From Leucoraja ocellata (taxonomy: Eukaryota), in assembly GCA_036785375.1 (NCBI GenBank), contig JAWMAR010000145.1, positions 5,332,001 through 5,396,000 of the forward strand: DNA of 64,000 nucleotides. The letters run 5' to 3'. Of this stretch, positions 1-64,000 are shown in pieces. A program made the position numbers and the translations under genes. The notes below the pieces were generated by a model that saw nothing but the letters and a program-made list of their open reading frames with translations, was not told the origin of the DNA and did no database searches. How positions within the stretch are numbered: the stretch's first letter is position 1; each line of letters starts with the position of its first letter.

Positions 1-1953
1 TATTCCCCGTCTCTACCAGACAATGGCGGGAATTGCAATAAACCAGATCTTAATATTTACCATTTTCACAGTCTCTGTATATTTACCAGCTTTTTTTATT
101 CCTCTATTATAACAGTTAGATAGTATCGTTGAGTATTGATGCTTCTATAATTGGAAAAGTTTACATGCAACCAAAGGCACAGATGTCCAAACAACCATCT
201 GCAACATCAACCTACGCAGCGGCGAGAAAAGACGAGGGAAGTGGGGTCATGTTAGAAACGACAGATTAGATGCCCGGTACTTAATAATTTGATTAAAAAA
301 GAACCATGCTGGATAGCTCATTTAAGGCCCTGAACTCAACTCAAGGTTTTTGCTGTGATCAAGGTATTTCTAGTTGAATCTCGAACACTTCACTATCCAT
401 TATCAACAATACTTCCATAACAACTATTTTAAATCGTGCACGATCTTATCTTTAAAAAGGCTCGATTGAAAGCGCTCCAGAACTAGCTTACAGTTTATCC
501 TGCGCTGGTCTCTATCAGTTTATTACTGCCATTAACACGCTAATTTCGCATTAAATAATATTTCTTGCCCCGAATATCCTTGGAGGGCGTCAAAATAGTC
601 AATTGATTCATTCTGGACAGTGCCCCCCATTTAAACAAAAAAAAGGTATAAATTGGTATTTATATCTGGGGACGTGATTACATTTAAGATTCATAAGAAA
701 CTATTCCTGATGGTCGGCAGTGAACAGTTTCAATCGAATTGCCAATGACAATGACAAAAGGAAGAAAAAAAAGAGCAGTTTGAATGTGTGGACACGTCGC
801 CCTGAAGTTTAAAACTGGTTTGTGTCGGTAATAGGGACAATACAAACAACTTTGAACCCATATGGCCGGTGTCTGGCGCGGAAGTACAGGACCTTGCGCC
901 TCTGCCGACTCGTCTCTGTTCCGCTGGTCACGGTGTGTGTCTGCACGTGTCTGTCTCTGCGCTGTACGTGACCGTCAGTCCTGCCAACTAGTTTTTTTTT
1001 CACTTGCCAAGCACCCGTTTAAAAAAAAAATGACATTTAACTAGTTCTACAAAGTCGGAATAGAAATATGCAAATTGAATGATAAATTGGTCGATGCATC
1101 TGGAAATGTTATCTAATTAGGGCGTAAGAATTTTAATCTTTGTAGCGAGCAGGTCAAATAATTACCGTTAATTTTACGCCCAAATTATCTTTCATTGATT
1201 TGTATTCTCTTAAATGTAGTTTGGCAGGAAATCATGATCCATACCAATAGATGTTATTTTATGTGTGAACACGGTGGGCCTCAGAGTGAATTATTGCAAC
1301 CCTCCCCATACAAATAACTAGATCGCATCATGTATGCATTATTAAGCCATGTAATTGAATGTTCCATAGTTTGCATATCAAACTATTAAAATAATGTGTT
1401 TTTCTTTTCTTCCAACACGTAATGTTGAAGCCTCCGCGTCTATTTTGTGACTCTGATAATTATGATCTAATTAGAGTAAATGTTCTCTTCATTTGGACGA
1501 GATTTTCCCAAGATTTTTGCATTTCCAGCCCGTCACGGTGCAGTCTGTGACGTACTTTGTTTCTGGAATCAATTACTTTGCACGTATTTATTGTTGCTCC
1601 TGATCTTACTTTTACCAGGAGAAAATAAAGCAGTTCATTATTGTTTTCGCCAGAGTCTTTCCTTCACCACGCCAATATTAAGAAATTAAACAACATAATA
1701 TATTTATATCCATACTTTAAGAAACACGATTTGTTTTTAAAAAGCCAATTGTAGTCTTCAGCACGCCACTCTATTTCCATTACAAATAATACAATGTACT
1801 TGGGGCAATATAACTCTAATATCTACAAACAGTAAGTAAAAGTTAGAGCAATGAATTACTAGAATATATCATTGAGTGAATGTTATCTATCAGTTAATTG
1901 GGGCAATTCCGCTATCGAGGCTGTCTCTCCAACCCCATTATTGTCAATTGTTT

Positions 1954-2134
1954 NNNNNNNNNNNNNNNNNNNNNNNNNNNNNNNNNNNNNNNNNNNNNNN
2001 NNNNNNNNNNNNNNNNNNNNNNNNNNNNNNNNNNNNNNNNNNNNNNNNNNNNNNNNNNNNNNNNNNNNNNNNNNNNNNNNNNNNNNNNNNNNNNNNNNNN
2101 NNNNNNNNNNNNNNNNNNNNNNNNNNNNNNNNNN
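1954..2134. other. Assembly gap (N run)
   Basis: Run of N; the X-containing ORFs spanning it are artefacts. Confidence 0.99.
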
Positions 2135-3547
2135 CAAGGTCAGTGTTTTTCTCATTACTATTTCATTATGGTATAAAAAGAACTAACCGTTAAGTCATTT
2201 TGAAGCCATAGATATGCTGCTCGCAACCATCGCTTCTGCACTTTGAAACATCTTTAAGTTGAAGGCCTCTATTGCCTGCTTTCTGTTTTATATGGTATAT
2301 TTTTTTTTATTTCTGTTTAATGCGCCGCTAGAGCTTCTTCCACAGTGGTTACTTATTTTGTACAAGCTTTCATAGAGTTGCAATACAAAGCTAATTGCAT
2401 CTCCATTGCAAAATAAGAGTCCCGAGGTTTAACGCAGAAGTTTTTAGTCATCAGACTGCACGAGTTAAAAGCAGAGCCTTTTCCATCACGAAGCAAAGGC
2501 GACTTGTTACTTGATTCCTTGCTTTATCGTGGGGGCAAAGTTAAAGTTGGGATTTTCTTGATTCGGTGTTTGCTCCTCGAGAAACCGAAAGAACGATATA
2601 ACGTCAATCAGTATTAAAAACGCACACCACGCACCAAAAGTGGTGGCATTGAATGCATCTTTACAGCAGAACCTAAAAGTAAATCTGCCTTTGTCACGAA
2701 GAATATTATTTATTATTGATTGTCATTGTCAGAGGTTGCCTTTCCCCTCGCGGACTCGGCAATAGATTTTTGTTAATACTTAAGACATTGCGACTGATTA
2801 ATCGACATGCAGCGAGCTCGTTCCACGCATGAAGTCGGGCCGGTGTGTTTATTTTTAATCATTTACTGTGTTGATTTTTCGCCCATTGGCCGAGAGCGAA
2901 ACGGTATCGCCGCCCCCGCTCTCTGAGCTGGACTTTTATTTTGGCTGAGGCTCGCCCACTTCCAAGAGTTTAAAAGAAGCCTTCAGATGTGCGAGGACAC
3001 CCAAACACAGCTTCAGTGTGAGCTTTGTTACTTCAGTTCTGCTCTTCACTATAGCAACGCCGAGCGTCTCGTCAAAAATGCACTTTCTCGGCACAATGGG
3101 ACATGCTGCGGGAGCCCAGAAAGAGACGCATCTGTTACATTTATTTCTCAAATTGCTGCACCATCTAGCTCAGGCAAAAAAAAGGGGGGGGGGGGGGGAG
3201 AGTAAAATACATCACACTTTTCGAGATTCACAGAGTGTGTTATATACATTTTGCAAATAGAGTTATATTTAAAAAACGTGTCAGTGTACAGCAACTGAAT
3301 GAATTGAAAGACAGATTTGCAGGTGCCGAAATAACAACAGAAGCACTAGAAAACATTCAGCTGGTCAGGCAGCAGCTGTGGAGAAGGATACAGGGTCCAC
3401 CAAGTTATAGGTCGACGATGTTACCCCGGGGGAATTCCGAATCAAACAATTGCAGAGGAAGGGGTTTGAGGGGGGGGGGGGGGGTCGTGGGAGTGAGGGG
3501 TGTACGATAAGTAACGATAAGGAAACAGAAGGAATTGCAGGTGCTAT

Positions 3548-3650
3548 AATCTTACATAAAACACAAAGTGTTGGAGTAATTCAACGGGTCTGGCAGCCTC
3601 TCTGGAGGACATGGATAGGCGACGTTTCGGGTCGGAACACTTCATTAGAC
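3548..3650 (-). mobile_element. Penelope-like element terminal fragment with degenerate hammerhead-like motif
   Basis: ACACAAAGTGTTGGAGTAATTCAACGGGTCTGGCAGC...GACGTTTCGGGTCGG is the reverse complement of the PLE-tail repeat seen many times in this window. Confidence 0.65.
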
Positions 3651-3667
3651 AGCGTAGGGAATGTGAA

Positions 3668-3765
3668 GGTACACAAAAATGCTGGAGAAACTCAGCGGGT
3701 GCAGCAGCATCTATGGAGCGAAGGAAATGGGCAACGGTTCGTGCCGAAACCCTTCTTCAGACTGT
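3668..3765 (-). mobile_element. ~98 bp PLE-derived mini-element with 10 bp TSD
   Basis: Flanked by GGAATGTGAA at 3658-3667 and 3766-3775; reverse complement is near-identical to 52298-52394. Confidence 0.8.
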
Positions 3766-5063
3766 GGAATGTGAATGTCTGTAATAGGATGGCCATTCAA
3801 GTAAACTAAATAACACAAGCGATTGCAGTCCGAGTTGAAAGAGGGTCGGTTTGTGAAGGTTTGTTAATCGCAGATGGTCTGTTTGGATGAGCTGTGAAAA
3901 GTAGGAGGCGAATGAGAACAAGATAATGCTTGGGTTTGTGAAAACTCACCATCTCTGACACACACCGGGAAAGCTAAAACGACACGAAGTTCACTATGTT
4001 AAGAATTGCCATCAAAAGTCTCGGTACAACTAGTAATGTGCTGCGGAATCGGGGAAGTTACCTTGGGGCTCGAAAAATAAAGTTATCTTTGGTGTCTACA
4101 ATGTTTATTTAATTGAATATAGCATCCGAAAAGCAATCATCTCCATTCTATCGGCCTAAGCAGACAGCTCCTGCATGGGTCAATGCAAACTATTGGATGG
4201 AATGACATCATCAATGAAAAGGCTTTTCAAGTGGGGCATTGCCCAGGCTCTGATTTCCATTCATAACGTGTAGGTAGTACGGGAAAGTGATTTGTGGTTT
4301 AAAGGCTGCATGAGAAAACGCAATAACAATTCAACACTGATATCAGTACGTTTCATTGTTTTTTTTTAATCAGATTTATTTTCGAAACCCCACTTGGAAA
4401 TAAAAAATCGACTTACTTAAGAATATGTTGAGCCTGTGCACTGAATGAAACAGACATATGTGCAATAAAGCCGTTCAAAACAGTCATTACGTCAGCACAC
4501 AATGCAAATCTGACTGCCCCGCTGCAGGAATTTAAATGCTCTCGCTAATTTGCCGAACATCGGTTTGGCATTTCATTAGATTCTCTTTCTATTTTCCACG
4601 AGGCGGGTGGAGTGACGGGGGCGACAGATGTAAGTAACTAGTTTTTGTATCAATTACATAATTAATTCCGAGTCTGGGTGTACAAGATCTGTGCAATGCA
4701 TAAGAAACTACTTCAGGAGAATTCGAGTAAAGGTTGGGACTGACATGAAAACGTACTGGTCTATTCTTCCAGGGAGACCAATTGGGACAAGTCTAATAAG
4801 AGTCTGGTTCGGCACTTCCGGTTTGACGCTTTGTAAGCATCTGTCTGTCTATGATGTAACTAGGAGTAGATTGCAAATGCACTTTCCCAAACGGGTGTGT
4901 GTTGCCAATGCACCGAATGCGTGGCTTTGCATAGCTGCTAGTTATGTGCATTACGGGAAATGAATACGATAACAGACGCCGATAAACTTTGTTTAAAATG
5001 CACCATATAATTGCATTTTGAAAAAGAATGTATTAATTCAGGCAAGAAAATCAAAGGTAGATC

Positions 5064-5238
5064 GATAGACACAAAATGCTGGAGTAACTCGGCGGATCGG
5101 GCAGCATCTCTGGAGAGAAGTCTGAAGAAGGGTCTTGACCCGAAACGTCACCAATTCCCTTTCTCCTGACCCGCTGAGTTACTCGAACATTTTGTGTCTA
5201 TCTTTGGTGTAAATCAGCGTCTGTAGTCCTTCCTGCAT
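5064..5238. mobile_element. Inverted pair of PLE tails (MITE-like) with hammerhead-like core at 5122-5149
   Basis: ATAGACACAAAATGCTGGAGTAACTC ... GAGTTACTCGAACATTTTGTGTCTAT inverted arms around CTGAAGAAGGGTCTTGACCCGAAACGTC. Confidence 0.75.
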
Positions 5239-5919
5239 AAGAATATCATATGGACGCTTTGAAACGACAGTCAATGTGAAACTGGCCACTTTATCATTAT
5301 ATCTTTAAGATTCTTGCTTGATTCATTCCTGTCGTCATATTGTCTAAAAAGAGAGAAATTAAAAAAAATTAAAAGTACGTATACGGAGACAGTATTTTAG
5401 TCGATAAATTATCACAAATAAAGTAAATGCATTAATGTTAAAGATGATCAAAACCTGCTAAGCGGTTGCCCGAGGAGGTAGTCTTATTTTCTGATTTTGC
5501 TGTTCACTCTCTATTGCCTGCGGATGTGTTTAAACGAGGACAGAAGGCTCTTAAATAAACCAGCTGAGAAACTTCCTGCATCGGAAAGACGCGGACTACC
5601 TCACAGATCACTGTGCAGTTCAAAGGTTTGGGGCCTTTTTAAAACCCCTGTCACGTCACAGTTTGTAGCCTTGTATTTGAACAGCTGCTCTGGGGGGGGG
5701 GGGGGGGGGGTGAACAGAAGCGAATACACCAAACTCTGTCTGTACGGCTGCAATACCCTGCAACCTGCTCTAGCCGAGGCTGTACCTCACTCGGCCGCTG
5801 TATTACGCGCCCGGACTCCAAGGAATAAGATATCAGAAGGGATTGCACGTGTGCCTATCATATCCGTTTCGCCGAACACCTGCACTCCCTCCGCCAAAGC
5901 CGACTGTATCTCCTCGTTG

Positions 5920-6300
5920 TATAGTTCAATTGCGTGGAAACAGGCCCAACGGCCCAACTTGCCCACACCGTCCAACATGTCCCATCTATAATAGTCCCAT
6001 CTGCCTGCGTTTAGGCCATATTCCTCTAAAACTATCCTATCCATGTACCTGTCCAAATGTTTCTGAAACTTTGCGATAGCACCTGCCTCAACGACCTCAT
6101 CTGGCTGCTCGCTGCATACACCCACCACCCTTTGTGTAAAAAAGTTACCCCTCGGATTCCTATTAAATCTTTCTCATCTCACCATAAACCTGTTCTCTTG
6201 TTCTCGATTCCCCTACTCTGGGCAGGAGGCTCTGCGTTTACCCAATCATCTCCTCTGACGATTTTGTACACGTCTAAGATCACCCTGCATCCTCCTCCGC
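5920..6300 (-). mobile_element. CR1/HER1-type LINE 3' fragment
   Basis: Minus translation QPDEVVEAGAIAKFQKHLDRYMD matches the CR1 ORF2 C-terminal motif (LPEEVVEAG..FKxHLDRYM). Confidence 0.85.
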
Positions 6301-6309
6301 TCTATTGCC

Positions 6310-6970
6310 TACTATTTTAATTCCTCTTTCCATTCCCGTACCCTCCTCCTCCATTGCCAGTGTGAGGCCAGGCACAAACTGGAAACGCAGCACCTCATCG
6401 CTTGGGTAGCATGCAACCCAATGGTATGGAAATAGAATTATCCAATTTCAGGTAACTAATTGAAGGTCACTAGTTACGCCTCTTCCCCTTTTCCCCTCTC
6501 TTGCCTGTGCCCCACCTGAATATGTCACCATTTCTCACAAATCAGAAACGTAGAAAATAGGTGCAGGAGTAGGCCATTCGGCCTTTCGAGCCAGCACCGC
6601 CATTCAATATGATCATGGCTGATCATCCAAAATCAGTATCCCGTTGCGGCTTTTCCCCCATATCCATTGATTCCCTTAGCCCTAAGAGATAAATCTAACT
6701 AACTCGCTTGAAAATAAAACAATATTCCACCCCCTTCCCGCTTCCCACTCGTACCTCCAGCCCCTTACCCCGTCACCTAGCCTCACTAGTTATGCCTCTT
6801 CCCCCCATTATCTCACGGTCTTCCTCTCTTCTCTACCCTTTATTCACCCATCTCTCAATCAAACCCCCCTCTCCCCCCCCCCAACTGTATCCACTAATCA
6901 CTTGTCTGGTTTTGTCCAGCCTCCACTTCTTTTCCAACTCTTCCCCCCCACCCCCCACCCCCTCATCTAC
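6310..6970 (+). mobile_element. Penelope-like element C-terminal (GIY-YIG end) remnant plus pyrimidine-rich tail, interrupted by a CR1 tail (6545-6710, -)
   Basis: Degenerate LLHCQCEARHKLETQHLI..LGSMQPNGMEIELSNFR* resembles vertebrate PLE ORF ends; followed by a C/T-rich tract. Confidence 0.7.
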
Positions 6971-7245
6971 AATCTTCTTCTTGTGTTTGAGGCATCAGAA
7001 GTCTGCAGCAGGGTGATGCCATCCGGTTCGACATCCATAGGTGCCCGCCCTAAAAAGGGCAGTTGGTTGGTGCCAAGCTGCGGCACTGCTGCTGTCTCTG
7101 TTTGCTGTCGTTCGCCTGACTGAGGTCAGTTGACAGGGCTCACCACTTGGATGTCGACAACATGAGCCCACCATCTACAATAAGTCTGAAGAAGAAACGT
7201 CGCCTCGTCACATTCTCTGGAGATGCTGCCTGACCCGCTGAGTCA

Positions 7246-8070
7246 TGGGCCTGTCACACTCAGGCGACGTTTTAGGCGGCTACAGGAGACTATGCACATG
7301 GTCGCCACATGGTCGCCACATGTTCACAGGTGGTTGCCGGGGAGGTGCCTTCATGGTCGTGAGGAGTTCCCACATTCTGGGAACTAGTCGTGGCCTCATT
7401 ATGGTCACCGTGAATGTTGAAAAATTTAAATGTTGAAAAATTAGCGGAGACTAGAATGAAGCCGCCATGGAGAGTAGCGAGAATTCTCGAGCCATAGGTG
7501 GGTCGCCACGCGGTCCTAATGGGTTTCCAGGAGGTCGAAGAATCTCGGTGGTTCTCGTAGGTTGTAGCCGGTACTGACCAGTGAATTTCTTTGGCTCATT
7601 GGGGAAAAAAAGGTAAGCAGTAGTTTTCAGAACCAAGGATAACCGATCGGTAATGTTAAATGTCCGCCGAGCTTCACAGCCGTGTATCTCTAGCTTCTTA
7701 AAAGTTGTCTCCACTCCTTCTCCCCCCTTCTCCCCCCCCCTCTCCACCCCCCTCTCCCCCCTCTTTTAAAGGACTTATCATATACTGTGCTATAGCCATC
7801 TATTTACAGCGCCAACCTTCCTGTTCATGGCGGTGTGTGTCTGTTTCACCTTGGCTTTGCACCGTGTGATTTATTTTAGGCAGTGCTCCCCCTGCTTGCC
7901 CTGTCCACCGCCTGCATAATGGGCTGGTGAAGGGAGCGATGCATTTGTGTGTGTGTGTGTGTGTTCCACTCTGACAGTCGCTGTTCCAGTTGCCATTTTT
8001 TCAGGCGACAGCCAGCAACTTGACAGTCGCCGGCAGTCCGCTGAAAAATCGCCTAAGTGGGACAGGCTCA
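7246..8070. mobile_element. Non-autonomous PIF/Harbinger-like DNA transposon (MITE)
   Basis: TIRs TGGGCCTGTCACACTCAGGCGA and (revcomp) TGAGCCTGTCCCACTTAGGCGA; flanking TCA/TTA consistent with a 3 bp TWA TSD; splits a PLE tail (CCCGCTGAG|TTATTCCAACAC). Confidence 0.75.
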
Positions 8071-8994
8071 TTATTCCAACACTTCGTGGCTTGTATTGTA
8101 AATCAGCGTCTGAAGTCCGTTGTGCCTATATCCATGTGCAAATGTTTTTATTTGGTCCTACAAATATCCAAATCAAGCATACAAATGGGCCGTGTATTGG
8201 GATGCATAGAACATACGCAGGTGCTTTAGATGTACATGAATGGGTAAAATATAATTGATGGGACGGCCCAGTAGCAATTCAACATCGCTTGCTGCACTGG
8301 AGACCCGGGTTCGACCCTGACTCCGGATGAAATGCAGGTCTGTACACACGAAGCAGCTCAGCTGCCGAGAACATACATCCCTAGTGACCTGTGACCTGGA
8401 CATGCGCAGTCGGAATACCGAACTTGCTTATTCTAAATCGGAATTAAGTGTACTGTGGAGACAGAAGAAAATGCAAATACAGGAACCTTGATCGCTCCCG
8501 CAGCTACGAGCCTCACCTACCGTAGACGTAATCAACAGGACCCCGACTCGAAACGTCGCCCATCCATTCCCTTCACATATGCTGTCTGACCCCCTGAGTG
8601 TCTCCAGTCCATTGTGTTTTGATTAAGCGTGCAGTCTTTTTTTTTACATAAATCCTAATTCTAGGTGGTTTGGTCCCAGGCTCACTGACAGTTTCCGAAT
8701 CTTTGTGGTAAAGAAAAGGGCAGACGATGGAGGAAAGGAGAGCGAAATGTAATCAAGTTGTCCCCGCTTCACGCTACATTCCGTACCACCACACACCATG
8801 TACAGGGGACATTCTGCCCACTTTCCGCAGAATATTACCTGGCCAGTGCATTTTACGCTTTGTTTGCCGGTGTGCCATCTACTGACACCTAACATACCGC
8901 ATGCTGTGGAGTGCAGTTCCTGGTGTCACCATTCTGGTCACTTAGAATTGACTCAGTTAACAGGGCACAACAGCGATCCCTACAGAAGTATCGT

Positions 8995-9350
8995 GTAGGA
9001 GCGAACTGCAGATGTTGGTTTACACCGAAGATGAATCTGAAGAAGGGTCTCGACCCGAAACGTCGCTTAGCCCTTTTCTCAAGAGATGCTGCCTGACCCA
9101 CTGATTTGCTCCAGCATTGTGTGTCTCCTATAGAAGTACACACGAATTTAGTTCTAAATATGAACTTCAGATTCTGGTTTATACCAAAGATGCACACAAA
9201 ATACTGGAGTAACTTAGCGGGTCACACGACATCTCTGAAAATAAATGGATATGTTCTATATACCCCGACTTCTTCCCGACTCGAAACCTATTCCTTCTCT
9301 CCAGAAATGCTACCTGACCCGCTGATTTACTCCATGATTTTGTGTCTATC
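8995..9350. mobile_element. Cluster of PLE-tail repeats; intact hammerhead-like core at 9037-9064 (+)
   Basis: CTGAAGAAGGGTCTCGACCCGAAACGTC followed by GAGATGCTGCCTGACCC...CTCCAGCATTGTGTGTC; further inverted arms to ~9350. Confidence 0.75.
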
Positions 9351-9699
9351 ACGGATTTTGTTCGCCACGTAAACCGCGTAACAAGCAGGAATATCCCGCG
9401 CACAGAGTCTTTAATGTTGATGTATTCGTAGCTTTCGTTTCACGTTCATTGCCAAGATTGCAGCACCACGAGTGGCTGCCTTTCGTTCAATGCATGCAAC
9501 CTTACTTCGTGGCACTTCACTCGTGGCGTTTGAGGTAGAAATAAAAAAACATCCATGCACCCGAGTTATAGCATGTAGGTCGATGACTCGCGCTGTCCAA
9601 TGACCCGATGACCCATTTACCTGTACTGTACGGAATGGCGAGTATAAGACAACCCTGACCTTTCAGCCACTTCGAAAAATAGAAGCAATTTGCAGGGAC

Positions 9700-11960
9700 C
9701 CGTTGCTGGTAAACTCCTCAGGCAAAGACACCACTCTAACCTCAGTAGTTCCATCTGTTTTAATCACAGGCTCAGTAATCACAGAACTCATCAGTAATCT
9801 CAATCTGAATATCGGGGTTAGACATTCTCCGGTTTGCAAACAAGCAACGGATTACACCCATACTTATATCTCTGGTATAATCTCACAGTCACCATCAAAT
9901 TGATTTAATCTCAATTTTATTCGAGATTTTCGGTGTAATTTTAATCTCGCTCCATGAATCTGGTTTGCCCCGAATGTGTCAACGTGCCCAATGTAATCAT
10001 TTTTTAATTGCCGATATTTTGTTTAATCTCTGTCTCAGCATCAAACTCCCATCTTAATCTAACGCACTGTCGATCTCCAGATTAATCTCAGCCTCACTCT
10101 GAAATCTTGGTTCAAATCAAAGACGATTAATTTACAAATCAACTCCGTTTTGATGCCAAAAAGATACCTGCATGAAGATGGCAGAATGGCTACGACACGG
10201 AGAAACGTTCTCGCTGGAGAAGAGAATATCGAGATTTGTTTCCAAACATAAAATAAAATAAAATTATATCGGTTGTGAATCCGAGTGAGAATTGAAGTAT
10301 TCCAAGCTTGTGAGTTTGGTAATGAGGGCAGCAGAGATAAGGATGGGGAGAGCACCGGTAATAACCCCACTGGGATATTGGCTAGGACAACCCCTTCTTA
10401 CATAATCAAATATGGATGCTTGTGAAAAGGAAATATTAAAATAATCACTCAATTTGCTAATGATTGCGGGTAAGCGCCTCATCCGGCGTCCGGCAGCGCT
10501 CCATGGTCTTCAAGTTCACCCCCTTCGAAGCTGTGGCGGCGCATTTTAGACGACAGAGTTCTCCGTATGAGTTGCTTGAGTTGCTCCAATTTCAGCGCTG
10601 AACAATTGTCCCAGGCTACGAGTTCTCTCTGTTCAACAGCTTCCTGAAGACAGGAGTCTCGCCACGAACCTTGTCTTGAAGACTGGTACGACGCCTGTTG
10701 GAAAACCAAAGTTCCAAGGAACAACCCATGGACATTATCATCCCAGCGGTGAGAGGCAACATTGCTTAATTTCCGCAGATCCACATGGCGGCCCCAGGGT
10801 TTAAACGACAATTAGAAGTCCTGTCCATAAACGTTGATGCCTTCCGATTTAACTGTGGAAGGGACCATGTGTAGAACCGAGACCTTGACATGAACCCGGG
10901 GTTGCAATTCTCTGGTGCCCACTCACCTTGCTCCAGTCACAGGTCATTCTGGTCCTTACTGGGTCCAATGTGGAGAACAATGTCAGAACATAAGAAAATA
11001 AGCAAGGAATTGGTTACCAGGCACTCTAGCCTGCTTTAAAGTAATCACTGCTAATTTACCCCTATCTTCAAATCCCTTCAAATGAGCCTCTAGATTAATC
11101 TCAATCTCTGGTCCGATGTCATAATTATTATCAAATTCCATTGAATTTCTCATTATCAGACCAATTTTAACAGTTTCAGTGTCTGGCTCTGGTTTCACCC
11201 GAGTCTTGTTACGTCCCTAATGTTTGCAAGTCAATCACTGTTTTACCTTCAATTTTAGATTCAGACCATGGTTCTCCCTCAGCCTCAATATTAGATTGTT
11301 TATTAAGTTTAGTCTTACGATTATGTTTAAATTTAATCTCACTCTGAGCCTCTAATTTAATGTCCGACCCACTATCATTGTATCCTCCATATTAGGCTCT
11401 GGTAAAACTTTAGTCTCAATCCCACTCTGAGGTTTAATCACAGTTTCACTATCAAGCAATGACTTAGTTTAAATATCACTGTCAATTTCCTCATAAATCT
11501 AATTCTCACAATCTGTCTCTAACTGATTATTGATCACTGGATTAATCTCAATTTTACTATCAGTCTCTAGTTTATTCTCCAACAGGCTTCAGTTTGATTA
11601 GTTTTAGACTCCTTTTCATCATTTTCAATCTTCCATGTTAACAGTTTTACGCTTAATCTTTACTTTAACTAAGTCTCTCATCAAGGCTCTACTTTAATTT
11701 TACGTTCACTGTCAGTTTTCAATCTCCATTTTAGATTTAAGTAAATCGTAGATCCAAAATCATTTTCTGGTTTAATCTGAACCTCACATTTTGGTGTCAT
11801 TTCATTCTCACTATCAGACTTTCGGTTAATCCTGCTCACCATACCTGTCCTTGTTTTAATTTCAGGCTTAATATCAATATCAGGTTTAATGTCAGATTAA
11901 TTCTATCTGTAATATAATCCTATTCTCAATATCGATTTAATGTCAGACTCACTACTACCC
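9700..11960 (-). pseudogene. Decayed coding-like repeat region (EIKPETDS-type units); possible pseudogene exons
   Basis: Recurrent plus-strand TTAATCTC/TTTAAT motifs; minus translation gives SDIKPDIDIKPEIK...QIKPEND...KIKVEP* (11896-11681), ETVIKPQSGIETK, SDIKLEAQSEIK, VKPEPDTET, broken by stops and frameshifts. Confidence 0.5.
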
Positions 11961-12305
11961 CAGTCATGGGCTTTAGCACACGACGGACCTTGGATGCAGT
12001 ATTAAAGCTTCTTGTGTTGAACTTGCAGATTCATCAGGTGTTGGTGGAGAATATTTTTCTCCAGATTAGTCATCTTGCCTTTTGAAAGAAGTACTAAACA
12101 CTTACCCTTTATGAAGACATGGGATTCACTTCAGGAACATGCACAGCTTCACAATCTTCTGTGTTATTCTCCACAATGTCACACACAACGATTAAGCTGT
12201 TGACATGAATTTATCCAACTCTTTATAATATAATTATTCGAATCATATACCTACACTATTGTCCAGATGTATGGAATCTTGTCATCTCCAATCTGCCAGG
12301 AGATA

Positions 12306-12615
12306 GGGAGACATGGTGGCACAGCAGAAGAGTTGCTGCCTTACAGCACCAGAGACCCAGGTTTGATCCTGACTACATGTGCTGTATCTAAGGAGTTCTC
12401 CCTGTGACCACGTGGGTTTTCACCGGGTGCTCCGGTTTCCTCCCATGCTCCAAAGACATACAGGTTTGTAGGCTAATTGGCTTGGTAAAATTGTAAATTA
12501 TCCCTAGTGTGTGTAAGATAGTAGTGGTGTACGGGGATCGCTGGCCGGCGTGGACTTGATGGGACGAATGCCCTGTTACTGTGCTGTATTTCCAAACTAA
12601 AAAAAACAAAACTAA
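12306..12615 (+). mobile_element. HE1-type tRNA-derived SINE
   Basis: A-box-like TGGCACAGCAG, B-box-like GGTTTGATCC, central CGTGGGTTTTCACCGGGTGCTCCGGTTTCCTCCCA, tail AAACTAA. Confidence 0.85.
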
Positions 12616-13209
12616 TTCTCAGCATACAGACACTATTTAACAAACTGAATCTCTTCTTCTTGCAGCTTGCGTTATGATGCTTGCTTTATTTTAACTGCCT
12701 TCCTTCATCTTTCCTTGCAAATTGAGTTAAACAAGAATCATCTGTGTTTCTGTATTTCTACAGTAGAGTATTTTGTTCAGGAGTGTGAAATGTTCTGTGT
12801 CAGAGAAGAAAGAGGAGGCTGAGGGTGACCATACTGAGATGTATCATGATCATGAGGGGCACCGATCAAGTAAATGTTCAAGTCAACCTCACCATTCTTT
12901 GCATTGTTCCTCTTTGTATGTTCCTTTAATTCTCTTTGTTGAGAAAAGTTTTTGAGTGCTTTCATACTTTGCATTGCCAAGTACTTCACAAATTAAAAAA
13001 TCTTCACTGCCATCATTGTGCTAGTCCCAAAACATTGTTGCTGCCTCATTCAGCGAGTTTTCGTTCCAGCACTTTGTGTTTTTCTCAGGATATCAACATC
13101 TGCAGATGTTTGTGGTCTCCATTGTGCTTGCTTTCATTTACGTCAATTGTAGAAATTTTACATGGATTCTCTGTATCCATGATTCAGCAATGCATGGGAA
13201 GTTCCTCGA

Positions 13210-13850
13210 ACTACATGACCATATCATTTAAGGCAGAGTTAGGTAAATGATTACAAGATCGTGGAATTGAGAGTTATGGAGTATGGGAGCACTGAAGACA
13301 AAGTGTGGCAAATGTAAATCAGCCATGATCATAGTGAATGGAAGGGAAGGTTTGAAGGTCATAAGGTCATAAGTGATAGGAGTAGAATTACGCCATTCGG
13401 CCCATCAAGTCTATTCTGCCATTCAACCATGACTGATCTATCTCTCCCTCCTAACCCCATTCTCCTGCCTTCTTCTCATAACCTCTGACACCTGTACTAA
13501 TCAAGAATCTATCTATCTCTGCCTTAAAATATCCACTGATGGCCTCCACAGCCTCTGTGGCAAAAAAATCCACAGATTCACCACTCTCTGACTAAATAAA
13601 TTCCTCCTCATCTACTTCCTAAAAGAACATCCTTTAATTCTGAGGCTATGACCTCTAGTTGTAGACTCTCGCAATAGTGGAAACATCCTCTCCACATCCA
13701 CTTTATCCAAGCCTTTCACTATTCTGTACATTTCAATGAGGTCCCCCCTCATTCTTCTAAACTCTGGCGAGTACAGGCACAAGTGCCGACAAACACTCAT
13801 CATAGGTTAACCTAGCCTGATGGATGATGCCTGCTCCTATTTTCCTGCAC
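13210..13850. mobile_element. Nested CR1 fragments: minus-strand copy (13357-13810) inside an older plus-strand 3' end
   Basis: ORF 13612-13803 LYSPEFRRMRGDLIEMYRIVKGLDKVDVERMFPL..TRGHSLRIKG is the CR1 RT C-terminus. Confidence 0.85.
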
Positions 13851-14405
13851 TCCTGTGTTCATATTACACACTTGCCATTGTTAGAATTTCCTTTAGAAGA
13901 TAAATATGTTCTGCAACTTGAATTATAATGTTTTTGGTCCACCCTTCCTTTGTTACAATATGAATGTTAGTTATGGTGTAAACAGTCACCTCATCTCATA
14001 TCATTCAAATACAGATGAGCTTGTTTCATTTTCACATTTGGTGCGAGAATTTGAACCCATGAAATGATTGGGATGCAGGTAGATGAATGGCTTCTATTGA
14101 AGTTTTGGAACTTTAACCATCAACATGACATGTTATTGTTGCATATCTCAGAATGCCTAGAGAAGGATGAAAGATTGTAGGAGCGTACAGTTAAGGTTTG
14201 AGCACAGCGTGTGGTGGCCTTTGAACGCAGTGTCCATTGAGCACAGAATGCAGTGAATAACAAGGACATTTCATTTTTAATATGTATTTATTTAATGTAG
14301 TTTCGGAGTGGTATTTTCTTAACCTTTTACCTTTCACTTGCAGGAATTAAAACTGATAATCCAGTGGGCTGCTTTCATTTGCAGGAATTATGTGTATCAT
14401 CTGCT

Positions 14406-14660
14406 TAGACACAAAATGCTGGAGTAACCCAGCGGGACAGGCAGCATCTCTGGAGAGGAGTGGGTGACATTTCAGGTCGAGACCCTTCTTCAGACAAATG
14501 TCAGGGGAGTGGGCAGGACAGATATAGAATGTAGGCGGAGACCGTAACACTGGTGGGACAACTGGGAACCTCCAGAGATGCTGTCTGTCCTGCCGAGTTA
14601 CTCCAGCATTTTGTGTCTCCCTTCGATTTAAACCAGCATCTGCAGTTCTTTCCTACACAT
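14406..14660. mobile_element. Inverted pair of PLE tails
   Basis: AGACACAAAATGCTGGAGTAAC...GACCCTTCTTCAGAC and the complementary arm TCCAGAGATGCTG...GAGTTACTCCAGCATTTTGTGTCT. Confidence 0.75.
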
Positions 14661-15094
14661 ATCATCTGCTTAATTAGATACCTGGCTAGAAATAGTGATC
14701 AGCTGGAGAAACCCATGATCTGGATTTTGGAGATGGAGACACAACTAATGTTGTTGCAGTCATTTTTTTAATTTGTGGTTTGTGAAGAATGGTAAATTTG
14801 GGATGCAGTCTCCTCATAGCTCGGGAGAGTTCAATCAGAAAGGGGCTGGATGTCTGATATGGGTGGATACATTCAGTATAATGGGTGTGGAGACTGGAGA
14901 ATTTCTGGAGAACAGACCAGACGATTTACACTTCAACAGAGCTGGAGCCAATATTCAAATGGTGGGTTTCCTGGTGTTCTTGGGAAGCGTTTAAACCTGT
15001 TTGACAGAGGAAAGCAGAGCAAAGATTCCGAAAGAATAAAAGCAGAACGGGAAAAATATGACAGATAATTCATGAGAATTTGAAATACAAAGGC

Positions 15095-15238
15095 TTCTCC
15101 CTCTATCTCTCTTTCATGTTATCCTCTCCCTTTCCTTTCCTCTCCATCCTTCCTCTCACTCTCATTTTTCATGCTCTGCCTTTTCTTTCTCTCCAACATC
15201 CCTCTCTCCCCCTCCTTGTGTCTTTATTCCTCTCTCTG

Positions 15239-15273
<35 letters not shown>
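15095..15273. repeat. Pyrimidine-rich tract ending in a (TC)n microsatellite
   Basis: TCTCTCTC run at ~15230-15272. Confidence 0.9.
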
Positions 15274-15519
15274 TTAACAGGCTGTGCATAAAGGTAAATA
15301 CCTAAGTACCATCAATATAATCAACAAGGCAAATGAGCTGAGAACACTGGGAGACAAATGAATGCACAATATTATATTTGTTTAGGAAATGTGTCTTAAA
15401 GAGGGGCAGGGCTGGTCTAACATTTCTGGTTTCTGGGTGTTCAGATAAGACAGGAAGGGACAATTTTAAAAAAGCAGATGCAATGTTGGTTAAAAAAAAA
15501 ATTGCAACTGTAAGAAGGG

Positions 15520-15950
15520 CTAATACAGAGTCAAAGTCTCAGAGTCATACAGGATGGAAACAAGCCCTCTGATCCATATCGACGAAGACGTCCCATCATA
15601 CCTGGTCTGATTGTCCATGCCTGGTCCATATCCCTCTAAACCTTTCTTGTCCATGTATCTGTGCAAATGGTTTTTAAATGTTGTTACTGTACCTATCTCA
15701 ACTATTTCATCTGGCAGCTGAATCCATAGACCCACCAACTTCTGTATGAAAGAGTTGGCCCTCAGGTTCCTATTCCATATGTCCCTTCTTACTTTAAACA
15801 TATGCTCTCGAGTTCTTGATAACCCTATCCTGGGAAAAAATACTGGGCATTCATCTTTCCAATCTGTTCGTGATTTTAAACACCTCTATAAGATCACCCC
15901 CTGAGCTTCCTGTGGTTCAAGGAATAAAGTCCTGTCCTGCCTAACCTCAG
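15520..15950 (-). mobile_element. CR1 LINE 3' fragment
   Basis: LWIQLPDEIVEIGTVTTFKNHLHRYMDKKGLEGYG. Confidence 0.85.
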
Positions 15951-17218
15951 AGTATGATGCTGGCCATATTGCTGCTTGTCATCCATATCAACAACTTGCA
16001 TGAGAATGTACAAGGCGTGATTTAGACTGAAGAAGGCTCCTCGATTCCACCAGCCGGCTTGCAGTGGGGATTAAACTGTAGCTCACTGTGACCCCTGGGT
16101 CAAGTCCCAGGTTGATGCAGGACCTCCAGCAGGCCTCACACTGCCTTCCTCAGCTGGTGCAGGGCCTCCAGCAGGCCTCACACTGCCTTCGTCAGCTGGT
16201 GCGCTCACCGGCCCTTGGCCCGACTCCCTCCTCTCCGGTCCACAAGGCGAGCAGAGGTCGGGCTCAGCGGCACCCTGTCCGGGCTGGTTCACGGTACTGC
16301 AGCAGTGAGCCAGGCCTGTTTCCGGGCATGGCCGAGCGGAGCTGTGGCTTGTTGGCAGATCACCTTTTGATCCATAGAACATCTGCAGCTCCTTTTGTCT
16401 CCAAGGTGAAGGAGTATCAGTAGGAGAGCTTCCACATGGTAGTGATCATATTACAGTTATATTTAGTGTATATATGCAATAGGAGGAAAGATTTGTAATG
16501 GGGTAAGGATGATTTTGAGTCATCATTTAGAATAAGTGGAGTAGAAACTGCCGCTTGAAGCTAAATCAATGGGGGGCATTTAGGAAGTGGGTTTAATAGC
16601 ACAGGGTGAATATGCTTCCACAAACAAATAGGGACTGAAGCATCTAGACCTCCCGCGATGAAGTAAGGTGCAAAAGAAAGGTTTCCTCAGAAAACTTTTA
16701 GCATGCAAAAACATTACCAGGAAACAAACAAAAACATTCAAAGATGTACACAATTGCTCCTGGAAGAAGTGCACGATCTTCTCTATTCCTGGGAATCTCT
16801 GGCACATAAGTTCATAGGACATTGGAGCAGAATGAGGTAATTCGGCCCATCGAGTCTCAATGATGCCTCATGACCACTGAGGAAGATTCTTCATTTCCAT
16901 AGTAACTTCATGTCACCTCGGTACCCACAGAGTGGGGAATTGAATAAGTCACCCTTCATCCAAGGCACTGCTTAAGAAGAAGAATATAGCAATTTCAGAA
17001 AGGCTTTTGGCAAAATCCCCTGAGGCAGGTAAGTGAAAAAATCCAGAGCAAATTGGTTCCAAAACTGGCTGTGCAGTAGTAAGATAAAGATAATGGTTGA
17101 CATATGTTTGGTCACTAGTAGGTTATTATCAATGGGATTCCATAGGGGTCAGTTTACCATTTTATTTTGTAATACATATTAATGGTGTAGTTCTATTTTG
17201 TTTCATTCTATTACAGTT

Positions 17219-17507
17219 GGGCGTTACGGTGGCACAGTGGTTAAGCTACTTCCTTACAGCGCCAATGAACCAGGTTCGGTCCTGACTATAGGCGCTTGTC
17301 TGTATGGTGTTTCATATTCTCCCATGATCTGCGTGGGTTTTCTCCGAGATCTTCGGTTTCCTCCCATCCTCCAAAGGTTTGTAGGTTAATTAGTTTGGTA
17401 TGAAATGTAAAAAATTGTCCCTTGTGTGTAGGGTAGTGTTAACGTGCGGGGATCGCTGGTCAGTGCGGACTCGGTGGGCCGAAGGGCCTGTTTCCACGCT
17501 GTATCAT
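17219..17507 (+). mobile_element. HE1-type tRNA-derived SINE
   Basis: GGTGGCACAGTGGTT...GGTTCGGTCC...GCGTGGGTTTTCTCCG...GGGCCGAAGGGCCTGTTTCC. Confidence 0.85.
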
Positions 17508-17725
17508 TAAACTAAACTAAACTAAACTAAACTAAACTAAACTAAACTAAACTAAACTAAACTAAACTAAATTAAACTAAATTTAACTTAACTTAACTAA
17601 ACTAAACTAAACTAAACCAAACCAAACCAAACCAAACTAAATTAAACTAAACGAAACTAAACGAAACTAAACTAAACTAAACTAAACTAAACTAAACTAA
17701 ACTAAACTAAACTAAACTAAACTAA
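17508..17725 (+). repeat. (AAACT)n pentanucleotide microsatellite, expanded SINE tail
   Basis: About 220 bp of ACTAA units with AAACC/AAACG/AAATT variants. Confidence 0.97.
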
Positions 17726-17774
17726 GCCTGAATATAGGAGGTGCAATAAAGAAGTCTACAAATAAACCTTTACC

Positions 17775-18085
17775 GATCTGAGTCTTGTACCCGGAGCAGG
17801 GGAATCAAAAACCAGGGGACATAGGCTTTAACTGATGTGGGCAAGATTTAATAGGAACCTGAGTGCACCTTTCTCGCATGGAGGGAGGTGGATATATGGA
17901 ACAGGCTGCCAGAGGAGGTAGTTGATGCAGGTACTAAAACAGTATTTGAAAGACATTTGGACAGGTACATGGATAAGAAATTTTTTGAGGGATATGGACC
18001 AAGCATTGGCATGTGTAGATGGGGTGGCTTGGTCAGCACAAGTAGGTTGGATCAAAGAACCTGCTTCCATGCTGTATGACTATGA
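17775..18085 (+). mobile_element. CR1 LINE 3' fragment
   Basis: IWNRLPEEVVDAGTKTVFERHLDRYMDKK. Confidence 0.88.
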
Positions 18086-18879
18086 TTCTAACAAAAAATG
18101 ATTGTGCGATTGTGCGAGTATAGCTATAAACTGAAGAAAGCTATATGGATGATTCAGCTAGTCGAACAGCAAAACTCTAACGCAGCCTCAATTTGGTCAA
18201 ATAGATTACTGGTCATTAATTCTGTAGCTGCTAAGATATGATTTCTAATTGTCCAGTTGAACTCTTTGGATTCTGGTGAGCAAGAATGATATGCAATCTA
18301 CATTAATTGAACAGCCAGTCTGCAGGTATGCAATTTCCAAATAGCTGAAAGTGAATCACCCTAAATGGGTGCACAGAAGGACCCATCATGTTTGGAAATC
18401 CATCCGACTTAGCAAAAGCATTTAGCAGTTCCATTCACATTCACCTGCTCATTCCAAGTAAATGTCAACTACTATTGCTGAAGATTGCACATTGAACTGA
18501 TCCCAGCACACAATGAGCTAATTGTTGTCTGTAACATTGAGTAACAAAAGATGTATATATGTTGGTACACCAGGTCAGCACTGGAGTCAAGTGTCAAGAG
18601 TGCTTTATTATCCTATGTCCCAAAAGAGAACAATCACATTTTTACTCGCAACAACACAACAGGAATGTGAACACAGTATTCCGTAGGAAGGTTCTATCTT
18701 ACGCCTTGGTTGTTCTGATGCTCTTTGAATCAAATGTTTTCAATCAATATGAATGTCATCAACAATGTGAATGGACAACAATGCCACTTACTTTTATAAA
18801 CTTGCTCACCACTAATTGGTTTCAGGTTTAACAACCTCAACTTCAGACCCCATTTTAGCCCTGATACAAACACTGAACT

Positions 18880-19250
18880 TATAAAGGCGTGTAAAATCAA
18901 GAGAGGAATAGATCAGGTAGATGCACAGACACTCTTGGCCAGAGTAGGTGAATCGAGGACCAGAGGACATAGGTTTAAGGTGAAGGGGAAAAGATTTAAA
19001 AGGAATTTGAGAGGTAACTTTGTCACACAAAGGGCGGTAGGTGTACGGAACAAGCTCCCAGATAAGGTGGTTGAGGCATGGACTATCCCAACATTTACAA
19101 ACAGTTAGACAGGTACATGGATAGGACAGGTTTGGAGGGATATGGGCCAAATGCGGGCAGGTGGGACTAGAGTATCTGGGACACGTAGGCCGGTGTGGGC
19201 AAGTTAGGCCAAAGGGCCTGTTTATTCCACACTGTGTGACTATGACTATA
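18880..19250 (+). mobile_element. CR1 LINE 3' fragment
   Basis: ESRTRGHRFKVKGKRFKRNLRGNFVTQRAVGVRNKLPDKVVEA; tail TGACTATGACTAT. Confidence 0.88.
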
Positions 19251-19277
19251 ATTAAATAAATAGCTGAATAGTGAGGA

Positions 19278-20750
19278 CAACACAAAGTGCTGGAGTAACT
19301 CTGTGGATCAGGCAGCATTTCTAGAAAACGTGGATAGGTGATGTTTCGAATTGGGGCCTTTCTTCTGACTGATGGTGGTGGAAGGGGGTGGGGGGTGGAA
19401 GAAAGCTGGAAGAGAAGGGGGGCAGGACATAACCTGGGAGATACTAGATGGATTCGGGCAAGAGTTTATTTTTTTAATAGGCTTTTTAAAATGGTTTTAT
19501 CCTTGTTCCAACTGTTGTAAGGGGGATCGAGAGCAGAACTACATCCACAGAGGAGATACAGGTGAGGGATCCATCTATGACAGCAGATGCAAAACCATGT
19601 TTACTAATGAATGAGAACATCTTGGCTACCCTGGAATGGAAAGCCTTATCTTGGGAATAGATGCGATGGAAATTGAGAAATTGAGAGTAGGAGATAGTGT
19701 CTTTACAAGAGAAAGGGTGGGAGGAGGTGTTGTCCAGATAGCTGTGGGATTCGATAGGTCTGCAGTAGACATGAGTCTGTCACCTGTGATGGAGACAGAG
19801 AGTTCAAAAAAGGAGGACGAGCTGTAAAAGATAGTCCAAATTAATTTGTGAGCAAGTTGGAAGTTAGCAGTAAAGTTAATCAATACGTTTTTCCCTGGTG
19901 CAGGATTCTCCTCCGATGTAGTCATCCATGTAGGGGAGAATGAGATGTGGGATGGTGCTGGTGTACATTTGGAACAAGAACTGTTCAATGTAACCAACAA
20001 AAAGGCAGGCATTGTTGGGGCCCATGTGAGTGCCCGTGGCTACACCTATAACTTGGAGAAGTGAGAGGATTGAAAAGGGAAGTTTTCCAGGGTGAGGACA
20101 AGTTCAATCAGGCAGAGGATAGTGTTTGTAGGAGGAAATTGATTGGGTCCATGTTCAAGGAAGAACTGGAAGGTCTTGAGACCAACCTGGTGGGGGATGG
20201 AGTGTAAATGGGCTGAATGTCTCTCGTAAATGTTGAGGCAGTGTGGGTCTAGAAATTGAAAGTTATTGAAGAGTTGAAGGACGTAAGGGGTCTCAATGTA
20301 GGTGGGATGGGACTGGACAAGAATGGATAGGATGGAATCAAGTTATTTGGAGATGAATTCTGAGGGTCAAGAGCAGGCACAAACAATGTGTATGCAAGGG
20401 CAATCCTGTTTGTGGATATTGGGAAGGAGATAGCAGCAGGTAATGAGGGGCTTGGTGAACAATAACGTTGGAGGCAGTGGAGTGGAGATTGCCAGAGGTG
20501 ATGAGATCAGAAACAACCTCGGAGATGATGGTCCGGTGATCATCAGTGGGCTTAGGTATGAGGAGAAGTTTGAAAGCTGGCAGCTGGCCTCAGCACACTA
20601 GTGGTTAGCCTGGCAGACAGCACCAGTACCTCCCTTATTGGCAAGGTTAATATTACTGTTGGGATTGGTGCTGAGTGAGCAGAAGGCTGTGTGTTCAGAG
20701 TGGGTGAGATTGGACTGGGTAATGTGAGTGGAGAAGTCAAGATGGTTGAT
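19278..20750 (-). mobile_element. Degenerate Penelope-like retroelement (RT region plus terminus)
   Basis: Minus frames give GVATGTHMGPNNACLFVGYIEQ, INFTANFQLAHKLIWTI..FFELSVSITGDRL and SHSYLDNTSSHPFSCKDTISYSQFL, typical of PLE reverse transcriptases; PLE tail at 19278-19370. Confidence 0.8.
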
Positions 20751-20764
20751 GTTGCATCCGTGTC

Positions 20765-21570
20765 ATGGAGTTATAGATTCATACTGAGTGGAAATAGGCT
20801 CTTCAGCCCAACTTGCCCACACTGGCCAACATGTCCCAGCTACAGTAGTCCCACCTGCCTGCATTTGGCTCATAGCCTCTAAAACTTATCGTATCCATGT
20901 ATCTGTCTAGTTGTTGCGATAGCCCCTGCCTCAGCTACCTCCTCTGGCAAACCTTTCTATACACCCACCATCCTTTGTGTGTTACCCCTCAGATTCCTAT
21001 TAAATCTTTTCCCCTTCAACTTAAACCTATGTCTTCTGGACCTCAATTCCCTTATTCTGGGCAAGAGACTCTGTGCAGCTACACGATTTATTCCTCTCAT
21101 GATTTTATACACCTCTGTAAGATCACTCCTTATCCTCCTGCACTCCAAGGAATAGAGCCCCAGTGAATAGTGAAAGGCTTGCATCGAATAGCAAAAGGCC
21201 TGGATAGAGTGGATGTGGAGAGGATGCTTCCACTTGAGGGAGAGTCCAGGACCTGAAGTCATAGGCAGAATTAAAGGACGTTCCTTTAGGAAGGAGATGA
21301 GGGGACATTTATTTAGTGAGAGGGTGATGAATTTGTCTAATTCATTGCCACAGAAAGCTGTGGAGGTCATCAATTGATATTTTGAAGGCAGAGATTAATG
21401 ATTAGTACAGGCGTCAAGGGTTATGGGGAGAATGGTTTTAAGACGGAAAGATAAATCAACCATGATTGGACTGCAGAGTAGACTTGATGGGCCGAATGGC
21501 CTAATTCTGCTCCTATCACTTATGAACATGAACTCAACCTCTCCCTATAGTTCAGACCCTCAAGTCCAAT
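20765..21570. mobile_element. Nested CR1 fragments (minus 20765-21160, plus 21165-21530)
   Basis: GLYSLECRRIRSDLTEVYKIMRGINRV on minus; GLDRVDVERMLPL on plus. Confidence 0.85.
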
Positions 21571-22707
21571 GATTGGAAGGAAAATAGTCCAAAGATGGTA
21601 GACAGTCAGCAACTGGTGAAACTCAACTCCATCCAGGACAGCAGACCACTCGACTGGCATGCTGTCCACCATCTTAAACATTCATCTCCTCCACCACTGA
21701 TGCACAGTAGCTTCCAGTATATTTTCACTAACTCACGCCCACTAGTCTGACAGCACCACCAGAACCCACGACCTTTACCGTCACCACGAACAAGAGCCTC
21801 AGACACATGGGAACACCACCACTAATATATGTTCTCCCGCAATTAGTTTGTTATCTGACTTGGAAATATTCTACCATTTGTGCTGTTGAGCTTTGACTCC
21901 CACCCAGTACCACAGTGCGAAGGACAGCAGCAATCTTCTCAAAACTCTTAGGCTGGACAATAAATGTTAGGCCCGTCAGAGATATCCACGTCTGCAAATT
22001 TAATAAAAGGATGGATCATTTAAATCACATTTTCCGCCGCTATAAATTGGTAGCAACATAAAGTTCAATTCATTTCATTTCTAGATTACTCCCTTTGTGC
22101 ATATTTGGCTTCTTCAATTTAAAAAAAGAATCTCGACCATGTTCGCAAGTTTCATCAACAAATGTTGAATTTGCAGATGCGAATTCTCCATGTATCCTAA
22201 GCTCCTACTATTAGATTGAAGGCTCTTGGTAATCTTGATGAAGAAACGTTTCTGCGTTCTCTCTGTTCTCTCCCGGGTTTTGCCCAATAGACTCCAACAG
22301 TTCAATGTAACTAAACTGTAAATACACACTGGTAAACCACGGAGTTTCTGTGCAGCTTCCTGCACACCTTCTCCTCTAGACGGTAGCAGTGAACTTTCTC
22401 CGAGGACATTAACTTTCATTGATCTGCCAATACGGATTTTAAATCCTGACTTTGCAACCCGTGCCATTCAGGAAGGGGCCATTTCCTTCTGCCACGCTCA
22501 TTTGCAGCGAATCGAGTCAAATGTCTAGGATTTAAAGGAATATAAAATCCTAGAGAAACTCATGTGTTACTCCAGCACGCTGTGTCTGTTTTTTATTTGG
22601 TAACCAGCCTCTGCAGTTTCTTGTTTCTAGCATTTAGAGTCACTTTATAAAACCGCAGGGAATAACGAGTGATGTTGTTGTAATCAAAATACATGACAGT
22701 AAATCAA

Positions 22708-22836
22708 CTATGGGGTTATGGGGAGAAGGAAGGAGAATGTGGTTAGGAAGGAGAGATAGATCAACCATGATTGAATGGCGGAGACTTGATGGGCCGAATG
22801 GCCTAATTCTCCTCCTATCACGTATGACCTTATGAG
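22708..22836 (+). mobile_element. CR1 3' UTR tail
   Basis: GGGTTATGGGGAGAAGG...GACTTGATGGGCCGAATGGCCTAATTCT, as at 21420-21520. Confidence 0.8.
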
Positions 22837-25800
22837 CATTTAACTAGATAACCGAGTTTTTGGATTAAACAGATGAGGAACTAAGAAGTTTGATATCGAA
22901 CGCATTCGGCCCAACTGCTAACTCACATTTATTGGTGCCCCCGTTTCAAACTCATATTCCGTTTTCAGATCTGGGCGGGTTTGGCAGGAGCAAGTTTTGG
23001 TCTCATGTTCAGACTTGGTCTCACACTCGGTGTCAGATTTAGGATGCTTTTGTATTACTTCCTTTATACTCAAATCATTATCTAAATGGTGCGGTGCACA
23101 GCTGCAGCCCCGAGTTATAGTGACGGCCCCACCACACACTGAGTTGAGGAACAAAGAGGCGCTGCAAATATATGCTCGGACACACGCACAGAGCTCCTCG
23201 CTGCAGGCAGCTAATTCTTTATGTTAAAAGAAAGCAAATAGAGGCACCATCTCACTACTTAGCATTAAAAAGGTTCCAAACAAGGTTTGCTAAATTCCCA
23301 GCTAGTCAAACAGGCTGCTTGGATGTTTTTACAAAAACCCATTGCGAAGGCCTGAGATTACAGGTTATATTTCTCACACAGGTTCCACCTTCCTAACTCC
23401 CAAGGTACAGTCTCGGATTTATGATCCTGCAGGTCCCTATCAGCCTGGTAAAGTCGAACACGAAGTCCAGCACCGTATATATTATCACAGTGCAAGCCCA
23501 TGTAGAAAGGAGATTAGAAATATATTGGGGGGGGGGGGGGGGGTTGAATGGAAAAGCACAAGATAAACATATATTTCAGTCTAGTCCTATCGTCAAATGT
23601 TAAACGAGTATTTATCATTTCGGTTGTGTGTATAACGCTGAATAGCTCCCATTATTGTTTAATCCCGTGTCCAGATTAAACTATGGTAGCTAGCTATTCC
23701 AGACAGGTGCCAGCATGAAGCAGCCCTGTGACACCGGCGAGTTGGAAGTGTAAAAGTCTCCTGCACAGGTGAGAGCGTCACCTGCATGCTATTCCGCTCC
23801 CAGCCTTGAGATCAGTGCAGTTTCTTGAGGACAGAAGCCCCCCCCCCCCCCCACCCATGGCATTTGAATCAATTCCTGGTAGGCTAAAGAGTCGTTGGAA
23901 GAATCCCCCTGTCTGAGCGTTTGGTTAATTCCACGCGGGGTGAAGAGGTGGTGGTGGGAGGTGGTGGGAGGGGGAGGGGGGAAGGGAAGGGAGGGGGCGC
24001 CACGTAGCTTGAGACCGTTCCCTCGAAGCCGCCAACATGATAGGTAAGGACGTCCCGATCGGCTGCACTTTAACATCATTGGAAAGCAGCATAGCTACGC
24101 TGACGCCGTTGTATCAATTCATCCCCGCCCCTTTAGTTTTGGGTTCAGGTTTATTATTGTCACGTGTACCGAGATACAGTGAAACGCTTTTGCCTCACTT
24201 GCAAATCTTCGTTTAGTGTCTAAGATTAATAAATGCACTGAGCCTAAGTCAGGGAGCAATACAAACAAAAAATGCATGCCCACGTCAATGAGACAGTTTA
24301 AGTTACAGTCATATTACCTCAAAGGTGTTATATTTCCCCCACTCACTGTTTAGATGGGATTTGGTCTTTGCTCCAGGTTTACACTGGATATATATGGGGG
24401 GCGGGGTGGACAAAGCAGAAAGACTAGTCCAAATCCCCCAGCAGAACGGAGTCCTGTGTTATCCCATTGAGTCTCGCTCAGGTTCAGCATCACTGCCTCT
24501 GATTACAATACAAAAAGTGTGACAGCTCGGGAGTGTCATTGGTAAACCTAATTACACCGGAAATGGGAAGTGTTCAACGGTGTAATTGAAAGTGCAAGTG
24601 TTAGTGTATGGCGCGGCATCGGTGTCTTCCTCGGGAGCGCTCCAAAGTAGCGCCTGCCTGTTCTGTCACTGGCGAAGTGTGATCGAAGCACTCGCCGATT
24701 CCGGCGCAACCCTTTGCAGAACGGCCTGAGAACAATCCGCGGAGTCGCCAGGCTTTATGCCCGACACGGTGCACGGCCGGGGGGGGGATGCCCTGGACGT
24801 GGTCGGCTAAATCGGATGAATTTAGCAAAGGATTGGGCTGCATTTCTGTTCAAACCATAATGGACTCCACTGTCCACAAGCGGACGGCGAGGCTGGAGGA
24901 TGCTGCTCCCCGGACTGTCCGCTACCCTCACCCTAAAGCGGGCGCACCGGATTGCTGTTTGTGGCTGATGTTAATGTGGATCTAGTAACCATTTCAAGTC
25001 CCGTTCTCAGACCCGATCCTTGTGAGTCCAGCTGCGGGAAGGGGCGGGGGAGGGGGGAGACTGGGGAACGCACACATTCCCTTGAGCACTTAATGCTGGC
25101 GGAATGCGAATCGCCACCCTCTCCGAGACGGGCAAACTTCGGACGCTCCCCGCCGCAGGAAGGGGCAAGGTAGTAAATCGAGGTTGACACACAGCAACAG
25201 CGAAGGCCGCCTCCGCTCTCGAAGGTGCGCGAACAAGTGTGTATGGGACGGAGAATACTTTGCACTAGATTTGGTATGTGTTTGAGTTTAAAGACCCGGA
25301 ATTAGCAGGTTTGGATTTCTCCGGCGGAGCCCTTACAGCGGCGAATTGTTTTAGAGTCGGATCGTCTGTCCCAATATAACAAGCTGGTCACTGTGACGTG
25401 AAAACTTAAGTCAAGTAACCTGGGGTAAAATAAAGGAGATAAGCACTAAGTGCTGCAGTAACCCAGCCGGTCAGACAGCAACTGTGGAGAAAATGGATGG
25501 GTCTGATTGCTGGAAAAAAGTGCTTAAATAGTTGATATGTGTGGGGAAGCCTGTGGAGGTGCATGCTGGAGTCGCTTGTCTTACTTTACAGTGCGAGCGA
25601 AACGCGATGCAAGAAAGTAGAAGAGTAGAAAGAAGCAAAGATCACTTGTGAAGATAATTTTCCTTTAACCCAACAAGGCAACAACTCTGGAAACAACAAC
25701 GGCAGGGGCCTCTGGAGATGTTTGGCACCTTCCTCCAAGTCATTTTCTACCGCGTTCCTATTGCTTCGAAGTATTTCATACACTTGTATCCCCCTTTTCG

Positions 25801-26049
25801 ACCCAGATATGCTACATTTCCCATTTGCACGGAGTTATAACACTTGCAAAGCTGTGTAATAACTGCACACGGCGCCGGAGCTCCCGGGCTGTTCACTTTG
25901 CTGCTTTTGTTTTGATTCCTCTTTGGGAGAGCAGCAGCTATTTAGTTTCCTTGCTCTCTGTGTGTTTCTCTCTCCTCCCCTGCGCTTCCCCCTTTGCCTC
26001 CTTCTGCGTGGTTGCCCCGGGTCCAGAGAGCAATGAAAGAAATCCCCCA

Positions 26050-26220
26050 CCGGGCCCGCCCGCCCGCCCGCCCACCAATCGCATGCCGGGGATGCTGCTC
26101 CCTGGCCGGGGTTGCCATGGCAGCTCACATCAATCATGCGGCGAGCAGCCAATGGGAGGCCCGGGGCCGGCGCGTACACAGCGTCGGCTTTTCCTAGCTC
26201 GGCGCTGCTGCCAATGATCC
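26050..26220 (+). promoter_or_regulatory. POU3F2 proximal promoter: GC-box array, three CCAAT boxes, RFX X-box
   Basis: Overlapping CCCGCC repeats ~26055-26073; CCAAT at 26075, 26149 and 26211; GTTGCCATGGCAGC at 26111-26124. Confidence 0.65.
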
Positions 26221-26287
26221 GAGCTCGGTGCAAGTTGTCAAAGGCTCGGCTCGTTTAACAAGTCAGATCACTCCGGCTCAGCAAGTC

Positions 26288-27463
26288 ATGGCGACCACAG
26301 CATCAAATCATTACATTACGAGCGGCAATATCCTCACCTCCAACTCCATCGTGCACGCCGCCGAGCCGGGGAGCATGCAACAAGGGACAGCCTACAGGGA
26401 TGCACAGAAACTGGTCCAGAATGATTACATGCAAAGCAATGGGCACCCTCTCAGCCACGCTCACCAATGGTTAACCGCTCTCTCACACGCCGAGGGATCT
26501 CCGTGGTCGGCCGGCGTGGCGGCCAGTCCCCTCGGCCAGCAAGACATCAAGCCCACGGTGCAAACGGGGAGGGACGAACTCCACAGTGGGGGCACTTTGC
26601 ACCACCGGCCGCCTCACATGGTGCACCAGCACGGCAACCACCACGGTGCATGGGGCAACACCACCTCACCCCACATCCCCAGCATGGCATCCAACGGCCA
26701 AAGTCTCATCTACTCGCAGCCGGGCTTCACGGTCAATGGCATGATCAACCCGGCATCGACCCAAGGCATGCACCATGGGCTGAGGGAAGCCCACGAGGAG
26801 CATCACCACGGGGACCACGGTCAACATCACCAACAGCAACATCAGCAGCAGCAGCAGCAGCACCACCAGCAGCAGCAGCAGCACCACCAGCATCAGGGTC
26901 ACGAGCACTCGGACGAGGACACCCCTACCTCGGACGACTTGGAACAGTTCGCCAAGCAGTTCAAACAGAGGAGGATCAAGCTAGGATTTACCCAAGCCGA
27001 CGTGGGACTAGCTCTTGGGACGCTCTACGGCAATGTCTTCTCGCAGACTACCATCTGCAGGTTCGAAGCGCTTCAGCTGAGCTTTAAAAACATGTGCAAA
27101 CTCAAACCCTTGTTGAACAAGTGGCTGGAGGAGGCCGACTCGTCGTCCGGAAGCCCCACCAGCATAGACAAAATCGCTGCCCAAGGCAGAAAGAGGAAAA
27201 AGAGGACCTCGATCGAGGTGAGCGTCAAGGGAGCTTTGGAGAGCCATTTTTTGAAGTGCCCGAAGCCCTCGGCCCCGGAGATCACTTCTCTGGCGGACAG
27301 TCTGCAGCTGGAGAAAGAGGTGGTCAGGGTTTGGTTTTGTAACAGAAGACAAAAAGAGAAACGAATGACTCCTCCCGGAGGAGCACACCCCGGAGCCGAG
27401 GATGTATATGGGGCGAGGGACACCCCGCCGTCACACCATGGGGTTCAGACTTCTGTACAGTGA
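26288..27463 (+). CDS. POU3F2: POU class 3 homeobox 2 (Brn-2), intronless, 391 aa
   Basis: ATG in GTCATGG context; N-terminus MATTASNHY and [13 protein letters not shown]; POU-specific domain ([30 protein letters not shown]...) and homeodomain ([10 protein letters not shown]...[12 protein letters not shown]); C-terminus [22 protein letters not shown] is POU3F2-like; FBXL4 neighbour supports orthology. Confidence 0.96.
26822..26896 (+). repeat. CAG/CAC/CAT trinucleotide tract encoding poly-Q/H in POU3F2
   Basis: [25 protein letters not shown] just before the POU domain. Confidence 0.95.
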
Positions 27464-27769
27464 ATGCTCTCCCCTTCACATCTTTTGTTCCTTTTATTTG
27501 TTCTTTTCTTAACGAACAGCTTAAAACACCGGACTATCGTTGCGATAGCACATGTTAATGGTGTGTTTTGACCTGTACAGATGGAGCTGGCGGGCAAATG
27601 GAGTGAGTATATAAATAATAACAGAGGCACTGATATACATACCTTTACAAAACTGTGGCGAAGAGACACAAAACTGCCTAGGATAGAATGGGACCAGAAA
27701 GGCTGCTATAATTCTTAATGTATAGATCCACTGTGACAGGCAGGAGCAAAGGGTTGTGTGTGTGTGCGC

Positions 27770-27939
27770 NNNNNNNNNNNNNNNNNNNNNNNNNNNNNNN
27801 NNNNNNNNNNNNNNNNNNNNNNNNNNNNNNNNNNNNNNNNNNNNNNNNNNNNNNNNNNNNNNNNNNNNNNNNNNNNNNNNNNNNNNNNNNNNNNNNNNNN
27901 NNNNNNNNNNNNNNNNNNNNNNNNNNNNNNNNNNNNNNN
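27770..27939. other. Assembly gap (N run) after a (GT)n stub in the POU3F2 3' region
   Basis: Run of N. Confidence 0.99.
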
Positions 27940-28265
27940 AGAGGATTTGGCCACGAGCTGCAGTTTTGATTGCTGCAAGAAAAAGGTATAGGGAGGAGAA
28001 AGGGAAATTCCAATACACTGCTCTCCGGGACTCGCCACCGTTCGAGACACTTGCGGGTTTGCTTCAAAGAAAATCCCACCAGAGTGGGAGACATTTCTCC
28101 CGGGCGCTGAATTGTACAAGTCGAAAGGCAGTGTATGTGAGGAGAAAATAGGCTGTGTCAATCAGACAGAGAGGGGCTCAGCTCCAACCATACAGTTCTC
28201 TCCGGGAACTGAAGTTGGGAGCTGCGAAATAGCAAACAGGATCAATTAACAGACACAAAGAAGGA

Positions 28266-28473
28266 AATAAATGAACGATAAATCGATACATTTCAGGCGC
28301 TATAAAGTATTACAGATCACCGACTAAAAGTTTTATCCCCATGTTTAATAAAAAAAAAAACTAATTCCGGTGGCAAGAAATGCAATACCTTTTATACGAG
28401 AGGACTATTACAAATATGCTAGCTAGCGTCTTTACGCCTCCGAATTAGCACTGTACAATAATGAATAAATAAA
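28266..28473 (+). terminator. Candidate POU3F2 polyadenylation signals
   Basis: AATAAA at 28266, 28347, 28464 and 28468; the true 3' end cannot be determined here. Confidence 0.3.
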
Positions 28474-29838
28474 ATTTCAGAGTCAAAATGTTGTAGTTCC
28501 TGCCACATTTTTTCGAAAGAATATATTGCAGTATAAAACATTGTACTTATTAAACGTGCGTCTACAATCTAACATAAAACAATCCACAGTCGGGTAAAAT
28601 GAAACAAAAAAAAGACCTTTAAAACGTATCAGTATATTGCGCTTTCTTACAAAGAACATATCCAAACATTCAAAATTCTAGAAAAGGTGTGTACATATTT
28701 GAGATATTTTGATGTGGTGATATGATTGTAATTTAACCGCAGTTATAGCGATTCCTAAAGACAATAAAATTTAGTAAGTGTTAGAGAAACATTTAAAAAT
28801 GTAAAAAAAAACACCAGGTCAGGTAGGTTGGTACAGGCAGAAATAATCCTGAGACACAAACTGAATTTTGTGTCTGTTCGTTTAGTGAAATGAAGTTGAA
28901 CGTGGAGTACTTTGTTAGAACCTTTTCGCATAGGTTTATGGAGAGCGGTTACCCATGCACATCTTATACCACTATGTATATATGTTGCATAAATTTGTCT
29001 TTTGAACTGAAGAAGATGAACAATATCTGAATGATTTTTTTTCCTTGTATACATTTTTCCATAATGCTGCCCAGGGAATTTTAATATCATTTTCACGTGG
29101 CCTGCCTCAATGTATTTATTTCTTTAAAAGAAGTTTTGGAAACTGTTTCTTCTGTAGCTTTAATTGATTAGATGTTATATGTGGGATGTAATTTTTTTCC
29201 GTTATGCTTTCCCCCCTCCCCACCCTTCTCTTGAAAAGATTGTTTTTGGTACATTTCAATGTGTCTTGTGAAGATAAACGAAGCAACGCAGAGTCCCTTA
29301 TATATTTATGTTAAAGTAATATTTTATTACTTACATAAAACAAGCGATCGCACAACCTTGAAGTCTTATGTGGTGGTTTTGTGGGGAAATTATATTTTCT
29401 GAGCGGATGGTGGGAACGGATAGTTTATCCACTAAACCGGTATCAGGGCTACAGTATTATTCTAATGAGACAATAAGTATAATATTCACATCTATAAACA
29501 CAACAATCGTTTCAAGATCATCTCAATAGATATGAAGAAACACTCCTAGAAACAGAAATACATTGTTTTAAAACAATCTTTATTCCGTACTGCATTTTTT
29601 ATTTTTTTTGTGCGCGTGGAGAGACACAATACCTTTCAAATTTGTACCATTACACCTTACATTGGTCTATGTGACGCGCACACATCTATGTTCTTATTAC
29701 TAAATCGTTCTTTTGAATTATAAATGTTAACCTATTTTAGGATATCTTACATATCATTTTAATTATAATTAATAATAATGATGCAGATGAGTAAATGTAT
29801 AATGGTTAAAATTGATCTGCATACATTATGTATATATA

Positions 29839-29843
<5 letters not shown>

Positions 29844-29890
<47 letters not shown>
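29844..29890. repeat. (TA)n microsatellite
   Basis: Perfect TA run. Confidence 0.98.
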
Positions 29891-29892
<2 letters not shown>

Positions 29893-32800
29893 CCAATCTA
29901 GATATTCTTTAAGACATTTCAACTAATATGTCACAGTGGCCAGTTTCAAATAGAATCAATTATTCTGCACGTATTTCCTCTCTCGCAATGCAAAACCGAT
30001 CGGTTTCTCTGATGATCTTTTAAATATAAATCCACACACCTACATTTTTAATTTTGGCTAGCAGCGTCTTATTTTTTGAATTGGGTACAATATTTGACAA
30101 ATCAGCTTTGTTTTTAGAGTTAAAAGCTGGCTGTAGACCAGTTCACCTCCACGTTAAGTCATTGTTACACGCGTACAGAAGATATTCAGCTAAATTATCT
30201 TATCAATACAAAGAGAAATTTGACAGAAAGAAGAAGTGTTTTCTGACCACAAACGTGCTGATCGGGTGAAATGTTTTATTTGACTATAGATCTGGGAGCA
30301 TTGTTCAATAGTTGCCTCTGCTTGATCAGGAAGGAGCGTGACTGCCCTCTGTTGGCCAGTGTCTCAGATAGGATGGTGATCAACGAACCCTTTCCTTCCA
30401 GAGCAGTTCGATTTTACCTGGCGGCGTTTACCCCGTTTGCTGGTTTCGAAGTCAGATCATTTACATCTATAACCAACTTATCCCTTCTCATAAATTACCA
30501 TTGACACGAAATGTTAACAATCCAATATGCTGATTATTTGGGAAAAACTAATTGGCAATGGAGAGGTGTATTTTCCCTTTTTAATATAATTTTGCTGTAT
30601 ACCGAATTCCATGCTAAACTTCAGGAAAGTGGTAACTACATCAGCGAAGTGCTAACATCCATGCAGCAGGTTAAATTATTTTGTGGTTCTGAGGTTGTAG
30701 ATTTTATATACTAGAAATATGTTGTGTTATTGCACTCTACAGTATATGTAAACGAGTAAACCATAACAAATATCAAATAATAACAACATTTAGTAAATGC
30801 CGTATATCCATACATACAAAATTAAAAATGGTATACTTATTTATGAGTTTCTAGATTATCTTCAGTTCTTAGGGTAAATGCAATCGTAACTTTAAAGTTG
30901 TGCAATCTATAGAACACGTTGAACGCGATCGCTTTCGCCGAATTTCGTCCCATTTTCCTTATGCCCACTTTTAAATTAGTTTCATACCAAGAGGTGAAAT
31001 GAAGCCGTAAATGCAGAGAGCCGGAGTAATCGGATTAGCTCATAGATCTAACGCTGAGGGAAGTTTCGGACGTATTTCACTATTAAAATGAATTATTGAA
31101 TTAGGCTCCGGTAATCGATCCAGTAATTTGATTTTACAGACTGTTTGAAAACACCGTGCTCCAACCAATCCACCCCCAAACCCCATAACCTCCGCAACGG
31201 CAGTCGCAGGCGCTCTAAAGCCAACTACAAAATAATATTAAATGTTACTTCCATCCACGTTTTGACATGCTTTAGATTCTCTCGGATAGAATGGAAGAAA
31301 TTATTTTAGACTTCAAGGGCAGATTGTGCAAGAGATGTGTATTCCTAAACCGTTAGTATAGTCAGCTGGATTTCAATACAGCTATTACACCACGATATTT
31401 GCCCTGTCTTGTTCGCTTTCATCGTGAGTATGATGAACCTGAATTATTTTCAGTTCCAAATGAATGGTTGAATGTCAAAATGCGATTCCCTAAAAACGTA
31501 ATATATTTTGTCCTTGAAATAGAAAATTGATGCAAAATGAAATGCTCGCCCGTGGGTGTGTCTGTGTGTGTGAGAGAGTGTGTAGTGTGGGAAGTGGTGA
31601 ACGGGAGGAGGGTGAGGGGGGGGGGGGGGGGGGGTGTGGATTTCGAAATCAAGCCACACTCTGTCTAAAAGTTGATGATAATATAATATAACCATATAAC
31701 AATTGAGTATAGAAGTTGGGATGTTTCCGGGCTCTTCCTCAGCGGTTGTGTGGGTGGGTGTGGGGGTGGATGGAGGGCGCATGGGAAGAGGGTAGGGATG
31801 GGGGAGGGGGTGGGGGGTGGGGGAGGGGGGAGGAGTAACATCCAGAATTGTAGCTGCCAGTACATCAAATATTGGACATTTGTTATTGGAAACATGTTGG
31901 CACGATGAACACGGCCAGGCACCGTCAAATCTAAAGCAAAATCATAGTTTGAGGATGTTTGCAAGAATATTTTACTTCTATGCAGTAACGGTACACAGTT
32001 CATTGTTATAAAACTGCAATGTGGTTTATTAAAGCAGGATAACACGTTTGAACGGGAATAACCCCTTTTAACCGTTACAAAACTCTAGCGGAGATATATT
32101 TTAGATAATATAACATGCGATATTGTGGTGCCGGTACCGGTCGATGTGTTGTGTTTTGGAACACACGTCATGTTGAGAACAACGAGTTACTTGGTTACTT
32201 GTTCGACGTTCTTCTGTCTATAAATAAGTATCGCGGTCTATTCAAACTGCTCTCCCAACCGCTTCGACCCCGTCCATGAAATACCCAAACAGCTGGTCTT
32301 TAGCACCAGACCCAGAATAATTCAGATATTCAGGGGAAGAAATCCGAATAGGTTAAATCCGTGAAACCAATACGAACCTGTTGTCAGACTAAAGAGCTCG
32401 TTTCATTTGAGGAGTAAAAGTATGAACGGGTTATTTGTTCCCAGTTGATCAGCGATACAAATCAAGAGCGCGGCAACACGCTTTGCTCCAAAACTATATC
32501 GAAACTCCGTCAGAACTGTTAGAACCTTATTTGTGCTAATGCACGAACAAAGGCGACGACGCTAACATCCTTAGTAAACTTCTATGTTAAACGCAAGGGC
32601 TTGCAGCTACAATTTCAAACTAACCTATACAGGAGTTAAGGCACGGAATTATAACGAGATGCGAATCCTAGATAAGGCTGTGAATACACAAACGTGTGAT
32701 TACACCGACACATTCTGTGCAATAGAATGAACCTATTACGGAGTTACTCGCGGGGGTCCTAAATAAAATCCCGAGAATGCTTTTTCACTAAAAATCAAAT

Positions 32801-35800
32801 TGTGCATGAATAAACGTACCGTCGAGTCAAACGTTCACATTTATCCAATTAATCGAACTTCGAATTAGAATAATACGGTTGAAAGCAGAACCTGTTCACA
32901 TCATTAAGGCGCATACAGCCACCTGCCAGAGACTTAGTTATTTAAATACACATTGATACTTTAAAAGTTGAAATCCACTCTTGGTATAAAATGGGCATGG
33001 TATAAGCGCACGCGCACACACATATATGCAAAATAAAACATATAAACTAGGAATAAGTTTATGTCTATGTGCACGACAGCTGGAATGTGCCGACATGCAT
33101 ACAGACGATGCAAACAAGCGAGAGAAGTGAAACTTATAGAAAACCCATCCACTCACATGGCAAAGGACACACATGCATATTTAACCACTTTAACACACTC
33201 GGTTGCACGCACACTCGGACACATAGATAAACAATAAGAAGGTGAAGGGTGCTCTCACCGTTACAACAGAGATGTCTCATGTCAAACTTTGACTATAATG
33301 GGAAGAAAGTAACGAGCGCAGAGAAAAGGAGGTTTTAAAGGAAATCCCGTATCACGTTGCACTGCCATTGACTTTGGGAAACAGAACGTATATTAACAAA
33401 GTTACCTGAGATTGAACTTCACTTTAATAAGAACAATTATTCGTACATATGTTTATATTGTTCTTATCTTAATCTAAACTCCATGTACCGTTGTCCATGG
33501 AGCCTTTGTGGCTATATTTTCAGCAATGTAATCCAATGTTATTTTTTTCGAAACTAACGATAAAGTTATCGTAAGATTTTTTTCTAAATGGCACTTGTTA
33601 CCTTTCAATGAAATGTCTCCTGTATATTCAATGAAGTGGCCCGGTATATTACACAGATCCAATGTGCCTCAATGATTACAACGCAAAGTGTAAATTACGG
33701 GGTATGCAACGAAAAAAGACACCCGTGTAAAATGTTTTGCAGATCAAACAGATCTTATCCGTACAGTGAGCGTGATGTCGCAACTAAATTATCTGGTAAT
33801 ACCTTGCAGAATAATTTTTACTCTGTCCACATTTATACTATAAAGTAGTTAGCTCACGCACAACATTGTAAAATAACCAACAAGGGCAAGGAGATGTTCT
33901 CGTTGGCCCTTCTACAAGGTAGAGAGCTTTGAATTTTATCGATGACTGTTATTCTTTTAGAAAACACTGGGTTTTTTCTAAAATGCGGCAAATTAATACC
34001 GAGTGTGTTAACTAAATATCAGTTCAAGTTGGTGGCTTTCTTGTTTACAAGTATCTTCGCGTAAATAAAAACTACTTATGTTTTACTGGAAAGGAACATG
34101 ACGGTGTATTCAAGTTAAAACCGGGCAATGCTTATAAGAGTGGTAAATAATTTAGGTCAATGTATTTTGACTTCCGCGTAGTAAAAGTTATCCAAAGTCC
34201 TTCAAATTATTATCCAATATCATTAGATTCAAAAGAATAACATGTTACGCAGGGCTTTAAGCAGGGAAGTGATACTTAAAAATTAGATTCTGGAGGCAAA
34301 GTTGTACAGTTGCTGTCCATAATAGAGACAATGGAGTGAGTTGATCGACGTTCAACTTTAAAAAAATCCTCAGCAATACCAAACTTGTGGTAACCATTGT
34401 GACTAAAATCATAAAACAACAAAAATAAACCCCTTTCTATTTTATAACTTGTAAACGAATGTTCCCTAGATTTGCAACAGCAACGGCCCCCTTTCATATT
34501 CAAATGCATTGCTGTTCCTTTAATCTTGTGTCATGAAAGTTCTTTGCAATTATTTCAGTTCAGGGATACAATCTTTAACCTACTGTGGATTTTGGTTCAA
34601 CCCTTCTGGGACTTTGATTTTCACAGTGCTTTTACTGTGGATGTGTACATATAATTTATAATTTCTGTTTTAAAATTTCAGTACTATCAATTGACATGCG
34701 AGTTCCTGTGGGGTTTGCTTTAGACATTGCTGCTCGGGGGAATGGGCATATCGTTTAATAGGAGTTCGGTAGTTGAAGTTGGAAATCAAGTTTAATGTTG
34801 ATGGGAATTAGTAGCTTGCGTGGTACATTGGTGCGCGTACACATGCGGAGAAAAAGATTAGGAGTTTAACAAAAAATTATACTGTAGTCATAGGAAAGAT
34901 CAACTCGTCAAAAAATGCTGCTGATATTTTAAAGTATTCCCTGCATTTGGGAAATGAATGGAAATGTACCGTTAGATGTTTCTTTGTAATTTTGTGAAAA
35001 TAATTAGGGGAATATCGCACTCTATTTTCCAGTTACGCTAGATCCATGGCTTCCGCAAGTGAGAAATCTGCTTAATATTTAAAAACAACCAGGCACATAA
35101 CAAGTAAAAGGAAAAAAAATCAGTTTTCTTCACAATGTGTAAAAAAATCATCCCTATACAGTTAGAAAGTTTATGACTGTATTTACTTTTTATCCTTAGT
35201 CCCAAAGCAATAGAAAAAAAAGAACAGAACGGAAAGTCAATCAATTATTAATCCATTTGCAATTGTTGACTTTCGAGGGATTGGGAAAAGGATCTACGTT
35301 TGTGCATCGTTAATAAAAGTGCGAGTTAATACAAGATCAGGTTATTTGCTCGGTCTGCCGACCAATCCTTAATTCACCGAGAGAATTTTGCATGAAATGC
35401 TGGAACGAATGCACACAGGCACAACAAAGTGTGGCTCCAAATACCGAGAAATGTCGCCAGAAAATAAAGGGGTTATTTTCGAAAGATAGCAAACGACGCT
35501 GCTAATAATTTGCTATGGAAACTAATTCGAGGAAAGTCTAATTTACAAGGGATATGTCAATTGCTGTCATTTGTTCCACTGAATATGTTGCAAACAAATT
35601 TGAAACAGAAGAACATTTCTAACATGTCTGAAAGGTTTTCTCTTTGATCCTCTGATTTAGTTTTCCAATTCACAAGAGCCAGATTAATTCGCAACATTTT
35701 AGTCAGCTCGAAAAATCTAACAGCGTTTATTTTCTCGAAAAAAAATATTGCGAATTACTCTAGCTTGTGAATTGCAAAACTGAATCAGGGGATCAAAGGG

Positions 35801-38800
35801 TAAACCTTTCAGACATGTTAGACATTTTATTTCGAGAAAATAAAAGTTACTTCCACATTCCAGCAGAGCTGTGCTCCTGCTGGGTGGGGGCACTACGAAG
35901 GTAGCCTCGGCGAGTAGCACTGCTGTCGGCTATATTGCTGAATGTTTACTAACAATTCTGGCAACTTTCTAAAAACATTTAGGCAAGTGAATGCTATGCT
36001 GCTTCAGATAGGATATATCTTGTCAGTTGTTAAGTACGGTTAATCGCTGGCCTCGATGGATACATATTTCCTTAATGGAAATGTGATTTGAATATTTTTT
36101 CAGCACCGACACATTCAATAGCACATCCAAACTTCCCAACATGCACACGAAATGTGAAGTGTTTTGAAAGTTGGTGTGTCTGAGTATGTTAGACTGGGGA
36201 TCGCGGTTCCAACTCTTCGAGCGTGGTACAACGGTGTCCCCTATCGGTTAAAATAAGAAACTACAACTTTCCATGGTTTTCAAAACCTGCAACAAATACA
36301 AACAAAAACCTGTCCGAAATGAATGCTTAAAAAAAAAGAAATTCTATACGGCGACATCATTGCTTTTAATCTTTTTTTTTTTTTGCGGGGGAGGGGGGAT
36401 TAAACTGAACAGAATTGCTTGAGAATTCGATGGAAAGTAAGATTTATTTGCAGAATCGGTAACACATCCAGCGTGGCCAAATCATTTGCTGATTGTTCTT
36501 ATCAGAGTGACTGTTCTCTCTGATCAATCAATCACACATTGATCAGTCCATCTGAAACCTGGGTCCACAGTTTTATTGCGATGTACTGCACAGACAAGTA
36601 ATAAAACACGGATTCCATTACAATCTCAAATTGTCATGTTAGTTCATTTAAGATGTCATGGTATAACTGCCACCGTGCAATGTTTATCATTAATTAAACA
36701 AAATGTTGTTATATTATGGTCAATACCAGTTAGTTCCGGTGAGTGACAATGTACATGTTAATGAGATTATTTAGTTTCAATTGAAGGTGAATGATATTAG
36801 TTCTACTCGGTAACACACTAATATGATGCTCTCGATAAAATGCAAAACATTACATAGTCCCGCCCTGCGACAATCACTCTGGCTGAATTCAGAACATCAC
36901 AAGTAATTATTATTCCTTAGATACAAGTCTTATTCGGGATTCCTTTAAAACGTCAGCTGCAAGCACTTGTATTCACGTGGCCGCACATGGCAAAATATAG
37001 CCGATTTCATTCAGTAGAAATATTAGCTTCCCGGGTCACCGAGTTCAACTTCGTTTCCATTTCTTCCAAACCCGAGTGAGTATCTGAGGTTGCTGCGAGT
37101 TTCAGAACTGCTGTCGTGGCATTACCAGCAGACACGCCATTAGGATATTAAGGTTTGCAAGTTGTGACAGCCGAAAACAACATTAAAATCGTTTTATCAT
37201 GTTATGATTATATGAGATATGTATCGTTGGCAGAATGGAGGAAACCACCACGTTTATGGTTTGAATGTGAAGTTACTTTATGGGTTATCATTACAATCGG
37301 ATTATTTCACTTCACATAACACATCGTTTTTAAAGTACAAACTGTAACAGTTGACAAAACCAGCATTAGCTTTTGAGCTAAATGAACGATATTCAACATT
37401 AAACAAAGACGTATAAAAAATCTTTGGTATTATTTGCAAATTTATTTTAATAGGTATAGTTTATCCCACGTGTAAGGAATTTGCTCAGCTTTGCTCGATC
37501 GCTAAATGCGGAAACTATCTAGATTTCTGCTTAAGCACCCGGTATCAAAAATAACTTTGACGTTCTCTAAGTTGTTGAGGTAACCGAGATGAAGTCCACA
37601 AACAGCAACGAATTGACTTTCCTTTCGTACTCCAACACACAATACAACTTTGAAAACAAGCTCGCCCCTGGGATGCTGTAATTTACACTGTATATTTTTA
37701 ATATCTTGGTATTGCAATGTTTATCATGGCTTATATATGTGTGTTATGTATTTCGATTAAGAGGAAGTTTTTTTTCATGCCATTCACGGAGTTACAAATG
37801 TTTCCCGCAGCGCCCTTCGGCGATAATAACAAAATGTAGTTACGGATAACGAGTGTGGCGAATACGAGGATGCTTAATTGGTGGAATATCTGTCCGGGGG
37901 TCGAGTTTTTGTTTTATATAAAGGGGAGACTAAGGTAGTGGATGATTTAAATTGCACACAATTAAAGAAGGAGGAATCTGAGGAGACTTTGTTTCTTTAT
38001 TTTGAAATGAACAAGAGTCAGGTTTCCAAATAATGTGTGACCTATTTTTGGAATTGCTATCACATTAAAAAGAGAATGTGTCGAGTTAACAGACGTTTAT
38101 AACAAACACGGCATTCCGAATATTGTAATGCAGGCAATGCCTGATTAGGGGAATATTCCTACTGAAGAAGGTCAATGAAACAAGCCCTTGGTTCACTTTG
38201 TCATTTAACAACTATCGAGCAGTCAATCCGTCCTTACCATATACAAACAGCTTTAGGATTTCACTGACTGCCTTGATGTCAGGTACGATCAAATCCATCC
38301 TTCCCTCGTCACGTCTGATATGAACATTTTAAGGAACATCCTGTGAATATTCCACATCACAATGTCTACTATTCAAGTTTCTTCATTGGCTGCAAAGCGC
38401 TTTTGTGGTCACGAAGGTTCTTAGAGGCTTAGAGCAAGGAAATAGGCCTTTTGACCCACCGCGTCCAAACCGATCTTTCTACGTTAATCCTCTATTTACT
38501 CCCCTCGCATCCCTTTTCATTCCGCTCGCCCTATTAGCGCCATTTATTCCCTATTGTTCATTGTCATACCCTCCTACACTGTCTTCATTCCTTATGCGAA
38601 CTTACAGCATGAACACAGTGGCCTGCCCACACCCAAGGCCCGGATCCAGTTAAATTCCTCATCGTTTGCATTGATCGTCAAAAGACCGTGGTCTGAAATG
38701 TCAGTGCGTTTACACAAGATATGGGCGGAAATTAAGCGTTGTAACATTTTGCAACGCCCCACTCTGTGCTGTTTAGTTTTGTGTTTGTTTAATAATAACT

Positions 38801-40499
38801 TTAAGAGCAGGAGCCTACATCTCCGTTCAACCAAAAAGGCTCAACTTACTCATTAAGCTCAACTATTCCGACCTCATTAAAGCTTTCCTTAGGTTGCTTG
38901 AAAGGCTAAATAAAAGTACGGAGTCAGTACGAAATCAATGTTTCCAAACCGGTTCACACTCACAATCAAAGCTTGCAAATGGATTTAAATTGAAAATGAA
39001 TGTCAAGAAGCCAACCTTGAACAGGTGCTTCTGCCAGCGGGAAGCACCTCCACCGACCCACTTCATGAATTAAACAAGCCGCCTATGTTAGGCGTGTTAC
39101 CGGAGTCTTTAAGATTCCCTATCTCCATACTGCTGTGAAGAAATAAATTTGGGATGGGGGTAAAAAATGTTTGTTTTTTTTGTGATTGGCAAGTCTAGAT
39201 TTTGTAGGCAATAACTTGACAGGACATGTACCGCATTGAAGGCCAGGGATTGAACAGAAAAGGCGCATCGTCGGCAAAATGTGCTTGAGTTTGTTATGTC
39301 AGGACTCCAGTATGGATTCATGCAAGTAACCTATCTCAGAATTGCTTTTCACCGTCGTGAACCTGACAATTAATGATCATAGGCTCCCACCTTGATTTTA
39401 ATATGATATATAAATATATGAATGGCGATTTGTTTAACACGAACGAAAGTCTGCTCAATACCAAACACACGACATCAAGATTTCAAGTTTGACTAGATCG
39501 CACCGAACACTACCGCGAATTAAAAATTGGTCCACTTTCTTGCAAATATTAACTTATCGCAATTTGAATTATTGATCCAACTTCCTTGTAACCAATCTCA
39601 ACTTTGAAGAGATCATTTAACATCTTGCAGTAATTTGATTAAAAAAAAATCTACAGTAGGCCCAGATTTGTTATTTTCATTATATGCAAAATAATCTAAC
39701 TAAAATGTTTATTGAAACACTATAAGACTAATTCTTGTTCATAGGGAAATACATTAAATCATACTTTGTGGCATTTAATTAAACTAAATCTCAATGCAAT
39801 CACCAGCACACGTTATGGTAAATTTTACAAAGAAAATATATAATATCTGGCGGGGAAAAAAATGTAGGAAGAACTCAACCGGTCAGGCAGCATATATGCA
39901 GGAAAACAGGCAGACGGCATTATCGGTGCAGATATTTCTTCAGACCTCAGATACCTGATCCGCTGACTCCTCCATCAATTTGTTTGTTTTTTTTACTCAA
40001 GATTCCAGCATCTGCGGTCTTTTATGTCTCGATTGTTTGCGAAGACTGATACAGTAAGGACTGTGGCGATGCTTCAGTCTGGTTTCAACGTTTTTCACAG
40101 AGATCCGTCATTTAATCTTCAGCCTAATAATATTTAACACACTCTAAAATTATTATTTTAAGTGAATAATCTAATTTCAATTAAAGTAAGGTGCCTGATG
40201 GCATTCGACTCGACGAGCGAAGTAGAGCATTGGCTTTATAAATGTCATAAAAACACAGTAAAATGTTAATTTTCAGATTCTCCCGAAAATGACAAAACTG
40301 GTTCTTTGTAAAAAAAATCGCAATATAGAGTTAACACATGTGTTAACGTTAAGACTGGCACTGCGTTGTACAGTGCACATATATTTCTTAGTGACACATC
40401 TCGATAAAATGAAGAGTTGTACAGCTAATTGTAATTACGGAACTTCAGTTACCTACAGTTTAAACATCGGCAAAACCCATTGAAAGCAATTGATTAGTC

Positions 40500-42240
40500 A
40501 GTTTCCAGTTATAATCGGAGTAAAGGAGAGACTCAGAATATGTTGACAAGGTACTAAATGAATACTTTGCACTTGTATTCACCAAGTAAAAGGACATGGA
40601 TGAGTTAGATCTGTGTGGGTTTACTAAGTTGGAGTTCATAAATTCATGTTACAGGAGCAGAATTAGGGCATTCGGACCATCAAGTCTACTTCACCATGCA
40701 ATCATGGTTGATCCATCTTTCCATCTCAACCCTCTACACCTGCCTCACCCCCATAATTCCTGACACCTGTACATTCAAGAATCTGTCAATCTTCACCTTA
40801 AAAAATACCCAATGACTTGGCTTCCACAGCAATGAATTCCACAGAATCACCATTCTCTGACTAAATAAATCCTTCCTTATCACCTTTCTAAATCTCCATC
40901 TATTATTTGGAGACTTTGGTCCTAGACTCTCCCATTAGTGGAAACATCCTCTCCACGTCCACTCTTTCCAGTCCTTTTATTATTTGGTGCGATAGAGAAG
41001 CAGATGATGTTGGAACCATTGAAAAGCATGATGATAAATCCCTAAGGCCTGATCAGATCTATCCCAGGCTATTGAGTGAGGCAACAAAGGAGATTGGAGG
41101 GGCCTTGATAAAGATCTTTCTATTACCTCTAAACACAGGTGGGGTCACAGATGACTATGTAGCCAATGTTTTTACTTTGTTTAAGAAGAGAAGTAGATAT
41201 TATCCAGGAAGTTATCAGGCAAAGCTATTTGGTGAAGATTCTTCAGGATTGGATTTACTCACATTTGGAAGAGAATGTGTTAATTGGGGGTAGTCAGTGT
41301 GGCTTTGTCTACAAAAGGTCATGACTTACTAACTTGATTGGGTTTCTTGAGCTGGCAATAAAGGTAATTAATGAGGGCAAGGCAGTGAATGTTGTCTACA
41401 TGGATTTTTTTAAATAATGCATTTGATACTCCCCCATGGTGTATATATAGATGACTAGGACATGAATGTAGATGGGTACATTAGTAAGTTTGTAGACAAT
41501 ACCAAATTTGGTGGAGCTGCAGACAGTGGAAAAAGCTGACGAGGGCTACAGCAGGATATAGCTCCCTGAAAGTGTCAACACAGGTAGATAAAGCGGTGAT
41601 GAAGGTATATGAGATACACTGCATCAGTCGGGGCATTGAATATGAGTCAGAAAGTCATGTTGCAGCTGTATAAAACTTTGGTTTGGCCACATTTGAAATA
41701 TTGTGTGCTGTTTTTATTACCCAATTGCAGGAAGTATGTGGTTTCAGGGGAGGGTGCAGGAAAGGTTGTAGCAGTATTCTGCTTGAATTGGAGGATTTTG
41801 GTTATAAGGAGAAGTTGAACTAACATGGCTTTGTTGTTTCAGGAATGTCAGAGGTTGAGGAGGAGACGTGTTTGAAGTACAATAAATTCTGAGAGGCATA
41901 AATAGGGTAGACAATCACAACCCCTTTCCCAGAGAGGAAATGTCAAAGACTAGAGGGTGTAGCTTTCAGGTCAGAGGAAGAAAATGTAAAGAAGATGCGT
42001 AGAGCAAGTTTGTTCCATAGAGCGTGGTGGGTGCCTGGAATGCGTTGCAAGTGATGGTGGTGGAAGCAGATACATTAGTGGCGTTTAAAAGGTTTTTAGA
42101 TCATTATGTTGGTATGCAGGAAATGGAGGGATATGTATCACATCCAACCTGAGTAGATTAGTTTAACTTGGCATTATGTTCGGCACAGACATTGTGCCTG
42201 AAGAGCATGTCCCTGTGCTGTACTGTTCTAAGTTCCATGT
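40500..42240 (+). mobile_element. Long degenerate CR1 LINE ORF2 remnant with a nested minus-strand CR1 tail (~40630-40985)
   Basis: DKSLRPDQIYPRLLSEATKEIGGALIKIF..ANVFTLFKK, VNVVYMDF, SKFVDNTKFGG, MLQLYKTLVWPHLKYCV, then a CR1 3' UTR. Confidence 0.88.
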
Positions 42241-44779
42241 TCTTTATATATGTGTATTGAAATAGGAGGACCTTCCAAAACGTAGATAAGAACATAAAAT
42301 GTTCCCCTCTCTCTCATAGCTGTTCAAAGTCTAGTTATACTTCATGGACCCCAAATCCATTTAGTTTCATGGTTAAATCTAGGTTCTGGCTATCAAATTG
42401 GAATTTATTAAATCCTAACCATTCAGTAGTACTTCCAGTTACTACAGAGGGACATCATTTACAAATAGACTCGAGGCTACAATCTCCTTCTAAATGATCT
42501 ATATATCTTTCTCCTAATATCCAAACAGCGGGGAATGTTAGCCGACATCACTTTGCTGATCCAAATCAATAAAACATGTTTCTTTATTTTCTGCATATGC
42601 CACATTGATATTATAATGAAACAGGAAAAAAAAGACATTTTTGAGCATAATGCGGGCTTGTGGCGGGAGTTTAATTTTGTACATGATTTTTTTCCAAGTC
42701 TTCATTTACCAGAGGCTGATGCTACAACATCTGGTTCATCCCACTTAACCTTGACAGGAAAATCAAAGCACAAATAAACCAAGGTAATATTCTTTATTTC
42801 ATGAAACTCAGCCTCATTTATTATATGATAAAATACTGCTCTTGTAATCATTCTTGATTCCACAAAGATCCTCCACCACCTACGATGCAAAAGAAAGGAC
42901 TGTGATGGAATATTCTCCATTAACCTAAACGGATGCAGCTGCAGAAAACTCAAGGAGCCTCAAACATTCAGGAACATTTTCATTTAATCAACGTGCATTA
43001 ACCTAATCATCGACGACCAGAATGCCAATCCCACAGAGTGCAATGTAGCAACTTGCTGTGACATCTTTGGTAGCTTCCCCAACAAAAGCACAATCTTTGT
43101 ATTGCAGCCATATCTGAGATGCATTATGAACACCATCAACTCCAGGTTCCTTCTGCAGACACGCCATAATGTCTTAAACTTTTATAATTAGTTGCTAAAG
43201 TTCCTGCAACAGTATTGCACTAGCTCCTTTATCATATAGAGTATTAAAGCCTAAGAAATGTCCTTTAACTATCACTAGGTAACAAGGGATTAACATTAAA
43301 TGCCATGTCGATCCTTAATCTGCACAATTTCAGAATTTAAAACAAAGTGTTTAACTGTACTTGGTACCAATCAAACAACGGAGTTAATATTAAAGATTTC
43401 AGTAGTAAATTGATGGGTGATACAATATTAGATGGTGAAAATATGTCAGAAGAGTTGAGAATACACATGGCATTCAGTCTTGATACAGATAGGTTGTCAT
43501 AGAATCCCTCCAATAAAGCTTCAAACGTATATTTGAAAAGATCTTAGATCTAATCTTCAGAATCACAGAGCTCACAGAGGGATCAAGCATTTGAAAAAGT
43601 AAATAGATACTGTGGAAGAATGAAAATCAGAAGCCCATGAGCAAATTGTAATACTTAGCTGTGAGGTAAGCGGGAAAGAAAGAAAAACAAGCAAAGCAGC
43701 CCTTAATTTGGTAATTTTCCCATCCACGTGGTCAAATGTGAAAGGGAGATAAAATGCAACGTTTTCCAAAGTAGAAGATGCAGGAAATGCTGAGCAAGTC
43801 AGCAAGAAGCTGTGGTGAAAGTCAACACCTTCATTCCAAGTCCAACCCTAACATTCACCAAAAGACAAACCGTGACCGGTAGGACTCAAGGCAGCTCATA
43901 CCATCCTGATCTACTATAAATCCAATGGAAAACTACCAGAGAAAAACATGTACAAAAAGGAACATTATACAGACTAAATCTGAAAGTAAGTACAAAGAGT
44001 GCTTGGAGCTGTTTAGCAGGCATGGCAACATGTATAGAAATAAGATTGCTGCCTACCTTGTAGCAGTTCATGCATTTTCTATTTTTACAAATAAATTTAG
44101 TCGAAACTTTATGACAATATTTCACTTCTCTCTAATTAAGCCATCTCCTATAATAATTAATTTCACATCAAGCAAGGTAAAATAATCAGCAGCCCTCAGA
44201 GATCTAGAATGCACAGCAAACAGATCAATTTAAAACATCCCATTATGTTCACCACTGGGACCGTGCAAAAGAAAAAACAACTGCAGTTGGTTGAGTGTGA
44301 TGGAGGCAACAAATGAACTCCATCTTCCTGTGGGATCCTGCCCAATGTGACTGGATTCAGACCAAGTCAAGAGGTGTTCAGGTGGGAGCCAATTCTGTTG
44401 AACCGGCTGAAACACTGAACTGGTCAAATGTAAACATGTGTGGTCTTTCTGCTGACTGGTTAACACACAACAAAAAGCTTTTCACTGTACCTCAGTACAT
44501 GTGACAATAAAATAAAATAAACTAAGCTGAACTGTCTCAGGTCAGGAATATGCATAATCGGGTACAAATCAGGTAGACCTTTTTCAACTATTTCTATCAC
44601 AGAAATACATTGTCTAATGGTATTGCACTTGCAGCCCATATGGCTTGTTTTTCATCAAACATTACATGTGCATCTGCCCTCATAGCTTCACCTTCCTCTC
44701 AAGAATAATCTGATGAGTGATGAACTTTCTTCTCATTACCATTGAGTGGTAAACTGCCTCTAGTGCTTCCCTCTCTGAT

Positions 44780-45350
44780 TTACTATCACACACGTGTGAT
44801 TCTTCATCACCCATATTTGTTCCTTCCCTCGTCTTGCTCCCAACCGCACACACTTTACCAACGGGACCCCTTTTTCACCTGGCTTCATCTGCCCTTCATC
44901 TCCCCCTTAAACGGTTGCCATTATTATCTTTCTTACTTCCCAGATTCCAGCACTTGTAGCCTTTGCACCCCTGCTTCTCACCCCTCAGCTTCTGTCTCCA
45001 CCTTCACCCTCTCTTCCCTGGTCATTGTTTTCCCTTGTGTTGTTCACTTATCGCCCATGTGCTTCTGCCTCCCAGCTCCACCTCTCTCCCCCTCCATTTG
45101 GCTCCTTCTGCCCATCATCCCACATTCCTCCTTGGTCCACCTTTCATCCATCAGTCTCTGTCTCAACCTTCCTCTTCTCTCCTTGATATCGGCCATCTTC
45201 CCTCTCCATTATCAGTCCTGACAGAGGTTCTCAACCGGAATTGTTGACAGCTCCTTTTCCGCACAGATGCTGTTCAACCCGCTGAGTTCCCCAGTAGATT
45301 GTTTTTTGTTTGCACCAGATTCCAGCATCTGCAGTTTCCTGTGTTTCCAA
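44780..45350 (+). mobile_element. Pyrimidine-rich PLE tail with degenerate terminus
   Basis: C/T-rich tract then CAGATGCTGTTCAACCCGCTGAGTTCCCCAG...AGATTCCAGCATCTGCAG. Confidence 0.6.
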
Positions 45351-45519
45351 TAAACTTGAAGATGGACTTGCACATTTACCCCTAGATAGCTTTGAGGTAA
45401 TCCAAAACTCTACTGCAAACTCAGACCCTTTTATTCATCACACTGTGCTTGCAGACTTACGTTGATTCATGGTTATCCCAGGCATCACTTTTCAACTGAG
45501 AAGATAATAGTAACATATT

Positions 45520-46710
45520 GCAGATTAATGGAATGGGCAGTCACCAGGCAGAATAAGAGAAATGTGAGATAAAGAATGAGAAAAAATATAGGATAAGGGA
45601 TGCTATTTTAAAAGGGAGGGCAGACATAGAAGGACTTGGGAGTACAGGTGCACAACGTTTGAAACCGGTAGGGCACACATTGAGTGAATGGATAATAAGA
45701 CGTGCACTTGTGGGTTTTGTCAATGTATAGATTATATAAGCAAGGAAGTAAAGCTGAACCTTTACATAATGGTGGTACGATCTCAAACAGTATTGCATTC
45801 AGCTCTGATTGCCACATTATACAAAGGATGTGAAGGCATTAGAGAAGGTCCAGAAAAGATTTACGAGAATGGTTCCTGAGATGAGGCACAGCAGTTAAAA
45901 GGATAGATTAGAGGGGTTCAATGGTTCAATGGTTCAAGTGTTCAAAGGTTCTCTATTGTCACATCTGCAGAGCACAGTGAAATTCTTTTGCACAAGCCAC
46001 AAATGCACATATTTTAATGATGTTTACAAAGAAAAGTCCAAGGCCAAATCTGGTCCACATGTTGGACATTCTGGAGCGCCTCTGATACAGGTAAACCCTG
46101 GTAAGATAAGGCTGCTGCAGGCCCGTGACCCGATGTCCCATTCCTCGCCCAACCGCCTCTGTATCTTGGGAGGGGGTTGGGGAGGAGCGACACCTGCAAC
46201 TGACCTTAAAGGCACTGGAGGCAATATCCTGGTCCCTCTCTGAGTTTGTCATCACCAGTAACTCCCTCATCTTTCTGGTCTTTGGGGCTTTCAAGCTTCC
46301 ACCTGAAGGCAGGGGCATTTTTCTCGAGAGAGAGAGAGAGAGAGAGGATCAGTCAAAATGGAGATGTGTTAGATATATGTATAAAATAATGAGGTCTCTG
46401 GATGCAATGTGGAGCCTGTTTCCATTGGTGGTGGGCTAAACTAAAGAAGAAGGGATCTGAGAGTGACATGAGGAGAAACAACTTTTATGCAGCATGTGGT
46501 TGGAAATTGGAATGCATTGTTGCAGATGTGGTGGCTATAGGTTCCATTAAGTCTTTCATGAGAGAATTGTATAAATACTTGCAGGAAAAAAATTGCAGAG
46601 CTATGGAGCTGGTGGGAGGGTGGAAGTGGTGGGCTGATCTGGTGGAAAGCTGGCATGGACCTGATGGCCTAAATGGCCTGTTGTTATATTGTAACCATTA
46701 AATTATTCTA
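45520..46710 (+). mobile_element. Old CR1 LINE fragments
   Basis: Degenerate KEVKLNLYIMVVRSQ...EKIYENGS (LVRPQLEYC...QKRFTRM-like) and a CR1 3' end at 46350-46710. Confidence 0.7.
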
Positions 46711-46715
46711 TGATA

Positions 46716-47024
46716 CATTAGAATTTTAGACTTTAGAATTTAGAGATACAGTTTAGAAACAGGCTCTTCATCCCACCGAATCCGCGCCAACCAGTGATCT
46801 CCCTGTACACGGGTGCTATCCTACACACCACGGAAACGTTATAATTTTACCAAAACCAATTAACCTACAAACCTCTATGTCTTTAGAGGAAACCGGAGCT
46901 TCCGGCGAAAACTTACACAGGTCACAGGGAGAACATACAATCTCCTTACAGACAGCACCTGGATCGAACCAAGGTCTCTGGCACTGTGAGACAACAACTC
47001 TACCGCTGCGCCACTGTGCCGCCC
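46716..47024 (-). mobile_element. HE1-type tRNA-derived SINE
   Basis: Revcomp GGGCGGCACAGTGGCGCAGCGGTAGAGTTG...GGTTCGATCC. Confidence 0.88.
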
Positions 47025-47049
47025 TATGCTGCGAACATAATTTCAGATC

Positions 47050-47232
47050 AGCTATATTTAAGAGGGAGTTAGATGTGGCCCTTGTGGCTAAAGGGATCGG
47101 GGGTATGGAGAGAAGGCAGGTACAGGATACTGAGTTGGATGACCAGCCATGATCATATTGAATGGCGGTGCAGGCTCGAAGGGCCAAATGGCCTACTCCT
47201 GCACCTATTTTCTATGTTTCTATGTTTCTATG
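47050..47232 (+). mobile_element. CR1 3' end with (TTCTATGT)n tail
   Basis: IFKRELDVALVAKGI; TTTCTATGTTTCTATGTTTCTATG. Confidence 0.85.
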
Positions 47233-47949
47233 ATCTCTCCACCTTCCTATCCCTCCACATCCAAGTGGTAATCTACAACCCTAAAGTATCAAGATATCTG
47301 TAACAGTCCAATTAGGACTTCATGGCCAGCCCTAAATATAAATGTTTCACCATTTGTGACAGTGCTTTCAGCTGCCATCGCCTAAGCTCTGGAAACTCTA
47401 TCTGAAACCTCTCTAGTTCTTCACCTCTTTCTTCATTTAAAACCATAGCTTAAAGCCTGAAAAAAATGTTAAAAAAACATAACAGGATGTTGTAAATCTG
47501 AGATAAAACAGAACATACTAGAAACACTCAACAGATCAGGCAGCATTTGATGAAGGGTCCTGGAACAGAAACTGACAATTTATTTCACAGATACTGTCCG
47601 ATGCTGAGTGTTTCCATTGTATTCTGTTTTTAATGATTCAATGATAAATCCAAGTTGTCGGTTGTAAAAAACATGCAGAATGCAATGATGAAATCAAATG
47701 AAGTCGTCAAATTTATTATTAATATGCATAAGTACAATGAGGTACAATTAAAATCCTGCTTCAGGCAGCATCACAAGCACATAGATACAGGCATAAAAAC
47801 ATAAATTATACATAAAATAAACATAACATTTCTTAAATGGAGAATACTGTTCAAGGAAAGAAGAATGAGAAAGATACAAGACATTGGTGTGAAACACATG
47901 TAGAAAATAATACACTGGTAGGAAATAAAACTGTCAATGGTAGTGCAAG

Positions 47950-48320
47950 AGGTGGTCAATAGTGTTGAGGTAGGGTTAGGCTTGTGCGGGTTGGATCAGG
48001 AAAGTAGCTGTTCCTGTATCCATTGGTGTATGACTTCATGCATCTGTACCTCCTGCCAATAATAGCAGTGAAAACAGGGCATGGCCCAGATGGTGGGGTA
48101 CCTTGATGATAGATGCTGCTCTTCATGAAGCAGTACCTCTTATTTATGCTTTTAATATATGGAAAAGCTGAGTCTACCACTCGCTGCAGAATCTTGCATT
48201 CCTGGGGATTGCAATTGCCATACCAGGCCATGATGTAACTAGTGAGAATACTTTATACAGCACATCTGTACAAGTTTGTTAGAGCATTTACTGGCATGCT
48301 AAATCTCTTTAACCCTCTAA
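47950..48320 (-). mobile_element. Rex1/Babar-type LINE 3' fragment
   Basis: AWYGNCNPQECKILQRVVDSA...GRRYRC matches the Rex1/Babar C-terminal WYGNC..LQRVV..GRRYRS pattern. Confidence 0.75.
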
Positions 48321-49219
48321 GGAAATAGAGGAACTGATATGCTTTCTTCATATTTACACCATTCAACCAAGTGTTTTATCTCTGTCCCATACATTGACTC
48401 ATCTTCCTCAATCAATGTATTCAAAAACACTGTGACCTTAAAGCCTACATTGAGACAGGATAGAGAGTTGGCAGTTTTGCTATAAAAACATAATTTGGGT
48501 TGGTTTATATCAGCCTCCAACTAGTGTAAGAGCCACAAAGCAATACACTACTTTCAAAGCAGCCACAGAGCTTAATACGATCAACCAATGAAAACATTTG
48601 TTTTATTTGGGTGTTGTTATCGCAACTGCAGTACAACCCAATGTTATTCAAAAGAGGATGTTTAAATTGGATGAGGAGATAAGAAATGTATGTTCCATCT
48701 CTTTCTCTAGAATACACAACCATTATCCAACCAACTAACCCTAAAGAAATATTTGGGATGGCTAATCCAGTCTAACTAAGGATAACAATGTTCAAATGTT
48801 GGCTTGATCTTCATGTACGAATAATAGCACAGGGAATATAATCTCTTCGATCCAATTCCAAAACACGAGTAGTATTTTCACTCAGGTAGACGTGAAAGAT
48901 CAAGCAATCACATAGAAAAAGAAGAAAAATCTATGAAACCTATCAATTTGCACTTCTAGAGATAATAGAACCACTTACAGCATTGACTATACTATTGAGC
49001 AACCAGGAAATTACTTCGGAAAGGCAAAAAATAAGCTGTGGAAATCCTTTATCTTCCTACAGCAACAGAACTAGATTCCAGTAGTCCATAATTCTTCCGG
49101 ATTCAACTGATAACCAACTTTTTCTCTGTAACTAAGAACATTCAAATGGTCTGTCGTGAATTCATATCAAAAAAGAAATTAGTCAGTCTAACAATATTTC
49201 CCATCAAAGTCAATAACAA

Positions 49220-49607
49220 TAAAATTATAAAAGGACTGGACAAGCTAGATGCAGGAAAAATGTTCCCAATATTGGGTGAGTCCAGAACCAGGGGCCACAG
49301 TCTTAGAATAAAGGGGTGGTCATTCAAGACTGAGGTGAGAAAAAACGTTTTCACCAAGAGAGTTGTGAATTTATGGAATTCCCTGCCACAGAGGGCAGTG
49401 GAGGCCAAATCACTGGATGAGTTTAAGACAGAGTTAGATAGAGCTCTAGGGGCTAGTGGAGTCAAGGGACATGGGGAGAAGGCAGGCACTGGTTATTGAT
49501 AGGGGACGATCAGCCATGATCACAATGAATGGCGGTGCTGGCTCGAAGGGTCGAATTGCCTCCTCCTGCACATATTTTCTATGTTTCTATGTTTCCATGT
49601 TTCTATG
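49220..49607 (+). mobile_element. Young CR1 LINE 3' fragment
   Basis: Uninterrupted KIIKGLDKLDAGKMFPILGESRTRGHSLRIKG...NLWNSLPQRAVEAKSLDEFKTELDRAL, then a (TTCTATGT)n tail. Confidence 0.92.
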
Positions 49608-50156
49608 CCAGCCTGTTGAACATTTCCGGCATCTGCAGTGTTTTGTTTTTCTAATTGTGAGATTATGAGATGATTATTAAGGCACAAGCTTTATATGTGT
49701 TCTGATCTGAATCACCAAGTCTGGTCCAATAAAGTAAAATGGTTAAACAGGGGACATTTTTCTGAACTTTTTTTTCTGCCAGTTCAATAAGTAATCATAT
49801 CGTTTATTGATAGGAATACTTATCAGAAAAGTGTCAGAAGAGTGATGTCTTCTTGGATAATCTGTTCGATTCTGATGAGGGAATGTGTACCATCTAAAAT
49901 AGAAAGCACCCAACTGTAACTAAAAACCTGGATCAATTGGGAGCAGTGATTTATTTTAGGATATGAAAATACAGGGAATCTTCAGTGTACACAACCGTTT
50001 CTTATTTATTCACATTGCAAAGATGGACGCACAATGTTTACCTTTGGATTTGTTTTAAAGATTAGAAGGCAGTTTGGAAGATAAATCTTTGTGCAGTTTT
50101 AACCATTTTGATATTGTAATAACGTTTTGCAAAAAAACATTGGGGCATTTTTACTT

Positions 50157-50380
50157 AAGATAGACACAAAATGCTGGTGTAACCCAACGGGACAGGCAGC
50201 ATCTCTGGAGAAGGAAAGGGGCTGCCGTTTCGGGTCGAGACCCTTCTTCAGACTGAGGAAAGGTCTCGACCCGAAACGTCACCAATTCCTTTTCTCCAGA
50301 GATGCTGCCAGTCCCGCTGAGTTACTCCAGCATGTTGTGCCTATCTTCGGTTTAAACCAGCATCTGCAGTTCCTTCCTGG
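50157..50380. mobile_element. Palindromic head-to-head PLE-tail element with two hammerhead-like cores
   Basis: Arms 50157-50251 and 50253-50347 are imperfect reverse complements centred on 50252. Confidence 0.82.
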
Positions 50381-50873
50381 ACATTTTTATTTAACAGCCA
50401 AGTATGCAGCACATTTTAGGTTGCATTTGGGATTCCAGCATCAAAAAGATTTCTTTGATACTCTAGGTTCATTATCGTTCATAGTTCATTATTGTTCAGT
50501 TAAAATCACCAGATAAACAAACATAAATAATTAGATTTGATTAGTGAGCGATCCAGTACATTTTGGTTTCAAAACTTTCTTTTACCTGAAAATCCACATT
50601 TGAATTCGATGGTTGACGAAGTTGTAGATTCAGTTTTTGACATCAACATAAACTCACGTTGAGGAGAAAACGCAGTGCTACTTCCACTATTCTCACTCCA
50701 CCACTGATGCGATGTAACTGCCCACAAAGAGGCCACCTTTTCAATGTTCAAAGCTGAGTACACATCGCTGAGTTCAAGATTAGTTGAAATTCTTGTAAAT
50801 TAATGGTAAGTTTATTTTCTTCTAATACTTAGCAGATTGAGATATGATGGTGTATCAGCAAACTTCAAGTTTT

Positions 50874-51106
50874 GGGCGGCCACGGTGGTGCAGCAGTAGA
50901 GTTGCTGTCTTAGAGCGACAGCGTTGGAGACCCCGGTTCGATCCTAACTCCGGCTGCTTGTCTGTACGGAGTTTGTAAGTTCTCGCCGTGACCGCGTGGG
51001 GTTTCTCCGAGATCTCCGGTTTCCTCCCATACAGTGTGTGTAAGTTAATTAGCTTTGTTATAATTGGCCGAAGGGCCTGTTTCCGCGCTGTATCTCTCAA
51101 CTAAAT
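50874..51106 (+). mobile_element. HE1-type tRNA-derived SINE (internally deleted)
   Basis: GGGCGGCCACGGTGGTGCAGCAGTAGAGTTG...CCGGTTCGATCC...CGTGGGGTTTCTCCG. Confidence 0.85.
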
Positions 51107-52297
51107 TTTATGCGAGGGTTAGAGAATTGGCTGGGGTAAGAATTGGCTGGCTTCCTACCTCCTTGCACTATCCCAACATCATTACCAATGTTAAACAAGT
51201 AGGACGCTTCAAAACCGGGGAATGTTCAATTTGCTTCCAAATTTTGCTTTCATTAAAATAATATAATCAATAAGTTTGGCTCGGAAAATGTTCTTCCGCA
51301 TACAAATTATTCCGTTTAGAAATATTCCCAGCATTATAATTATTAAGCAAGTTTTTTTTTCTTACGTTACTTCGAGGATGGATTCATTATTATTTCAAGT
51401 ACCATTACTCGAATTTGTTATGTGTATTCAATGACAGGAATTCTATTTAAAATTGACATAACTCCACTTATTTGGGTGCCTGGTTAATTTGAAGATCAAC
51501 TTTATTAATCGCAACCCTGTTTAAATTTTAGCCTCAATGGCCCATTACAAATCACAATTTGTCCCGCCGTTCCAAATTCGATAACTAATTTCATTCTTTC
51601 CCAGAGATGCATTTCCGCTAATGTTATTTTTAAAGAACAGTCTATTATACTATCCTGAAGTCTCAAAACATAGCCTGTCCAATCTCTCCACATATGCTGT
51701 TTGACCCGCCGAGTTCCTCCAACCCTTTGGTGCTTTGCTCAAGATTCCAGCATCTGAAGTCTCTCGTACCTCCGTCAACCCTGGGAAAAAAAGGAGCCCT
51801 TTAAATTAGAAATTCAATTGTAAATCTGTCGACACGAGCAGTTTTAATTACAAAAGCTAATGTCTCAGCCATTCGTTTTGCTGGAAGGCTAATTTTGAAA
51901 ATAACATTCGATATAAAAACGCACCTTGAGAAATAATACAATATTGTGATGCTCTTGTAAAGGACAGTCACTATCCATTGGCCGCATACCTTGGGAATGC
52001 ATGCAATGCATGTTCTTATGTGGATCAGGAGGATGGCATTTGCGTTGAATAAAACGAGACCTGTGGCCCCAAACTGGCAAATATCACAACCTGTTGCTGC
52101 CCAGAGTTGCTGCCTGACCCGTTGAGTTACTCCAGTATATTTTGTCTATTTTACGAAAAAAACAGAAACTGGGCCAAATCCACTTCAGATTTCCCCCCAA
52201 ATAAAGATAATTAATGATTTATATGATACGATACGTTAAGCTACTGAAAGTAAGAATTTAATTGTTCCGTAGTCGATACATAAGACAACTAAAAACT

Positions 52298-52394
52298 GAG
52301 TTTGAAGAAGGGTTTCGGCCCGAAACGTTGCCTATTTCCTTCGCTCCATAGATGCTGCTGCACCCGCTGAGTTTCTCCAGCTTTTTTGTGTAAC
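52298..52394 (+). mobile_element. 97 bp PLE-derived mini-element with 12 bp TSD
   Basis: CAACTAAAAACT at 52286-52297 and 52395-52406; core TTGAAGAAGGGTTTCGGCCCGAAACGTT. Confidence 0.85.
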
Positions 52395-53199
52395 CAACTA
52401 AAAACTCTTGACGCCTCTTGTCGATGGGTCTTATTTGTCTTATTTTCTCCTGTAAGCAGAGTGTGGAGATCGCTTCCTTTGCTGCAAGTTGCAGGAAGCT
52501 TACGATAGTTATATATCTCTGTTCATTGTAACATGTTGATCGTACTTATGTTATAAACGCGGGCCTGCCCCCCGTGAACCAATGATAGTAGAATAGCATC
52601 ATCAACCCCACCTTACTGTATGCTTTATATTAACACCCACTTCCTACATTAGGTAGTCTTGGAAGCGGTGATGATGAATTAACAGCTAGCAACCTGCTGT
52701 ACCGCTATACTATGTGTTTCAATTAAAGATTACTTTAATTGCCTGTACAGTTTTATCCACGGATACTGCCTGATTCACTTAGTTCTTCCAGCATTCTCCC
52801 CCCCCCCCCCCCCCCAATCGGGACAGAGGCGCAGTTTTGTTATTCTTTCCGTGCAGCGTGAGGCAGTTTTGCAGGACTCCCATTGACGGTGTTCAACATA
52901 CATTCACTGCAGGATGTCGAGGTAATGCGATATGCGATAATGATCTGACCAATAAAACGAGCCACATTTCTCAACTGAAAGCCCACCGACTTCCACCTAT
53001 CGTGCTTTTAAAATGATTGATGTTGCTCATCAGGTTCCAGAAGTGCATTATAAGTGTTGGATGATCTTGCTTTACCGGGATAAAATTGAAGTAGATTAAT
53101 AATCCGCCTGTCTGATCCCCAACTATGGGATTGCATTAAATCTAACATCTAAATTTGGGTGGGATTTACTTTGCCGAGGGTGTAACTAATTCCCGAAAG

Positions 53200-54262
53200 T
53201 AGAAACACAGCAAGTCAGGCGGCATCGATGAAGGAGAAACGCAACTCTAAACAAAGGTTTGCAACTCGAAACGTTCAGTCTGTTTCTCCTTCCATAAACG
53301 GTGTTGACCTGTTGTGTGTTTTATGTATTTTCTGCTTTTATTTCAGATTTCCAGCATTAGATTATATTTTCAGGTAAAACGGGGAAACTGATTAAAACAC
53401 AAACTGCTGAAGTAACTCAGCGGGCCAGGCAACATCTGCGGATGGAATGGAGAGGCACCAAATGCTGGAGTAACTGGACAAATATTCTCTACCCGAAACG
53501 TCACCTATACCTTCTTTCCAGAGATGCTGCCTGTCCCGCTTAGTTACTCAATAATTTTGTGTCTATCTTCGGTGGTGCAAAGCAGCACCTGCTGTTCTTT
53601 TCTACAGGAATGGATAGGTACCGCTGCGGGTCTGGCCATTCTTCAGATTCAAGAAAGATCCCGACCCGACGTCTATTCATTCCTTCGCCCCGACGCTGTC
53701 GGATTTACTGAGTTACTCCAACACTTTGTGGTTTCAGTACCAGCAGTTCCTCATGTCTCCAAACTGGGGTTAACAATGCAATTATGCACTGAAGTGACAT
53801 TCAGCTGGATTGTAACCAAATGGCGCCACCCACTCTTCTCTTGGCGCTCCTGTGCTTGTTCAATACCTAACTCACGGTTTCCATTCAGTATCTTTGAGAC
53901 GCAGGCAATATTTTGTACTGCCGCTTAAATTCTGGAATTGCCCAGTAACGTATTAAACATCGCTCGAGATGCTTTTCGTTGGATAAACCATCCACACAAG
54001 CCATTAGCAACGAATACTAGATGCCTTTCAATGCGTCGAGAAGCTTTCTTTGTGGATCGCCCTAGACACAAAATATCGGAGGCATTTCTGCTGTGCAGAA
54101 CTTCGGATTAGTTTAAGGTAGGTGCAACACGTTAGACGTCATGGTGAGTCACCAATGAGTTTTGCGATTGAAATGATAAGCCCAATTGAAGAAGGGTCCG
54201 ATCCGAAACGTCAACCATCATTTTTCTCCAGAGATGCTGCCTGACCCGCTGAGTTGTGTCTA
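53200..54262. mobile_element. Cluster of PLE-tail fragments in both orientations
   Basis: ACCCGAAACGTCACC (~53491), TTGAAGAAGGGTCCGATCCGAAACGTC (54186-54212) and several GATGCTGCCTG(A/T)CCCGCT arms. Confidence 0.65.
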
Positions 54263-55479
54263 AACATGTTAGTTTAGCAAACGGATATGAAAAATACTGG
54301 CAGCAGATGAGACGATTCTCCATCTGCACATTAAATCTTCTACCCGTGTTAATCCTTTCTTGAAACAACTTGGAGCCGAAATTCTAGTCTTTGTTCGTCA
54401 TAATAATAAAAAAAACTAGTACACAGTAACTGGCTTCTATAACTTTTTATTTGAGGAAAATCTTCAAAGACAGCTGTTCTGGTAAACGTTGCACCTAATC
54501 GCATCGCCAAAAAATATTGGGCTGAAAGCATTCTGCAGCACTTTTATTTTAAGTGCAATACAGCCGCCAGGCTATCCATGCTGCGGTTTAAGCTGCAAAT
54601 TTCATATATTTCCCCAACAAACGCACTGTACATGCATTCATTCATACAGTAATAGTGGCAGTGAATGTGTCCGTTTTCTCAGTAATATCTGATGGGCATT
54701 ATTAGCTGACGTGACGATCAGGAAAAAAAAAAACCAAAGACTAGAAAAGCCAATACATCGTATTGAGGTTGCAGATTTTCTCAGGAATATGTCGGGAGGC
54801 AGAAAGTAACCAACGACTACAATATGAAGCATTGATGTCTTTATTTCTCCTGAGCTTATCAAGTTGGTTTTTGGACAAGCATCAGAAGTATACTGAGATT
54901 GGAGTTTGAACAGGAAGATAAACGAAAAAGGAGCCCTTGTCAATTTTAAACCTGTAACAAAAGACCTAAACATAACCCCCGTTACGCTTCAATAGTTGAC
55001 AAAAAGCATATGGCTGCATCCAAGTCATTGGGTATTCAAGAGGAAAAGGCAGCAGGGAAAGCCAAGGCTTAGCTTGTGACGGGCAACTTGGATAGATGTA
55101 AGCCCAGCACATGTCATTTGTATTGGTCCTTCCAACACAACGATAGAAAAATGTACAATGTATAAAGGAATGTTGAGACACTCACACCACACATTAAAAC
55201 AAATGCAGCGTGGTTAAAAAATGCTAAGATCCACAGTAAATTTAGAAAAGTGGCTGTACACATTAGATGAGATACTTTTATTGTCACGCGACATGTCACA
55301 ATGAGATGCTTAGTTTTGCATACCTAGGCAAACAAAGAGTCGCCACATAAAGGGCGCCAAGTGACCAGAGGCCAAAAGGAATCTATTGCTCTCCCAAAAA
55401 AGTATCAACATCTACTTTTTAGTTATGTGGATAGTCCATGTTGGCAGAGTTATGATGCAACTTTATGTCATTACCATTG

Positions 55480-55757
55480 GATACATACAAGACGCTGGAG
55501 TAACTCAGTGGGTCAGGCAGCATCTCTGGCAAACTGCAGATGCTGGTTTATACTGAAGATATACACAAAATATGTGTATCCTGCTGAGATGATTCAGCTT
55601 ATTGTGTCTATCATCGGTATAAACTAGCATTGGCAGTTCCTTCTTACACATTTTGTCTGCTCCACTGCTCTCCAGAGATGCTGCCTGGCCTGCCGAGTTA
55701 CTCCAGTATTTTGTGTCTATCTTTGGTATAAACCAGCATCTGCAGTTCCTTCCTATA
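55480..55757. mobile_element. PLE-tail inverted fragments
   Basis: GCTGGAGTAACTCAGTGGGTCAGGCAGCATCTCTGG and TCCAGAGATGCTGCCTGGCCTGCCGAGTTACTCCAG. Confidence 0.7.
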
Positions 55758-56784
55758 CCATTGAACCTACATGAAAATATAATTGTGGCTTGGAAGCCTC
55801 GTGTTTGGAATTTATTTCAGTTGTGTCAGATATCTACAGCCAACATCGACCATTCAAAAGTAAATCTTCTCAATGTATCTTTTCACTTTCTTCTTTTCTA
55901 AATTTACCATAAACATCGCTAAACATAATTAAGTGCATGGTTATTGTAATTAATGTTATGAAGTACAACGTTTTACAATCAAGAACACAATTAATCATTC
56001 TAACTATGAAGTAATTGGTGGGGTAATGTGAAACTGCCACGAGACATCAATCTCAGAGCCAGGGAGTTGTGGATTCAAGTCCAACTCTCAACACTCGAGT
56101 GTAGACATTCTGGCTGAACATCACTGATGTAACTGTGAGAGAATGTTGTCAGAATGCATTTTTTTTACATGAGACACTAAAATCAAGGCACTCAAAATGG
56201 CTGCAAAATATTTAATTGCATATTTTTGAAAAGCATGATAGATTGTGGGAAATTATCTCTGCTGTTTAGAATAGAATAGAATAGTTTCTTTATTGTCATT
56301 GTAACATGGGCCATGTTTGGAGAATCGAGTTCTGAGGAGTCATGGTCTAAATATTAGAGTGACATGTTGCAGGATTGGTTAACCAATTTCCAAATGGCCA
56401 GGGTGATGGAAAGATTTACCTGGATCGGGAGCGCTCCAATAATTTCAGCAGGTGAACTTTAGACTTTTTCTTTGTAAATGGCGCGAAAATATGGCGACTG
56501 TGCATACGTGTCAATAAGGAACCATTGACCCATTATTTTCATCAAATGTTAATTGATACCAGGTGTATTGTTAATCTTAAAACATGATTTTTTGTTAACC
56601 AAGAACAATAATAGATATGTGGATTTTTTTTTAAAAATCATATCAGTTTACTAAACAACCAAACTCATTTGAGAGCTAAATACTCAACTCTTGTTCCACG
56701 TTTTCCTTACTGCCTTAGCCAACATCACAAAATAAAATGATCCATCTCCAGTGGACCACAAAAATCAAGATTGATAGTAATACA

Positions 56785-57220
56785 TGAGTGCTGCACAGCA
56801 GAGGTGTTGTCGTTCAGATGAGACATTTAACTGAGGACTCATTAGCTCAAGGATAGAAAAGAGTAGAATGTCACTGTTTTGAAGACGACCAACCATTTCT
56901 GGTATTCTGATCAATATTTATCTCACAATTAATAATTCCAAAATAGGTTATCAAGCTGAAACCAAATTGGTGTTTCTGGGAGAAAATAGCTTCTGTGGTT
57001 CCTCACATTTCAAAAGTACTTAATTAGTGGTGGAATGCTTTGGATTGCTCTGAAAATTATGCATAAAGCACTAAATCAACATTTAAAAAATATGATATAT
57101 TTCACATTGCTGTTAGTGGCAGCTTGATATACACAAATTGGCTGCTGTGCTTCCTATATTTTACAGTGACTATATTGTACTAAGTGACCATGAAGTGGTT
57201 TGGTATGTCCTGAGACCATA
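56785..57220 (+). mobile_element. Ancient DeuSINE-like (SacSINE/AmnSINE-related) relics
   Basis: GAGTGCTGCACAGCAGAGGTG...CAGATGAGACATTTAACTGAGG and CATTGCTGTTAGTGGCAGCTTG...CAAATTGGCTGCTGTGCTTCCTA...ACAGTGACTA resemble the Deu domain as I recall it. Confidence 0.6.
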
Positions 57221-57598
57221 CAAGGCACTGCAGAAAACCTTGTCTTTCTTTTTCCAATGGGTATTGAAGTATTTTATTAAATACTTACTTCTTAAACAAT
57301 CATAAACTTCCTTGTACATCAATAAGTATGTTACAAGTTTAAAAAAAAAAATAAAGCGCATCAAAACGTGGTATTTTTATTAAAATGCTGCATTTGTCAC
57401 CATGTCAAAAATCAATGGACTACTCTGCAAAATTCATCACCAATAAAATGCAATCAAATATGTTTCAATAAAAAGTTGTATTTTAAGTTCAAAACGGTTA
57501 AAAATTGAATTATTGTGGGATTTATCAAACTTTTAACGGAAAGTATATATTTTCTCATTTGTCTTCATTTCTGTATCGTTTCTTCAACCAACAGCACA

Positions 57599-58283
57599 GT
57601 TTATAATAGTCTTTGCAGATTTATTTTAAGGTGTCCATATATAACTCACCACTGTTCTATGTACGAAACTCTAAACTGGTTATCCCTCCACGCTCGAAGA
57701 TGCTACCACTGGTTCCAGTTCATCTTTAAATGCATCCATCCCAATTACCCTTCTTATCTAAAACAAGACCTATTACCATACACACCCTCATACTCACTAA
57801 GACATATTCAGCAACCCTTCTTTTTCATTCCAAGAACTAACAAAGAAATTGGGAGACGTGCATTTAAATTCAAAGCTCCTTCTGACTGGAACACTTTGCC
57901 TAGTACCATAAGAACTATTAGCTCATTTCGTCTATTTAAAAATACACTTTTACCCTTCCTTATAAAATCATGTACCTGTTTCTAGTATTAGTCTTCAAGC
58001 TCCTTTATCTAGCTTGCTCTGTGTGTGATCATTTGCGCTGTAACATATAACTGTTATTATTATTGGATATGTAAAGTCAATTAACAATTGTTATAAACTA
58101 TAACAAGTGGGGATGGAGGGGTTATAGGATTGGTGTGTGGGTAGGTGGGTCTTTATGTATGTTATGTCTTGTGCTGTATGTTTTATGTTGGACCCCCTCG
58201 AAAACGAGATGACTGTCCATCTCAAGGGGTTATCCATGAATAAACTTGTTTCAAACTTGTTTCAAGTTAAATTAAATTGTTTA
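57599..58283 (+). mobile_element. 5'-truncated L2-clade (Crack/L2-like) LINE with intact ORF2 end and 13 bp TSD
   Basis: RFIL..THHCSMYETLNWLSLHARR..HW..FIFK..PSYL..YSLRH..IGRRAFKFKAPSDWNTLP to stop at 57985; AACCAACAGCACA at 57586-57598 and 58284-58296; tail (AAACTTGTTTC)2. Confidence 0.82.
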
Positions 58284-58732
58284 AACCAACAGCACAACAA
58301 AGCAGGTTATCAACTTACTGTGTTGTGGTGGGTGATTGCAACCTTCATGTGGTCCGCCCCGTTTCGACGAATGCAATCAACCTGGTGTGCACAATCAAAT
58401 AAGATCAAAATAGAGCAAGTTGTCATCCAACCTAGGCTGTGCACGCCATATGCAAGAAGAAGAACTTACTATGTAATTTCCAGCAACCATGTACAGCGGA
58501 TGGACAACAGGAATGGGGTAGGGAGAGGCATATTATCTGCAGGTCTACCTGTGGTACTGATAAACACTGCTTATTGACAATCCTGCAGTGATTCAACTTG
58601 GAAAGGTTCAGGTCTTAACACTGTGGAGGAAGTGCATTAATTGCATACTTTGCTACTATTTTGTTCATGCTTCACTTCTTTTACTTCGCCAGGTACAAAG
58701 TTTGACATTTTGAAAACAAATAAAATTCTACA

Positions 58733-59047
58733 AAGTTTAGTTTAGAGATACAGCGCGGGAACAGGCGCTTCGACCCTCCGAGTATACACTGACCAGTGAT
58801 CCACGCACACTAACACTACCCGACACACACTAGGGTCAATTTGTATTCATACCAAGTGAATTAACCTACAAACTTGTCCATCTTTGGAGTGTGGGAGGAA
58901 ACCGAAGAACTCGGAGAAAACCCACGCAGGTCACAGGGAGAACGTATAAACTCCGTACAGACAGCACCCATACTCGGGATCAAGCCCAGGACCCTGGTTT
59001 CTAGGGCTGTAAGGCAGCAACTCTACCGCTGTGCCACCGTGCCGCCC
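58733..59047 (-). mobile_element. HE1-type tRNA-derived SINE
   Basis: Revcomp GGGCGGCACGGTGGCACAGCGGTAGAGTTGCTGCCTTACAG; AGTTT tail repeats at the left end. Confidence 0.88.
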
Positions 59048-59534
59048 AAGTCTGCGGTGCAATCGAGCCTTTTGTTATTTCCTCAAAATAAATCACATTT
59101 TTCTTTCATTATTGATTTCCCTGCAATACAAAGTTACGATCGTCCATTAGATATAAACATGAAGTGCAAAGTACTTGATTAACCTCTGTACTTCAGCAGC
59201 CTGGATAACACCTTGCCTCTCCTCACCTGTCTTCCAGTCACTTTATTGTCTATCATTAAACAAGGAAAGGTAAATCTGTGAATTTGCAACCAAAAACTTT
59301 CAAACTTTCCAAGTTGATGAGTTTGTTGGTCAGTGCACTTGTATATAAGCAAGACCTAAACAAATGCAAAGTTGCAGATGTTCTTGCCAAAACTATCCTT
59401 TTCTCTAGGTTTCAAAAGTCATTTCACTGGTTGGGCAAGTATATGAATAAACAACAGAAAATGTACACTTGAACAAACATGTTTGGTCTGGTTTACCATG
59501 TGTCCTTTGCAAGGTAAGTGGGAGGCTTGGGCAA

Positions 59535-59626
59535 AATACAAATTGCTGGTGGAAATCAGCGGGTCAGGCAGCATCTGTGAAAGAATGAAAAGGCGACGTT
59601 TCGGGTCGGGACCCTCTTGTCAGACT
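59535..59626 (-). mobile_element. PLE tail with hammerhead-like variant
   Basis: Minus strand CTGACAAGAGGGTCCCGACCCGAAACGTC at 59623-59595. Confidence 0.7.
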
Positions 59627-61509
59627 CTTTCAACGGTTTGACCATTTTAAGGTTTTTCATGCGACTAAACTCAGTTGCAGAATTTTGTCTCATATTCATT
59701 AATTTGGGGATCTTTTACTAAAAAAAAAATCACTTCAGAAGGTTTTGCAATACAATACAGATTAAACTTGATTGAGCAAATAATACTTTCATAATACTGC
59801 ACATCCTAATCAAAGTAAAGCCACCAATTGTTAAATATTTGCAGCATTAAAAGCAAAATCTTTATATATTCTAAATAGTTTATTCTTTCAGGTTGCACAC
59901 TTTGGCACATCTGCCAAAAAAAAAGGAAATATATTTTGTTGATGAAACAAGTAAAATGAATGCTAATTATTTGCACATATTATTTATTAGTGTAAATAAT
60001 AACAGGAAACTATTGCTGTCAATGACAAAATGGCATCATGCATTGGCTTAGAGAACAAAATTAAATTTGTGGAGATATTCAATCTACTTTATAATGTACT
60101 GATATATGAACAATATTACATTATATGAAGTATTACGATATATGGAAACCTAATTTAAACAGATTAAGTAGACAATTGTTTGAATATCTACATCGGTTAT
60201 TTGAAAGTTTATTTTGCGTGTTTTCACATAAAAAGTGTATATTTTGGCAGCAAAACAATTTTCCTCTTCCTATTATTTTAAAACAGTCCTATTGGCATGG
60301 TATACAATGATAACAGGAAATATAGGATAATAGGATTCCTTGAGTTTTTTCTACATATTTAAACCTGCTCTGCCCAGAAAATTAACAGATTTGTAATAAT
60401 TGTCGACATTTATTCTCAATCATCCCATTTTAAGTCATTATAACGTGACTTTTGTGGGTCAACTAAGTACAAATACACAAGATTCTTAATTTCCCAGAAA
60501 TTAATTTCAACACAACCTGCCCTGGCACTATGACAGGCAGCCTTTTACTTCTACTCTGCAAGTTGCTTCAGTCATCAAATACACAGAGAAAAGAATCACT
60601 GTTACAATGGAGGAAGTGATGTGAAATTAGATTACTGCCTTGTGTTCATTTAGAGGTGTCTTGATCCTTTGATTCTGCATTAAATAATTGACTGCCATTT
60701 GAAAAAAAATACACCTGAGCATTATTTGATTAGAGGTTAGCCAAAACATATATTAAAATATTTTTGCATTTTTCTCATTTATTGTGCAAATAAGCCAAAT
60801 AGTCAGTAAAATACCCGATTATTACATTTAAATCCGCTGTAAATCCCTGATAAAAGTTATTCTTCCAAAGTAGTGAACAAATACTTCCACTAATATTGTA
60901 AATGGGGACACTAATAGAAACTATGTATTTTCTACAAGAACATTTCAACTTGATTTGAGACATATTTCATCAAGTCGTCAACTCAAATTCAGTGTGATTT
61001 TGTGTGAGGATTATGAGGAAGAAAATTAAACTTACTCATGAAACACCAACATATCATGCACAAAATTAATCAAAATATTCAATTTCATAACATTTAACAG
61101 TACTTAAAATGTAAACCGATGAACAGAGAGCATACTGGATCAACAACTGGTCGAAGGAGTTGGTTTATAGTGATTGTTTCCACATTTAATAATGAACACA
61201 GGCGGAAATTCTAATGGTGTGTAAATAATTCATATTGATGACATTGTCAATTAACATTGCCTAAATATAATTTTTCCTCACGAGAAACATTCTCATATCA
61301 CCCAATTAGAATTGAAATGGTAAAATATGTCTAACATGGGAAGAGATACAATCTCAATCATTGTTCTCAACAATGAGATAAGATTTCAAATTTACTTGCT
61401 ATGTCTGCAGTGGTTAGTGATTATGCAACATAGCTATGAATCAATCGTATGAAGAAGCTTGACAAATTGCTGAGTAAACAAATCCATGCAAGCCTTAATT
61501 GAATAATGA

Positions 61510-61650
61510 CTGGAGAGAAGGAATGGGTGACGTTTCGAGTCGAGACCCTTAGGGTCTTTCTCTCCTGAGATGCTGCCAGTCCCGTTGAATTATTCTGGCA
61601 TTTTGTGTCTATCTTCATTTAACCCAGCATCTGCAGTTCCTTCTTACACG
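61510..61650. mobile_element. Inverted PLE-tail fragments
   Basis: GGTGACGTTTCGAGTCGAGACCCTT joined to GAGATGCTGCCAGTCCCG...CATTTTGTGTCTATC. Confidence 0.7.
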
Positions 61651-62574
61651 TCAATTGCATAATGAACAGACTCCAACACATTGTGTCTTATGAGGAAAGT
61701 ACGAGAGTTAACAATTTATTCCTGGTCAAACGTAAACTAAAACTCAGAACCTTCAGAAGTCAAATGTAATCATAATTGTGTGCAAAGATATTTCAATGGG
61801 CATCTATTATGCCCTTTAAACTTTGAAGAGGAATAGCATAACTTAGAATTCAATATTGTGCAAGGTGAAATACTGTATTAATATCACCTGTGTAGAAATA
61901 CATCAGAAAACCAGTATTTTCCTCGACAATGTAAAGATTTGTCCATCAAAATCAAAGCAACCCCTTCATGCACTCTGATGTGCACTGAAGTTGTAGTCAG
62001 CTCTGGCTACTCTTTTTTTGAGATATACCGTTACTCTGTCAACAGTACAATCACACAAAGTACCAGATTGCCATTGCAAACGTTCAAAACACTGCACTGC
62101 TTAATGTCTAAAACTCACATATATCAAGTGTCTTATCATCCATTCTACTAAACTAAGACATATCCACCATTTTAGCATTTAAATGTATGTTCTGGGGGAA
62201 AAAAATCTTAAACCTGTTTTGAAACTTTACTGATTCTTGCTAATTTGTAGCCGAGGGATACAATTAAAGTCACATATATCGCCTTAGGTTCTGAGTTATT
62301 ATAGACACGTGCTTGGTTCCTTTCAAAGCTTCACTTTCATTCATTCTCTCCATATTGTCAGTGTTGATTTCGTTGGCCAGATCCACTCTGCATTATCGCA
62401 ACAATTACACCTTTGGCAATTGCCCATAACCCACAACGAGGACTGAAGTGGGAATGTACCAAGGAGTAAAGGAATAAAGCTTCAAGTTAAGATGCGTTTT
62501 GTTAAATCCCAGTAAACAAATTAGGACTAGAGATCGGATTATTCATTTTTGGTAATGTGAAGCAAGGAGGCCAG

Positions 62575-62738
62575 TCACTGGGTGTAACTCTTCTTAATCG
62601 CCACGTTTGGGAAGTTGACGCTGAGTTCTTGTACCACTCGGCTGTCGATTTGGGAGCAGAAGGAAACGTCCAGCAGCTGGAGCTCTTTACAACACTGCAG
62701 CAACTTCTGTAAGGCCCCGGCGCTTACCATTCGCGTTC
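62575..62738 (-). CDS. FBXL4: F-box/LRR-repeat protein 4, last coding exon (rest of gene lies beyond the window end)
   Basis: (G)[53 protein letters not shown] matches the FBXL4 C-terminus (GTRMVS...[11 protein letters not shown]...IKKSFTQ); acceptor TTTTCCCACAG ending at 62739 (phase 1), branch-like CTTAAC at 62779-62774. Confidence 0.93.
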
Positions 62739-63399
62739 CTGTGGGAAAAGTCGAGAAGGAAAGTAAATCATAGGTTAAGTAATCACAAGGAGCCCCCACA
62801 GAGTATTTTCAGATTATTTGATTCCATTTCAGTTTTTCAGCAACTGCAGTTCTTTGGCTTCGAGTAGTAATTTGATCATTTCTGGAACTCCTGACTTACA
62901 ATGTACTTCAGTTGTAAACTCATTGTCAGTGAGCAAATTAATTATTAAGTGTTCTGGTATCAACAGTGATAGACCACTTAACTCCCAAGAAGAGGTTTCA
63001 GGAACAGAGACAGACCTCAGGATTGTTCTACAATTTAACTAAATAACTCATTTGTGTCTGAACACTAAATGCCATCCTTAACTCTTCACATTCTGTCACA
63101 TTTTTTTTAATAACTGACTTAGCCTCAACAATCGTTTATGAGCTTTGAGTGACTGTTTGAATTTTAAGATTGAGTCTTTGCTCTGCACTCTTCCCGCCAG
63201 AATAGATCCGTTCAAACCAACCTATAAAACTCCAGGCACTATTGCAACAGTCTAGGCAACTAGTGCCCATAATTTTAACCCCTTCGTCTTCAATATTAAT
63301 TTTACTTAAATTCCAACAGAATATGAGATTAAGGGATAAATACTCAACTGTTTCTGAACTCAATGACCACTGGATAATGCCTCTTGTGCGCATAATTTA

Positions 63400-64000
63400 A
63401 ACAACTTAACTTAAAGAAAGAAGACTTTGCAGGTATGAGATGGGAATTGGCTAGGATGGACAGGCAAATTATATTTAAAGGGTTGACGGTGGAGATGCAA
63501 TGGCAACAATTTAAAGACCGCATGGATGAACTCCAAAAATTGTTCATCCTTGTCTGGCGAAAAAATATAACTGGAAAGGAGGCTCAACTGTGGCTAACGA
63601 GGGAAATCTAAGATGCTGTTAAATCCAAGACACAGACAGAGAAAATTGGCTAGAGGAAGCAGCAAACTGGAGGATTGGGTGAAATTTAGAACTCAACAGA
63701 GGAGGACAAAGAGGTTAATTAAGATCGGGGGAAAAAATGAGCATGAAAGAAAACTTGCGGGGAATATAAAAACTGACTGTAAAAGTTTCTTCAGATATGT
63801 AAAAAGGAAAAGATTAGTGAACACAAATGTAGGTCCCTTACAATTAGAGACAGATGAATTTATAATGGGAAACAAGGAATTGGCAGAACAGTTAAACGAG
63901 TACTTTGGTTCTGTCTTCACTAAGGAAGACACAAACAATCTCCCAGAAATACTAGGGGACCAAGGATCTCGTGGGAGGGAGGAACTGAAGGGAATCCACA
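63400..64000 (+). mobile_element. CR1 LINE ORF2 fragment in an FBXL4 intron (continues past the window)
   Basis: DFAGMRWELARMD..GLTVEMQWQQFKD and KLAGNIKTDCKSFFRYVKRKRLVNTNVGPL...AEQLNEYFGSVFTKED. Confidence 0.9.

Follow-up and report, generated by a model that had tools for sequence, protein, structure and literature searches.

An old, unconstrained 30-bp tandem repeat upstream of a POU3F2-type gene in Leucoraja ocellata: possible remnant of a once-translated region

Introduction

Two kinds of decayed sequence invite comparison with the locus described here, namely the unitary pseudogene (or decayed coding VNTR) and the degenerate minisatellite. Repeated words of a similar kind also occur in the C2H2 zinc-finger genes of ray-finned fishes, which have repeated IKEE-type N-termini. 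In relation to SUMO, the GCNA family has been described as possessing an acidic, repetitive intrinsically disordered region with SUMO-interacting motifs (PMC5098910), and IKxE, VKxE and IKxEP are reported to rank, in human data, with the most strongly enriched of the SUMO-only motifs (PMC13213312).

The locus in question lies on the minus strand of a genomic contig of Leucoraja ocellata, upstream of a POU3F2-type open reading frame (ORF), and comprises about 30 degenerate 30-bp units built from 6-bp subunits and distributed over two blocks. A first-pass annotation interpreted it as the relic of an unannotated gene whose product was a structural repeat protein or one with multiple SUMO sites. 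Our preferred reading, to which we assign a probability of roughly one half, is that it is an old single-locus 30-bp tandem repeat, now unconstrained, and what is left of an acidic, low-complexity region that was once translated and had died well before the sampled species split. Of the original idea of a relic gene, the single locus, the real breaks and a mild support for coding are retained in this reading, and the constraint and the enrichment of SUMO motifs are not.

Results and discussion

Architecture of the repeat

The features of the locus are listed in table 1, with positions counted in the window, i.e. the whole analysed stretch of 64,000 nucleotides. The autocorrelation of block 1 peaks at each multiple of 6, with z values of 7.9 at lag 30 and 5.6 at lags 6 and 12, as compared with a highest z of 3.3 in three control stretches and the spacer; the signal from block 2 is far weaker (best z of 2.9). 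The head-to-tail periodicity above chance that defines a degenerate tandem repeat is thus present, if weakly in block 2, and the periods of 6 and 30 are multiples of 3, a property set beforehand as a test. An iterated 30-bp profile delimits 30 units, 22 in block 1 and eight in block 2, and 15 of the 30 attain a leave-one-out score of at least 14 bits, a level reached by none of 279,160 flanking positions. Tandem Repeats Finder reports a single 18-bp doublet at the repeat. One further unit stands alone at 8666-8695 (minus strand), 1 kb past block 2 and beyond SINE copies; it reaches 17.8 bits against the profile and is possibly a third remnant of the repeat.

The peptide repeat noticed in the first-pass annotation is really there: all nine of the peptides quoted (9/9) were recovered from the minus strand, in three different frames, and the 71 open codons starting at 11896 were found as well, the stop-free stretch ending at 11684. 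Taken by itself, this stretch is within chance (P = 0.09 in base shuffles). The register remains open for about 30 non-repetitive codons beyond block 1. The codon-majority unit is (K/E/D)-x-D-S-E-I-E-I-K-P, and the third-position T of its second codon is among the best-conserved letters of the unit.

Table 1. Features of the repeat locus and its surroundings (positions in the window).
Feature	Position	Strand	Remarks
Repeat block 1	11079..11962	-	some 22 degenerate units of 30 bp (variants of 24-36 bp) with 6-bp subunits; 8 register-breaking shifts
Repeat block 2	9732..10119	-	about 8 units, more decayed; 6 register breaks
Spacer between blocks	10120..11078	.	non-repetitive, about 45% GC, single-copy, about 0.95 kb
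Longest stop-free stretch in repeat register	11684..11896	-	71 codons; disrupted in D, E and G by indels 1-34 bases long
Stretch of about 200 bp deleted in some	10926..11128	.	missing, at the end of block 1, from the second haplotype (C19:264830) and from the run of organism B; retained by D, E and G
Single-exon POU class III ORF	26198..27463	+	421 codons stop to stop

A single locus with real disruptions

DNA searches of the genome returned two matches, the window itself and contig C19, both belonging to the same colinear locus. Across the 36 kb that were compared, POU gene included, the contig runs colinear with the window at 97-100% identity, and most likely represents the other haplotype; it carries most of the stops of the window and all of its frame switches. 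When the 71-codon stretch was compared with its own genome, only these two places were hit at a meaningful E-value, and a search of the genome with a consensus-like pattern gave no match. Within the limits of searches that are insensitive to very old copies, the repeat is therefore not a dispersed satellite or transposable element. The initial statement that it matches none of the transposable element types recognised there is upheld by these DNA, protein and pattern searches of the genome, none of which revealed a multi-copy element, and the same is true of the stops and frameshifts, which are real rather than read errors, the disruptions being common to the second haplotype and four other assemblies.

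The two haplotypes are separated by 40 non-microsatellite indels per 425 substitutions over 35,955 aligned bases, which provides a neutral indel ratio. They are about 2% apart at 6079-10925 as compared with 0.6-0.9% at 1-6078 and 27940-36362, and in the former interval they differ more from each other than the window does from organism B. It is possible that a shared old polymorphism, or introgression between close species, lies behind these differences and the distribution of the deletion at 10926-11128.

Evolution of the repeat in relatives

Part of the stretch was found in 20 of 24 sequencing runs, which bear eight species labels and come from nine studies. Over positions 9600-12300, the number of letters differing from the window amounts to 38 in organism B, 111 in D, 169 in E and 158 in G; the spacer is seen in all four of these relatives, partly deleted in B. 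The codon-level comparison concerns a single species pair, the window and organism G (about 5% diverged), over 776 bases of block 1 (11190-11965). There are 41 differences, of which 40 were tabulated, and in the repeat register these are spread over the three codon positions as 13/14/13. With five synonymous and 35 nonsynonymous changes, pN/pS is 1.65 and does not depart from neutrality (binomial P = 0.42), and the other registers, with pN/pS of 0.56-1.33, give no coherent signal. The orthologues thus exhibit neither a synonymous bias nor a longer frame, an outcome that the initial interpretation had itself named as a refutation. The divergence of block 1 from G (41/776) is barely lower than that of the whole 2.7 kb (158/~2,670).

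The indels tell much the same. All seven tabulated in block 1 have lengths that are not multiples of 3 (four in G, of 1, 2, 2 and 7 bases; two in D, of 2 and 34 bases; and a one-base indel in E), two extra in-register stops are common to E and G, and the switches near 11590 and 11385 are accompanied by no compensating indel in either of these two organisms. Many letters of E and G are nearer to the repeat consensus than those of the window, so the array is eroding rather than being maintained. Two indels deserve separate mention: a loose end suggests two extra bases in E near 11212, and G has a one-base gap at 11901, both situated at register breaks of the window and both keeping the register in the species concerned. 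They show that some of the breaks are recent, and they do not separate a coding from a non-coding array. Outside block 1, three 6-bp indels (at 10379, 10451 and 10105) are seen among about seven events in the relatives over 9600-10942; the remaining ones are frameshifting, so there is no clear frame signal for the spacer.

The repeat thus evolves without protein constraint in the relatives sampled, and it is likely that no protein is made from it today. Two single-cell RNA runs of organism B, sampled at 1 and 3 in 100 reads, contained no read on the 776 bases, a sampling too thin to bear on expression.

The SUMO reading

Motifs of the form [IVL]Kx[ED] number seven on the minus strand of the kilobase 11001-12000 and four in that of 10001-11000, with at most three per kilobase elsewhere in the window. 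Within the 391 codons of the repeat, the literal IKPE is found twice, the strict [IVL]KxE five times and the relaxed psi-K-x-E/D eight times; when residues are shuffled within two alternating classes, 3.4 strict matches (P = 0.24) and 5.2 relaxed ones (P = 0.13) are expected. Both VKPEP and IKVEP occur. The residue that follows IKP is mixed (K in seven, E in six and D in four of the 30 units), so that the consensus ends in IKP-K/E/D, and residues of the SUMO motifs are altered in relative G. A multi-SUMO-site consensus, as originally proposed, must accordingly be abandoned, as the motif is not enriched beyond composition: the SUMO words are a product of the alternation of E/D/K with I/T/S/P and offer no evidence of function. 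A general caution applies here, for an array of GAG-ATT-type hexamers alone spells SUMO-consensus words and creates long open stretches.

Surroundings and searches for a donor

The repeat is situated 14.2 kb upstream of the POU ORF, which we take from its sequence to be of the POU3F2 type, and reads away from it; the surroundings are presumably a developmental-gene desert. No exon or Pfam domain was found near the repeat, and a pattern scan for a zinc-finger array in the window and 100 kb upstream yielded just two isolated chance C2H2 patterns. A literature search returned nothing on this locus. Within the POU3F2-type ORF, a CAG/CAC-rich tract (26822-26896, plus strand) encodes poly-Q/H, and the two haplotypes do not differ over 1,405 bases around it. 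Two other tandem arrays lie between the repeat and the POU gene, a 42-bp two-copy repeat with a 21-bp substructure (16116-16202) and a TAAAC array of 44 copies (17508-17725).

Pfam searches of ten ORFs and six read-through frames of 9301-12302 detected no domain, the sole match having an E-value of 0.16. With one 367-residue frame, HMMER retrieved from 1.84 billion representatives three short, near-identical Logan gene calls derived from the same locus and no further homologue. Word-seeded searches for longer proteins were likewise blank for the spacer ORF (0 of 145 candidates), the 71-codon stretch (0 of 28) and a six-row repeat alignment (0 of 3,090). Blank protein searches are weak evidence where a fast-evolving low-complexity protein is concerned.

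No paralogue of the spacer was found in the genome with five of its six frames (the three of the minus strand and plus-strand frames 2 and 3). Of ten loci with weak own-genome protein matches (E-values of 0.2-6.6), eight were inspected in detail or by alignment, and there the similarity was to SINEs or to Penelope/CR1 debris, in antisense or across a junction. An origin of the spacer from LINEs (L1, Rex1-like) or Penelope was rejected, the scores of 22 frameshift-aware alignments to such frames from this genome (39-51) being compared with shuffled maxima of 41-58; Gypsy, DIRS and DNA transposons were covered by the Pfam and own-genome protein searches. Rfam gave two matches, both far below the gathering score.

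In the contigs of four species, a search for a second locus at 80% likeness found only pieces of 36-41 bp, the short second matches being to 11597-11633 and 12007-12042. The first of these has counterparts at two places on contig C1 (32/40 letters), in a sequence that we take to be a decayed CR1 linker, and is not a lead to a parent gene. The second has counterparts on C38 and C799 (33/36 letters), with no more similarity and no repeat block in 60 kb, and was likewise dismissed as a paralogue. This 36-bp segment (92% identical; L018:1465-1500 on C38/C799) is conserved in four species and may be the trace of a very old dispersed element immediately upstream of block 1.

Some peculiarities of the genome came to light in the course of these searches. 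Contig C1 bears two near-identical segments in opposite orientation about 204 kb apart (11838018-11841041 and 12042409-12045432; L016 and L017), representing either a large inverted duplication or an assembly artefact. A Penelope reverse transcriptase split by a CR1 piece (L022-L029) recurs on at least ten contigs, many of them high-numbered, as a multi-copy duplicated block, and a very young L1-type family (L052-L081) includes, among 150 scored copies, many with an open ORF2 of 1,270 codons.

Did the repeat ever code?

Segments phased by hand contain three stops in 391 codons as against 11.4 in class-preserving shuffles, a deficit that we dropped as partly circular, since the segment ends had been picked by eye. 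A stop-blind register contains 8-9 stops in about 400-413 codons, with nine CAG+CAA codons versus five TAG+TAA, and 2-4 of 16-30 register switches keep the frame. We simulated arrays that had never coded and arrays that had coded and then died, in 12 settings each per run and with the indel ratio measured between the haplotypes; all of them start from a single homogeneous ancestral unit and let mutations arise independently, assumptions that are violated by slippage. The average Bayes factor for coding followed by death was 3.8 in one run and 2.8 in another with a different ancestral unit, and the gap in fit between the best coding and the best never-coding model was no more than 0.6-1.2 log units. 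Under these models, a coding past would be favoured at about 3 to 1, a weak and model-dependent support. The coding-then-dead models correct the misfits in GAA+GAC codons and stops, but they over-predict C at the last subunit position more, and C at the third position of the second codon is rarer than both kinds of model predict (z from -1.6 to -4.7), worst of all under strong purifying models.

On a former protein-level constraint, as suggested at first, the signals are mixed: a coding origin is mildly favoured by these Bayes factors, but the majority-letter share of the 30-bp profile is 0.60, 0.69 and 0.65 at the first, second and third codon positions, so the third positions are not the most variable. 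Weighing the Bayes factors and the triplet period together with the low prior probability that a gene desert should contain a coding relic, we judge the odds that the repeat once coded, in whatever form and including the small chance of an intact host orthologue surviving elsewhere, to be a little better than even.

According to our preferred reading, the array would have expanded by slippage of 6- and 30-bp units within an open frame, its product having probably been a disordered stretch in which charged residues (E/D/K/N/Q) alternated with I/T/S/P. The frame would subsequently have been lost, followed by neutral decay of about 0.12-0.2 substitutions per site as estimated from the coding models. 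Candidate donors may include a host gene, a retrocopy or the ORF of an extinct mobile element, with no SUMO function singled out, and the array was either split by the unique 0.95-kb spacer or built around it. As the divergence since the split from G is about 0.03 per lineage, the decay in the coding models corresponds to some 4-7 times one lineage's divergence since that split; the non-coding models put 0.25-0.3 substitutions per site between the uniform array and the present. Either class of model would make the repeat several times older than the split from G. A literature search found no absolute substitution rate for dating, and we therefore give no absolute date.

Alternative explanations

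A serious competitor, at somewhat under even odds, is a minisatellite that never coded, in which a purine-rich hexamer array gave rise to a 30-bp higher-order unit, an unrelated insertion of 0.95 kb then divided the array, and it decayed neutrally by about 0.25-0.3 substitutions per site, the peptide being an accident of GAG-ATT-type hexamers. With the measured indel ratio and about 0.3 substitutions per site, a simulated array that never coded indeed reproduces the short-lag and 30-bp autocorrelation, the eight register breaks and the share of xAx codons; neither the count of SUMO motifs nor the ORF length exceeds chance, contigs of organism G contain (in loose ends) a compositionally similar hexamer array, and the searches for a nearby exon, domain or homologue were blank. 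What this model leaves unexplained is the excess of GAA+GAC codons, of which there are 22, z = 2.3-3.3 above the never-coding simulations (P at most 0.025 in all 24 settings). Stops also run low, with six in register in block 1 as against means of 8.4-15.2 in 12 never-coding simulations, although P varies from 0.01 to 0.61 across the settings, and a period divisible by 3 would be expected about once in three. The repeat is thus likely an ordinary neutral fossil, whether of an ancient low-complexity coding region or of a minisatellite, and as an unconstrained fossil it is of little importance.

Far less probable is the loss in skates of a host gene, coding for a structural or multi-SUMO-site repeat protein, that other cartilaginous fishes would still carry intact at this locus. 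In its most elaborate and equally improbable form, the blocks and the spacer would together represent a lost, unannotated cartilaginous-fish gene head-to-head with POU3F2. Its product would have been a disordered scaffold in which IKPE-type SUMO acceptors, spaced at ten residues, flanked a novel central domain, and the gene would survive in sharks or chimaeras, having been lost before the diversification of skates. Such a gene would fit the restriction to one locus and the orthologues seen under at least four other species labels, as well as the two register-keeping indels and the presence in the repeat of words related to those enriched in human SUMO data (PMC13213312). However, the acceptor motif is not enriched, the position after IKP is mixed, protein searches revealed no homologue, and most of the breaks are common to A, E and G, so any death of the gene must be old. 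Were an intact shark or chimaera orthologue to exist, the locus would amount to a lineage-specific gene so far undescribed, set in a developmental gene desert, and its loss on the way to skates could be dated.

A fragment of a recognizable multi-copy retrotransposon, or an element functional now (a short ORF, lncRNA exon or POU3F2 enhancer), is very improbable, given that the 36-bp match at 92% elsewhere in the genome, the short spacer stretches that by eye we take to resemble LINE reverse-transcriptase motifs and the presumed gene-desert position are outweighed by the lack of a second locus in searches by DNA, by five of six spacer frames and in four species' contigs, by L1, Rex1-like and Penelope alignments at shuffle level, by Rfam scores below gathering and by the unreduced divergence of the region; an origin from a recent element is largely refuted.

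Comparison with known systems

The acidic, repetitive and likely disordered character of the predicted peptide recalls GCNA as described in PMC5098910, a likeness by description only, but what that source reports for GCNA are SUMO-binding motifs and not arrays of acceptors, and no Pfam match to a SprT-type protease or a zinc finger of the GCNA kind was obtained in six frames of 9301-12302 (the wider flanks having been scanned by pattern only). SUMO acceptor sites of the psi-K-x-E type (PMC13213312) favour disordered regions, and the repeat resembles them in that its acidic, low-complexity sequence contains five strict matches and eight relaxed ones; it differs in that its matches are not enriched, are absent from most units and lie in no frame shown to be expressed or open. 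The repeated I-K-x-E-like words in an acidic stretch also bring to mind the fish C2H2 zinc-finger genes, but the locus has no TGEKP linker and no zinc-finger array downstream.

The two remaining systems come closer. With a degenerate minisatellite that has a higher-order unit, the repeat shares the head-to-tail 30-bp units, the 6-bp subunits, the 24/36-bp variants and the neutral decay, and is set apart from it by a mild excess of GAA/GAC and a shortage of stops in one register. With a unitary pseudogene or decayed coding VNTR, it shares the single locus, the stops and frameshifts that are partly common to the relatives and partly lineage-specific, the neutral substitutions and the period divisible by 3; real disabling mutations and neutral evolution since the presumed loss, both characteristic of unitary pseudogenes, were observed. 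It differs from them in having no identified exon structure or domain, the searches run having pointed to no candidate functional orthologue or parent, and its coding origin is favoured at about 3 to 1.
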